A stretch of DNA of 64,000 bases from Amphiscolops sp. MND2022. Taxonomy: Eukaryota. Location of the stretch: positions 57,910,001 to 57,974,000 of the forward strand of contig OZ076409.1 of NCBI GenBank assembly GCA_964187785.1. Reading direction: 5' to 3'. Within the stretch, counting starts at the first letter, position 1. Each line of letters begins with the position of its first letter. The translations under genes were made by a program, and so were the position numbers. The notes beneath the pieces are model-generated. The model was not told the DNA's origin. It did no database searches and worked only from the letters and a program-made list of their open reading frames with translations. Positions 1 to 64,000 of this stretch are shown here, piece by piece.

Positions 1-76
1 AATTGATAGCACATTTTCCAGAGCTGATATGTCATGACTACTATTTATTGGAACGAACAAGAGTTGATAAACTGAC

Positions 77-253
77 CAGGTAAAATGGCTCCGGCTCCTG
101 GATGGTAAGGGTTGTGGTGTATTCCATGGGCGCCGCCCGGGAACATTGCACCTGCTCCGGCCCACTGGTGAGGTAGACTGAAATCGTGGTATGACGTAGG
201 AGGAAACGGGACCCCTCCTGTGGCCCCTTGGGGGAATCCAGGTCTGGGCATAC
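77..253 (-). CDS. TCF/LEF: TCF/LEF coding exon 5 (Pro/His/Gly-rich region upstream of the HMG box)
   Basis: Acceptor ttttag at 254-259. T from exon 4 + GT gives ...DLDPKN-C-MPRPG, matching vertebrate TCF7L2 DVDPKT-G-IPRP. Putative donor G|GTCAGT at 76. Confidence 0.8.
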
Positions 254-1714
254 CTAAAATAACACATAAGGCTCGACTCAGGAAAAGTATACCATCAAAA
301 ACACAACAGAAACTTCAGTTTGCCGACTAATGGTTTAGTCACTCAAATGGATAATTTGAAGTACGTATGGCTGTGGATCTGCTCTGAGTTGCGCAACCAC
401 CTCCATTCCCAAAAAATTAAACTGAAACCCGGGTAACTGAATTACACATACGAGAAGTGAAACGCATCATACAAAGTCTGAAACTATTTAGATTTCTTCA
501 TTGGAATACGCTAAAAGGTATTTCAGATACAGAAAAGGTATTTCGAAATACTTTATTATTTTTCATATCGGATCGTATGAAGGTATGATTTTGTGTACGT
601 TTTGAATAGCACAGAGACATAAGATTTTGACTCCAAGTGTTAGCTAGGGAGAGCAAAACTTCTTTCCCTAAAAAATTTCAAAAATTGCATAAAAATATCA
701 ATTTTTGCTATATTTTGCGTCTATCAGAACATTTTGAATTGCGCTCTCCCTTAAAATCAATTTTGAATCCTTTCAAGAATTCACGCGACTATAAATTACT
801 TCATTACCAAGTTTATTCGCGCAGATTGACAAAAATGCCATTCCGTTTTAGTTTCTGAATCTCATTGTTCATATGAAACATCTATGAATCTTCTTTTTTT
901 TCTGTTGGTTTTTTGCTGTTTTTCACACAGACTGCAGTCCTACATCGATCCAGGTAGGAGCTGTTGGATCTTGGAAGAACAAAGTGTTTCAGTGGTCGTT
1001 AGTGCGTGGTTGTTATTGCGTTGGGCGCGTCCGTTTTATTCAGGCGACGACGCTTATTGATTGATATTATTGGCGTTTTCTGAAACTCCTGTTCAATTTT
1101 GTAAGCACTGATTGCAATGTCAAAAGAAAAAAGGATGAACGTCAATCGGGATAATAAAACGATATTTTACCGCGGCTATAAAGACATTCAAGACTATATC
1201 GAGCTGCTCTTGTCTTTGATGCGCACTTCGCTTGAATATTCTTTGAAATGGAGGCTTTGATCTTAGACCGTGTTCAGATTAGATGCACCGTGTCATTAAA
1301 TATGAAACACATTTATGGTTTAACATTTTCTTTAATTTTAGGTCACCTAGTCACCATAACCATCATCTCAAAACTTGGAATCAAAAATCAAATTAATTAA
1401 TTCGAAAATCCAACAAATTTTTTTCAACTATTCACTTTTGACGGCCTAGATCATTTGTCTGTTCAAGTGTCTGGACTTCCATTCAAAAATTACAGATCTG
1501 TACAGATTGCTGCAGAAAAATGTTTTTAATTTATATAACATTTTTAGTCGACGCTTTTCTTAAGAAAAGAGCCCGACTATTACAGTCACTTGTTTTTTTT
1601 ATTATTTAAGACAGACTCGAAGCGACGAACGTTAAAATTAACGTTCAACTACTAAATACAGTACTAAACTACTGGACCGGTAAAGGCAAACGGGGAGCGC
1701 ATTCATTTACTTTT

Positions 1715-2018
1715 TAAACGTTACCTACAAGCCCGGACGGGACTAAAGGGTCCCCCTTTTGATTTTTTTTGGCACTGCGATTTTTTATCGAAAATTTTTT
1801 AATGTCCCCAAAGGGTCCCCCCTTTGAGTTTTTTGTTATTTTGCTACAGAATGCGTGTTTATAAATCAAAAAGGGTCCCCCCTTTTACATTTTTCGGCAC
1901 TGTGCGACATTTTCCGGAAGAATTTTTTTTCGAAAATTTCAAGTTTTTTTCCAAAAAAAATGTTTTGCGCTTTTTGAGCCTTAGATATAGCGCCGACTTG
2001 AGACGTTCCCGTCTTGTT
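1715..2018 (+). repeat. Interspersed non-autonomous repeat (AAAGGGTCCCCC / TTTTCGGCACTG motif family, ends ...GACGTTCCCGTCTTGTT); possibly Helentron/DINE-like
   Basis: The same motifs recur at 27870-28230, reversed at 29107-29330, and as a 3' end at ~31875-31905. The 5' boundary is approximate. Confidence 0.55.
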
Positions 2019-3900
2019 ATTATTCGTTTGACATTGCTGTGGGGTTTCTATTGTGTTTCTAAGTAGGTCATTTTTCTTCGAATTTGCACATATCTGCACA
2101 AAAATCCTGCAGATCTGCACAGATTCCCAAAGATCGAAAACCTGGGAACTACCGGATAAAAAACTTCTCGCAAAAAAAGTGCTTTTTCACAGTCCCCGAG
2201 TCCCGAGTTGGGAAAAGTTTGAGTGACAATTTCGGGAATAGGAAAGAATGATGAATATTTTAATTGTGTATAACTATTGAGTAAAATACTCATCAATTTT
2301 CATCACTTTCATATATTTTAGCTTATGAGAAAAATTGACAAAATCTTGAAAACTTTTAATTTCCCGTCCGTTCTATTATTATTCACTTCATTGTAATTTT
2401 ATAAGCAGGTATTTACTTGAAAACCCATTGAATCTACTGCTGTTGCTGATTGTCGACAAACCAAAAAAAATCTCTCGCTTCAATTTCACGAAAAAAATTG
2501 AAAATTTCAACAACTCACTCAATTTTACTCGTTTAACTTAATTGCTACGTTTTTCGTCATACTCGCTTTGATAACAAGTAAGTAATTAAATCCAGAAAAT
2601 GGAGGAAATCTCCAATTTTTCAAGTCGCTTTTCGCGAGTTGATGCATCATTAACTTCAACTAAATTGCAGAACAGAACTTCCGTCGTTAATTAAAATTGA
2701 GTTCAAAAGAAAAACCAGAAAAGCATTTTCTGCGTTTCTTTCCCAAAGTTCCTCCTATCCACTTTCCATACTTAACATTAAGCTTTTGCTAGAAAAATTG
2801 GGTAAACATTTCCCAAAATGGCGTTGAAACATGGACGATTGAGAAGTCTCTAATGAGATGATTTGGGAATAGCAAATTATCAGACAAAAATAAGCAAATA
2901 TCTTGAATGATGGCTCAAAATTTTGAACGTAGTGTTGCTAGCACTCGAAAAAAAAGCGAGAATTTGGAATCATTGTAAATACAATCATTTTATCAGACGA
3001 ATGATTAATTTCGAATGAGTTTAATCTTTCAAGGTTGAAAGTCGGGCCGCAAGTAATTCGAAATTCAATCGATTCAAATAAAAAATTGGGAATTGATTGG
3101 AAGACAAAATCTATATCAATCCAATAATTTTTGACATTAAATTTTCCTCGTTTCCTCGCTCAAAGCCGCATCTCGAAAGTAACATTATAATTGATTTTCA
3201 GAGAAAAAAGTACCGCATTTTTTGCAGGTTGGCGGACATTTTCCATAATTAAAAACTACTTCTTGAATTTTCTTCAAAATAGTAAACATAATAGTGACTC
3301 CACCAAATAGAACATTCAAAATGCAAGTTTTAGCCGGACTTGGTGAAGTTTGATAAAAGGAAACGAACGGAAAGTCGGCTGTGTAATTCAGCAGGGGTTA
3401 ATTCAGCTCTGTTAGATTCGGGACTTAGAATCTGTGAAATTCCCGTGCCTGCAAGGGTAGCCCAAGAGCATTGGGAACTGTTCACACCGGGGAGTCCCGC
3501 AAATTGGAGAAGTGCTTTGAAATCTTCGAAGATCCAACTGGCTGGCGATTAATATTACAGACTTAAATTAAAAATTAATCCATTTAGACGGTCGGAGATT
3601 GTTGTTTTCTCAAGAGATAAGATTAATGGTCAGATCTTAACCAAACCAAATTTAGAAGAAACAACAAAAACTAATTTTTCTTGTAATACTCATTTGAATC
3701 CAAAATTATGGACAATACTAGTTTTATATACTTTCATCAAAAGATTAGTACAAGCTTTTACAAATTTAAACGGAAATCCTACCAAAATCATGAATTTGCA
3801 AATCAAAATGCTTCATTCATGAAAAACTGTAAGAAAAAACGTTTCTCTTATACTGAAGAACTTTTACTCTCTGCATACAACTGATCTTTTAAGAATTTAA

Positions 3901-4490
3901 CCTTAACTTGGCCAATGTGCCAAATTTGGCACATTTTGTTTCTGCAAATTCTTAACGCACCAGCTGATTGTATGGTAAAGCAAAACCTTTAATAAGAGTT
4001 TCAGACAATATTGCATAGCATTCGGCGCCTTTTCACGGAAAATTGACGTGATGTCTCCAAAACCCAGAAAATGACGCAAAAAAATCAAAAGAAAAATAAG
4101 TGCAGATTTTCCGTTTTCCCAGTTTTCGTTTGTGCCCCTTTTATCCCACTGGTATCAACATTGGGTCAAAGCGTCCCCGGCATGTTTTGAAACATGTTGA
4201 AAAGCAAGCAGAGACACGACGCGTGCAAAGTTTTGGCGCAAAGTTCGGAGCCAGTGTGGCGAAGCCGCACGCCAGCGGAGAACTTCGCGCAAAAAACTTT
4301 GCGCGCAAGGGGCCCGCGCTAGCGGGCCCCAAGCCCAGCAGTTTAAAAATTGATTTGAAAGCCCCAATGCTCCTCTTTCGAACGCTGTATAAATCGTTTG
4401 TCGGACTTGTATAGTTCAGGAGATATCGCGGTTTAAAGTTGAAGCACCTGATTTTTGGATGCAACAAGATTTTTCCTGGCCAACTTAAGG
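3901..4490. mobile_element. piggyBac-type MITE, copy 1 (590 bp)
   Basis: TTAA on both sides (3897-3900, 4491-4494). TIR CCTTAACTTGGCCA / TGGCCAACTTAAGG (13/14 match). No transposase. Confidence 0.85.
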
Positions 4491-4615
4491 TTAACAAAAA
4501 AATACTAAATTTTTCAAATTGCGCTCAGGCTATCTTTTTCAGTTGTTTTAAGTCCTGAAATGAGTTTTTGCATCATTAAGGCCAAGTTTTGAGCTTTTCA
4601 TTTTCGTCGCGTTAA

Positions 4616-5205
4616 CCTTAACTTGGCCAATGTGCCAAATTTGGCACATTTTGTTTCTGCAAATTCTTAACGCACCAGCTGATTGTATGGTAAAGCAAAA
4701 CCTTTAATAAGAGTTTCAGACAATATTGCATAGCATTCGGCGCCTTTTCACGGAAAATTGACGTGATGTCTCCAAAACCCAGAAAATGACGCAAAAAAAT
4801 CAAAAGAAAAATAAGTGCAGATTTTCCGTTTTCCCAGTTTTCGTTTGTGCCCCTTTTATCCCACTGGTATCAACATTGGGTCAAAGCGTCCCCGGCATGT
4901 TTTGAAACATGTTGAAAAGCAAGCAGAGACACGACGCGTGCAAAGTTTTGGCGCAAAGTTCGGAGCCAGTGTGGCGAAGCCGCACGCCAGCGGAGAACTT
5001 CGCGCAAAAAACTTTGCGCGCAAGGGGCCCGCGCTAGCGGGCCCCAAGCCCAGCAGTTTAAAAATTGATTTGAAAGCCCCAATGCTCCTCTTTCGAACGC
5101 TGTATAAATCGTTTGTCGGACTTGTATAGTTCAGGAGATATCGCGGTTTAAAGTTGAAGCACCTGATTTTTGGATGCAACAAGATTTTTCCTGGCCAACT
5201 TAAGG
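4616..5205. mobile_element. piggyBac-type MITE, copy 2 (590 bp)
   Basis: TTAA at 4612-4615 and 5206-5209. Same TIRs; appears identical to copy 1 by eye. Confidence 0.85.
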
Positions 5206-6006
5206 TTAAGTAGCACTGTTAGATTTTCACTTACTCAAGATTCGAAGCTTTGAATTTTTCTTCAAAACTTGAATCCGGTTTCAGTTTTTTCAAAAATTTT
5301 GCCCGATCACTTTATCATTACAAATAAGCATTTCCTTCTTTCCACGGTTTCAGAAAATTTTAATTGTCAAGAACTATCAGAGGTATTGATTTGGATTAAA
5401 AACTTTTGAAATTAACAATTTGCAAAAAAGTGATGAATTATTCAGAGTAGATCGTTTTTTCTCTAAATTTGTGTTGAAAACTTCTAAAGTCCCCTATTAA
5501 AAACCTCTACATGAAACAAACATATATCAAACAGTGCGGTTCCAAGCCATTGATTATTCATCACATTCATGATGAAATTTCTCTGAGACAGCCTTGATAT
5601 TATTTTGCAATAATGGTATTCAAATATTTGCCAAATAAGTGCTTTCCAAACTTCTAAAGAACGGGATTAAATTATAGAAAAACGCCATTCTGGACAAACT
5701 TTGTCTATAGTTTTTTTGGGTTTTGTTTTCCCAAAGCAATGATTAATCGTTTACTCAATTTCTTATTTCACACAGCCTTGTATGTTTTTTGTAAATTGGT
5801 TGAGATTAAATTTGCCTTGAAAGTCAAATGAATTTGTGAATTTTAAATTTTAACTTTAAATTTTTAAACTTTCCTTAAAAGCCATGATGCAAAAATCGCA
5901 TATAAAATCGATTGATTGGTAATTTATACTAATTAAATAATTAGTATTTGGGAAGTAAAATGCAAATTACTAAGCAATTAGCAGGAATAACTGATTGATA
6001 ACTAAC

Positions 6007-6298
6007 AGTTTTTGGGATCCAAATCGGCAGCTGTGGCATAAGCTGGGGCCAGTTCAGTTCCTGCTAGCTGGCTGTACATGGCGGCTGTGAGCGCGACTTG
6101 GGCGACTGCAAAACCAGGGTGTACTGCTTGGGTGGCCGAGGGGGCTCCGGATGGGTTGGTGGATCCCGTGTTGTTAGCTGCTGATCCACTCAGGGGGTTA
6201 GAACCAGGACTGAACTGCGATGGTTGCTGTGTACCCGCTTGAGGAGGTTGAGAAGAGTTGTTTACTGTTGTTTGTTGTGCTTGTTTGGAGTTTGTGTT
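6007..6298 (-). CDS. TCF/LEF: TCF/LEF coding exon 4 (NTNSKQ...AAMYSQL...DLDPKN)
   Basis: Acceptor cgttttag, 97 open codons plus 1 nt, donor GTTAGT. Phases fit exons 3 and 5. Ends in a DxDPK motif typical of TCFs. Confidence 0.8.
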
Positions 6299-9200
6299 CT
6301 AAAACGAAGGATGCTTTGTTTTTTTGTTGTTACTGGGTTGCTGCTGTTGATGATGGTTTTGTTGTTTTTTAATAGCTTTCGATGATGTCTATACTTGGTT
6401 TTTTACGTACCCGGAAAATTATGGTTGGGAATAGTTGAGAGAAAAAAGATTAATGAGAAATTTGAGTGAGGGAATTTAAATTTGAAGAAAGACGTTTTGT
6501 CTGCGAGAAAGAAAGTGGAAAAGTGTTTTTAGAAGCTGATGTGGTAAATGTTGGAAGCTTGTGGTTGTGTTTGTTAGCTTGATTCGTCGTCAGTTGTTTG
6601 TAGAAGAAGAAAAAACAGAAAAAAGTAAAAAGAAAAAAGGCAAAGATTAAAGAGAACTAGCGAAGTGGCGTTCTACAAAGAAAAATGAAGGCAAGTTGAA
6701 ATATCACAGTTGGGACTCGGAATACTTTTCATTCGCTAATGATTTCAATTTGCTACTAACTGAGCTGTAGATCATAAGATGTCATTGTAGACTTTTCTTT
6801 CAAGTTTCAAAAAGTTAAGAAGCAAGATAGAAGCTCAAAGAGCGACACGAATCGCACTTCCTTGCTTAGAACTCTGCACACGACTGATACTCTGAGAAAA
6901 AAACACAACGCTCCGAGCAGCTCCGCCGAGTCCTAGCGCTAAGTACTGCTGCTACAGGACCACACTGACAAAGATTAGCACGACAACGCAGCGACGGCAG
7001 CACGACAATTAAAAAAGTAGTAAAAGCAAGGAAACAACACTAAAAAATACCTACAATTTATACAATTGCTGTGCAATCGCAATTACTTACGAGTAGTTCA
7101 GCTCAACCGGGATTTTCAGATGATGAAGATAATAATAATAATGACTGTGTATACAAAAATATGCCACTGCTCCTCCGAGGCTTGTTATACACTCCAAGTT
7201 AGGTACTTTCAATCACCCTAGCTACCACCACTAGCGTACCCTTTAAAGGCTATTGTGCAGTACCCCTCGCCTCAAGCCTTTTTTCCCAGTCCCCACGGCC
7301 CAAACCGTGCAATCTTGAGCCCGTAACGAGTCTTTGATTTCGAGAAAAAACCAACTACAAATGCCAGTATTGCATTGTGATACCTCAATGTGATGCGCGC
7401 TTTGTTGGCTTTGAGTTGTCGTTCCGCAAATTCCTCAGTTGTTGAGCAGATTCGGGGGCTCAAAGAGACAACAGCGGGAGGATAGCTGCTGTCGTCGGAA
7501 GGGAGTCGGTAATGACGAGGGGAAGATTTCACAAGATAGCAGAGAAGCACTCAAGGCTTCCCAAGACCACTGCTACTCAGTTTCACAAAGCAGTGGTACG
7601 GCTGCTTTTCTTTGGAATTTTGAGACAACGGGAAGGCAACTGTACGTGTGCTTCTAGAACAGCATCGATAGCACTGCAGTGCGAGATGAAATGTATAGAA
7701 TTCGATATGATACGGGTTGCCGGCGACTGGTCCGTGCTCGTTCAATCGTTCGTTCGTGTAATTGATTTCGTACTTCGAAAAGCAATATAATACGCAACTT
7801 TAATGATGTATACTCGTATGGAGCGCGGATCTTCAAAAGATTTCATAAACCTTTGTAATTAGCAGTAAAGCGGTTTTAAGCAAACACTGCGTATTACGCT
7901 TCTAATCTTTCATCTTATTTCCGACAACTTTAAAAAAATCATTCTTCGAATCACGCCAACACAGGATAAGGAATAAAGCATCTCGCGCTTCTGTCCAATC
8001 CCTAGAACAGCTCCTCTTTAAAGAACTTTGAAAAGTTTTTCATCTCGAATTTACCTAAAGTCATTAAAAAACTCGAACCCAGATATAGAGCATTGCAACA
8101 AATACCGAAAAACAGTACCATGTGAAAATTACATAATTACCAAAAAATACACATCTCACTGCAATTTATGTTCCATTTATTCAACCATGCAGACAAAAGG
8201 ACCACATCGATCTCAGAAAAATCCCCGAAATTACGTAATTGGGAATCAACTAACAAAAAATTGCACATTTTCCCAGAACCTCCTGAAATGAAAAATTTCA
8301 TGGACCTTGACCAATGATAATTTTTGGAAACATCAAATAAACACCGTGAAATTCATCTTTTTTTCAAAAAAATCAAATGTGTCTAAAACAACAGTTCAAG
8401 ATGAACCAAAAGTACTCAAAGATAAGTCATTAAAGCCATCGGAGCATGTAGAATTTAGATTTAGATTCGAGTTTCATATCAGACTTTAAGAGAGCTTGTT
8501 CGTCGCACGGCTGATTGAACATGATCAAAAGCGAGTTTAGACAGAATCGCCGCAGAAGTTTCACGATGACTTATAGCCAGAGAATAGTTTAAATTATCAT
8601 CAAAGAAGCATGCAAGTTTTGATTGAGTTCACAATCCCAGAAAAACAAAGCTAAACAAATGAATTTAAGATCTCAAAAAATTTACGAAAAATTTCTACAG
8701 CTTTAGAATATGGTCCAAAATTAGACATACTTTGAGGTTTAGATTAACTTAAACTGAATATTGTAAAAAAAACTTTCAGAATTTTAGTTATTCATTTATT
8801 GATGCTAACTATAATTTTACTCGTTAAAAATCTTCAATCCGTAAAGCTGTTAATGAAGGGTATCTTCCGCTGAAGTTCGTTTCATTTGGGATTCATGTGA
8901 AATTCATCTGTGTATGCAGAAATTAGCATCACTACAAATTAAATTAATGATATTCTCAACCAATTTTCTGGGCATAAAAATCTGAACGACCGGCCAGGAA
9001 AAATTTGAAGTGGCCAGTTGTATGCCAATAGGTTAAATGGACACGGTCAGGTATGTAAAATATTGTATTTAAATATTTTTTTTGAAAATGAATATATTTA
9101 TTTGTTGCTGGCTGACAATAAATATATTAAATATAGTGTCCAGTATTGTGTGAGGGGAAAAATAGATTGTTTGAACAAAAATTTCGTTTGTACACTTCTT

Positions 9201-12200
9201 GGACTGTATTTATAACCATCAATAACTTCCAAACTTCCTGAATCGATTTTTCTACTAACTAAATCCTTTATAACAGTTGGCCGAGAAACTGAATTTGGTT
9301 TCGTGTATTTCGCGTATACGATCATAATAAGACATTTGTGTCGATACTTTGCCAACATTAAAATGAATATCGAAATATATTGGCCCAAAACACGAATTCA
9401 TTGGAACAAAGAATAATTGTATTGTATTGTATTGTACAAAACTAAAAATAAATACATTTTATTCATTTATTGTCAACATATTTAACTACAATTAATTTTT
9501 TACATCCCTGGACACGGTACTAGTGTTTCAATGATACAGTGCATAAGTTGACTTGAACAAAATTGCCTCAAAAACACCAAAATCGAAAGCCACCGTATTC
9601 GTACCATCAGAAAATCTGAACCGAAGGCAAATGAAAAAATACATTCCAAGGAATTTATCAACAAGAAAGAATCTCCTAAACAGGTTATGATTGGTTTTCA
9701 AAATATATTGGACCAACAAAAATAGCCGAATGAAATGCACCCTGAAGCAAAAAGCGAAAATCGAGAATGGACAAAAAGCAAATGGAAAAATATCGAGAAA
9801 TTGACAAAAAAACCTACCAATTTTCTATGGAAAATGAAAAGTGATTTTTTCAAGAGAACTATCGTGTTATTTATATTCATTGCAAAACTTAAATTTTCTT
9901 TAAAATCGAGGTTTTGGTTGCTTGAGGCTTTAATCAATCAATTGGGAAACAAATAAATTTAATTGACGCTATCAGGTTGTATTTATTGTAAAAAAAATGA
10001 TACATAAAAGCAGTACTTTTTCTTTAGTAGTCAGGAAAATTAATGAGCAAAACGCGATCAAATTAACAAGCTTTGGGCTGGCTTCAGTATTTGATTTTTT
10101 TTTCAGAATTTTCAGATCACAATTAGAAAAACTTCCATAAAAACAAAAGGAAATCATTTTTTGCTGAAAAACATGGGTTTGGGTGGTTATGATTCATATA
10201 TCATCAGTGTTGACACTGAAAAATTTGTGGGAAAATGGAAATACAAAAGCACGAAAACTTCAAAATTTAACAAAATGAACAGAAAAACCACAAGAAAGCA
10301 CAAAAATCACCGAATATACATAAATCATTTAAAAATTTTAACAGTTGAATTAAAGTTCGACAAATAAAATTCGAGAACAAAAAAACTTTTGAAACTTTTC
10401 ATTTTCATCAAGAGATTCTATTTTATAGCGGATCAAGAAAATTGGCTTAAAATTAGAAAGAATTTAAGAAACTTCAAGCTTCCTGCCACTCGGAACGAGG
10501 TTTTAGAGCGCCTTTCATGAAAATATGAGATTTGCAGTTTAACCCAGATCAATCACACTTGAATAATTAGCTTTTAAAAGTTGCGCATAGGTCCAATTTC
10601 CTCTAATTTGAAAACTTTAGGAAGTGTCTAATATTATTTTGACATTAAGAGCAAAATTTGTTTTGGCGCTTCAAAGCAGAAAAGGAAAAAAGAGTGAAAT
10701 GTTGCGCTGTTAATGTTTTATGAGTATATCCTTATTAGAAAGAAGGAAATTTTGAAACAGAGCCTGGATTTGCGACAACACACATCCTATAAATTTATCT
10801 TTGTTTTGGATATTTACATTGAAAAAAAAAGGTTTTAGCTGCGAAGGAAACAATGATTACAAAACAAAGAATTAAATACCCGGAAAGGTTAAATCCAAGT
10901 TCAAACGATGATCCTTTTATCCCATTTTCATTGAAATCACTTATTTGTTGTTGTTTATCTCAAAAACAATCCCCGAAAAACACAAAATCTCACAATGGAC
11001 CCAAGGGAATGGACGCACGGCTTTTAATACGTGCTTTTTAGCTCACTTTAAGCACAGGCCGCTTTATGCTAATGTTTGGCACTCTCTTGTCGTTTCTGTC
11101 TCTGGTCTTTCCCCAAAGGGGGGAGAGGGGGTGATTTCAGGTTCGAAGGACCAGAGGGGAGTTGGATGGTGCTGGAATGTAAGGGGGTGAGAAGAAGCTA
11201 GGGGGCGAAGGTGAATCAGGGTGGGGGGGGGGGAGAGATTGTATGAAAGAGACCTAAGAAGACGGAAGAGCCGCGGTTGTTGTATTAGGTAGCTACAGTG
11301 GAGTAGACCAGTGGACGCTCTTATTGTATGGCCGTTGGTAGCATCAAAAATGGAAAATGAGAAAATTTAGCTCAAAGAACAAATTTCTAACAATTGCAGG
11401 CTAAGATAAGCGAGAATTGGTTACCGGCTTTGATGTTTTCTTTCAAGTTGCCGCATGACAAGCGGTTCCTAATAATCCAAAGGAATTCAATGTATTCCCT
11501 TCGCACTTTCTCGTCTCTGGTACAATAACATAAGTAAGGCAAAAACCAACCGGACCACTACTGCTACTGCTGCTGCTACTGTAGCTGTTGCCTCCGCGAA
11601 CGCCTCTCTTCACTTAATTGAGAAAAAAAGCAAGGCAAATTTGCTTTTAAAGGCAATCAACTTACCAATTACTCACTTTAAATTATGGATCAAGTTTTCA
11701 ACTCAAACAACCAAACATCCAATAGTCGCTAGTCGCGCCAGAGTTTGAAGGCAAAACTCAAAAAATAACTTTAGCCAGAATGAAAACAATTTAGCCGTAG
11801 TTTGGGAAAATCATATTTTAATAGTAGAAAGTGCAAAACTATATTAACTTTGTTTTTACATGATTAACCATTAGAAAATTTACAGGTAACTTACCTTTCT
11901 TGGGGGTAGCTAGCAACAATACTAGTTTGAAAAAGATGGGAGAGGTTTCGAAAAAAGTGATTTTTAATTACTTCTCCAAATAGCTTTGAGGGGTCGGAGA
12001 AAGTTTGGATTGAAAAAACTCAAAGAACGGGGGAAGTCAGAGGTCCCGAATAGACGAGTTAATTACGGGATGAAAATGCGAAAAATAAAAATTGAATACT
12101 AATTAGCTTCCGTAAAAAGGTGTTGGACCTGATTTGTGAGGAAAATTAGCAACATAGATCAAAGATTATTGTTCAAATTTCAATTCCTTAAAAAAATTCT

Positions 12201-15200
12201 TTTCCACCAATGACGCGAAATTAATTCCGATTGTTATCAATCCGTATCTAGAAGAATCGAAAATATTCCAATTTCATGAACAAAAACAGTTGCACAAAAG
12301 TTATGAAACTTAACTGATTAGGTCGTGTTGAAAAATATATCGGGAAAAATTTACCTCATTCAGAAAACAGTTACTTATAGGTGGCAAGCAACTAGTGTGA
12401 GTTGAATGGAAAATAAGAATGATTTTTTCACACAGATTTTTTTCTTTTGGCTAATAAGAAGTTGCGAGTGAAGGGATCAATTTTGTTTTTCCCGTTGATT
12501 CTACCCTGCGAAAGGAGCAATTCCAGGACTACTTTAATTTACTTCCCGGCTTGATTCCTGGGCCAACTTTTCCCGCGTAACTGTTACGGATGAAGCAATT
12601 AAAAGGGTATTGGATTGCATCAAAGCACCCCCAGTCTTAACCTGTCCTGGCAAGCCGTTAATATTCTCTTTAAGGTAAAAAATACTTAAAACAACTTCCC
12701 ACCTCAACTCCCAAGAAGGTGGCGCAAACAAAAAATCCCTTTTTCACTTTTCTCGCAACTTTTTCCAACCCACAAATACAAATTCCGACCTCAAAGAATT
12801 TCCGAAAATCATACAATGATTTTCAACATGACTAGAAATTCACGTTTCAGAGCATTTTTTAACTACTATTTTAATTTTTTTTTTCAAACGAGGAAAAAAG
12901 ATCTTTGACTCTTGGTCTGAAAAAGTCGAGTGATGACTAAAAACGAAACTTGAAAACAACTCAAGAGGAGCTTCATTTTTGTTTGATTTTACAAGAATTC
13001 AACGTGAATACAAATTTATTAGGTATGACAAAAGTTATAATTAATCTTCATAGCATAGTGACGCTTCAAAATTGCTGAAGTTTTCCTCTTCTGCCCAAAA
13101 CAGCGTCTTTGTGTCGCCAAAAATTAAGTTTTGAATTAGGAGATTACAAAAATGCTGAATTTGTAGAAATTGTGCTTCTGGGCGCTCGCTTCAAACCGAA
13201 CTTTCAGGTGAGAAGTTGTTTTTCAAAGCTTCCGATGAAAAGCAACTGAGTCCAAATTGTTTAAAAATTAATTTGAGATCAAACAGTAACTTCCGCAAAT
13301 CAGAAATTCAATTTATTGAAGCATTCTTTCAAGTCATTCCATATAAAATGTATTGAAATAATTTCCCTTCAGCTACCAGATCTTAACTACTGAAGACATT
13401 CTCATAGCAAGAGCGAAAGAAACAGTATAATTCAAGGACTAGGGTCCAATATTGACCTAATTTCTTTCTTCACTTTTCAAGATTTTCAAATTTTACCACC
13501 ATTTTCACCATCAATTACGCGAAAATCGCTGCAAAGTTCACTGGATGTTTACTTTCAGTATGAAAAACTAATTTATAAAAGGTCTGCTTAAAAAAATGTA
13601 GAACCGTAACTATTTTTTTTCTATTTGTATAATTTTTAATATTACAAGCGGAATTAACGTTGTCAAAAAATGTTCTAGGGTGTGATATCTCGAAGGGAGG
13701 GGTGGGATAATATGGGAAATGGGGCTGTGCGGGAAGGAAAGGTGGGGTGTGGGAATATTTTTGGAGGGGTTTTTGGTAAACAAGTTAATTGGGCAAACAG
13801 CAGCTAAGAATTAAGTAAAGTGATTTTCTAATTGCTTTTATGTTATGGTCGTCTCGTACACTTGAATTACACGCCGGCTGTTTTTGATATTTGAAAAATC
13901 ATTGAGAGGCTTTCAGACAAATTCCATTTAAAAACTTTTCCTTTTAACTGATGCACTTTTTACTTTCCAGGTCGCTTTTATCTGCCTTGAGAGAAGACAA
14001 TGGAGCGTAACCCATTAAAATGCACTCAATCACTGCAAAACAAGTTCAACGCGGCAACTGCTGTGGATATGACGAAATGACCAAATAAATCTAAATCTAC
14101 CCCAACACAATTTACCCATAAAATACAAACCCCCTTGAAACTCTACTTGGCACTCCATTCAATTTTACATCGATCAAATTAGTATACTTGAAAATTCTCG
14201 CCGCTCAAAAATTCTCACTGAAAAAGACACTTGAAAGCCAAATTAATATTTTCCTCGAAAGCCTGTCTTTGAAATGTGAAGCAACTGCATAAAAGAGAAT
14301 GAAAAGACCAAAAAGTCAAGTGCTCGTTAAAGAAAATATTAAATGATTACCATTGATGGGAATTTTGCATTTGGTCCATTTCAGCAGAATTTCTCCCGGT
14401 GTAAAGCAGGGCTAATAGAATAAAATGCAATTTTGGATTGACGATGATTAGAATTTCTAGAATCTTTAGTGGAATTTTTCAAGTTTTTGTTCTGTCAAAA
14501 ATAGGCAGTCTAGAAACCAAAATCGCATATAAACTGTAGCTAATTGTGCAAAATCAGAAATTTGGGTCTAGTTAATTTCAACTGAAATTGATGGAATTAG
14601 TTGCTCTTAGTGAATGGTCACTTGAAAAAAGAGTAGTCAGAATCTCAATGATAAATGCGCAATTTTGATGAAATTCAAAAAGCAAAAGGAATTTTAGAAC
14701 CTGGCTGCTGGTTTCTCATTTCAATTGATGTTCAAATGGAATTGAAACCTTTAAAGTATCAACATTCAGTGCGAATTAGCGTTATATCTTTCATTGAGCT
14801 GTCAATTCACTTTTGAAATAAGGAACAAAGTCCTTTGTAACATTTTTGGGTCATTTTTCCACTTCGTGTAAAACTGCTTGATTTGTCTTCTTGATCTTTT
14901 GCGATTCAGACCAAAAGGCAAAAAAGTTTTATACTAATTCTATGAAAACAACTTCGGTTGCCACAAGAAATCAAGACTATCGGAACTGATTTAGGTGGAA
15001 CCTACCTGCAAGTTGCTTGAGCTTCTAGGAAACGTCCAGGGATTGATACTAGCGCTACAAATTCCAATTGCACGCAAGAAAAAATAATTAGCTACTTTCA
15101 ATTAACTAAATTACGCTTACAATTTCATTCAACTCTTCTATTTCTGTTTAATTTTACTGCTGACTACAAACGTGACTGATACGACGTTTTACTTTTCAAG

Positions 15201-18200
15201 TTTCGCCGGCTTTTCATATAAATTCATCATCAATCTATAGCATACATTTTTGCATCAGATAATATTAATTGTTGATTCCCGAGAGTTATTTCGGACTCTA
15301 CCCCGGAATTATTTTCGGGGGTTCCCAAAAATTTGAGCTGTTTTTTCATTAAAGGTCCGAATCGGAAGAAAAAAGAGCTAAAAACAACGCATCAAGGAGT
15401 ACATTAAAGAAAACGCATCAAAAATGGTCACGCTTCGGTTAATATTATATTCAGAAATCCATAGAAGCGTAAATTAATGCTTCACAAATGAAGAGCTTCG
15501 CCTATAAACTGAAAATGTCTAAAACCAATTTTCCAACGAGCAAGCAAAATTTTCATCCCTTGATCTTGCAAAAAGCAACAACTCACCAAGAACCACATCA
15601 AACACACGTTGTTAGCCAAAACACAACTATTTTCCAGCAGCCAAACTTTTCTCCCTCTAATAAACGTAATTAATACATTTTTTTTCAAAAATTCCTCATT
15701 CTCTAGATTCATGCTGTTTGTTACTTAAGTAAAAACTTACACCAAATGGCAAATAATTTTGCGCAATTTTATTCGAGTGTCAGTACAAGTAGCACAATTT
15801 ATATTTTCATGACTTTATGACGAATAGTTTTAGGGGTGAATTAATAAAGAGGAGTTTCAAGTAATTCTGACAGCTGCCTAAGAGAGACAAAGAGGGGTCA
15901 TTATCATTGATGGGAAGAGTTCAGGAGATAATTTTGCACAGATGGTCTTCTCATTTCTCGAGACCGTAGTACAAAAAGTATCACTTAAAGGCTGGAAAAT
16001 TTTACGGAAGATGTGACCAGTATCCAAACAAAAAGAACACGATCGGACTATCTGCCAGTTTCATACTTTATCTTAATACATCAAAACATCTTATTCAACG
16101 TGATTGAGATTACATCAATAAACTGATTGATATTTTTCTCACGACAAATTAAACGTTTCAGCGCTGCAAAAGGGGTTTTCAGTCAGGAAACATATTTATA
16201 TGACCCATGATATTAAGGGCTCTTGGGTCTCGATGTTCGATTAGAATCAAATTCCAGAGAAAAAAATCTATGATGAAATAAAGATTTCAAGAGATTGATT
16301 GATCCTCGACTCTGAGAGACATTTCTATGCTGTGAATTGCTCTGGATTCTCTGGAAGAGATTGCTGGACAGCAGTGCTGAGTTGTTGAGATCTAATGAAG
16401 GACTACAAAAGAGTGGAAAGACTAAAGAGCGACTGAGGAGCGGGGTTAGGGGGGTAGATTAGTGAGACAAGACAGGCGAGATAGAGAAGGGACAAGGACA
16501 ATTAAGATAATACAGGTTTTGTAGCTCAATCAGATAATGGCTGCTGCTAGTAACATCAGAGAGTCTTTCATGTTTCTTTTCCAGTTGGATAATCCAGTAT
16601 AAACACAGTTTTGAGGTTTTCACAGTTGCCTCTATCGAGTCCTTAACACAACTATTGAATGCAATCAATTCTTGTCAACTGCTCACAGAACTGTCGTATA
16701 ACCTGCTTGTTATTCTTTTGAAAGGCGATTTTTATGAAGTCCTAGCTTAACATCAAACGTCAGCCTGGCTCCTACCTTCAGATGTCGGAACATCAAAACA
16801 AGAACAAGAAAATTCAAGTTTCGTTACCCTTAAATCAATCAATAACCAACTCAGCTACAAATACACGTTTCTCAATAACCACAGTTATATACTCTCATAT
16901 ACATATAACACCGTCACCGCCGCCGCAATTGTAGCCCCTCTCAATTTATGGACACCCTATATTGCAAGCGACTTGATTGAAAGCTTACCTTCTTTCAACT
17001 ATCGCTTTTCACCCATATCAAAAGAAACCCTGTACTTAGCTTAATTTCTTCAGTTTCAACTACTAAAGAAAACAAAACTCGGCTTAATTCGCTCAAATAA
17101 TGAAAAAATTAATCAACGCCGCGCCGCTACTGACCAATAGATCTGGAATTAGCTCTATTCAACCAAATTTCCCCGCTCCCTGGGCACAGTACAGTGCAAA
17201 CCAAAACTGATAATTTTGGAAAGAAACTTCAAACGCCAATCTAGGAAACAGTTAAAAGAAACACCAATTTGATAAATTCATATCTGAGAATTAGTAGCAA
17301 TTAGACAAACACTAGCCTTTAGTTTGAAAAGTATGATTAAACCATTTGTGGCAGAAAGTTGCGAAAAAGAAAACAACAGGCATTGAAAAATGTTGAAAAA
17401 GCTTGGAATTCTTTAGATTTTCAGAAAAGAGAGCGTTCAAAAAAGTGTTTGTGGGAAAAGAGATGAAAGCTGATTGAAATAATTTGTACATCCGAGAAAA
17501 AGGAAAGGAGAATGACTACAAGGATATCATAAAAACGGCACCGGAACGGGAATAAATTATGAACAAGAGATGAAAAGATTTGACAACTTCCGCATTAAGT
17601 TTTTGATCACATAGCTTTTGGAATTTCTCAACATCCGGTAACAAGTAGAATGAAGGTGACCGACTTTTTAGTTATGAATGTTTGATAAAGCACTTTTGAT
17701 AAAGGCTCCTTTGAGTCGTTACTTCCAAAAATTAATCCTGTTAATATCTTTGTTCTCTCCCAACCAGAAATACAGACAACTTGTCTTTAGATGTTAATAA
17801 CGGCTTACTGAAAAATATACCAACTTTTGCAAATTCTCAAACAAAATGAAAGCCCGCATCTAGGAACCTAACAAATGCGATCAAGAGGTTGTGATTTATG
17901 AAATTAAAGAACTGAATTAATAGTTTTATTTTACGATTTCATGATTTTAAAAGTTTGAAAATGGGAATTTGAAACCTTCCGTGAAATTTTGTCCAAGAAA
18001 TTTGTAAAGAAATACTCTACACCGAAAGGGCAACAATAAGTTTGAAACTTTAATTGTTGGCAACAAGATGTTTGTAAAAATTGTCAAAAGAGATGGTTGA
18101 AAAGTTTTTCTAGCAGAAAAACTTCGGAAAAAAATAGAGAAAGTAAGATTTTGTTTTCAATTTGTTTATTGCTGGGGGAAATTGTCGGTTGACGAATTTA

Positions 18201-21200
18201 AGAAGGGACAATTTTTGTTAATGTTAGGCCAGCTTACCTGCGAGAAATCTGGTCGTTAAGTAAACTGGGAGACGAAATTTTTTGTAGTTAAGCAATTGTG
18301 CTTACAGCAGCTTTGTATGTGGCTGTCAGTACTTTGAGCCAAAGGCTATTTGCGCTTTTACTGTTAAACAATTTTTGCCTGGGACAAAGGGCGATCAAAA
18401 TTTGGAGAAAAGTTCAAACAGAAATCAAAGAAAGCCTCTTTCGTTTGAAGCTTCGCTGACATTAAGTGCTCGTGGCTCTGTGTTATTGTCAATCACGCCA
18501 ACATTGTCGAAATATTCGCATCAAAAGAAGTCACAAATTAGAAGAAGACCACCAGACCAGAAGAGAGCAGAGTCAGCAGCCACAGTTGCAAATGAGACCA
18601 AAAAGAAACCAGAACTGATCTGAGGAGCCAACACAAGAGCCCAGTCATACAAGCACTGTTGTATATGTTCTCTATACCCTCATACACTGTACTATTTTAT
18701 AAGCACCCTGCCTAGTAAAAACAAGAAGGGTCCGTGGGACAACAAATTGCTAAATAATATACCTGTCCGATGTGAGAAGATGCCAATTGCGCCGTAAATG
18801 AAGTGTTCTCACGTTCACAGAGGCAAAAAAATGGAAATCAAACAATTGGTCTGTTTTGGGACATGAAAACGCTGACACGTTTTGCAATTTTCGTTTTTTC
18901 TAAAGAATATCCAGTGTGAGTGATTTTTTTGATGAAATAAAGTTATTAACTGTTTCATATCAGTTTCATATTAATATCATCTGAAATTCAATTAAACCCA
19001 TGTTATTTTTGTTGAACATGTTTACTTCGTGGTCCATTGTCAACAGGAGAGTTGAAAACTGCAAAAAATTTTCCCAACTCTGGACATGGTTATTATTAAG
19101 GTTAGAAGAACCCTGAACCAATACGTTTAATTGAGAGTCAATCTTACACTGGAAAAGTCGAAAAGTTCTTAATATTAAAATGACAGAAAATCTCATTAAA
19201 CCACAAAAATTTATATTTGCTCGTGTTTCGGAGTTCTAATGCTGCAACATTCTTCGTTTGTGTTTTCTAACGAGCGCCTTCAATTCTCAATGGTCAATAT
19301 TGTCATTTTCATGAAAAAACTATTTTTAGGAAAGTTCCCGACCGCGGTAGCCCCTACCCTCGTAATTATGCACTACAAAGTTTTTTATAACTTTTCATCC
19401 AAAATGAATCTCACAACAGGTTGAAGGGAAAAATATTTATTTCTTCATAACTTAAATAATCATTTTTAACTAAATTTGATTGTTTTTCTGCTCCACTGAC
19501 GCAACATATCATCAACCCATGACATCCCGATGAAGAAAAAATATATGCAACATTTATTTTATTGAAATTAGTTTCCCTTGCTATACGCAGGCGATGCAGG
19601 ACTAATGAGCATATAAATTTTCCAGTTTTGAAAAAGAAAGGAAATGCTTTGGTTGTGATGAAAAATTGTCAACACTATCTTTTCCTTAATTAAGATATTC
19701 CTGGCCTCCAGGGATGGGAGAAAAGTCGCTGTGGAAAACGCGGGAAAACATTACTCCCCAATTAAGGGGCGTCTATTCGGCGGCACCCAAGATTAATACC
19801 TCTGCTAACAATACCAAAACTTTTTACCCCTTTAATCTCTCAATACACAATAATTTGGCACTCCTTGAAAAACAATACATGAAATACGAAATTAGCTTTC
19901 ATCATTCAAAAACATTAAAATGAGCAGATTCTTAGTTTAATTCAAACAGTTCCCACAAAATATTTGCGTTCATAAATTTTTACAGTTCTACTGAAATGTA
20001 AGATCAAATAAAAATGTTATGTAGTAACCAAAAGCTGTACAATAAGAGTTGGCATAAGAGCTGCTTGAATTCGTTTTTTATATCCAATACTAACCATTTG
20101 TAGTTACGAAAAACTATTGAGTTCCACTTAAGAGGCAACCAGCTACTCCGAGAAAGATCAGATAACAAGATCTACGATATTTACTAACCAAACACAACCC
20201 CAGACGTTGGATGATGTGTTTACAAATGTTAGCTTGTTAGCAAGTCCTCGAAAACCTCAACAACCTTCTGGTGAACGCAAAAATAGCTAATTCTTGAAAA
20301 TTGCCCCTCGCGAATTGAAAAACGAGCCGAACGGGTGTTACAACACAAAAACCATTTTTAGTCTTTTGCATATGCTCAATATAGACCCTAGTCAATAGCT
20401 GGACTTTTAACACCAATTTTACAAACTTTTGTAAATGAATCTTTGCAAATGTATTTTGAGAAGAATGAAAGATCATTGTGCAGAATATTTACCAAACATT
20501 TGAGTCTTCCCCATAAAATCAGAATATTTCCCACAAAGATTTTCCGCGAACGAGAAACTTCCTTGAGGAAATTCATTGTTTTGATGAACATAAGATCCTA
20601 AAACTTGTACTTTTTCGAAACTTTTTGGAATTAGATGAGGAAAAGAACAGACAAGAGATTCACAAATAAACCACTAAAACATTGTTAGATCTACGAAAAT
20701 GCCATAGCTTTCAATATATAACAACCCGAGTTTTTAAAAAAAAAAAACTCAATCAAGTTATGAATTTAGTTAAAACATACCAAGTATTTTTTGGCCTCAT
20801 AATTATTATCGAAATTAAAGTAAGTTAATTCTGAGGAATCCCCTAAGAAAAACCCGTTACCCACTAAAATTGAATGACAGCTGTTAAAATATGACAAAAT
20901 TGAAGTTTGGTTGAATTAAAGCCAGAAAAATGAAAGGACAATTGCTGAGTTAATTTAACTTTTAAAGATTCCCAAGAAATCAAACGAACAAATGCGCTAT
21001 TTTTCTATTACATAGAAAGAAAATTCCATTTTGAAGTGTTTTTGATCGCAAATGACAAAATATAAGTTGTTTAAAGATTGACAGAATTTCTGGAGACAAA
21101 ATTGTTGCGAGCGTGTCAAAAAAAGCAAGATTGAGCTACAAAAGAGAAACAATTAAGATGTTTGTTTTGTAGTTTTAAGTAGCTCCGGTGACTCGAATCT

Positions 21201-22090
21201 TGAATGAATCTGTACAGGAGCTGACGAATCACTTTTAAAACTCCTCGAACCAATTAGCTAGACTTTTCAGAAGAAAGTGCAGTTGCTTTATCTCAAGTGT
21301 TTCGGTAGAGAGTCGCCCTACTGTTAGGTGAAAAGGTTTTCGGTAAAAAACTAGTTAAAAGCTAATTAAACGAAGTCATATAAGATTAAAATTTCCAGGC
21401 AAAGGTGTATTTGGTGAACCTTACGAAAAACTGGTTACCTGGAAATTTATTGAAGTCAGTTTTTTACGATTAAAAAAACTCAAATTTTCACTTGAGTTTA
21501 GTGGCGTTTGGATGGAACAAAAAATCAGAATGACCTATTGAAACGAAAACGAAGTGATTCCAAATAAAATAAAAGGGAACTCTTCCGACATACAAAAAAG
21601 CGTTTCACGAACTGAAAATAAAAAACTGAAGAGAAATTCTGAGAAAAAAAATCGCACATTGCCGAAAATAAACTTCAGGGGGGATCTTTTGAGCTTATAT
21701 AGCTTTGCAATTCAACTAAAATTGGTAACTATTCAAACGGTAGGACCCTTTGGACTGATCGGTCTTCTTTAGATCTTAGACTCAACGTCTGTTAAAAAGT
21801 TGACACATTCAGAATGACCCTAAGGTCTCGTGAAAAAACTAGCCAATGTAATAGTAATGGACTTTTTGTTCCAAAGATCCGATTGAAAATTATTCAAGAA
21901 TAGTCAACTAAATACCGTTTACCTTTTATGGTGGCTACTTTTCATCAATTTTATGATCTGTTAAAGTTCTGACTTCAAAAATGTCTCAAGTGCAATAACA
22001 TTATCTCAAGTTTCACACAGTTTAAGTTTTGGGTGACTCACTTCAATCAAGTTATGCCAAAATATAAGCATCCTTCAATCGAAATTCAAC

Positions 22091-22159
22091 AACGAAAGCA
22101 GAATAATTTTTAAAACGAAAGCAGAATAATTTTTAAAACGAAAGCAGAATAATTTTTAA
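22091..22159. repeat. Tandem repeat, 3 x 23 bp (AACGAAAGCAGAATAATTTTTAA)
   Basis: Read directly from the sequence. Confidence 0.9.
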
Positions 22160-23662
22160 AAAGTATTATTTTTAATGGGAAAAATAGTGAAAGGAAAAAA
22201 ATGACAACAAGTTTGGGTGCAAAGTTAGTCATCATTTCTCGAGATCACTAGAAAACAATTCTGTTACATTGAGTTTTAAATTATTTCACATCCTATCTTT
22301 TTGGAATATAACTAGCGATACATTATGAATTAGTAACTTCGAAGTTTTTTCTTTCTTTACGAGTGAACTTCAAACTCAAAAGAGCACACCAGAGACTTCA
22401 ATAGCGTTGAAGTTTGTTTGAAATCTGCTTTTTGAGTGAAATGACAACGAAATTTCTAAAAACGTACTTTAATTTACCGAGAAAAGAAGTACACAACGCT
22501 ACTGCAGCATACATTTAAAACGTAAAGAAATGAAAATTGAATGAGTCCTTAGTCCGCTGTAGATTTCAGAAATGAAATCGCCCAAACTTATGGACACTTG
22601 AAGACCAGAAAACTAGAGCAAAAGCCAGAAAAAACATTTAAAAATTTTGAAGTTTCTCAAAACTTTTTTTCCTGCTCATTGCTAACTTCCGTATCATTAA
22701 ATGTGATGCTCTCCAAAGTACAACGGTATAAGTTGTAGTTTTCAAAAAACTGAAAAATATAGTTACTGGAGAAAAATAAGAGCGTCGGGGATTTGAATAT
22801 TAGCAGGGAAAATTCGCAAAATTATTGAGATTGAATGAAATTGAAAATGCAATGCCTCTCACCTAGAAATGATTAAAAAGAACGTCCAGCTTGGATGAGA
22901 AAATTTATATTTTGAATTGAGCAGTTGCCGAACTGACCGAAGTTGCCGAGAATAATGAAGTGGTTGATTTGATGTAGCGTGTTTGAAATTTTGCAATGCA
23001 AGAGCCGAGAAGTTGCTTTTTAGTTTTATCCTTCAAAGCGAACCTCACTTCCGGCTCTGAAATTGTAAATTGGCTTTGGGCGCTTTTGGTTTCATGTTCT
23101 TAAGAAGTAATACAGAACTAAGCGAATTGTTGCGGGCCAAAATTGTTTGGGTAATCATGACCGCCGGTTGTTTCTACGTTTCAACAACGTTGGGTATCCA
23201 GAAGGGTCGCCGGATGCAATGTTCAATCTCAATTGGCCAAGCTGGATAAATTAAAGAGGAAAAGATTCTGGCTTTTGCAAAACCATTCAGCCAATTTTTG
23301 ACCAATAGTGACCAATGAAAGTTTTCCAATTCGAGGAAGTGCGCACCGAGAATGGAATTGATGAGAGATGGGAATATAATCGTCAAAAACGTGGAGTTCT
23401 GTAAATTTACAGTTAATGAAACAGAGTATTTTGCTCAAAAAATTGTATTGCGCAGAAAATTCTTTGGAAACAAATGCAAAGTAAATTTACAAAACCAAAA
23501 TGTTTTTATTCACTTTCTCACTTTCATCTTTTGCACCGCATAACGAACCTACTTTATAACTAAAACTTTCGGAAGACTCACAAAATGAATAAATGAATAA
23601 ACTAAACTTTTATAGCTGAAAAAGGTGTTCTCTGAATTTGAATAGATTAGAGTCGAACTAAC

Positions 23663-23790
23663 AGCAAAGGGGGACCCGGATCCGAAGTACAAGCCAGACT
23701 CCCTCGTGAAGTAGTCCAGAGGTAGGCCGGACGGGTGTGTCGCCCCTGAATGAACATCTGAGTGAGGTTTATCTCCCAGTCGTCGGGATC
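23663..23790 (-). CDS. TCF/LEF: TCF/LEF coding exon 3 (GSRRLGDKPH...GSPFA)
   Basis: Acceptor tttttcacag, donor GTTAGT. Phase 1 in, phase 0 out, fitting its neighbours. Confidence 0.65.
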
Positions 23791-23878
23791 CTGTGAAAAA
23801 GTACGCATGTTGAAAAAACAACATTCCAACAACCAATTTTTCAAAGAGGGAAATGAAGAAGCTTATTCAAACTTGTAC

Positions 23879-23951
23879 CTGCTGAATTTTCCATGTTTTT
23901 GTCGTTGCCTTCCATTGTGAGGTTTCTTCTTTCGGGGCCAGATTTGATTAG
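23879..23951 (-). CDS. TCF/LEF: TCF/LEF coding exon 2 (LIKSGPERRNLTMEGNDKNMENSA-G)
   Basis: Acceptor cttttcag, donor GTACAA. 73 nt, needed to reconcile the phases of exons 1 and 3. Confidence 0.6.
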
Positions 23952-24171
23952 CTGAAAAGTTAAGACTTTCTTCCAACCTTGTCACTTTATTTTCCGAAGG
24001 GAAAGATCACAAAAACTTCGATTATTGCACATCAAAAACTTTTCAAGTAATTAAAGTCGCCTTTGTAACTGTTCCTTTGAAGGCCTTTGAAATTCTCTGA
24101 AGTTTCAAAGTGGTTGTTTTTGAACTTTTTGGTGTTGAAAAGGGAAAAAAGTATTTTTAGAAAAGACTCAC

Positions 24172-24594
24172 AGGATTGTTGTTGTTGAGGTGATTATTGT
24201 TGTTGTTTGCATTAGCACCGTAATGGGACGTGGGTTCATTCACGAGACTGCACTTGATATCTTGCAGGGTATCTGCTGAGGCTGCGTGTGGAAGTTCTTC
24301 GACTGCGTAACTTGTTTCTCCCTCGTCCTTGTAGCTGATCACCTCATCCCCGTACCCCATGTCCTCGTTGTCTGACCCCCCGGAATTGACCTGTTGACCT
24401 CCCTGCTGCTGACCCTGCTGGGTCGGGGAGGATGGACTCTGATCTGGCTGCTGCTGGGCACTGGACGCAGAACGGGATTGGCCCCTCGAGTTGGATCCGG
24501 GTCTCTGGTTGGCGGAGGTGCTGTTGTTTGAGCCAGGGGTTCCAGAAGGTAGTTGACCTACAGAGCCAGAGTTTGAACACATCTCTGGCATCAT
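24172..24594 (-). CDS. TCF/LEF: TCF/LEF coding exon 1 with the beta-catenin-binding domain
   Basis: EDMGYGDEVISYKDEGE...DTLQDIKCSLVNE matches the TCF consensus DxLGxxDExxxFKDEGE...LxDxKSSLVNE. Donor GTGAGT at 24171. Confidence 0.9.
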
Positions 24595-25029
24595 TCACTG
24601 CCGGATATTTCGGGATCAAACAAAAGGTCAAAAACTGGAAGATGGATGATGGAGTTTAGCTTGTTTTTGCTGCTTTTATTCTTGTTTTGTCGTTATTTTT
24701 GTGTTTGTTGTTTTCGGTCTTTGACCAGAAGTGTTTGGGCTTTATGGTCAAAGTAGACGACAACAGCAACAAGCGGTGGGCGGGTGAATGTAGGTAGTAG
24801 TATTTGAGGTAGTGGTTATAGAAGTACTACATGTAGTTCCAGAGGTGGATGTTATAAGAAGTAATTAAGCTTTAGAGTTCACAATCTTTAGATGAGAATG
24901 ACTTGTTCCAGTGTGACAGCAATTGAAAGGGACTTGATATTTGTGGATTGTTGTTGGCAAGCAAGCCAGAGTTTTTATGAAAAAATGAAGGAAGGAGCTA
25001 GTAGCGAGTGTCTTCGTTGTTCCTGTGCC

Positions 25030-25380
25030 GTGGTGGCGGTGGCGGCGGCGGCCGGCGGTTGTCTTGGTCGTCAATGTGTACAAATTAGCCAACAGTGTAC
25101 AACTTGAGAAATTGCTTCTCTGCTTGCTCTCGCGGTAGTGCAATAACTTGGAATAAAGATCAAAGAGCCAGCCGCTATGACACAAATACTTCAAAGCAGT
25201 TTACCGCCGCTGGCCGATTACGAGAATAAGACGAGCTACGTTATTATTACAATACATACACAACTGCTTTAAGATCTTTTCATTCGATTAGACCTACAGT
25301 TGACTTGATTTACAACCAATAAGAAGTAAGAGACCGAACAGGCTGAAGCAGCTCTAAGCCTCTGAAAAGCGCCGCCACAC
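25030..25380. promoter_or_regulatory. Candidate Wnt-response element: TCF site AGATCAAAG plus several RCCGCCR Helper-like sites upstream of the TCF ATG
   Basis: AGATCAAAG at 25157-25165, ACCGCCG at 25203-25209, GCCGCCA at 25371-25377, and a reverse-strand GCCGCC cluster at ~25033-25060. Confidence 0.35.
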
Positions 25381-27663
25381 CGCAGCTACTTCGCTTTTAG
25401 TCCTCTCCCGTCCCGTCCCGTCTTGTCGCACCAAAGCAGCAGCCAAGGCAGCAGCCGACCAACCAGTTAGCTCAGCCAACCAGCCAGCCAGCCAACCACA
25501 GCCCAGAAACGCGCCGTTTCCTGCTATCCTCACTCTATCCCGCTTCTACCACACGATCCGCTCGCTCTCGGCTCTACAACCAGCGCTGAACAAACCCCGA
25601 AACACAAACGGAAGCGAACCCGAATCGAACCGAATCGTCACAGATCAGCCAAGAAAAATGACGTCATTGACGTTGAGCTGTGTTCTTCAGTTTTCTGCCT
25701 TGTCTTCTTTTCTTCTCGACAGTTGGAAGCAAGACAGAGAGAAGACTTGAAAGAAGAAGAAAAGAGAAGAATGGCTGTTTGCCGGGAGAAGGCAAAGAGG
25801 GAATTGACTTGATTTAATTTTTGTCGGAAAAGATGAGAGGAAAATGAAAGGGAAAAGGGACAAGTATGGATGCTGTTGCCTGCACGAAGTGTAAGGATGG
25901 TGATGACGGTGGTGGCTACCAACGCACGCGATCGCGGCCGCCACTGCCAGCCACCTAGGTGATCAGAGGGAGCTCTAACCGAGGCAACTCCACAACAACA
26001 ACCACTACTACTACTACTGCCACAGTAGTACTAGAAGTATAAGTATTAGAGTAGTACAAGAACAGAGGTCCTCCTAGAGACTCAGCCACGGTCACGGCCA
26101 CGGCCGGCTTGCATTCCACACCAGTAGCTGGGATGCTTTTTTACTGTAGCTCTTCTTTACTCGGTCGGTCGTGGGACCTTGGAGAAAAGTGCCGAAGAGA
26201 CAGAAAGGAGAGAAGAGTAAAGAACTACAATCGGTGGTCTTAAAGGAACAAAAAAGAAAAAAGACAAAAAAGAAGAAAGAAAACGACAAAGACAACCAAA
26301 TGACGCTACTATTTGATAACTGCTGTTGTTTAACCGCTTCAAAGAACTTCACAAAATGTAGTCTTTTGTTTAGTATGTTTTTTATCCACTTGCATATATC
26401 TCAACAACACTAACCGACGACCCCCGCCCCCCTAAATACACCCCGACTGGTCCCGGCAAGTCTGTCGCATCGGTTCAATGAAATTCCAAAGACAACTTCA
26501 ACAGCGCGCTGATTATACCTTTCAACTTTAATTACAGGTCAAGCGGCCTTGTAGCAAAAATATTAATTTTTCTCTTGCTTTCCCGCCAAAAAATCTGCTG
26601 GCATATGTATCAACGATCCAGTACAACTGTCCCGTCTGATACGGTGTAATTGCAATCCAACATGGTCCTACTATTCCGGCAACCGCGATGTTCGTTTTTT
26701 TCCGAACAATTGTTTTGGATCAAAAAGTTATGCTGTTATCCAGAAATGAAAAAGTTGCAACAACTAAGAAGCTTGACGTTCATCCATGTACGTAAGAGCC
26801 AGTATTGATAAAAATTTAATGTACCGTTTAGAGTAGTCGAGTTAAGATACATGGATGATTAGATTTTTATTCAGCAAAAAAATTAAAGTTAGAAAAAATC
26901 ATTTTCACTTCAAAGACCGCGTCGATCAGTGCCAAGTATACGGCTGAGTGACAACATATATAGTTAAATATATCAACTTAGAGGCAGCAAATACAAGCAA
27001 CAATATAACTAGTGGAAAAATATATTTCGTGTAACAAACAAAATTGAGAGGCAAATTATTGTGAATTTTGTTGATTTTTGCTTGATAGCCCCAGGCAATC
27101 GAAAACCATTTGAGCACGCATGAAAGGAGAATAATAGCTTTTTAACTTCTTTCATCCACAGACTGCATGTCTTACGCAATTTTTTGAAATTAGAGAGAAT
27201 TGCAAGATTAAACGACCCGTTCTGCTTAGAAGGTATGATCTCGGCTCCAGTTAGTTTCAGCAATCTTGCCAGTAATTGTTTTCCTTGTTTTTGCCTCACT
27301 CAACAATTACAAGCAATTACGTAAAAATCACCAACTCTTACATTCACTTTCGCCTGAAACTATGCAAAACAAATTTTGTTGTATTTCCAAAAAATCAGTT
27401 TTAAAAACATGCAAAGATATCAAGGAGAAAAGGAAGCACTAACAAATCAATTTTCACACACGGAATGGATAAGTTTGACGACAATGATTGCTTCCATATA
27501 CAATCTTTTTTGTAATGTGTCATCATTTTCACGGACGTTTCACAAAAATATACTCTCGATTAATTTGCACATGAGGTACAAAAACGTAAACGTGCAATGA
27601 TTGGTTGATAAATTGATGAGTAGTACATTGATCGATTGATTGAACAATTTTCTTACTGATTCA

Positions 27664-28689
27664 TTACACTTGCGATAAGCAAGTGTTATGGGAAAGTGCG
27701 GGTGCTTTTTTTCCGCGCGACAACTCTCTGATTTCACGCGGCAACTCGCACGTTTCACGCGTTCGTGGCCTAGTGGTAAGATGCTTGCTTTTCAACCCAG
27801 AGGTTTCGTGTTCGAATCCGTGGGTATGCGCTAATTTTTTACAAGTATTCCGAAGCAGAAGGTTCTGACTTTTTTCGGCACTATGAGACTTTTCGGCTTT
27901 GTGAGACTTTTTTTCGGCTTTGTGAGACTTTTTTTTCGAAATTTTTTAAATGTCCCCAAAGAGTCCTCCTTTCAATTTTTTTTGATATTTTGCAAGAGAA
28001 CGAATGTTAATAAATCCCAAAGGGTCCCTTTTTTTCAGAATTTTCGGCACTATGAGACTGTTCAAAATTCTAATTTTTTTTTCAAAAATTTTTTTACTCC
28101 CTTATTTTTTTCAAAAATTTTTTAATGTCCCCAAAGCGTCCTCCTTTCAATTTTTTGATATCTTGCAACAGAACGAATGTTATAAAATCCTAAAGGGTCC
28201 CTTTTTCACATTTTTCGGCACTATGCGACTTAGCGGAAACTTCAAAAAAAATCGGAAAATTTTTTCTCAATTTTTAGTTTTATAAGACCGTTTTTTTAAA
28301 GACCGATCTTTTTTCTATGCGACTTTTTTAAACTTTGTTTTCACCGAAGCCCCTGCTCAATTTTTACAAGAAACGAAACGTTTTGCGAGAGGACTCCTCA
28401 AGGCTTTGCGACTTACCGGAGACCATTAAATGTTTTCGAAAAATTTTGAATTTTTTCTCTTCTATTTTTTGTTTAAGGTTTTCCGTTGGGAAAGAATGGG
28501 TTTTTTGCTGTTTTCAGTTGGGGAAGAATGGTTTTCGAGGCTTACGCGTATCCCTTTGGGTATTTTTGGCGCTGTAAAATTGATGAAATTTTAATCTCCT
28601 TTTATCCTTGGTTTTCCGTATGATACTGCTTATTTGGTTTTCTTCAAAAGTTCGCAAGTGTTTGCGAAGCACGGCTTCGCCTCTGTGTT
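27664..28689 (+). mobile_element. Helentron-associated (HINE/DINE-like) non-autonomous element
   Basis: Subterminal inverted repeat ACACTTGCGA (27666-27675) / TCGCAAGTGT (28652-28661). 3' hairpin GCGAAGC-acg-GCTTCGC (28664-28680). T-rich flanks and internal subrepeats. Confidence 0.55.
27758..27830 (+). pseudogene. tRNA-like (possibly Glu-TTC-derived) cassette inside the repeat
   Basis: A box TGGCCTAGTGG (27766-27776), B box GTTCGAATCC (27810-27819), degenerate stems, T6 run at 27835-27840. Confidence 0.55.
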
Positions 28690-28699
28690 CATACAAGGT

Positions 28700-30330
28700 T
28701 GAAATGAATGATTATAACATTCTTCATCTCAGCCTCGTAGTTGATCTTTGGATCGGAGTATGAGTTTCTTGACTCCTTCTGTTGTTGAGAAAATCCTGAG
28801 AACAATAACTTGTAATTCCGTCCTAATTCGGAAGATGTTATATCGACTTCACCAGAAAAATGCAAAGCCACCTGATGTTGATTATGGCGGTGTTCAAGCG
28901 AACTGTTGTCCACGGGCCCACAAATTGACGACCAGAGAATGATCGTCTACACCATTCAACCACTTTTGGATAACCTAAAAAAACGTGAAACCTTGAATTG
29001 CGATGGAACGTTTGAAGCTGTGCAACTTCTAACATACCAACTCTACACCATTCACGAGTTGGTTGGCCATATAGCTCCGCCATTACTATTTACATTGTTA
29101 CCTAATAACAACTCAGGAACGAGAAAAATCGGCGTTTTATCCAAGGCTCAAACAGCTCAAAATTTTCAAAATTGTAAGAGGGGGACCCTTTGGGCTTTTT
29201 GAAACTTCAGTTTGTTGTAAAATATGAAAAGAAAGAGGGGACCCTTAGGAGACAATAAATAATTTTGAAGAAAAAACAAGAATCGAGAATTTGAACAGTT
29301 TCACTGTGCCGAAAAAAAAGGACCCTTTGTGTTCTTCATTATACATTCTATTGCAGAATTCAATGGGGAACTTTAGTGCATTCCAAAACTTTTCTCATAG
29401 TATCGAAAATAACTCAAGTGAAAACGACCAAGCTAGCCAAAAGGCGCTCCTTAGTATGTTTTCGAAGTTCTGTTCGTCTGTTGTTTTGGTTTGAACGAGG
29501 TTCTGACGTTTCATGTATGTTTTGAATGTCCGTAGTTCAAGTTGTTGTAGTTGAACAAATGAACAAAACATGGATCTTCTGAAAAAAAATCCAACTGTCA
29601 CAGTCGGGCAGTGTTTTTCAAAAGAGCTCCGATTGAAAACACACTGTGCTATGACACAATTTTGCACTACTGGTGCTGTTCAAAAATTTTGCTCTTAAAC
29701 ATGTCCGAAGGTCAGCTTGACCGATTTCGAGAAAGCAACTATCGACACGTTTGGCAAATCGTTTCCCCTAGCAACCCTCGGTGGTTGCCAATTTTTATCT
29801 ACCTCAAGCAAAAGCTCAAGCGGAATTTGAACGAATAAGGATTGAAACACAATTAGAACAACGAAAACATTTCCTAATACGAGTGAAGTTTTTGCAAGCT
29901 CTGAGCTTCATGTCCGAACTATACTATTGTTATACTTTTAGTATGAGTGCAGTAGTTTTTCAACCAGTATTTTATGAGTGCTTCAAACTGCTTAGTTGCA
30001 ACTTTGAAGACGATGAATTAACTGTGCTCAATTGTTTTGAACGCGTACTTATATCGACACAAACGATTCTCAATCAAAAGAAAGACTGCAGCAGCAGAAT
30101 AGATTTGAATTTTCAAAATTGCGAAACGAATCACTGCGGAGGTTGGCATGCCAGATTGAATTCAGTTTGCTATGGCAGTAATCAAATGAAATCAAAGATG
30201 GGTCTGGTCCGTTTGGATTCAAGTAATTACCAAACCGGCGGCAAACGAAAACTGAGTTCGTATGTAAAAATTCCACAAAAAGCTGCAAAACCTTTGCCGG
30301 AGCAAAGTACCAAACTCAGATGACAAAAAA
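28700..30330 (+). pseudogene. MULE (Mutator-like) transposase relic, interrupted by a repeat insertion
   Basis: CDGTF...YQLYTIH...P.LFTLLPN at ~28995-29105 and TNHCGGWHARLN at ~30125-30165 resemble MULE DDE-domain motifs. Many stops. Confidence 0.65.
29107..29640 (-). repeat. Reverse-oriented copy of the interspersed repeat family, inserted in the MULE relic
   Basis: Begins with a sequence homologous to the reverse complement of 1975-2018. The right boundary is approximate. Confidence 0.5.
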
Positions 30331-32915
30331 TAGAGCTTGAAATCGTTTGCAAATCTTTTTTCAAAATGTCTTGAAAGTGTTTTTTTGTGAGTTTGTGACT
30401 TTATTCATAATTCATATCGATTAGAAGATTTGAATTTCGAGATTATATCCAAAACATTCATATTACGAACTTTACAGGTGGTTACATTCTCCCCCACAGC
30501 AGATTTTTCTCAATTCCTGCTTCGATTGCTCTCGGAACTGAGTGATCTGTCCTTCGTAGTGTTTGTCAGTCCTTCAAAATTTTATGACCAAAGTCAGTAA
30601 ACCATCATTGGTACGAGAACTTTTTCCGGATAAAGTTGAAAATCGGAGGCTTTGTATTACTTTTTTCCGTTATACAAAACAAGACAATGAAAAATTTCAT
30701 CATAACTGCTTCATTAACATTTTTTCTTATCAATTTGTTTCATCAGGTAGCAATGCATTGTAAACATTTATCGAAAAAAATCATTGTGTCAATTCAAACT
30801 CCCAAAAAAATTAAAAAAATTGAATCTCGTTAGAACATGAAAAAATTCAGGTTGATTCAAGCTTTCACTGTGCTTTTTGTTTACTCACTTTTTCTCATAC
30901 GCTTACCAAGTGACTCACTTACGATTGACTTTACGCGAGGTGTATTACGACGAAAGTTCTCACGTCGAACTTCCCGACGATGAATTTTTTGACGACGAAA
31001 TTTCCGGTTTGCAGCTGTAAATCTGCTTGTTATGAAAATATTTTTGGAGTGGCTTCAAGATTCTTGTAAAAAAGTGTCAATTGATTCGGAAACAGTTTCT
31101 TACTAGTCTCGAACGTTTCCCTTGACACCTTTTCGTTGCCTACTTGCAATTCTCAGGAGAAGTTTTTGCTTTGAGAATTCACGACTGAAATTATCACAGC
31201 AGAAACAAAATCTTGTTTTGAATCGGCACTTTTTGCAGAACCAAAATGCCCGTCTCTTACAATATTTCTTTTTTTTCTTCAGACCACAGACCTCACACTG
31301 AAAAGTCCACTTTCCACCGAATTTCTGAATTTGAAAACAAAATTGAAACCGAAATAGTTCGTCCACTCAATTTTTGGTTTTAATGGTTTTCTGTTAAAGA
31401 AATTAGTTTTCGAAGCCTTAAGGGTTATAATTTTGGTTGTTTTTGGGAACTGTGTGATTGTTAAGAGCCTTCTTATACCTCTGGAAAAAACCTACAGTTG
31501 TTTCGACATTCAGTGAACTTTTTCGACGTTGTGAGAAAAACTGGAATTTCAGTTAGAAAAAGGTTTGAGTCTTATGAGTATCCATTCGGGTACTTTTTGG
31601 CTCTGTAAATGTGATACAATTTTGACAATAGTGTACCTTTCTAATTTGTAAAAAGTCTTTCCTTGAGAAGTGCTTGGGACTATGAGACTTTGTTTAAAAG
31701 AAAAAAGACGAATATTTGAACATATAAGTTTTCCTGATGTTTTCAGTTTAGAAAAAGTTTTTCAAGTCTCAAAAATATCCCATGGGTATTTTTTGGCACT
31801 GTAAGATAATCGAAAAGTTCAATAGTTGGCCCCTGAATTTTCCAAAAACGTTACTCTTTTTGAATTTTTTGCGTGGCGCCTACTTGGACCGTTCCCGGTC
31901 TGTTCAAAACTTGTATCGAAGCATAGACATCACAGATCAAATGTGACAGACAATATGCGACGTAGCATGGTCAAAAATGAAAACTATTTATTTTGCTGAA
32001 GTTTCGAATGATTTCGAGTTGTTTTTTAAATTAAAAAAGTCTGAAACAAACTTTTGTCACAAGTTTGAGAAAAATGTGATAACTATTGGGGATAATTAGT
32101 ATGATCATGTTTGCATTTTTCATTAGGCAGTATTTTAAACCCTATAATGAACTAAAAATTCCAACGTTATGTTTCTTGTTGTGGCTATATGGAATGACAA
32201 TTTACTTTTAAAAAGATTTTCGAAAGTTTTTTGTATCTGAGGATCAAGACTAAACTGACTATTCTGGGATCTTATTGACCAAGTTTGCCAAACTAACAAT
32301 TCATCTGACTTCGATTACCGAGCAGAATGACTGAAACAATAGGTTTCTTCGAGAGTTGCTTGTTTACGAAAAGTTCTATATTTCTTGGAAACTGAAAATT
32401 GGGAACATCTTGGTCTGAAATCATCCTTTCATAATAATAAACCGTACATAACATTTTTCAATGAGAAAAGTGAAAGAAAGGGTACGATGAAACAACTATT
32501 GCACCCATTTTGCAACAATTGGGTATTTTCTTCCGACTATAAAAAATATTATGATGACTTTTATATGGAAACATACTTTTCTTGTTCAACTATTCAAAAA
32601 CCTTTGATATTTTCCAGTGTTTCTATTTTTGAGTGTTTCAAAACCTCTACGAATTTCGGAATGCACGTACTTCAAAACTAGATCAAACTCCTTCGATGTA
32701 TACAATCAAAATCAGCTCAACATTTACTTCTGCGCTTGAATGCAATAAGATTATAGTAGTAAGCGAATTCCCGTTCCTGATATAAGAAAAAATTTAAGTT
32801 TGTAAAACCATTGAAAAATTAATCTTTTTTCACAAAATACCAATCAAATCATTAAAAATTAGCCTTTTTTCACAACTAAAAAAAATTAACAAAATTGATG
32901 AAAAATAACTATTAA

Positions 32916-33311
32916 ATGAATTATTTATCATTCAAAGAATTTGTTAATAAATATGGATTAAAAAATGAAGCAACTTCCAATGTAGAAATAAAAGAAATCC
33001 TAAAACTCATGAACACATCTTGTGGAATATATATGAGAGATGATAAATTTATAACCACCAGTGGTATAGTTAACTTACATCCAACTAAAGGAACACATTG
33101 GGTTATGTTTACAAACCAAAACTATTTCGATTCATATGGCTGTCCACCACCACTAAATATAACAAAACAAATTAATAATGGTATCTATTCAGAATATCAA
33201 ATCCAGAAAGACGACAGTTATTGTGCAGCATATTGTTTGTATGTGTTGTATCTCACAAATATAATTGGCTTCAAAAATGCAGTTTTAAATTTATACTACC
33301 AAAATTTATAA
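32916..33311 (+). CDS. Adenain-like cysteine (maturation) protease, left arm, intact
   Basis: GTHWV...YFDSYG...QIQ...YCAAYC motifs (His/Asp/Gln/Cys) typical of Maverick PRO. Confidence 0.88.
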   Translation: MNYLSFKEFVNKYGLKNEATSNVEIKEILKLMNTSCGIYMRDDKFITTSGIVNLHPTKGTHWVMFTNQNYFDSYGCPPPLNITKQINNGIYSEYQIQKDDSYCAAYCLYVLYLTNIIGFKNAVLNLYYQNL

Positions 33312-33318
33312 TTCCTAA

Positions 33319-33501
33319 ATGAAGAAAATAAATAATTATTCAGCTCAATTTGAAATTATTCAAAAACCAATGAATACCAATGAGAATCAATTTGATGAGA
33401 AAATAATAGAAAAAAATAATCAAAAAAAGAAATTATCAAAACAAAACCAAGAATTCATAAATAGGATATCCGCAAGTGGATTTAAACAATTTTTCTCCTA
33501 A
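33319..33501 (+). CDS. Small hypothetical Maverick ORF (60 aa)
   Basis: Packed tightly between PRO and the minor capsid gene. Its ATG is mutated in the right-arm copy (~40610-40792). Confidence 0.4.
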   Translation: MKKINNYSAQFEIIQKPMNTNENQFDEKIIEKNNQKKKLSKQNQEFINRISASGFKQFFS

Positions 33502-33504
33502 TAA

Positions 33505-34551
33505 ATGGATCTATCAAATTTTGTAACCTATGATAAAAAAGAATCTTTTTTGTTGAGTATTGCAAAATCTAATCAAGAAATTGATGAAAATACACATTCT
33601 AAACCACAAGAAACTCTAGAATTTAAAATGAATTAACAGAAGAATCTTTTTCATTTGATATTCCTTTGGAATTGCCTGAACAATGCATGATGGGAGTAAC
33701 AAGTTTAGAAGTATATAACACTGTATATAACATTACTGAAAAGAATAATAAAATTAAACTTTTTGAAACAGACAAAATGTTAAAAGAATATAAAGTTGCC
33801 ACTGAATTTATGTCAAAGATAAAAAAAATATATGAAACCTCCGGCAATAAAGGAATTTCTAATATAGAAGAAATTAAAAAACTTATAAATGATGATTATT
33901 TTAAAAAGGTTACACTTTCTGAAAATTATTATGACAATTTAAATAAAATAATTGATCAAATTAACCAAAATATTAAAGATAAAACAAAAATTATTGTTCT
34001 TGAAGAATATAGAATTGTAACTGATTGCTTGGAAATAGAAATACCACCAGGAGCATATGAATTAATCGATATAAATAATGCCATCCAACAAGAACTTATT
34101 AATTCTTGTAGTTCTGGTCCTGATCCTAAGTTTAAAATCAACATAGAGGCAGATACAATATCAATGAAATCAGTTTTAACAACCTCATATTCCATTTATT
34201 TTCATTCTGAACTTAACACCCTTTTAGGATTTACAAACAAGGGCTACTCAGCAGGAACTCATATATCAGAAAAACCAGTTATGATAACAACCACCGACAA
34301 AGTTCACCTTAAATGTGATTGTGTAGATGGATCAATTGTTAACGGGATTAGAGAACAAATTTTATTTTCTTTTAATCTTAGTGCTCCTCCTGGATATAAA
34401 ATTATAAAAGAACCCAATATTATTTTATATAAAAAAAATTAACAAAACAAGGTTAGATAGTATTCAATTTTTCCTTGAGGATAACAATCATAACCCAGTT
34501 GATTTCAACTCCGAAACATTAACATTTACAATTCAAATCATCAAGATTTAA
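33505..34551 (+). pseudogene. Minor capsid (penton-like) protein, left arm, frameshifted
   Basis: SLEVYNTVYNIT...IPPGAYE...LGF...CDCVDGSIVNG...PPGYKI..EP, and the reconstructed C-terminus LEDNNHNPVDFNSETLTFTIQI, resemble Maverick mCP. Frameshifts near 33630 and 34435. Confidence 0.75.
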
Positions 34552-34563
34552 TCCTGATAAATA

Positions 34564-34963
34564 ATGAGCTTTAGTAAATTTGAAAATAATTCATATTGTG
34601 TTGGTGGAAAACATTATTCCGCTACCACAAATATTCGTGGAGATATTACTCAAAATAAAAAAACAGGAGCACCTGTTAAATTATTAAGAGGTACTTGTTC
34701 AACTTGTAAAAGAAATAAATCACTTATAGTATCTGATCAAACAATTCAAGCAGAGGGATTGGGTAATTTTTTTAAACATTTGGGCTCGGCAGCCAAAAAC
34801 GTTGGAAAGAAAATACTCAATAACCCACGCCGTGCATTGGAAATAGCAGCAAATATTGGAACTGCAGCAGCAAGTAAAAATCCTCGAATGATAGCTGCAA
34901 CTGCTCCTGATATTATAAAATTTGTTCATCAAGGAAGGTCTGTACCTGGGTAAAATTCATTGA
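34564..34963 (+). CDS. Maverick accessory protein: N-terminal YC..CxxC small domain plus amphipathic GLGNFFKHLGSAAKNVGKKIL helix
   Basis: ORF 34564-34953. A small deletion near the 3' end relative to the right arm, whose copy ends GKGLYLGKIH. Confidence 0.6.
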
Positions 34964-35012
34964 TTTACAGCCTTGCTGTAAATTAAATATTATTTTTTAT
35001 GAATAATAAGTT

Positions 35013-35970
35013 ATGTATTCAATTCATAATCGAGATGATTTAGAAAAATTAAAAAAAATTGCAAGAAACAAAATCTTCTTTGAAAGCTGAAAGATTAAAA
35101 GAGAAACTAGGGAAGCAAGACTTTCATTATGATATGGAAGAAGTTTTTGAACCAGTTACTGAAAATCAGAAAAAAAGCCCAAACCAAACCAAGCTAGAAT
35201 CTGAAAAGCAGATTCAAGCACTACGTGATTCTACCCAAACTACAACACAAGCAATACAAGACCAAACTAGAGCAATACAAGAATCGAGTAATACTCTTAA
35301 TAAAAAATTACATAATTCAGTTAAAGAAGGAATACAAGAATATGATAAAATTACAAATCGTAATAATCAAACTGTTACAGATCTTGTTAACTCAAACCAA
35401 GTTGATTCTAGTATCGTTAAGACAGTTTCTAATTTGCTTAATGACAACAACAAAAGTCAATTTAGTTTAGAACCCGTGGAAGGAAGTTCTAATTTATTCA
35501 CAATTAACCCCCATAATCCCCAACAAGTACTAATCAAAGGTTCAACGATGACATTCCAAAATGGTAACACTTATTATTTGAATGATCCGGATCTTTCAAA
35601 GTTTATAACGAATATACAAATAGATAAAATACCACAAAATACGAATATAATTTACAGTTTTTTAAATGATATGAAATATAATATAAATTATGGAGATAAA
35701 AAATCACATAGATATTTTTTTATTAAAGCTATGTTACAACCACAAATAGGAAGTGGATTAAATTTTATTTTCCTTCCATCTGATCCAGATGAACTTGTAG
35801 ATCAATTAAAACTACTTTATTTTGAAAAAGTAGGAGGAAATGATAATCCTATGCTTAATGAACAAATCATAGCAATTGCAGATAAACTTTTACAATACCA
35901 ATGCATTACAACAAATCAACATCAAAACCTAGTAAGCACATTTACTAAAAAGGATCAGTTTGTGGATTAA
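35013..35970 (+). pseudogene. Maverick conserved coiled-coil protein, left arm (5' frameshift in an A-run)
   Basis: Mirror of the intact 318-aa ORF at 38143-39099. Confidence 0.7.
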
Positions 35971-36916
35971 ATATCTGGTATTGCAGATTGGATTCATTAC
36001 ATATCATATACTTACTCCCATTTTTATCTTCTAACCTATTTATTAACAAATAATTATACTTATCCCGCCATGCTTCTTTACACAAACTTTTGAATTCATC
36101 ATAAGACATATCAAAACCAGCTATGTCGGTGTATATATGTTGCACATCTTTCAATGTTTGTTGGAAAAAAAATATAATATTACTATTGTTTCTAATTGTT
36201 CTTTTAGGCAAATCAAAGTATGACTGTGATAAATAATAAACATCTAAATCATTATGTCTTCCTCTAGTAAATATGGATCTATTAATTTCTGTGAAGTGTC
36301 CAACATATCATCAAATACAACACAACAATTTTGAAAATCTTGTATTGTTCTATCTTCTAGATCTTCCTCCACTGAAATACAGCTTTCCTGGCCTTCGGTA
36401 TCTTCTATTTCTGTATTTGTATTCCAGAGGGCAGCTTCGCTGTATTGTCCCGGAGATCTAGTTATTATATGTATTTGTTTTTCTTTATCATATAATCGAA
36501 TTAATTGTAATTTGTTTAATAACAAATGGGTCTTACCACAAAATGATGGGCCAACTATCAATGTCCTATTACAATTATTGTCAATATTATCATTTGTAAG
36601 GATATTATTTGTATAATTATTATTATCATAATTTTCATTATGATTTATAATTTCATTATTTGTGTAATTATTATTATCATGATTGATAATACATCTTTTT
36701 AAATGTTTTGATAATTAAATTTTATTGAATTCCTTATTACAAAATTCACATTTTACTTTTTTTATTGAAACAATCTATACATGTACTGTACAATTTACCA
36801 TTTTTATATTTGTAAAGATCTGTTTTCAATATTTTACACACTTTACATCTTTTTTTATTCTCACAATCGGAACAGACTGATTTTTCATTACATTTTCCAC
36901 AAATTAAACACTTCAT
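35945..36916 (-). pseudogene. A32/FtsK-like packaging ATPase, left arm, frameshifted
   Basis: Mirror of 37146-38168, split into fragments by indels and lacking one 51-bp repeat unit. Confidence 0.85.
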
Positions 36917-36924
36917 TTATTTAG

Positions 36925-37140
36925 TAAAAAATCACTAAATCACTAAGCAAACTCACTAAGAGCATGATGTTTCAAGTGTAACTTATTTGCTTAGTGACAA
37001 AAAAATGCTCTTAGTAAATTTGCTTAGTGATTTTACTAAGAAAATTACTAAGAGCATTTTTTTGTCACTAAGCAAATAAGTTACACTTGAAACATCATGC
37101 TCTTAGTGAATTTGCTTAGTGATTTAGTGATTTTTTACTA
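36925..37140. repeat. Central nested-hairpin region (symmetry axis of the palindrome)
   Basis: Repeated CTTAGTGA/TCACTAAG motifs. Arm pairing extends to 37017/37045 around an imperfect inner stem CTTAGT-gatttt-ACTAAG (37023-37040). Confidence 0.85.
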
Positions 37141-37145
37141 AATAA

Positions 37146-38168
37146 ATGAAGTGTATAATTTGTGGAAAATGTAATGAAAAATCAGTCTGTTCCGATTGTG
37201 AGAATAAAAAAAGATGTAAAGTGTGTAATATATTGAAAACAGATTTTTACAAATATAAAAATGGTAAATTGTATAGTACATGTATAGAATGTTTCAATAA
37301 AAAAGTAAAATGTGAATTTTGTAATAAGGAATTCAATAAAACTTATATATCAAAACATTTAAAAAGATGTATTATCAATCATGATAATAATAATTACAAA
37401 AATAATGAAATTATAAATCATAATGAAAATCATGATAATAATAATTATACAAATAATGAAATTATAAATCATAATGAAAATTATGATAATAATAATTATA
37501 CAAATAATATCATTACAAATGATAATATTGATAATACTTGTAATAGGACATTGATAGTTGGCCCATCATTTTGTGGTAAGACCCATTTGTTATTAAACAA
37601 ATTACAATTAATTCGATTATATGATAAAGAAAAACAAATACATATAATAACTAGATCTCCGGGACAATACAGCGAAGCTGCCCTCTGGAATACAAATACA
37701 GAAATAGAAGATACCGAAGGCCAGGAAAGCTGTCTTTCAGTGGACGAAGATCTAGAAGATAGAACAATACAAGATTTTCAAAATTGTTGTGTTGTATTTG
37801 ATGATATGTTGGACACTTCACAGAAATTAATAGATCCATTTTTTACTAGAGGAAGACATAATGATTTAGATGTTTATTATTTATCACAGTCATACTTTGA
37901 TTTGCCTAAAAGAACAATTAGAAACAATAGTAATATTATAATTTTATTTCAACAAACATTGAAAGATGTGCAACATATATACACCGACATAGCTGGTTTT
38001 GATATGTCTTATGATGAATTCAAAAGTTTGTGTAAAGAAGCATGGCGGGATAAGTATAATTATTTATTAATAAATAGGTTAGAAGATAAAAATGGGAGTA
38101 AGTATATGATATGTAATGAATCCAATCTGCAATACCAGATATTTAATCCACAAACTGATCCTTTTTAG
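37146..38168 (+). CDS. A32/FtsK-like DNA packaging ATPase with N-terminal CxxC zinc-finger-like region, right arm, intact
   Basis: Walker A GPSFCGKT, Walker B VVFDD, RGRH motif, YLSQSY and IRNN motifs. Asn-rich 17-aa repeat linker. Confidence 0.9.
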   Translation: MKCIICGKCNEKSVCSDCENKKRCKVCNILKTDFYKYKNGKLYSTCIECFNKKVKCEFCNKEFNKTYISKHLKRCIINHDNNNYKNNEIINHNENHDNNNYTNNEIINHNENYDNNNYTNNIITNDNIDNTCNRTLIVGPSFCGKTHLLLNKLQLIRLYDKEKQIHIITRSPGQYSEAALWNTNTEIEDTEGQESCLSVDEDLEDRTIQDFQNCCVVFDDMLDTSQKLIDPFFTRGRHNDLDVYYLSQSYFDLPKRTIRNNSNIIILFQQTLKDVQHIYTDIAGFDMSYDEFKSLCKEAWRDKYNYLLINRLEDKNGSKYMICNESNLQYQIFNPQTDPF

Positions 38169-39099
38169 TAAATGTGCTTACTAGGTTTTGATGTTGATTT
38201 GTTGTAATGCATTGGTATTGTAAAAGTTTATCTGCAATTGCTATGATTTGTTCATTAAGCATAGGATTATCATTTCCTCCTACTTTTTCAAAATAAAGTA
38301 GTTTTAATTGATCTACAAGTTCATCTGGATCAGATGGAAGGAAAATAAAATTTAATCCACTTCCTATTTGTGGTTGTAACATAGCTTTAATAAATAAATA
38401 TCTATGTGATTTTTTATCTCCATAATTTATATTATATTTCATATCATTTAAAAAACTGTAAATTATATTCGTATTTTGTGGTATTTTATCTATTTGTGTA
38501 TTCGTTATAAACTTTGAAAGATCCGGATCATTCAAATAATACGTGTTACCATTTTGGAATGTCATCGTTGAACCTTTGATTAGTACTTGTTGGGGATTAT
38601 GGGGGTTAATTGTGAAAAAATTAGAACTTCCTTCCACGGGTTCTAAACTAAATTGACTTTTGTTGTTGTCATTAAGCAAATTAGAAACTGTCTTAACGAT
38701 ACTAGAATCAACTTGGTTTGAGTTAACAAGATCTGTAACAATTTGATTATTACGATTTGTAATTTTATCATATTCTTTTATTCCTTCTTTAACTGATTTA
38801 TGTAATTTTTTATTAAGAGTATTACTCGATTCTTGTATTGCTCTAGTTTGGTCTTGTATTGCTTGTGTTGTAGTTTGGGTAGAATCACGTAGTGCTTGAA
38901 TCTGCTTTTCAGATTCTAGCTTGGTTTGGTTTTGGCTTTTTTTCTGATTTTCAGTAACTGGTTCAAAAACTTCTTCCATATCATAATGAAAGTCTTGCTT
39001 CCCTAGTTTCTCTTTTAATCTTTCAGCTTTCAAAGAAGATTTTGTTTCTTGCAATTTTTTTAATTTTTCTAAATCATCTCGATTATGAATTGAATACAT
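38143..39099 (-). CDS. Maverick conserved protein (318 aa), right arm, intact
   Basis: QIGSGL motif followed by FLPSDPDELVDQLKLL...GNDN...NEQIIAIADKL, a C-terminal module I recall from Maverick/adintovirus ORFs. Overlaps the ATPase 3' end by 26 bp. Confidence 0.7.
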   Translation of the reverse strand: MYSIHNRDDLEKLKKLQETKSSLKAERLKEKLGKQDFHYDMEEVFEPVTENQKKSQNQTKLESEKQIQALRDSTQTTTQAIQDQTRAIQESSNTLNKKLHKSVKEGIKEYDKITNRNNQIVTDLVNSNQVDSSIVKTVSNLLNDNNKSQFSLEPVEGSSNFFTINPHNPQQVLIKGSTMTFQNGNTYYLNDPDLSKFITNTQIDKIPQNTNIIYSFLNDMKYNINYGDKKSHRYLFIKAMLQPQIGSGLNFIFLPSDPDELVDQLKLLYFEKVGGNDNPMLNEQIIAIADKLLQYQCITTNQHQNLVSTFTKKDQFVD

Positions 39100-39148
39100 A
39101 ATTTATTATTCATAAAAAATAATATTTAATTTACAGCAAGGCTGTAAA

Positions 39149-39549
39149 TCAATGAATTTTACCCAAGTACAGACCTTTTCCTTGATGAACAAATTTTATA
39201 ATATCAGGAGCAGTTGCAGCTATCATTCGAGGATTTTTACTTGCTGCTGCAGTTCCAATATTTGCTGCTATTTCCAATGCACGGCGTGGGTTATTGAGTA
39301 TTTTCTTTCCAACGTTTTTGGCTGCCGAGCCCAAATGTTTAAAAAAATTACCCAATCCCTCTGCTTGAATTGTTTGATCAGATACTATAAGTGATTTATT
39401 TCTTTTACAAGTTGAACAAGTACCTCTTAATACTTTAACAGGTGCTCCTGTTTTCTATTTTGAGTAATATCTCCACGAATATTTGTGGTAGCGGAATAAT
39501 GTTTTCCACCAACACAATATGATTTATTTTTAAATTTACTAAAGCTCAT
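39149..39549 (-). pseudogene. Right-arm copy of the amphipathic-helix accessory ORF (frameshifted)
   Basis: Mirror of 34564-34963 with a 1-nt deletion near 39455. Confidence 0.65.
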
Positions 39550-39561
39550 TATTTATCAGGA

Positions 39562-40606
39562 TTAAATCTTGATGATTTGAATTGTAAATGTTAATGTTTC
39601 GGAGTTGAAATCAACTGGGTTTTGATTGTTATCCTCAAGGAAAAATTGAATACTATCTAACCTTGTTTTTTTATTTTTTTATATAAAATAATATTGGGTT
39701 CTTTTATAATTTTATATCCAGGAGGAGCACTAAGATTAAAAGAAAATAAAATTTGTTCTCTAATCCCGTTAACAATTGATCCATCTACACAATCACATTT
39801 AAGGTGAACTTTGTCGGTGGTTGTTATCATAACTGGTTTTTCTGATATATGAGTTCCTGCTGAGTAGCCCTTGTTTGTAAATCCTAAAAGGGTGTTAAGT
39901 TCAGAATGAAAATAAATGGAATATGAGGTTGTTAAAACTGATTTCATTGATATTGTATCTGCCTCTATGTTGATTTTAAACTTAGGATCAGGACCAGAAC
40001 TACAAGAATTAATAAGTTCTTGTTGGATGGCATTATTTATATCGATTAATTCATATGCTCCTGGTGGTATTTCTATTTCCAAGCAATCAGTTACAATTCT
40101 ATATTCTTCAAGAACAATAATTTTTGTTTTATCTTTATTATTTTGGTTAATTTGATCAATTATTTTATTTAAATTGTCATAATAATTTTCAGAGAGTGTA
40201 ACCTTTTTAAAATAATCATCATTTATAAGTTTTTTAATTTCTTCTATATTAGAAATTCCTTTATTGCCGGAGGTTTCATATATTTTTTTTATCTTTGACA
40301 TAAATTCAGTGGCAACTTTATATTCTTTTAACATTTTGTCTGTTTCAAAAAGTTTAATTTTATTATTCTTTTCAGTGATGTTATATACAGTGTTATATAC
40401 TTCTAAACTTGTTACTCCCATCATCCATTGTTCAGGCAATTCCAAAGGAATATCAAATGAAAAAGATTCTTTTTGTTTATTCATTTTAAATTCTAGAGTT
40501 TCTTGTGGTTTAGAATGTGTATTTTCAACAATTTCTTGATTAGATTTTGCAATACTCAACAAAAGAGATTCTTTTTATCATAGGTTACAAAATTTGATAG
40601 ATCCAT
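39562..40606 (-). pseudogene. Minor capsid protein, right arm (301-aa core open, homopolymer frameshifts at both ends)
   Basis: Mirror of 33505-34551. Confidence 0.75.
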
Positions 40607-40837
40607 TTATTAGGAGAAAAATTGTTTAAATCCACTTGCGGATATCTTATTTATGAATTCTTGGTTTTGTTTTGATAATTTCTTTTTTTGATTATTTTTT
40701 TCTATTATTTTCTCATCAAATTGATTCTCATTGGTATTCATTGGTTTTTGAATAATTTCAAATTGAGCTGAATAATTATTTATTTTCTTCTTTTAGGAAT
40801 TATAAATTTTGGTAGTATAAATTTAAAACTGCATTTT

Positions 40838-41526
40838 AAATGCTCCACAAGGGAATTTTAACTGGCCCCTAATGTATTATTTTTTGTATTATTATTACCT
40901 ATTTGTATGTTTTAACTTTTTCGAAAATTTAAGGATTTTTAATATTTGGTGAAAACGGAGGATTTTATATACACGCTATCAAAAAACCTAATGCGATTTA
41001 TTAGGATTTCTAATAAATAACCCCATTATAAGGATTTCTTATACTACTGTCAAGTATAAGTTATACTATTTCCGCGGAGAACATATAGACAAACAGTATT
41101 TCTTATACACAAAAAGGATTCATTATACACAAATAGGATTTCATATACTAATATTTAGTGATCCTAATAAAATATACTATATTTGAAATCAGGAATTCTA
41201 AGAATACTCGCAAATCGTATAAGGAATCCTATTTTAATAAAATTTCAAGCGCATTAGGATTATTAATACAAAGTATCAAGAATACTTATTTTGATTATTA
41301 GTAAAACTTATAAAATGGGGGAAAAGTTTTTGAGTCCTTAGTATACAGTTTATAAGGAATCCTGAAAACAGTTAGATATAAGGAAACTTGATACATTTCC
41401 CATGCATTAACAAGTGGAAAAAGTATCAGTAATACTTATACTTCAATGCAAATTGGCTTATAAGGAATACTTATGCATTTTAGACACGTAAATTTATGCG
41501 CACTTTGAAAGTTGTGTCTTGTAATG
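40838..41526. other. ~690-bp AT-rich insertion unique to the right arm
   Basis: Absent from the left arm. Flanked by a 23-bp direct duplication (40815-40837 / 41527-41549, one mismatch). Rich in AGGATT/AGGAAT motifs. Confidence 0.8.
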
Positions 41527-41535
41527 GTATAAATT

Positions 41536-41907
41536 TTAAACTGCATTTTTGAAGCCAATTATATTTGTGAGATACAACACATACAAACAATATGCTGCAC
41601 AATAACTGTCGTCTTTCTGGATTTGATATTCTGAATAGATACCATTATTAATTTGTTTTGTTATATTTAGTGGTGGTGGACAGCCATATGAATCGAAATA
41701 GTTTTGGTTTGTAAACATAACCCAATGTGTTCCTTTAGTTGGATGTAAGTTAACTATACCACTGGTGGTTATAAATTTATCATCTCTCATATATATTCCA
41801 CAAGATGTGTTCATGAGTTTTAAGATTTCTTTTATTTCTACATTGGAAGTTGCTTCATTTTTTAATCCATATTTATTAACAAATTCTTTGAATGATAAAT
41901 AATTCAT
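41536..41907 (-). CDS. Adenain-like protease, right arm (C-terminally truncated by 8 aa)
   Basis: Same translation as the left copy until a TAA at the insertion junction. Confidence 0.8.
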   Translation of the reverse strand: MNYLSFKEFVNKYGLKNEATSNVEIKEILKLMNTSCGIYMRDDKFITTSGIVNLHPTKGTHWVMFTNQNYFDSYGCPPPLNITKQINNGIYSEYQIQKDDSYCAAYCLYVLYLTNIIGFKNAV

Positions 41908-44900
41908 TTAATAGTTATTTTTCATCAATTTTGTTAATTTTTTTAGTTGTGAAAAAAGGCTAATTTTTAATGATTTGATTGGTATTTTGTGAAAAAAGAT
42001 TAATTTTTTAATGGTTTTACGAACTTAAATTTTTTCTTATATCAGGAACGGGAATTCGCTTACTACTGATTATTGCCCGTACTGATGGACCATTGTCTCA
42101 GGAGTGTGTAATGGAGTCTTACTCAAGTTTTTTCTGTAGGCTTTACAATTTTTTAGTTTTTCATCTTCGAGTGCCGTCCGATATCCAAGTGTTTCGCCCG
42201 GTATTGGGACACTGTTGACCTCTAAGGGGGATAGCTGTGACCTCGAATCGAACTTCGTGTTATCTTTCACGAGTGTACTTAAGACTCTAAAATTGGAAGC
42301 AATCTATTTGATGCTGACAGTTTTAAAAGTCGTCATTTGTTTTTTAAGCTACACCTAATAATACTAGGTTACCCCAAAGAAACAATACAAGTGAAATTTC
42401 ACATATTTGAGGGCTTAATTGTTCAAGAGAAAGACATCGAAACTCCTTTAAACTACATGTTGCCAATTGTCAATCACTGGAAACAGCACTCGACTCACTC
42501 ACAAAAATTACCTAATAAGTGAACTACATGACCGGTTGACTTACCTAATTGACCGTCTAGCTGAGATTATAGCTATTTTTATCCTTTCCATAATTGAGAG
42601 GCAGCAATTGAAAACTTCAAAGCATTTTGACTGACTTGTTTGTAAATAAAAATTAGGCGTTTTAAAAGAAAATGAAATACTGCTGATTTCGATGTCGCTC
42701 AGGTACTGCGGAGTGAAACCAATATCATGTTTTACTTTCATCATGGACTCATCTCAAAAATTTGATGGAATAATCTTGTTTGATAAATTTTGCAAGAGTG
42801 TACAGTATTCAATCTCTAGCCTATAGATAGGAACGTGTAAAGCAATAATTGGTTTAATCATAGGATATTTATCTAACTTCGTTATCTGAATGTTTATGTA
42901 GAACCAATAGATATTTCGAGTTCCACTTGTGTGAAATGACTGCTGCAAAAAATAACAAACAATTTTGAGAAGTATGTGAAAAAAACTCTTTGAAATTTGA
43001 AATTCAAAACAGTATTTTTAGGAATTTCTAAAAGGAGGATTTTCAGGAGGAATTTCTCCAGAAATTTAACAAAGCACTGTATCTTTATTTTCCGTAGATA
43101 TTTCATATGGAAAAGGAAAATATTTAAACCAAACAAGTTTTTTTTACAAAATTGCCGAGCACTAAATTTATATCCAAGCTAAAAAGTTTCACCCATTGAA
43201 TTCAACTGACGTAAATTTAGTAACATGCGGTATGTATTTGTGGAGATTGGTGGACTTTTTTGGTTGACCCGAAAGACCCCAAAATGACCCAAAAAATGAC
43301 TCCAAACATGAAAAAAACTGTAAAGTTTTCCGGTTTTTAACGTTTTCATAAATTTTTGTCAATATTTCGATAGATTTTGTGGTTTAGATTGTTGAAAACA
43401 TCCGAAAGGACAAATTTAAAACTTCGTTACCAAAGAGGTTTTTTAGCAGAAATAAAAGCATTTTTTAAATGAAAAAAGGCCTCAAATTCAGATCGAACTT
43501 GAAGAAAATTCCAAAAAGTTCAGATTTGTAACGTTTTTATTCATTTTTTGGTAAACTTTTGATACACTTGGTAGCTTAGAAAAGTAAAAACGTTCAAAAA
43601 GGAAAGAATTCGTTGTCCAAGAGGCTTCTTCGAAGACATAAACGCAATTTGTTTTGAAAAATGTCTCAAATTCAGACCGAAATGACAAAAACCAGGAAAA
43701 TAAACGTTTCCAATCACATTCTGACGCGTTTTGGAAGGACTTAATGGCTTAGAATGTTGAAGAGGTTCGAGATTGAAAGCGTTCATTATCCGGTAGGCTT
43801 TTTGTTAAGAAGTACAGACTGTTTTTCAAGAAAAAAACTCGAATTGCCATCAAAAGAATCAATTATCCACGTTTTCATGCCACTTTTGTCAAACTGTTTT
43901 TAAAAAAAGTAAGGCTTTTTGACTATTTTGTGGTCATTGTGGCAATTTGTTCTGCATTTATCTACCCAAACAACCCTATCGGACAACAACTTACTTTTTG
44001 AAAACAAATTTTGATTCTCCAAAGCAATTTCTTTAAAATTTTCAACGTTTCCAAGGATTACAACTCCTAAACTGTTAAACGACAAGTGAATGGGTTGTCC
44101 AGTAGGCTTTTTGAACGGATAAACGCCAGCTTCTGATAAAAATGTGCTTTAATTTGACACAAAAAGTGTCTAGAATTCCAAACAAATCCAGTTTATGTAG
44201 TTTCGTCAAATTTGTTAGTACAACTTTTGAAAATTTTTGCGAGTCAGAAGGTTAAAGACAATCAAAGTGAGCAAATCAGATTGTAACAATCATTGAACAG
44301 TCAAATGTAATAACTTTTTTTGTGAGAACATTACAGTGGTTTACGTGAGAAATACTGCAAAACGACACAAGTGAGTCGGAAACTAGAGAAATTGAAATTT
44401 TAAACGTTTTTGTGCGAAGTCTTTTTTTTCGAAACGTCTCCAGGGTTAGAACATTAGAATGGTTCAACAACAAATGCAGTTGATTTCGAGTGGACGTTTG
44501 TGGGAGGTATTTGCTGATTTGTGTCTGGTAAATGTCTCAATTTGAACCGAAAAAAAATAAAATATCGAACATTTCCCATTTTGACAAAAGAGATTTTTGT
44601 GAAGGTGTTCGTGAACTCGATGCTTCTAAAGCTCCAGACGAGATTTCAAGCTATGTAGTGCGTGTTCTGAAGAAAAACTTTGTAGTTTTCTTCGTAGAAA
44701 CTTATCTCAGAATGACCCATACGAAAAATGACTTTTGTGGGAATTTTCGTACATTAGAAGAATAAACTTTTCAACAGCAAACAAACGCAAATTAGAGTAA
44801 ATATTTTGGAATTCAAATGCAGTTTCATGTTTGAAAAGAGCATCAAAGTGACACCAAAAAAAAACTAAAAAGTAGATAGTTTTCAAAAATTTTTGACGTT

Positions 44901-46779
44901 TTTATCCCTTTTTTTCAAAATTTTGAAAATTTCGTGAATTAGAACTTTGAAACATCGAATCAACCATTGGATACAGGGTTCAGTAAAATTTCCGAAAAAA
45001 AATGGCAAGTTGTCATGTGAAATATGCCTCAATTTCAACCTAAACTATCAAAACACAAATCTTGCCAGTTTGTCATTTTTCCTGCAGTTTGTGTACACTT
45101 TTTTAACGTTTCTGTGTTAAAGAAAGCTCAAAACAGTCAAACACGAACAAATTAGCTATGCAGTATACTATTTTGAAGAAAGAGTTGCAGTTTTTTACTT
45201 CAAAAACCCTTCGAAAATGAGCCTGATGAGTCGGAAATGAAAAAAATCTAAATTAAAAGCTTTATTTTCAAGGGTCTATCGTCTTCCATCGTTGGAAGTT
45301 TCCATCGTAGGAAGAATGAAAACGTTCAACGTGAACAGATGCGTTATCCGGTCGGCTTTTTGAAGGTCAATTGCAGTTTCACGTTAGAAAAAGCCTCGAA
45401 ATGTCCCCAAAATAGAAAAAAAAATGGCAGTTATTTGACAAATTAGTGAATTTCTAACTTAAGTTGCCAAATTATTCGAACTTTTTTGAAATAGGCATGC
45501 AGATTGTTTATAAAAAGAAATTCACAATTTTGTATGTAGGAAGATCGTCAGGTTGACTTAAAATAATTTAAAAATCCTTTTTTTGTTTTGGAAATGTTTA
45601 TATACTTTTTTGTAAACCTTTCAAACAATTTTGCAATTCAAGAACGACTGGACCCTGCATCCAATCGATCTTTTTTAAAAACACATCTGCAGTTTCCTAA
45701 CAAAAAATCCTCAAATGACCCCAAAGTTGTCGAAAGAGCAAAATTGAGCAAATTTTGACGTTTTTGGCGACTTCGCGCAAAAAAAATTGATTGGTTAGGT
45801 TTTGGTATCCACACAAGCTGACAAAAAACAAGTAGGTGTTCAGTGTGTTCTTGAAGTGTTTCCTTCTGAAATGGGATGACATTATTCAAAAGTGTCAAAA
45901 CTTTTTCCGTCAAACTTCCATGCGTTTCCATAGTGGAATTCGCTCTTGAGCCTCAAAAATATGTCATTTTGGACAGAAAATTTCCTGCTGGTCAGCAGGC
46001 GTCTTGTTTTCGATCTTTTCTGGAAAAAACGAAAAAAAAATAACAGAGTTCTCATAATAAACGTCAACATGCATGGAAACGGCATGAAATTATCGTATGG
46101 AACCATATGGTTCCATGCATGGAATCGCATGGAAGACTTATAAATTTGGATCCGGGAAGAGTCTCGGAACTAACTAATAATCAGAATTATCAACCAGTTT
46201 TTCTGCGGCGATTTACTCCGATCAAGTAAGAAGCAGGCGGTGCTAAAGAATTAGGAAGTTAGGTAAAACTGAGCAAAATGGAACAAAGAAACTTTACGTA
46301 ACCAAACAAAATCCTATGGGAATGATATCCATCGCACTTGAAAACAAAATCATTCAAGGCACAATCTTCTGAACATCATACTTCAAATGATTTCAAATGT
46401 CTACGACTCTATTTCGAAAATGTTTACAAATTTATCGAAAAGGAAACCAGCTCTTTTTGTTGTGGATACAATTTCCTTAAAAATTGTCACGGATAAACCT
46501 CGACAATGTGAAGCTGCAGGCAATATCGAAAACGAAACGTCGTCAGACTGCTACTTCTTTCGAAGGGCCTGTTGATGAGGTAAGGGGTGAAAATCTCCAT
46601 GAGTCTTATTTTGGCAAACCTGAAGAACGAAAATTAACTGTTGAAAAGACAACAAGAAGCGAACAAGTTACTCCGAGCGTTCCAGTGAGCAGTTCCATCC
46701 AACCGAGTACAAGCGAACTTTCTTTTGACGCGGAGAATCTCTAATGCAAATGGCCCACCGAAAAAGGCACGCCAAAGAC

Positions 46780-46978
46780 ATCGCCAATCACAATACTTGA
46801 TTGCAACTTCGTGATTTCCCATGCCTTCAGTGATTTTCTAGGGCGCAGACATCGGTTTACAGGACCCTGAAAGATTTTATCTTTTTGGTACCAAAATTCT
46901 GTTTAACTTAATAGAAACATCACAGCAATGGCTCGCGGATGGCACTTTCTAGTTATTTTTGAGCCTCTGTTTTCAATC
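46780..46978 (+). pseudogene. MULE transposase relic (5' part; continues at 51552-51890)
   Basis: DPERFYLFGTK...SQQWLADGTF immediately before the gypsy insertion. Confidence 0.6.
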
Positions 46979-47288
46979 TGTCGTAAAGTGGTTTGAAAAG
47001 ATTTTGTTTTAAACTCAGTTCAATTCAGGTTCTCGTTTTATTTCTTTATGGTCCGTACAATACAGTAAAATAATATTCAAATTAATAGTTGACACCAGTT
47101 AAAATACAAGTCTATTATGTAAGAGTTTACTTGAGTTCTTTCACCGGTCATCGGTAACGCATATTGAAAGTTTCCATTCTTCGGTGTTATGTAACCGAAT
47201 CGCGGAGCCAATGAAATTGAAGTAGCTTCTTCGGTAACGAACGGTAGATGTTTACCGAATAACAGCAAGTGACGATGACGTCACCACA
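46979..47288 (-). repeat. 3' LTR
   Basis: Matches 51237-51546 with about 4 substitutions by eye. Confidence 0.95.
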
Positions 47289-47306
47289 TCCTCTCTTTTA
47301 GTTGAT

Positions 47307-48236
47307 TCATGCGAATCCTGCTTGATACTTCTGGGTTTGGGTTCGTAGTCGTTTCGGTCTATCATTGGTTATCGCGGTATGTTCTTCGGTCACCACCGGA
47401 TTCAAGTTATCAGCGTTACTAGTCTTCGGGGTGACTGGATCTTGAATAGCATCATGTCCAATGTTTGGTTGATGTTCCAGTTTCTTTGCGTCTGATGATG
47501 GTAGTGATGCGATTTGTCCGTCACTTGCCAAAATTGTTCGGTTGTTGTCATGAAGCCAAGCCGTGTTTCGTCCTTTCCGGATAATGTAAGTCAATTCTCT
47601 CGGCTCATGGTTTGAAGTGGGTTTGTACAGCACTTTTTCACCAACTTCATAAAATCCAACAACAGGGTTTCTCAAGTTTTTTCCAAGCAGTAATTTGGCA
47701 GGAGTGTCACCTCTAGCATTTGAAGAATTTCGATGACTGAACAAAATTTTATCAAAATAAGTAGTCAATGAACAACCTATATCTTTATTGTAAAAACTCA
47801 GGCTCTTTTTCAATGTTTGAACAGCTCTCTCGGCCAGTCCATTGCTTCTCGGTGAATACAAAGGTGTGTGAATCTTTTTGCATCCTTGTGCCGCCAACCA
47901 GTCTTTTAGGTCTTTGGATATAAACTCCTTTCCGTTATCGGACACAACCGTATATGGTATTCCAAACCGAGAAAAGATTGTTCGGAGACATCTGACCACG
48001 TTCCGCGTTGATCGGTCGGTGCACGGGAAAGCTTCCAGCCAACCGGACCCAGCATCAGCAATGATCAGAATGTTACCGTGTTCTGCTTCATAAAGCCAGT
48101 CCATATGCAGTCTTTCCCACGGAGCGCATTCTTCCCATTTGTCGGTAGAATCGATCAGTCTCGGTCGGTTTTTGCTGCATTCGGGACAGTTTTTGACAAA
48201 TTGTTCGATATCGTTGTCCATAAACGGCCAACGCAT
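47307..48236 (-). CDS. Integrase (DDE core), separated from RT/RH by a frameshift near 48240
   Basis: WERLHMD...VVSDNG...SNGLAERAV. Confidence 0.9.
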   Translation of the reverse strand: MRWPFMDNDIEQFVKNCPECSKNRPRLIDSTDKWEECAPWERLHMDWLYEAEHGNILIIADAGSGWLEAFPCTDRSTRNVVRCLRTIFSRFGIPYTVVSDNGKEFISKDLKDWLAAQGCKKIHTPLYSPRSNGLAERAVQTLKKSLSFYNKDIGCSLTTYFDKILFSHRNSSNARGDTPAKLLLGKNLRNPVVGFYEVGEKVLYKPTSNHEPRELTYIIRKGRNTAWLHDNNRTILASDGQIASLPSSDAKKLEHQPNIGHDAIQDPVTPKTSNADNLNPVVTEEHTAITNDRPKRLRTQTQKYQAGFA

Positions 48237-49863
48237 TCTTTTTCACCAAGTTTTTCAAAGCATTGATTCCTTGATGGACGTCGTGAAATTTTTCAATCAC
48301 TTGTTTTCGGCATGTAATTGGTATAAAAACTCTCGATCCATTATATATCAAGTCACTTTGTACTGTTAATGCATTTGAAACATTCAAAAAAGGTTTCTCC
48401 ATTTTGGTACAGTTTTTCCAATTACCGGTTCGGATTCGGTTCATCATCCGTTTTGAGAACTCATTCGATTGCATCTCTTTCCGTAACTTCTCGGCATCAA
48501 TCACGGGTTTCTCAAATGTAGCCATTGCTACCGCAACTAAGTCGTCTTCATCGTCTTTGAACCGTAAGCGTGACATTGCATCGGCATGACCAATATCCTG
48601 ACCGGGAGTGTATTGTACATCATAGTCATAGGCAATGAGGGTTATTGCCCATCGCGCAAGTCTCGCTGATACAACTTTCGGTATCTGGTTGCTCGGATTG
48701 AAGATATACTGTAGTGGCTTGTGATCTGTTCTAAGAGTGAACTTCCTCCCCAATAAAAATTGTCGAAGTCGTGTCACTGCGAATAATACAGCAAGCGCTT
48801 CCCGTTCAATGTAGCTGTATTTCTGTTCTGCCGATGTCAAGTTACAAGATATGTAGATAACCGGGTGATCATTCTGCGTCAATACACCATCAATGGTTTT
48901 TTCGGATACATCAGTTGTTAGAGTTACTTCTTTGTCCAATGTGTACGGTTGTACCAATGGTTCACATGTAAGCTCATCTACCAGTGACTGGAATGCCCTT
49001 TGACATTCATCGGTCCACGTGAAAGGTTTATCTTTTCGCCGGAGTTCATTTATACACCGCGTCTTGGCTGCATAGTTTGGAATCATTCGCCCAAAGTAGT
49101 TGATAGGTCCGATAAAAGCTTCAACTTCTTTGACATCCTTCGGTGGCTGCAGTTGAAGAAGTTTTTGAACGTGCTTCTGTTCCGGCTTTACTCCTTCCGA
49201 TGAATTTTCATAGCCCAAAAAGGAAAACGTTGTCGAGAATGATACGCACTTGTCTTCATTCACGGTGAAGTTCTTTGCTGCCAGCCGTTCTTTGACCGCA
49301 TTGTATCTTTTCCGGAGTTCGGCCTCGGTTACACCGAACAACAAGATATCGTCTTGATATGCGACGCAACCATCCAGTCCTTTGAGCACTTCTTCGATAG
49401 CTTGTTGGAAAATCGCCGCTGCATTTTTCAATCCTTGTTGTAACCGGGTGACTCGAAATAGGCCTCGGGTTGTATTCACTGTACACACATATTGCGATTT
49501 TTCATCAAGTGGCATTTGCCAATAAGCATTAGATAGATCAATTTTTGCAGAGAATTTAGCGCCTGAGACTTTTGAGAAATTGGTTTCAATACAAGGGAGG
49601 GGGTAGGCTTCGGTACTAATTTTATCATTTACGTGTACTTTATAGTCAGCACACATTCGTAGTTTATCACCTTTTTTCACCCACACAACCGGGGAACAAT
49701 TATCTACACCACCGGCTTCAACCGGTTCAAGAATTCCCAACAACAGTAATTCATCAATGGTTTTATTGACTTTCCGTTCAAGTGGCAACGGTACCTTCCG
49801 TGCCGCGCAAAACATTGGTTTAGCATCGGGTTTCAATTTAATGGAAGCTTTAGCACCTTTCAC
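48088..49863 (-). CDS. Reverse transcriptase / RNase H
   Basis: RMCADY, KIDLSNAYWQ, YQDD, TTDVS, EREALA, TDHKPL, ADAMSR. Confidence 0.93.
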   Translation of the reverse strand: MKGAKASIKLKPDAKPMFCAARKVPLPLERKVNKTIDELLLLGILEPVEAGGVDNCSPVVWVKKGDKLRMCADYKVHVNDKISTEAYPLPCIETNFSKVSGAKFSAKIDLSNAYWQMPLDEKSQYVCTVNTTRGLFRVTRLQQGLKNAAAIFQQAIEEVLKGLDGCVAYQDDILLFGVTEAELRKRYNAVKERLAAKNFTVNEDKCVSFSTTFSFLGYENSSEGVKPEQKHVQKLLQLQPPKDVKEVEAFIGPINYFGRMIPNYAAKTRCINELRRKDKPFTWTDECQRAFQSLVDELTCEPLVQPYTLDKEVTLTTDVSEKTIDGVLTQNDHPVIYISCNLTSAEQKYSYIEREALAVLFAVTRLRQFLLGRKFTLRTDHKPLQYIFNPSNQIPKVVSARLARWAITLIAYDYDVQYTPGQDIGHADAMSRLRFKDDEDDLVAVAMATFEKPVIDAEKLRKEMQSNEFSKRMMNRIRTGNWKNCTKMEKPFLNVSNALTVQSDLIYNGSRVFIPITCRKQVIEKFHDVHQGINALKNLVKKNALAVYGQRYRTICQKLSRMQQKPTETDRFYRQMGRMRSVGKTAYGLAL

Positions 49864-49911
49864 TGTTTGTAACTTTTCGGATACTTCTGCTTTGAAGCAC
49901 CGTTCAATGGA

Positions 49912-51102
49912 CTATTTGCAATTATTCATTATATCACGTCCCAATAAACCAAAATTTCTATCAGCATCAACAACAGCAATGTTTACATTAAGCTCTTTGT
50001 TATTATAAAACACTGTTGAGAAGAAAGCACCAAGATATTTCATTTTATGTTTGTCATATGTTTCAATTCCCGTGTTCTTTTCTTCAAGTTTCGGTTGTCC
50101 AATCTGCTTCCACAGCTTTTTTGAAATCAGCGTCAGTGATGCTCCAGTGTCTTTCATCATTGGTATTTCTTTACCATTCACTTTGATTTTCTCCATTGTA
50201 CCATTCTTGATATAGTCGGTATGCCCAATAAAATACGAATAATCGGAGTTGCTGCCATTGTTTTCTTTGATATTGGGGTCTTTTCCAACAAAATGGTTTG
50301 CTTGTTTCTTCACCCGACACACTTTTGCGAAATGGTTCGGCTTCTTGCAGTTGTTGCATGTTTTGCCGAAGGCCGGACAACTCCTTGGTTCATGCCTCGT
50401 TCCGCATTTCGGACATTCTTTGGCTTTGTGGTGGATGCCGGTTGAAATTTTGCCATTTCCGGTTGTCTTCTTTCGTAAGTGACCGTTCCGCGCAAATGAA
50501 ACTGTTTCATTCGGTTCGTTCTGTTTGTTCACGAACTGTACGGTTTGTTCACGCTGCTGAATAACCAACAAAATGTCGTCTATTGTAGCGTCTGGGTTTT
50601 GTTGAAGATGTTCCAACACTTTTAATTTGTGTTCGGAATTTTGTAATCCAGCAATAAAACGTAACCGTATCATGTACGCTTCGGGATCAGCGATCGTTTT
50701 CAAATTACCGAACTCGCAATATCGTGCTGCTTCCTTCAGACGTGCCAGAAAATCTCCCGATGATTCTCCATTCCTCTGGGTAATAGCCACGAATTTTGTT
50801 TGTTCGGCAATAACAAATCTTTTTCTAGGGTGCAGGTAATTTTATAACACCGTTTCAATTTCATTGAAAGCCATTGTTTCCACCTTTGTCGGTGCAACAA
50901 GCGATTTGACTTTCATAAGACTTTCCACACCGCAACGGAAAAGAAATTGATCCGTTACTTGTAAATCGGCCGGTGTTGTTCCAGCTGCCGGTACATCTGC
51001 TTTCTTTTCGGACCGACATCGCGCTTTGAATGCGTCTATCCAGGCTAGAGCAGCTTCGGGTTCGTGCAGATTGAGTTGCTTTTTTGTCTCGGTTGCTTGC
51101 AT
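49912..51102 (-). pseudogene. gag-protease, same frame as pol, with in-frame stops at 50842 and 49912
   Basis: Two zinc knuckles (CPKCGTRH...C and CNNCKKPNHFAKVC) and the aspartic protease motif DTGAS. Confidence 0.88.
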
Positions 51103-51236
51103 TTCAAAATTTCCACCGAACGAACTGAATATAATCTTCTCCCTTTCAATTGAAACGAAATAACGGTAAGAAATCTTCTGTTTCTTTAGCAATCAATTTT
51201 CAAATTTAAAGGAATTTCGGTGGTCTGGACACCATT

Positions 51237-51546
51237 TGACGTAAAGTGGTTTGAAAAGATTTTGTTTTAAACTCAGTTCAATTCAGGTTCTCGTTTTATT
51301 TCTTTATGGTCCGTACAATACAGTAAAATAATATTCAAATTAATAGTTTACACCAGTTAAAATACAAGTCTATTATGTAAGAGTTTACTTGAGTTCTTTC
51401 ACCGGTCATCGGTAACGCATATTGAAAGTTTCCATTCTTCGGTGTTATGTAACCGAATCGCGGAGCCAATGAAATTGAAGTAGCTTCTTCAATAACGAAC
51501 GGTAGATGTTTACCGAATAACAGCAAGTGACGATGACGTCACCACA
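51237..51546 (-). repeat. 5' LTR
   Basis: Matches 46979-47288; PBS adjacent. Confidence 0.95.
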
Positions 51547-51551
51547 CAATC

Positions 51552-51890
51552 ATACACAATCTATGCGCAAGTCGGTCCAGCACCACCAGCTTGCCTTTAC
51601 GTTACTTCGTAACCAATCAGAAAGAACTTATAGTCGAATGGTGGACCAAGTTTTACCCATTCTACCAAACGCTGTGTCCAGCCGTTTACTCCCGGATTTT
51701 GAGCAGGCCCCCATGATCACCTTCAAACTTCAAAAGCTTCTTTCCGTCTGCATAACTATCTGGTTGCTTTTTCCAATTGTGCCAAAGTTTCACCAGAAAA
51801 CAACAAACTAGGCTCAAACAAAACATGAAAGTCAACCTGAATAGGTTTGAGCAATTCAATGCCTTCTTTGAAAAAAAAGAGAGGTCCCTT
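51552..51890 (+). pseudogene. MULE transposase relic (3' continuation)
   Basis: SYTIYAQ...LLRNQSERTY...DFEQA...GCFF motifs. Confidence 0.6.
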
Positions 51891-51902
51891 CATGTTAGTT
51901 GT

Positions 51903-53700
51903 TGTTACGACTATTTATCGGGGTGATTTTACGATTAGTCGCAGTTGTTTTATTTTTGATTCGTGTTGAAGTTGCATTTTCCGGGATATTTTCGGATTCA
52001 GAATCTGTTTCTTCAGTAGCAGTTATGACGGTCTGTTTTTTAACAGGAGGAACTATTAGTTTTAGCATCTCCTTTTGATTTTCAGCTAAGATTTTAGTAA
52101 GATCAGACATGATCTCTTTCCTCAGTGAAGACTTGATTTCCTCTAGATTTTCAGCGAGCGAGTACCCTAGGAGATTTACTCGTTCACGCTACGGGATTTA
52201 GGTTTTGGTTAGTCTCAGGTATTGGGGTCTCCATTTCGGTAGAAACTAGTTCTTCAACAGCTTTTCTCTTCTGACTTCTAGTAGTCATTTTTAGGCAGAG
52301 CAAGAGAGTGATTGTTCTTTGGAAAACTTGAATTCTTCAAAGAAATATGGTTTTCAAAACGAAGTATTAACGGAGTAGATTAGGAAACAGATTAAACAGA
52401 TTTACAAATCCTTAGGTATATATACTTTCACAGCATCATTTGTTCCTCACCTAAAAATTCCTAGGAATCCTTAAATCAGTTTTGTTCATCAAAATTGCTT
52501 AATCATCCTTATTATTTCAACCTTTCAATTAATTGTTCACGATTTAAAATTCCTAGTTACGGCTCCCTTACGGAGTACTTTGTTGAAATCATTTTTGTTC
52601 ATTGTCATCATTTCCGGTTTGATCGCGGAAAAAGGCGGCAAAATGAAAGTCTAGTTGATTTTCATCGAGAAAGGCACGCTGGTGTGATCAATGATTCATC
52701 TCGAGACTAGTAAAATCGTCTGTTCACGATAAAAGAATGACAAGCAAAACTGACTACGGAAATATCTCGGAGTGATTTTGGATAAATGTGCTGAGAATAT
52801 TTTGAAAAGAACAAATGATGCTGGAAAACGGTTAATATCGATCAAGAGCTGAGATAGCAACCAACACAAAATCATTTTGAGCTTCTGAACTAATTTTACA
52901 TGTATTGGAACATAATGGTTTGATTAATACAAATCAGTGGCTCATCTAGCCCAAAGAACATAACATAATAAATGTACAAAACATCCTTTTCCGAAATGAA
53001 GGAAAGCACCTTTTCTTTTAATGATTTCCTTTGTTTTAATCTGTAGTACGATCATTTTTATTAGGTATTAAACGGGAACAATTCGGAAAGGTATTATTTT
53101 AATGTTATGATATTTTGAACATTCCTTTTCGGTTCCGTATAGCATAAGGAGTATCTTGATGTATTACAACAATTGTGATCTTGTAGCATTTCTTTTTAGT
53201 TGTCCTGTATGTATTAACATTAGGCATAACCTTTTCATTTCACAATTTGCTCCGTAAGCGCTCCGTACGTATTAAGATTAGGTATAGCTTCTTCGCATTA
53301 CAATTTGCTCCGTAAGCGCTCCGTACGTATTAAGATTAGGTATAGCTTCTTCGCATTACAATTTGCTCCGTAAGCGCTCCGTACGTATTAAGATTAGGTA
53401 TAGTTGAGCAGTGCTTGCTTGCGGAGACAGAGCGGACAGCGTTAACAAATTCATTCTTATTCTCTCGCTCAATTGGCGTTGCTATGGTAACTAGGGATGG
53501 TGAAAGACGACGCTATTGGTCCGTAAAAATAGAAACATCTACTTTTCAATCAAGCTTAGTGACGCTGCCATTACGTTGTAAATATTCTCTTAAGTTGCTT
53601 AACTGCATTCTTAAGTGGATATTCACAACTAATCAATCATTGGAAAACAATTCCACCATTCTCTTTGTATGTTCTTTCATTTTAGATTGTATGAATTCCG
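51903..53700 (-). repeat. Candidate 3' LTR (or solo LTR) of the second gypsy element; inner boundary unresolved
   Basis: Abrupt junction TGTTACGA at 51903 truncating the MULE relic. A gag-N-terminus-like minus-strand frame (MTTRSQKRKAVEEL...MSDLTKILAENQKE...INSRN) runs to the junction. The partner LTR is not in the window. Confidence 0.4.
53242..53403. repeat. Tandem repeat, ~2.8 x 58 bp
   Basis: Unit ACAATTTGCTCCGTAAGCGCTCCGTACGTATTAAGATTAGGTATAGCTTCTTCGCATT. Confidence 0.9.
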
Positions 53701-53998
53701 TTGGGACCTCGGAATTGAATTTCATTTTGATGTTTTCGTTTTAGTGTGGAAAAGAAAAGGGTCCCAAAGTTAAGAATGTTTTTACTTTGTTATTTAGATT
53801 CGTATGGAATTTTCAGTTGACGAAACCGGAAGTAACGGAACGGTTACGCATGAAAACCTTATACCGGAAGTTTCGTTCTGTCTAAAATCACTTTTGAATA
53901 TTTTGCTTATCGCATTCATTAGACTAAAATCCTTTTGTTCTGATTATTTGCTCGTACTACAGTTAAACAAAGGTAAGTGATCAGTTAAAGTTTTTTAC

Positions 53999-54649
53999 CT
54001 AGTTTTGCGGGGTATTGCCATGTCCTCGGCCTCTTGCGAACTTCGGAATTCCTCCGCAACAGGAAAAATCCCGACCGGGAGCGGGTCGTGACAGGGCGCC
54101 TCTATAACTTGTTGACCACGGCCTGGGGCAATGTGGGATCTCTCTGGCAATTAGTACAGGCTGCTTTCGTGCTCTTTTGATTCTCGCAGAGGTAAATGAA
54201 TTCCCTCTACCGGCGGTGCAGTAGTAGTCATCTGTCAAAGACAGTCCGTGAGTCTCTTCTATTTCTTTGATGGAAGGCTCATCTAGATCATTTAACTTCT
54301 CAGTCTTTGACGGGGGAGCGTATTCCTTTTCGTTTGTGATGTCGGCGAGTATAGGGGCACGGGTCAGTTCGGGCATCTCTCGAGATGAGTCCGGTTCTTC
54401 GTAGTAGTCTTCCGAATTTTCTTTCTGATAGGACTCGACGATAAAAGCTTCTTCCGTATCTGACTCGAAAGTCGATACTGATTCTTGGGTAGAATTAAGG
54501 TCTGCCTCACTTCCTCGCCATACTTCTACAGAGGAATCACTCAAATTGAGTCTTCCCACCATGTTTAAGGGTAGGGTTTTGATCGGTGTACTATATCTGT
54601 GATTTTCTTCATCCGAAGAGATGTCAATGACAAGGGCATAGTTGTCCAT
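53999..54649 (-). CDS. Hypothetical acidic protein (216 aa), same strand as pol
   Basis: ATG-started open frame. N-terminal LVIDISSDEE, acidic middle, basic RIKRARK patch. Confidence 0.55.
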   Translation of the reverse strand: MDNYALVIDISSDEENHRYSTPIKTLPLNMVGRLNLSDSSVEVWRGSEADLNSTQESVSTFESDTEEAFIVESYQKENSEDYYEEPDSSREMPELTRAPILADITNEKEYAPPSKTEKLNDLDEPSIKEIEETHGLSLTDDYYCTAGRGNSFTSARIKRARKQPVLIAREIPHCPRPWSTSYRGALSRPAPGRDFSCCGGIPKFARGRGHGNTPQN

Positions 54650-55204
54650 TTTTCTTTTAGCGATTTTTGTCTAAATCTTGAAGAATTAATTCTGGGTAGG
54701 CTTTTCTTTACGTTTATTGTACGGCAAATGAAGAGGTTAATTTCTCCTTATTCGTGTTTTTCCTGTGTTCCTATTGGTTGATATTTTCTTCTTATTTCAG
54801 TTCGTTTTATCTTCGGAAAGCGTTTTACTTCCATCTGCGCTGTGATTGGCTGAACCGAATAACTGAAGTTTCTAATTTTGAACCTCGTCATGCTGTCATC
54901 AATTTCTTTCCGGTGGTGATTCGTATGACGTCATAATTTAGAAAAAGACTTGTTTTCCTTTTAGGACATTCAACTAATCAGATTTATTTTTTGGTTTTCC
55001 TTTGTTTTGGGAGTGATATGGTCTTATCAGTGCTTCATCAGGCTTGTGTGAAATAAGATGAATGGCGTATTTTTCCTTTTCTTGGTCGTGATTAAATGAT
55101 CTTGGATTCTTTTCTTATTTTTATCTTCCGGAGCGTTCTCGTTGCTCTTCTCTTGTTTGACCTGTTGTTTTCTTTTAGATTGCTTCTGAAGATTTTGCTC
55201 TCTT

Positions 55205-58200
55205 ATGGAAGACGAAGGAGCCGGGCAATCCTCTACCGTACCACGTACGGGTTTCTTCAGTGGAAATGAGACAAACTTCGAGTATTCCGATGACGATATT
55301 CTTCCGGAAGCTGTCTCTTCTGCCTCAGGTTGGTAAAATCGTTCTGTTTTCCATGGGTATTTGGACTATTTGATTTTGGTGATCAGCCTTTATAGTCTTA
55401 CCCGTAACTCTGACGCGTCAAACCAGATCTTGATTTTCAGTAACTCAACCTGTCTCAACTTCAGCTGCCATTACTTGTGTGACTTCCACAGCTGTAGTTG
55501 TCTCCAGTTCTTCCGTGTTGCCTCCGGTTTCGAGTGTTCTAACTGTTCGTGCTACTGTCAATGATGTATTGACTTCCGCGCTTAGCGCGTCTGAATCTGG
55601 GCCTTCATCTGGGCTTTTTCTTTCTTGCTCCGCTGAAGATCCGACGACTGCCAGTGTTGATCCTGTTGGGGGTCAACCTCGTGTTTCAGATCCTGCTCTT
55701 TCCCCTACTGGTGGCTCGGATAGTGAGTCTCAAGGAGGTGAGACTGATGCCCCCGTCGATCGAGAAACAGGTCAGTGTATTCTTATTTGCTGTTTGTGTG
55801 AGAGGCTGTATTTCTTTTCTTTTATGGTATATCTGTGCATGTAAGTTTTTCTTTTGGAATATTTTTCCGTTAGTTATACGGATGTTGTGATGTTTTAGTT
55901 TCTCCGCCTGTTGCTGGTCGTAAGATGGTGGTGAAATTTAAAACTCCTCCAAAGAAGCAAAAGTTGATCTCTCCTGAGGAACCTCCGAGTTTTGATTATG
56001 GTGTGACTGCTGGATTTGATTCCGAAGGGACCGGGTTGTTGGCGATGAGTCCCGATTATCTTTTGGAGTGGAGTCGTCATATAGTGGAAGAAGTTGATAC
56101 CCGTACCTCGCAAACAATCCAGAGTGGTAAGTAGTCATTTCGGGCTGGGTTTTTATGACTTTCATTTTGGTCTGTTCTTTCTTTCGTCTTCTTTTTTTTT
56201 GTGTTGTTTTCCAAGCTCGTTCTGTATTTTTGATGGTCCGTGAAGTTGCCGTTTCGTGAGTGTTACTGGTGTTGTTCTAGGTATCAGCAAGTTAGTTGAG
56301 AAAGTGGACGATCGTTTGGGGAAGAAAAAGACCAGAAAGTACAGCAGTCGCAACGATTTTCACAAAAGAATGTTGGGGTTGCATTCCGCATTTCCTTCGT
56401 TTGTGTCTGGTCCCAAGAATGGCCAAGTGACACACTTCTTCTGCAAGGTGTGTAAACGGGACGTGGCTATGAAGGCTCATGGATCGGGCGAATTCATCCG
56501 ACACTTTGGCTCTGATGGACATTGGTATCGCGATGTAACCTATCGTGTTCATATGGGATTGCCTGTGTTGAATCGTCTTCTTGAGCCTATGGAGTTGTCA
56601 GATAGTCAGATGGCAGAGTATCGAGCACGTCCCTTTGTTGATTTGGCCGAGGGTTATCCGTTCCCCGAGGAGTTAATCCCCAAGCATTGTCAAGTAAAGT
56701 CGAGAGTTCCGTTCATGACCCTCGTATCCTGCTTTTGTGACTTGCTCCGGAGTGGTGGCGATCTTACTTTGCTGCGCCGCATGTGGGGTCATTTCTGTGC
56801 TTCGTTGGGTGATCGGAAAACCGAGTATTCCATGCAGTGGAGCCGTTCCGAGACTGTGGTGAGTATTATTTGGTTATGGAGTAGTAGAAGTATATCGTAT
56901 GTCAGTGAGGAGTTACTTTTCCTTCTCTTTTTTTTTCTAAGAGGTTTGCATTTCAGTCCTTCGTGTGTCAAGGCCTTGCTCCGCGAGTTATCCGTTTGCT
57001 TCTGAGTGGGATCACAAAGTTTAAAGAGTATTCTATACAGTTCGAGAAGGAAGATGATGCTGAGTTTTGCTTTGTGGTCTGGTGGGAGGACGATCATCTA
57101 AAGAAGGTGTGCATCAGTGTGGAGTCCCTTGATCAGGCGTTGCCCGATGCTGAATTGGTTCCTCTTTCTCTCGTGATTCACAGTCTGGATCCTCCTCACT
57201 TTCCGTTGTGTATCCGTGGTGCAAGTCCTACGCTGGTTCGTGTGCTTGGCAACGTACTTCCCGATGGTAGGGATTTTGTGGTCCACGAGCGTTTCACTAG
57301 TGAGGTGTTCCTAGAGTGCTTCCGTCGGGCGCACCAGAATATTTTCGGGATGCTAGAGGTCGTGACTGCAGTGGAATACATTGTGTTGCTGATGCGCAGT
57401 GCTCTCCATGATACGTGGACTGAAGGGAAGACAGTGTTGCGCCGTTGCATACGCAAGGGTTCCGTTCCTTTTGAGGATTTGCTTCCTGTTGTGGACGATA
57501 TAGTTGGACTGTGGGCAAACATTCGTCCCTTCGTTCGTTATACAGGGTTGCCACATGTTAAAGAACGGGTTGACAGCGTTAGTATTTCATCCATAACTTT
57601 TGGCAATTTTCTCTTTTGTCGTTCCTGTTCTTGGAAGTTTGTTTTGTTGTTACTAGATGCGCGGTGCAGATTGGAATATAATTGCAGATGGTATGATTTT
57701 ATACAAGTTTGGACTTCTGCGATTGGTACTCACCACATGTAAGTGTTGATTTTTGCGTTCTTCTCTTTGCCATTGCCTGTTACGGATTGTGTTGGAGTTC
57801 TTGCTTGATTTCGACTGTTTCTGAGTGGAGATGTTAATTGTATTGTTTGCCGAGTCATGTCCGCTTTTAATTTGACCTTTGATTATCTGTAACTATCCCG
57901 CTTGTATGATCTTCTTGTGTGTGTTTCAGTTCGTAACAATTTCGTGAAGTTCTTTGGGCAGCGTGATGATTACGATTTCTGTTGTTACGGGGGAATCTGT
58001 AACTTTGTGTATTGCTTGCTGCTGAAAACTCGATCCACAGACGGACTTCCTGGCATTCATGAGTGGGAGAGTTACATGGACATTGAGAAAATTGGTGGTT
58101 TCCCTGCTATATAAGCTGATGCGTTCCTTGTGAACTGCGAATTGGGCCAGGAATTGTTGAAAGGCAAGACAAGTGAAGTACAGGAATTCCGTGTTAATTG

Positions 58201-59078
58201 CCGCAAGTTTCTCGATGAGTTGATTCGGGAGATTGTTTTCCATCGGAGCGTTTCTTCTGGAGTTTCTCGTGGTCTTTACTGCTTTGGTCCCGAGATTCTG
58301 CTTGATGGGGATGGCGATAGTATTTTTGGCCTGTTTGCTGGTCTTTGCAAAATATTAGTTGACTGCGGAGTGCTGCCGTTGGGATCTTCGAGTGCCGCAG
58401 TTGATGAATTCTACAGTTATGTAGTAGAAAAACGTCGCCAGAATGCCGGGAGTGATCGATCAGGAAATGCAGTATTTGATGTTATGGCTTTTTTTGCTGG
58501 GCGATTATTCCTTCCAGTCACGTCACAATGTCTTGCGAATATTCAAACTGTGTTGTTTGATTGTGAGTTCTGGCCGGAGCCGTTATCCTTCCGTGTTGTT
58601 GGAGCTTCCTGGTAGCGCATTGGATCAAAAGGCTGTAGATAACTGTGTCAGGATGGTGCAGTCTTATGTGTTGAGTCCAGGCTATGTCCCGAAGTTATTT
58701 TTCACTGATTTGACATTGGATGCTGTACGGAGTGCTGTCGAGGATGCGGGCGTGTTTTATGTGACTGGCGATTTTGATGTGTGGAAGAACGTCTGTAGTT
58801 CCGGATTTGCTGCGTTTGTGTCTACTGTGAGTGCTTCGTTCTCAAAGGTGTTGTCGCGACGTCGAGAAGCCGAGGAAAAAGAGTATACGGAGTGGAATCG
58901 GGCGAATAGGCAGACTCAGATTGACCGTCGAGCTGGCTCTAGTCGCAATGAGAGCGGCGGGAGTATTGCAGCCAAACCCAAGAAGGCAGCGGCAAGTGGG
59001 TCAAAAGGAGGTGGAGGGTCTAGCTCTAAAGGTGGATCGTCGAAATCTGGCAGTAAAAAGAAAACCGGCCAAGAATGA
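55205..59078 (+). CDS. Spliced BED-zinc-finger / hAT-transposase-like gene (7 coding exons; one nonsense codon and one frameshift in the last exon)
   Basis: Exons 55205-55328, 55441-55770, 55899-56126, 56281-56858, 56957-57577, 57657-57738, 57930-59078, joined by GT-AG introns with consistent phases. FFCKVCK...HFGSDGH finger. TAA at 58112; poly-T frameshift at ~58490. Confidence 0.7.
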
Positions 59079-59259
59079 TGCTTATCAAGGTGTTTATGAT
59101 ACCCTTAATAGATCATCTAGTAGCTAGGGTTGTTCTGTTTAGACTCTGCAATTCTGTAATTTTCATGCATTTGTTATGCTACTCTTGTTATGATTGTTTT
59201 GTAGTTTAGAAATTAACGTTACCATCCCGGTTCGGCTTGGTCAACTTGATCGTTTTCAT

Positions 59260-62200
59260 TCAGTTTTGAGTTTGAGAACTTTCTTCCTTAGTGATAGCGT
59301 CTAGCATCCGAAAATCAGGATGTGCATTAGGTCTAGGATTAGGTCGTAGGTTATATCTTCCCGTTTTTCTAGGATTGTATCCGACAACTATAGGCGGCAA
59401 TGTAGGCGGTATTGGGGGACTTTCTGTAGGCGGCGGGGTCATTATGAAAGGGTTATCACTGACGTCTAAGTTGAATGACGTGTTATCTCCGGAGGATGTT
59501 TTATCCATCATTGTATTCTCATCTGCAGTTGTTGTAACTGTTTCATGGTCCGTTGCATCTCCGTCTTCAGTTTGTACTTCCGTGATAGTAGCTTCTTCAT
59601 TGTCGTTTTCCGTTGGGGTTCCGAACAGAACTTCTCCGAATTCGGTTTCCCAAGCTTGCGCGTACCAATCATCATGGGTTGTTTTAACCTCGGGATCTGG
59701 AAGCTGATCTTCCACTTTGACTGTTACGTCAGGTACTCGCTGATTGGGCGCGTATAGCCTTAGGCGAATTCTATGGAGGGTTTGCGTATATCTTGTTCCC
59801 GTCCGTCTTACGACGTAATTGTTATTGGAAAGGACTTTGACCACTATATATGGTCCTGTCCAAATGCAATCTTTGAAAGCGAATTTCATTGACTGGTTAT
59901 CAGCCTTCGGGTTCAGGACGTAGCAATAGTCATTGATTTTCAATGGCGTTGCTGTCGCTTTTTTATCATAATATCGCTTATACTTCAAATATGATTGCAT
60001 GAGGTTGTCCTTGGCTGACTGGTGGATTTCAGCGATTTGCTTTTGTAATTCGTCCGTTAGGTCTTCGTTAGCGTCTTTTTTCCATTCTGGCTTGAGTCCC
60101 AGTTTAATATCCAGAATGTTGTACGGGATGCGTCCGTGGAATACTGTTGTCGGTTCGCAGCCTAGGCTTTCATGGTAGCTTGTGTTGTAGTTCATTACTG
60201 CAATTTGTACATATTTATGCCACATTGAACGTCGTTCTCCCGTTGATATTTTTAAGGACGTTTTTAGTGATGCATGCGTTCTCTCAAGTATTCCAATCGT
60301 TTGTGCGTGTTTCGTTGATGCGTGACTAATCCGTATGTCGAGAGTTTGTGCTATCTGGTTTACGACATCTGATCGGAATTGTGATCCTTTGTCGGTGAGG
60401 ATTATTGTAGGCAGGTAACAATGACGTGTCATTACGTCAATTATGCATCGGCCTACTGTTCTGGCTGTCATGTCCTGCGTAGGGTATGCGAAGAGGTATC
60501 GAGAGAAAACGTCCATCATTGTTATGATGTGCCTGTATCCATTAGATGAAGGCAAATTTGGTAGAAAGTCGACTTCTAAGCAATCCTCTGGGCCGAAGGT
60601 AAATTCCGCGTTGCTTAGCATTTTAGGGCGTATTTGTCTCGTGTCAATCCGTTTGTTGGCTATGCAGTCAGGGCAGTTGATTACCCAAGCTCTGATTTTC
60701 CGTGCGAGTCCCGGGTAATAGTATTTTGTTCGGCTTTCTTGGATCATTTCTGTTATTCCTGGATGTTTGTTGATTTTCCCGTGTAGAGTTGATAGGAGCT
60801 CGGGGACTATGTGTTTTGGTATGAGGATTTGATGATGCGTGATTGTGCCATCCTCCCCGTAGTATTTGCGCATGAGAACTCCATCTTTGACTATTATTCT
60901 TTCTTCGTGGCGTAGCAAGTTTCTCCCTCTTGGTTCAGTTTTGAGGAGATGTTTGTCAGATTCTTCGTGGAGTAGACGTAGCTTTAGTGCTTTCAAGATT
61001 GGGTCTGCATCTTGTTCGTTGCGTATTCGGGCGTTTTCTTTGATTGCTCCGAATGCATAGACTGCTGTATTGAGCGGTATGTGGACTGCTTCTGTTATTT
61101 CGGTGGATAAGTTTTGTTGTTCTTTTTCGTCCACTGCTCGTTGTTTGCTAAGAGCTTTTCTTGCAAATGTTTCCTGTTCTGATTCTTCTTCTTCATCTGG
61201 TAGGAAAAAAAGTTGTTCTTCATCAGCAACATCTGTGGACTGTAGGTTGACTTCAATGGGTGCCGTTATGATGTCGTCTCGTAACTTGAGCTGAACTTTT
61301 TCTTTTGGCGTTAATTCTAGGCGAGACAGGAAATCGGCAGCTGTGTTTTGTGACCCGGCTACATGCATGATACGGAATTTGAATTGTAGTACGTAGTCAC
61401 AAGCATTCCAGAGCGCAGGTGGCGTTGTCTTTGTTTGGAAAAACCTTGTTACCGATCTATTGTCCGTTAAAACTAGAGTTGGTAGCGTCGTTTCCCGTAA
61501 GATGTGACTGTACTCTAGGAATGCATGGTAGATGGCAAGGAACTCCTTACAGTATATTGACATTTTCAGCTGTGACAGCGAGAATACGCGGGAACCAAAA
61601 GCGACCGGTGCGAAAGTTTTCCGTTTGGAGAGTAGCTTTTTATCGTCGTTTTCTTCTATCATTACGGCATAACCTGATGCCCGGAAGCTTGCGTCCGTCA
61701 TTAGTACGTATTGTTTTTCCGCAACTGGTTGTCTGAGGGCTAGCCCACATGCTTCCGCTAGGCTTGCGTTGATGGCTTTGAAGTTGTCGACTAATTCTTC
61801 TGATATGGTGATTTTTGCATCTGCTTTTAGGAGTTCGTACATTCCAATCATTTTTTCGGACAGTCTTGGTATGTAGTTTCTGTAGTAGTTGATGAACCCA
61901 ATGTATTTCTGGACTTGTTTCTTTGACCGGGGAAATCTGATTTTTGACAAGAAACTGGTGATTTTGTGGTCTTGCGGTGCTACTCCGTGGGGTGTGATGG
62001 TTCTTCCCAGGAATTCGATTTGGGTGACACCAAAGTGGCATTTTTCAATTGTGAGTTTTAGTCCTGCCTTGCGGATGCATTTGAAGACTGCTCTGATGTT
62101 CTTAATGAGTTGTTCCGTTGTGTTGGCGGCAATTCCAATGTCGTCCACATATTGGGCACACTGGTCTGCTTTGATGACGGTGTCGAGGTATTCCCGCATG

Positions 62201-63999
62201 AAGCTCGAAAAGGCTGACAAGGCTCTACTAAGTCCTTGGGCTAGCCTACGATAGGCAAACGTTCTACTAGCAAAATTAAATGCAAGAAGTTCTACTGACC
62301 TTTGATCTGCCATTTGGAGGCAGTGATAGGCTTGTGAGCAATCTAGTTTGCAGAACAGCTGCTTCCCCGCTAGGTGTTGTGCGGCATCTGAGAGGGTGCT
62401 GATGGGGTGGTTGTTGTTTATGTAGTCATCTGAGATGAGGGCGTTGATCTTCCGTAAGTCCACTAGGAGCCGTAGTTTGCCGTTAGGTTTGCGTTGCGCG
62501 AAGATGGGGCTGGCATATTTCGAGAATGGGAGGGTTGTGATGATCCCGTATTTGTGCATCAGTGCCAATTCTACTGTGAGGTCGTCCTTGAGGTTGATGG
62601 GTACGGGGAGACTCTGTGTATATACCGGTTTGTCGTTTTTGGGAGTTAGGCATACCTTGAACTGGTTGTTCATTCCGATGTCCAGTCGGTGACGTGCAAA
62701 AATGTCATTGAATTCGACTAGGGTGGACTCTAGGTTTTCACGGTCTTCTCCCGTTATTAGTGAATCATTCCATTTGAATAGCGAGAGGAATTGTGTTCTG
62801 GATTTTTCGTCTTGTTTGGGGTCCAGTTCTTCTAATCTTTGTAGTTCGCGTAGTTCTCGTAGAATGCGTTGTTGGATGGGTTCCGATTCATCTCCGGGAT
62901 TTTCGGGAGTTGGGAACCAGAATTTCTCTTCTGTTTGTTCTGACGAATCAACTTGCATCAGTGCATTAACGTACGCAACAACATCGTCGTGTTCGGTGAG
63001 TAGATTGAGGGCTGCTATATCTACTGCTCGTATCAATTTCGTTTCTTCAGGTTTCAGTATTTGTAATTCTGCTAGTTTCGTATGTGGCGTTACTGTATAG
63101 GGGAAGTCTGTGGTGTTCGCTATTTTTATCGCGACTCGTTTGTCTCGGGCTGTTGTTATTGCTGGGGCTACTATGAGTTTTGCATTTTCGTCGAATTGTG
63201 GTAAAGGTTGTACTGTCCCAGTTATTGAGTGGTCATTGCTTGTGGTGATGGAAGCGTGGATGATCCGCGTGGCTTGGGCTGGTATGGTGTGTTTTTCTTC
63301 CGTCTTGATAGTGATGGGTTTGGGGTTGCACTTTTGTCTTTCATCTTTTAGGGCTAGAGTGATTTGTATTTTAGGAAAGTCTATTGTTCCTTGTGCAGTA
63401 TCTAGGATTGCGGAATGTTTCCGGAGGAATGCCAGGCCAATGATTGGGTAAGATGTTTTGGTCATGATGATGAAAGTCTCCTCGAACGTGTAGTCACCGA
63501 TTTTGAACTGCATTGTGTATGTTGCACGGGCTTTTTCGATTTCTGTGTTGGCATATTGTATCTTGAAAGGGGGTGGAGGTGCCTTCGCGATTATGGCTGC
63601 GTTGGCTTCAGTTTGTATCTTGTCTGCGTCTCTTTCGCTGATGACGTTGATGTAGGCTCCCGAGTCGACTAATGCATCAATTCTAGTGTTTTCAAAGTCA
63701 AGAGGAATAAAGAGCATTCTTTTCTTCTTTTTGAGGGTAATTGCTGACATTAACGGAATGTAGTCGTCGTCTTTATCATGTTGTATGAATTCTTTTATGA
63801 TGTTGAGATCATATGGCAGTTGTTGTGGGCATTCCGTTACTTCGTCGTCTGCATGATTGTTGTCCTGAGTTGGCAATTCGGATGCTATTGTTGGTGGTGA
63901 TACTGTTTGATCATCTACCCCGCGTTGTTTTTTTGCCTGTTGTGTCCATATTGTTTTATCCTCGATGCAGATGATGTTCTCTGCATCTATTGGTGTGGA
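59260..63999 (-). CDS. Ty3/gypsy pol polyprotein (PR-RT-RH-IN), intact, 5'-partial
   Basis: LVDSGA, YVDD, TDAS, HHCC (H..H..CPDC), D-D-E (EVDF/TDKG/ILER), GPY motif. The frame stays open to the window edge. Confidence 0.95.
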   Translation of the reverse strand, partial: STPIDAENIICIEDKTIWTQQAKKQRGVDDQTVSPPTIASELPTQDNNHADDEVTECPQQLPYDLNIIKEFIQHDKDDDYIPLMSAITLKKKKRMLFIPLDFENTRIDALVDSGAYINVISERDADKIQTEANAAIIAKAPPPPFKIQYANTEIEKARATYTMQFKIGDYTFEETFIIMTKTSYPIIGLAFLRKHSAILDTAQGTIDFPKIQITLALKDERQKCNPKPITIKTEEKHTIPAQATRIIHASITTSNDHSITGTVQPLPQFDENAKLIVAPAITTARDKRVAIKIANTTDFPYTVTPHTKLAELQILKPEETKLIRAVDIAALNLLTEHDDVVAYVNALMQVDSSEQTEEKFWFPTPENPGDESEPIQQRILRELRELQRLEELDPKQDEKSRTQFLSLFKWNDSLITGEDRENLESTLVEFNDIFARHRLDIGMNNQFKVCLTPKNDKPVYTQSLPVPINLKDDLTVELALMHKYGIITTLPFSKYASPIFAQRKPNGKLRLLVDLRKINALISDDYINNNHPISTLSDAAQHLAGKQLFCKLDCSQAYHCLQMADQRSVELLAFNFASRTFAYRRLAQGLSRALSAFSSFMREYLDTVIKADQCAQYVDDIGIAANTTEQLIKNIRAVFKCIRKAGLKLTIEKCHFGVTQIEFLGRTITPHGVAPQDHKITSFLSKIRFPRSKKQVQKYIGFINYYRNYIPRLSEKMIGMYELLKADAKITISEELVDNFKAINASLAEACGLALRQPVAEKQYVLMTDASFRASGYAVMIEENDDKKLLSKRKTFAPVAFGSRVFSLSQLKMSIYCKEFLAIYHAFLEYSHILRETTLPTLVLTDNRSVTRFFQTKTTPPALWNACDYVLQFKFRIMHVAGSQNTAADFLSRLELTPKEKVQLKLRDDIITAPIEVNLQSTDVADEEQLFFLPDEEEESEQETFARKALSKQRAVDEKEQQNLSTEITEAVHIPLNTAVYAFGAIKENARIRNEQDADPILKALKLRLLHEESDKHLLKTEPRGRNLLRHEERIIVKDGVLMRKYYGEDGTITHHQILIPKHIVPELLSTLHGKINKHPGITEMIQESRTKYYYPGLARKIRAWVINCPDCIANKRIDTRQIRPKMLSNAEFTFGPEDCLEVDFLPNLPSSNGYRHIITMMDVFSRYLFAYPTQDMTARTVGRCIIDVMTRHCYLPTIILTDKGSQFRSDVVNQIAQTLDIRISHASTKHAQTIGILERTHASLKTSLKISTGERRSMWHKYVQIAVMNYNTSYHESLGCEPTTVFHGRIPYNILDIKLGLKPEWKKDANEDLTDELQKQIAEIHQSAKDNLMQSYLKYKRYYDKKATATPLKINDYCYVLNPKADNQSMKFAFKDCIWTGPYIVVKVLSNNNYVVRRTGTRYTQTLHRIRLRLYAPNQRVPDVTVKVEDQLPDPEVKTTHDDWYAQAWETEFGEVLFGTPTENDNEEATITEVQTEDGDATDHETVTTTADENTMMDKTSSGDNTSFNLDVSDNPFIMTPPPTESPPIPPTLPPIVVGYNPRKTGRYNLRPNPRPNAHPDFRMLDAITKEESSQTQN

Positions 64000-64000
64000 C

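Follow-up and report, generated by a model that had tools for sequence, protein, structure and literature searches.

Architecture and gene content of the palindromic insertion

The window analysed here, 64,000 nucleotides of the Amphiscolops sp. MND2022 genome, contains at positions 32755-42067 a 9.3-kb insertion that, judged by its sequence, consists of half a Maverick joined to an inverted duplicate of that half; the structure is real in the assembly. The element starts with AGTAGTAAG and ends with CTTACTACT. Its termini, AGTAGT on the left and ACTACT on the right, carry the (AGT)2 Maverick end motif, and the 6-bp target-site duplication (TSD) GATTAT is present on both sides (32749-32754 and 42068-42073, both + strand), the odds of a given 6-mer matching by chance being ~6e-4. 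The termini and TSD agree with the original prediction, made from the DNA letters, which had also described two ~4.3-kb inverted arms without a spacer. The arms are inverted and practically without spacer, being joined by a 6-nt loop (37029-37034), but they are unequal: the left arm (32755-37028, + strand), corresponding to the protease-side half of the parent Maverick, measures 4,274 bp, and the right arm (37035-42067, - strand) 5,033 bp, because the latter holds a MITE that the prediction had missed. This 689-bp fragment of a ~740-bp dispersed MITE, clipped at one end (40838-41526), is flanked by 23-bp direct repeats (40815-40837 and 41527-41549) and occurs neither in the left arm nor in the ordinary Maverick copies compared. 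A left-arm deletion as the source of the 712-bp arm difference was rejected, since ordinary copies also lack the segment.

An alignment of the arms, 4,269 columns long, shows 51 substitutions (1.2%), a handful of indels of 1-2 bp and a tandem unit in which the arms differ by 51 bp. These differences are scattered along the whole length, with no excess in the terminal repeat. Rfam gave no matches across 30000-45000. The left flank matched the assembly at a single place, and an alternative haplotig with an unoccupied site was therefore not observed.

Each arm ends in the family terminal repeat (~150 bp, common to both ends of ordinary copies), which starts AGTAGT on the left (32755-32904, + strand) and ends ACTACT on the right (41919-42067, - strand). 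Six ORFs had been predicted per arm; homologous sequence for all six is present in each, but most of them are disrupted in at least one arm. The 131-aa protease (32916-33311, +) and a 60-aa ORF (33319-33501, +; no family match) are intact in the left arm. In the right arm the MITE shortens the protease near its C-terminus (41524-41907, -) and the 60-aa ORF has no start codon (40610-40792, -). Conversely, the 318-aa ORF (38143-39099, -; assigned to no family) and the 340-aa ATPase 1 (37146-38168, +) are open in the right arm; their left copies are broken near 35051 (35013-35970, +) and near 36269 and 36757 (35945-36916, -), respectively. The putative minor capsid gene and a basic, amphipathic-helix ORF of ~133 aa are disrupted in both arms at differing places: the former near 33638 and 34440 on the left (33505-34551, +) and near each end on the right (39562-40606, -), the latter near 34935 (34564-34965, +) and near 39455 (39149-39549, -).

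The gene labels fared unevenly. The protease model (pLDDT 78) retrieved adenain/SENP/DUB-type cysteine proteases as top structure-search rows, with a best E of 0.04-0.05, none below 0.001, and adenovirus proteinase at rank 2 (E 0.05, probability 0.90), a weak indication from the predicted fold that the enzyme may be adenain-like. None of its five distant relatives in IMG/VR has a long inverted repeat. ATPase 1 combines a Cys-rich N-terminus with Walker A, Walker B and RGRH motifs and matches a terminase-ATPase profile (E 2e-6), with no match to Pox_A32; these motifs support its designation as a putative packaging ATPase. Asn/His tandem units lie inside its right copy (37377-37526). The putative minor capsid protein belongs to a conserved ~345-aa family and gave no match in Pfam, PHROG or PDB. 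The 60-aa ORF was considered as the N-terminus of this capsid-like gene and rejected.

The parent Maverick family and the central hairpin

The genome contains several hundred copies of a ~13.7-kb Maverick family that shares the termini of the palindrome and is a candidate for the autonomous helper that had been anticipated, with genes for pPolB, major capsid protein (MCP), integrase and a second ATPase. The integrase ORF matches rve (PF00665, E 1e-10), the double jelly-roll MCP ORF matches PF21738 (E 2e-21), and the second ATPase, absent from the palindrome, matches Pox_A32. A 984-aa ORF, the putative pPolB, carries PolB motifs and an endonuclease VII domain but gave no PolB match in Pfam or PDB. 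Ordinary copies likewise have 6-bp TSDs and, across 27 aligned ends, the first ~140 bp of their terminal repeats contain no fixed difference that would tell one end from the other. The matches examined comprised 200 of 265 with the protease motif and 128 of 325 with the pPolB motif. The whole family is mosaic in sequence.

As predicted, pPolB, integrase and MCP are absent from the palindrome: its arms match the protease-side half of ordinary copies alone, and the three genes lie past the point that forms its centre. On this comparison, the element is a rearranged parent genome that kept both origins and lost the replication genes, as expected of a defective or snap-back genome.

The centre of the palindrome (37009-37053) is a parent-derived hairpin with an imperfect stem of ~19 bp that is also found in ordinary copies. 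The junction falls inside the stem, and the parent's loop and mismatches are retained. Three stretches were folded, and that of copy L049, which lacks the hairpin, was set aside; in ordinary copy L035 the hairpin folds at -16.9 kcal/mol (z -4.9). As the centre coincides with a conserved hairpin of ordinary copies, the junction represents a fold-back at a pre-existing inverted repeat, and the derivation of the element from a Maverick by fold-back stands. The INT/ATPase hairpin loop seemed to flip-flop between ordinary copies, which was rejected as a strand artefact of the search pattern.

The window junction occurs once in the assembly and thus gives no sign of mobility as a unit. The original prediction had allowed for such mobility and had named a single copy beforehand as counter-evidence.

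Arm divergence and other giant palindromes

The two arms are each other's closest relatives: they lie 1.2% apart, and the closest of the 89 other rows differs from them by 4.9-5.3%. Private substitutions common to both number four, and two of the three coding ones are synonymous. At eight checked positions there are no shared indels and nine arm-specific small ones, with no shared frameshift; were the shared substitutions neutral, zero shared indels would have P ~0.07, on tiny counts. Between sibling copies at separate loci, shared private changes are mostly synonymous (10 S: 3 N in the best pair), compared with 3 S: 5 N: 1 stop in an in-place tandem duplicate, and the window pair resembles the siblings rather than the duplicate. 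On the other hand, the pair has 4 shared singletons against 11 and 4 confined to one arm, a proportion not far from that of the in-place tandem control (12 vs. 17 and 21). The few shared private substitutions and the lack of a shared frameshift mildly favour formation before or at integration over repair in place. Private changes are about twice as numerous in the left arm as in the right (33 vs. 14, p 0.008), an asymmetry that replication fold-back does not predict. A synonymous excess among left-arm singletons (6/12, p 0.012) weakened to 7/25 over all polarised differences.

Two further protease-side palindromes were found, P2 (C13:29181644-29192110, TSD GAAGTG) and P3 (C7:~62021354-62034046, TSD ATAACG). 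With the window palindrome (P1) they represent three lineages with three junctions and are not sisters, so that no foldback family, with several copies of one structure at different TSDs, was seen among them. P2 is centred on the loop of a second conserved hairpin (9-bp) in flipped sense, a sense found in none of 77 ordinary copies, and its junction is also unique in the assembly. Private changes common to its two arms stand at 6 N: 1 S, and both arms have the same two small deletions, one of them within the capsid-like gene. This is what a template already in decay would leave; P2 looks more like a product of repair in place. The P3 arms are mosaic: their identity is 92-97%, and common alternative alleles occur in patches. 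No facing pair that would form a reciprocal, pPolB-side palindrome was present among the 128 of 325 matches, and the contrast between protease-side and pPolB-side palindromes is not significant (p 0.28, crude table). Giant palindromes make up ~1% of family copies. A further palindrome, L140, is artefact-like: its arms are 100% identical, its centre is a (TA)n run, and it adjoins a 200-N gap.

One ordinary copy, on C12, has within its left end an inverted segment of the sequence that flanks it on the right. End-to-end template switching therefore occurs in the chromosome within this family.

Origin of the palindrome and its significance

The account that we favour, with moderate confidence, is that the palindrome arose by strand fold-back at the parent hairpin, before or at integration, followed by a single insertion by a helper integrase. 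It is supported by the parent map, the sister arms, the clean TSD, the single copy and the two other independent palindromes. Synthesis would begin at the protease-side terminus, displacing a strand; just beyond the hairpin, the nascent 3' end would anneal to the complementary stem of its own or the displaced strand and be extended back as far as the terminus. The resulting hairpin molecule, with a regenerated origin, could be opened to a linear duplex with two valid ends, while a full-length relative would supply pPolB and integrase in trans. After insertion both arms would have decayed and the MITE entered the right arm. The palindrome would then be a dead-end by-product of Maverick copying and no spreading satellite. 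Taken together, the three palindromes probably record fold-back of Maverick DNA in the course of its copying. In vitro, the protein-primed phi29 polymerase yields 85% inverted chimeras, primed on 2-21 nt of complementarity (PMC1855051); these likewise are inverted joins made at short complementarity by a strand-displacing polymerase of the protein-primed family, in amplification reactions rather than in a natural replicon.

A free or replicating form of the element was not encountered, and the data discriminate only weakly between fold-back on a free, replicating molecule and fold-back in the chromosome. It is possible, if less probable, that an ordinary Maverick inserted and then suffered a break in the half with pPolB. 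Resection as far as the hairpin would have let the 3' end fold back, and once host polymerase had copied the protease half, the new strand would have rejoined at the far terminal repeat, preserving the TSD. Fold-back priming at short inverted repeats near breaks is established in yeast and mammalian cells (PMC7999016), and those palindromes, too, are joined within a short inverted repeat that existed beforehand and keep its loop, although they are chromosome-scale, whereas here the duplication ends exactly at the element terminus and the host flanks are intact. The two terminal repeats offer ~150 bp of homology and, having no fixed end-specific difference, would let such a rejoining pass without trace. 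Both palindromes tested (P1 and P2) are single-copy, the C12 copy amounts to an in-place inverted switch between both ends, and the P2 arms share neutral-looking changes and two deletions. The window arms, by contrast, have in common no indel and only a few private substitutions, most of them silent, so that an event in place would need to have followed insertion quickly, and their differences are spread along the arms without an excess in the terminal repeat.

The left-right asymmetry would be accounted for if the arms came from two close sibling genomes, either replicating together or one resident and the other a younger donor, through switching between molecules or crossing-over at the self-complementary hairpin, and both the P3 arms and the family at large are mosaic. 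We regard this as improbable: none of the 89 rows comes closer than ~5% to the arm over its length, the 40 best matches to the capsid-like region include no sibling above 97%, and common alleles occur at only 5 of 49 window-pair differences, without patches. Still less probable is a mobile palindromic satellite spreading as a unit by means of helper proteins, for although both ends are valid family termini, the P1 and P2 junctions are each unique and the three palindromes are not sisters. A fold-back chimera of assembly or amplification is the least credible source. The assembly does hold one artefact-like palindrome, L140, but the window arms are 1.2% apart with a MITE in one of them, the window contains no N, the two flanks differ, and the TSD is present at both element ends.

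Vertebrate Mavericks measure 12.7-24.6 kb, with TIRs of 46-1,447 bp in intact elements and an (AGT)2 or (AG)3 end motif (PMC8097293). The palindrome shares with such autonomous elements the (AGT)2 motif, the 6-bp TSD, the protease and the ATPase, and its parent family has the full module at the low end of their size range; it differs in that a 4.3-kb inverted repeat takes up nearly all of it and that pPolB, integrase and MCP are missing. The string "palindrom" is missing from the main text of that survey, and among the titles and abstracts covered, which leave most subscription papers outside, none concerns half-genome palindromic Mavericks. Related structures are already described in a preprint on butterfly polintons, full-length and recently mobile elements with ~2-kb gene-bearing TIRs and a unique interior (bioRxiv 10.1101/2025.02.07.637071). 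There, likewise, core virion genes including adenain are inverted-duplicated at the ends, whereas the window palindrome is single-copy and has no interior and no replication module.

Snap-back and defective genomes of AAV and adenovirus, and hairpin or palindromic deletion derivatives of the linear pGKL plasmids of yeast, are helper-dependent inverted duplications of one end with two origins. Such genomes and derivatives exist as free, amplified molecules, in contrast to the one integrated and decaying copy described here, whose junction, found once in the assembly, gives no evidence of the helper amplification as a unit that marks a defective-interfering genome.

Recurrent half-genome palindromes at conserved hairpins with clean TSDs constitute a countable footprint, either of strand-displacement template switching or of host fold-back repair. 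The two routes predict different single-locus population patterns, and the question is therefore testable by sequencing alone. Through such palindromes, ordinary ~150-bp TIRs could also give rise to gene-bearing TIRs of several kb. Maverick replication itself is a model, inferred from the termini and from analogy with adenoviruses and tectiviruses (PMC8097293). We tentatively suggest, with less confidence than we attach to the origin of this one element, that animal Mavericks routinely shed snap-back genomes at intergenic hairpins during protein-primed strand-displacement replication, and that a helper integrates them. If so, the ~1% of copies that are giant palindromes would be fossil replication intermediates, providing sequence evidence on how Mavericks replicate, and snap-back genomes would be a starting point for gene-bearing long TIRs and palindromic Maverick satellites.

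The palindrome and its parent family

Self-comparison of the window revealed one large inverted duplication, P1, at 32755-42067. It starts with AGTAGTAAG, ends with CTTACTACT, and has GATTAT abutting both exact termini, as anticipated by the original prediction of an inverted-arm element bounded by a 6-bp target site duplication (TSD). Global alignment of the arms gave 4,218 matches, 51 substitutions (1.2%) and several 1-2-bp indels, together with a 712-bp block confined to the right arm and an Asn/His tandem unit whose length differs by 51 bp between the arms.

In the 1.07-Gb assembly (G000, in which the window is C1:57,910,001-57,974,000), a protease-gene 20-mer had 370 matches (≤1 mismatch) and the exact 28-bp terminus had 77, the latter forming 22 facing pairs within 35 kb, mostly spaced 13-15 kb. 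Fetched copies of this parent family carry, in order, a terminal inverted repeat (TIR), pPolB-like ORF, MCP, two small ORFs, integrase, ATPase 2, a hairpin, ATPase 1, 318-aa ORF, amphipathic ORF, capsid-like ORF, small ORF, protease and TIR. P1 is twice the 4.3 kb lying between the hairpin and the protease-side TIR. Pfam recognises the MCP, integrase and ATPase 2; the polymerase ORF, which we take to be pPolB-like from its motifs, otherwise shows only an endonuclease VII domain. An autonomous relative had been predicted, and this family, with the same terminus, the MCP and integrase matches and the pPolB-like ORF, answers to it. In 7 of 8 end pairs the ordinary TIRs are ~130-260 bp long; in the remaining pair, which is rearranged, they measure 329 bp.

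The two divergent FtsK/A32-type ATPases (L036:4-1029; window 37146-38168) flank the conserved parental hairpin, which holds several ACTAAG/CTTAGT motifs, and ATPase 1 has a Cys-rich N-terminus. Two further copies (L130, L168) are ordinary internal-deletion derivatives with the pPolB/MCP side fused to a protease-side arm. Two Mavericks at C8:62.85 Mb (L082/L083) have protease ends facing ~2.3 kb apart; at 80-84% identity, they are two separate insertions and no palindrome. Near-identical proteases and capsid-like proteins also occur in ENA assemblies (P0001-P0120, P0121-P0240), where the contigs carrying them reach 1.1 Mb and are probably host DNA. Elsewhere in the window lie a minus-strand Gypsy-like LTR retrotransposon (46976-51546; 313-bp LTRs, 98.4% identical; protease, RT, RNase H and integrase matches in three frames) and a 598-bp direct repeat (3897-4494 and 4612-5209; 100% identical, 117 bp between). 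The stretch 54000-64000 has strong G and T skew and 43-47% GC, and its five ORFs of 166-277 aa have no Pfam match.

The central junction and the state of the arms

At the junction site, ordinary copies have an imperfect ~19-bp stem with a 6-nt loop, within a longer bulged hairpin (-16.9 kcal/mol, z -4.9 in copy L035; median -10.8 over 76 segments). All 39 other scored loci match only one side of the P1 centre; beyond it, the 14 that were fetched enter ATPase 2 and integrase, 13 of them for the whole 1.5 kb and the other for 350 bp. The P1 centre retains the parental loop and stem mismatches, and the inverted copy begins at the stem's outer end. Such a structure is what fold-back priming at short inverted repeats is expected to yield, a process described in the accessible text of PMC7999016. 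A junction-specific pattern had no assembly match outside the window, and no other complete junction was present among the 40 scored of 1,250 DNA-search candidates. The proposed mobility as a palindromic unit is therefore not borne out in this assembly, and we regard it as most improbable. P1 is a genuine Maverick derivative formed by fold-back, present once and already decaying.

The six ORFs predicted per arm hold as homologous sequence in both, but intact ORFs differ by arm and several are broken. In the left arm the protease and 60-aa ORF are open and the other four broken; in the right, the 318-aa ORF and ATPase are open, the capsid-like and amphipathic ORFs broken, the protease clipped by a MITE and the 60-aa ORF without a start. 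All nine small indels, at the eight positions checked, are arm-specific. The protease fold matches adenain-type cysteine proteases with weak E-values, Walker A/B and RGRH motifs mark the ATPase, and the capsid-like ORF is a putative minor capsid, labelled from its position and the original prediction. The accessible text of PMC8502044 offered no help in naming the accessory ORFs.

Most of the 712-bp block is a 689-bp piece (window 40838-41526) of a dispersed MITE of ~740 bp, and the rest is a single copy of a 23-bp direct repeat. The family's terminal repeats begin CATTACAAG, with apparent 2-bp TSDs, and seven other full copies are 96.5-97.5% identical to this piece. The block is missing from the ordinary Maverick copies compared, so the MITE inserted later than arm formation. 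At two loci (C7:22.65-22.69 Mb and C7:43.36-43.39 Mb) the two MITE halves, divided near position 336, are separated by 32-33 kb, which suggests a long parent element or nested insertion.

Further palindromes in the genome

A second protease-side palindrome, P2 (C13:29,181,644-29,192,110; L078+L079; TSD GAAGTG), has arms that differ by 1.8%, take in most of ATPase 2 and are separated by a one-sided spacer of 560 bp. The family has a second conserved hairpin (9-bp stem, 4-nt loop) between the divergent integrase and ATPase 2 start codons, and its loop lies within the P2 centre, in the sense opposite to that in 77 of 77 ordinary copies read (85 matches minus 8 false). P2 may have formed by fold-back at this hairpin followed by a deletion that removed sequence on one side of the centre; revision of palindrome centres in this way is known from mouse work. 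No second P2 junction occurs in the assembly (≤2 mismatches). The third, P3 (C7:~62,021,354-62,034,046; L080+L081; TSD ATAACG), belongs to a different TIR subtype. Its spacer of ~2.2 kb extends into integrase, one arm has a 3.2-kb insertion, and the arms are mosaics that share 92-97% identity. The left arm contains a 107-bp near-perfect local palindrome (L080:1477-1583). P1, P2 and P3 represent three different lineages.

Facing protease matches yielded two pairs (P1, P3) among the 200 of 265 matches listed, and the TIR pairs two palindromes (P1, P2) among 22, with one 33-kb pair left out; on the pPolB side no facing pair appeared among the 128 of 325 matches listed. Eighty further stretches contained one long internal palindrome, of 824 bp (L140:178-1001; C5:23.456 Mb). 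Being 100% identical, (TA)n-centred and beside a 200-N gap, it is probably an assembly artefact and therefore usable as an artefact control. Around the L140 element lies a direct repeat of 247 bp in place of a 6-bp TSD.

Timing and mode of origin

That P1 is itself an artefact is very unlikely: its arms have diverged, the MITE is one-sided, the window contains no N, the flanks differ, the TSD borders each end precisely, and P2 and P3 have TSDs of their own. The arms are sisters, differing by 1.2%, with the closest of 89 other rows 4.9-5.3% away, and an origin from two templates is improbable. A prior chromosomal parent predicts shared neutral damage, scored as states in both arms and absent from every other row. 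P1 has four such states (1 nonsynonymous, 2 synonymous, 1 non-coding) and no indel; P2 has seven (6 nonsynonymous, 1 synonymous) and two small deletions. An in-place control, a 4.9-kb direct tandem duplication of the protease-side half (L068, C10:51.87 Mb; copies 2.1% apart), has 12 (5 nonsynonymous, 3 synonymous, 1 stop, 3 non-coding). Singletons of ordinary copies show 4.5 nonsynonymous per synonymous change, and states shared by sibling copies at separate loci are mostly silent. By these shared states, P1 resembles the copy of a template that had not yet decayed and P2 that of one that had, but the numbers are too small to decide (P ~0.07). The simple ratio of shared to private changes fails to tell P1 apart from the tandem control.

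We lean slightly towards formation of P1 before or at integration. The replicative route is favoured by phi29 polymerase, which makes mainly inverted chimeras at short complementarity (accessible text of PMC1855051), and by the mosaic copies of this family, as if copies recombine during replication. In-place repair is a weaker possibility, supported by an ordinary C12 copy (C12:17.035-17.049 Mb; L094:132-248, L095:921-1030; TSD GGGGGC, intact) whose left end reads 9 bp of TIR, an inverted copy of ~108 bp from the host DNA on its right, then the full TIR. Polarised substitutions number 33 in the left arm of P1 and 14 in the right (p 0.008), unlike the symmetric P2 and tandem pairs. Divergence is ~0.6% per arm. 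Singleton loads (0.27% and 0.10%) fall below the median of 0.53% in 82 ordinary copies, which places P1 among the younger insertions on this relative scale.

Reported TIR lengths are 46-1,447 bp in intact vertebrate Mavericks (PMC8097293) and ~2 kb in butterfly polintons, whose TIRs duplicate hexon and adenain (10.1101/2025.02.07.637071); protist virophages and PLVs have short terminal palindromes, a structure different from P1 (10.64898/2026.07.28.741278), all three from the accessible parts of these sources. Among the titles and abstract openings covered by the literature search, none reported half-genome palindromic Mavericks. Without pPolB, integrase and MCP, P1 falls outside the autonomous Mavericks, and as a single copy outside mobile non-autonomous families; of the snap-back reading, the fold-back derivation is supported and mobility as a unit is not. 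By analogy, P1 would work like the snap-back defective genome of a Maverick, and the genome holds at least three fold-back palindromes, P1 among them, two of which are centred on conserved intergenic hairpins.

Follow-up and report, generated by a model that had tools for sequence, protein, structure and literature searches.

A Ty3/Gypsy retrotransposon of Amphiscolops sp. carries a gene with predicted introns, here called the cargo gene, in antisense orientation between pol and the 3' LTR. This location, the fixation of the gene, the conservation of its splice sites, the selection acting on it, and its exchange against pol are directly observed. Predicted structure and language-model features, rather than Pfam or profile-profile scores, support its derivation from a hAT transposase, and residue replacements in the alignment support a loss of catalysis. 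An accessory function as a regulator, anti-silencing factor or targeting protein, which formed part of the original prediction, is what we infer for the protein.

The element and its antisense gene

The element lies in a window of 64,000 nucleotides (G000:C1:57910001-57974000) of the 1.07-Gb assembly (Table 1). It is assigned to Ty3/Gypsy by the domain order of its 1579-aa pol and by paired TG...CA LTRs, a primer site (TGGTGACAGGAG) and a short target duplication. On the sense strand, the order is 5' LTR, gag, pol, antisense cargo gene, a 216-aa sense ORF, and 3' LTR. The segment 51903-53341 of the 3' LTR is 97.8% identical to DNA beyond the window, where the 5' LTR partner begins at window-equivalent 65393 and is interrupted by the insertion of a Gypsy element from another lineage. 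Extension beyond the window, proposed earlier as a check, recovered this split partner together with the target duplication; duplications of 5 bp are also present in 16/16 other copies checked, from a set of 19. As anticipated, no LTR separates the pol stop from the gene, and the LTR lies only beyond the gene; the proposed start of the feature, 53800, falls within the 3' LTR.

Table 1. Positions of the features discussed. Coordinates refer to the window, except for the last row.
Feature	Position	Strand	Remarks
3' LTR	51903..54093	-	2191 bp, TG...CA, target duplication GTTGT
58-bp tandem repeat	53207..53403		3 copies, within 3' LTR
Candidate upstream exon of antisense transcript	53798..53972	+	inside LTR; donor 53973, acceptor 55178; predicted non-coding
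Second accessory ORF	53999..54649	-	216 aa, sense to pol; crosses purine tract into LTR; acidic N-terminus
Cargo coding exon 1	55205..55328	+	ATG at 55205
Intron 1	55329..55440	+	85-91% conserved in ten divergent copies; flanking exons 34-66% identical
Cargo exon 2	55441..55770	+	Ser/Thr/Pro-rich, low complexity
Cargo exon 3	55899..56126	+	interrupted by an additional intron in most of the divergent subfamilies
Cargo exon 4	56281..56858	+	BED-like C2H2 finger at 56442-56522
Cargo exon 5	56957..57577	+	predicted RNase H-like core; YSIQFEK at 57029
Cargo exon 6	57657..57738	+	82 nt in 20/20 rows
Cargo exon 7	57930..59078	+	predicted helical insertion and C-terminal hAT-like region
Gypsy pol	59260..63999	-	protease, RT, RNase H, integrase; runs on past window edge
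CACTA/EnSpm-like element	G000:C2:29298732-29334034 (L227:534 to L207:5836)		copies also on C2, C3, C10; second subfamily C6

The gag ORF was seen to start inside the 5' LTR and to read through the primer-binding site (L031:464-1822, minus strand; also L031:4042-5772, plus strand). Such a start of gag within the LTR is found in lineages A and B, and also for the LTR ORFs of lineage C. An errantivirus-like sense env ORF is absent after pol, its slot being taken by the antisense gene and the 216-aa ORF, for which no Pfam match was obtained. The element nested in the 5' LTR (L031:2841 to L032:9818) belongs to lineage B; its LTRs of 1830 bp are 99.7% identical, its target duplication is TAGGT, and it holds a cargo copy of its own, with repeat arrays inside the cargo introns.

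The cargo gene ends, convergently, 181 bp from the pol stop (~180 bp had been predicted). The predicted structure of seven coding exons with six GT-AG introns and ~1030 codons was recovered with consistent intron phases, at 3112 nt and ~1037 codons, as were the BED-type finger (C-x2-C-x17-H-x5-H) and the segment given as YSIQFEKEDD. The window copy itself is broken by a stop (58112-58114) and a one-base frameshift near 58490, both in exon 7. Two of nine near copies read through on exon projection, one of them with a damaged donor. Two copies (L035/L036 and L069/L070) show an internal duplication covering the ends of cargo and pol.

At ten of the twelve splice sites, GT or AG is kept in 19-20 of 20 rows. 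The two sites flanking intron 2 are variable (18/20 and 12/20), because distant subfamilies possess an additional intron and, in one, intron 2 is missing. In eight distant copies, introns 3-6 are 19-44% identical and exons 4-7 47-67%. The conservation of intron 1, in subfamilies with exons ~50% identical, probably marks a cis element or a crossover site. At the candidate upstream exon, the donor GT is present in 17/20 rows and the acceptor AG in 18/20; conservation of this donor suggests that the antisense transcript may start in the LTR.

In lineage C, exons 4-7 form a single ORF of ~870 aa; when it is aligned with a translation running from exon 4 through intron 4 into exon 5, exactly the intron is missing. 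Introns after the finger exon and before the last exon occupy similar, albeit approximate, profile positions in lineages A, B, D and the CACTA-borne copies described below. The ancestor of the cargo gene is therefore likely to have had introns, which lineage C would have lost, probably through spliced cDNA. Introns antisense to the genomic RNA stay in place during retrotransposition, which may be why those of the cargo gene survive.

Other features of the window include a palindrome of ~9 kb (32755-42067) with arms 96-100% complementary and AT-rich ORFs on both arms, one of which has a zf-C2HC_2 match below the cut-off (E 1e-4). The large element is adjoined, on the minus strand (46976-51533), by a distinct small Gypsy element, whose pol is broken and whose direct repeats measure at least 300 bp. 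At 3897-4911, a sequence of at least 300 bp is repeated perfectly in direct orientation, with 715-bp spacing.

Distribution, selection and exchange

Exon 4 yielded 7105 first-look candidates in the genome, of which 150 were scored. All 19 cargo copies fetched are accompanied by pol and an LTR pair, and some of the LTR pairs are very young (up to 100% identical). Conversely, 75 of 150 integrase matches at 97% identity or more coincide with the cargo list, and random picks from the remaining matches had the cargo in 19/20 cases. The gene is also present in 20/20 loci of lineage B (integrase ~58% identical to that of the window), in 12/12 of lineage C (with RT and LTR pairs in 6/6) and in 8/8 of a further A-related group, and it adjoins pol in 7/10 loci of lineage D. 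The last exons of lineages A and B are only ~20% identical. The gene is consequently found between pol and the 3' LTR of other elements, as a check of the original prediction demanded; it is no independent hAT insertion, and no LTR lies at 59078-59260.

Purifying selection on the cargo gene was evident from Nei-Gojobori dN/dS ratios, a further proposed check: 0.12-0.22 in three pairs with dS ~0.09-0.10, and 0.09-0.10 in two pairs with dS ~2; the remaining distant pairs are mostly saturated and have dN of 0.34-0.41. The 216-aa ORF between cargo and 3' LTR also shows low ratios (0.05-0.24 in unsaturated pairs with dS >0.1). Its N-terminus reads LVIDISSDEE, which we take to resemble a SUMO-interacting motif. 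The small ORFs of lineages B and D begin in a similar acidic and hydrophobic manner; for the ORF in the corresponding slot of lineage C, no similarity was detected.

With the window as sole reference, dS values of the modules are discordant. In three copies, dS is 0.05-0.07 for the cargo, 0.76-0.81 for the integrase and >2 for the small ORF; in another copy integrase dS is 0.24 and the cargo is saturated, and in three copies small-ORF dS is 0.25-0.30 with the cargo again saturated. Cargo alleles with ~41-64% amino-acid identity per exon to that of the window, saturated in dS, are found on integrases that are 97-99% identical. Therefore, pol, cargo and small ORF, which reassorts independently of both others, constitute three reshuffled modules, with template switching as the likely route. 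The divergence of the cargo represents old alleles and not measured positive selection.

Three of the ten lineage-D cargo loci lack pol. Two of them sit in an element of ~35 kb, and the third has the same backbone and right end. This element is CACTA/EnSpm-like: both of the two fully bounded copies have a 37-bp TIR starting with CCCCAG and a 2-bp duplication, and it encodes a tnp2-type transposase (DUF1258, E 4e-9; Transposase_21, E 0.002, below the cut-off) together with a pair of SET-like ORFs. Its cargo gene contains introns, fragments of the Gypsy small ORF are also present, and no integrase was found in it. Its two subfamilies have a common backbone (91-97%) and differ in their cargo alleles. 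Among the 30 nearest loci, 12 are borne by CACTA-like elements of the two subfamilies, 15 lie beside an integrase and 3 are unplaced. The closest Gypsy allele is 74-75% identical to the CACTA-borne cargo. A quick, midpoint-rooted tree groups the two CACTA alleles with Gypsy-borne alleles in a single clade (support 96) but not as sisters, which suggests that the gene was captured from Gypsy elements, perhaps twice.

Possible roles of the cargo protein

With finger and scaffold predicted to be retained and the active site predicted to be lost, the cargo protein is best read as a DNA-binding regulator. In the scenario to which we give even odds, an ancestral Gypsy element would have taken up an intron-containing gene, likely that of a hAT transposase, in antisense orientation; the cutting residues would then have been lost, and purifying selection would have kept the gene in at least four lineages. 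A spliced mRNA would start in or near the 3' LTR, and the protein, likely a sequence-specific DNA-binding factor, may oligomerise like a transposase, bind repeats in the element with its finger, and open or protect the chromatin of the element, much like TnpA and VANC in plant DNA transposons, so as to maintain transcription of its own element family or keep it unsilenced. Taken by itself, an activating or anti-silencing role has a probability of about one half. An element-specific motif is enriched 19-59-fold in 4/4 elements of lineage B and only modestly in lineage A; no enrichment was found in lineages C and D. Possible, albeit doubtful, is the broader idea that the disarmed hAT protein is a portable anti-silencing module across transposon classes, with one domestication in Gypsy, swappable target-specific alleles, and two uptakes by CACTA-like elements.

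HBZ is an example of a spliced antisense gene. Since it regulates in HTLV-1, according to passages in PMC11963269, it lends some credit to an unlikely alternative in which the cargo is a self-limiting repressor or competitor, whose alleles recognise and dampen their own or rival subfamilies. The many old alleles on near-identical integrases would suit this role, but the thousands of candidate copies and the young LTR pairs fit a helper at least equally well. That the full predicted transposase scaffold has been kept, not the finger alone, and that cargo and integrase are convergent in every Gypsy copy fetched would agree with an integration cofactor, one that would anchor the integrase complex at selected chromatin or shield the ends of the cDNA. 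Such a role appears quite improbable, however, given the free reassortment of cargo against integrase and the occurrence of the same gene in a CACTA-like element where no integrase was found.

Relation to hAT transposases and known systems

The predicted structure of the cargo protein shows the hAT fold, i.e., an RNase H-like core with a large helical insertion, as in Hermes, and its ESM language-model neighbours carry Dimer_Tnp_hAT or DUF4371. These features support the hAT derivation of the original prediction, to which Pfam and profile-profile scores lend none. In hmmscan of exons and homologs against Pfam, Dimer_Tnp_hAT, DUF4371 and TRP28 (PF04195) gave no match, and zf-BED was weak (5/25 rows, best E 0.022, below the cut-off). 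PDB profile searches gave no match either, and a search for longer homologs of exon 7 found none. A DUF4371 search of the genome gave no match, with the control also silent. Using hhalign, there was no match to Ac-type hATs, and those to Tip100/ZMYM1-type hATs were not significant (P 0.028, and P 0.016 for an alignment that was out of register); a local run with 397 collinear columns stayed within the shuffled null. These scores, together with the distance from Hermes (PDB 8edg; rmsd 5.3, identity 10%), are what speaks for an unrelated RNase H-fold or host protein as the source, which we regard as very unlikely.

The C, C, H, H of the finger are conserved in all five groups. In contrast, the invariant D-D-E triad and CxxH motif of active hATs are absent from the cargo alignment, in line with the earlier view that the protein is probably catalytically dead. 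In the window copy, the first Asp position is Glu (57044-57046) and the second Arg (57215-57217), both in exon 5, and the position where the catalytic Glu is placed is Ser (58590-58592), in exon 7. Across rows, position 1 is E in most of A and all of D, H/N/R/Q in B, and Q/R in C; no row has D at position 2, and position 3, placed by eye, is variable.

That the gene arrived as a separate hAT insertion, or that it rides along as a neutral passenger, is exceedingly improbable and is ruled out by other copies, boundaries and selection: genuine hAT elements do exist in the genome and the window copy is broken, but slot and orientation are alike in four lineages with integrases 46-58% identical to that of the window, the gene is under purifying selection, only retrotransposon boundaries were found around it (no TIRs or 8-bp duplication of its own, and no inverted-repeat pair listed), and cargo profiles against ORFs from 50 genomic hAT loci gave no significant full-length match and no donor, only a weak finger match (E 0.001).

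A cargo protein derived from a hAT transposase shares with Hermes, with ZMYM1/FAM200/ZBED5-type proteins and with hATs domesticated by hosts the order of BED-like finger, RNase H-like core, helical insertion and C-terminal region. It differs in lacking triad, CxxH, TIRs and 8-bp duplication, and in that the domesticator is a retrotransposon and not a host. A close parallel in slot is provided by plant Ty3/Gypsy elements of the Retand/Grande/RIRE2 type, described in sections of PMC11963269 as typically having antisense ORFs, TRP28 (PF04195), between pol and 3' LTR. Slot, orientation, lineage-wide fixation, proposed DNA-binding regulation and tandem repeats in the region are alike, whereas the present cargo is found in an animal, has 6-7 introns, encodes a whole predicted hAT-fold protein of ~1000 aa and lacks PF04195; the word "intron" is absent from the main text of that paper. 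HBZ of HTLV-1 is likewise an antisense regulatory gene in an LTR element (PMC11963269, in part), but it encodes a small bZIP protein of a retrovirus and is no captured transposase.

Possible functional parallels come from DNA transposons. Transposases activate their own copies, and TnpA arose from a transposase, as stated in parts of a preprint (10.64898/2026.08.24.746577) whose main text nowhere uses the words retrotransposon, Gypsy or LTR; the repeats to which VANC proteins are directed are specific to the element (PMC5735166, in part). Like TnpA of Spm/CACTA and VANC of VANDAL, to the extent that these sources describe them, the cargo is an element-encoded, non-catalytic, fast-diverging accessory protein. 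Those proteins, however, are encoded by DNA transposons, TnpA deriving from the element's own transposase, whereas the cargo probably comes from a transposase of another class, resides in a retrotransposon, and has putative activity. The plant mobile domain occurs in both Gypsy and MULE elements, with speculated anti-silencing, and passages in PMC5418596 have MULEs taking it from host genes. It is thus also one accessory domain in a retrotransposon and a DNA transposon, but the CACTA copies of the cargo nest among Gypsy alleles, and the cargo is itself transposase-derived. CACTA elements of 16-20 kb with extra ORFs figure in part of a review on giant transposons (PMC6431247). The literature searched, which took in few subscription journals and not Repbase, yielded no account of a Gypsy element with an antisense gene that contains introns and stems from a hAT.

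Hosts are known to domesticate transposases, and a DNA transposon may do so with its own enzyme. Here, a retrotransposon appears to have tamed an enzyme of another class and to have kept it, with introns, across deep lineages; placed in antisense, introns can be carried by a retroelement as well as gained and lost. In animals, the cargo is a concrete candidate for an equivalent of the plant anti-silencing proteins, and with so many alleles on pol backbones that are almost identical, its target specificity can be tested directly.
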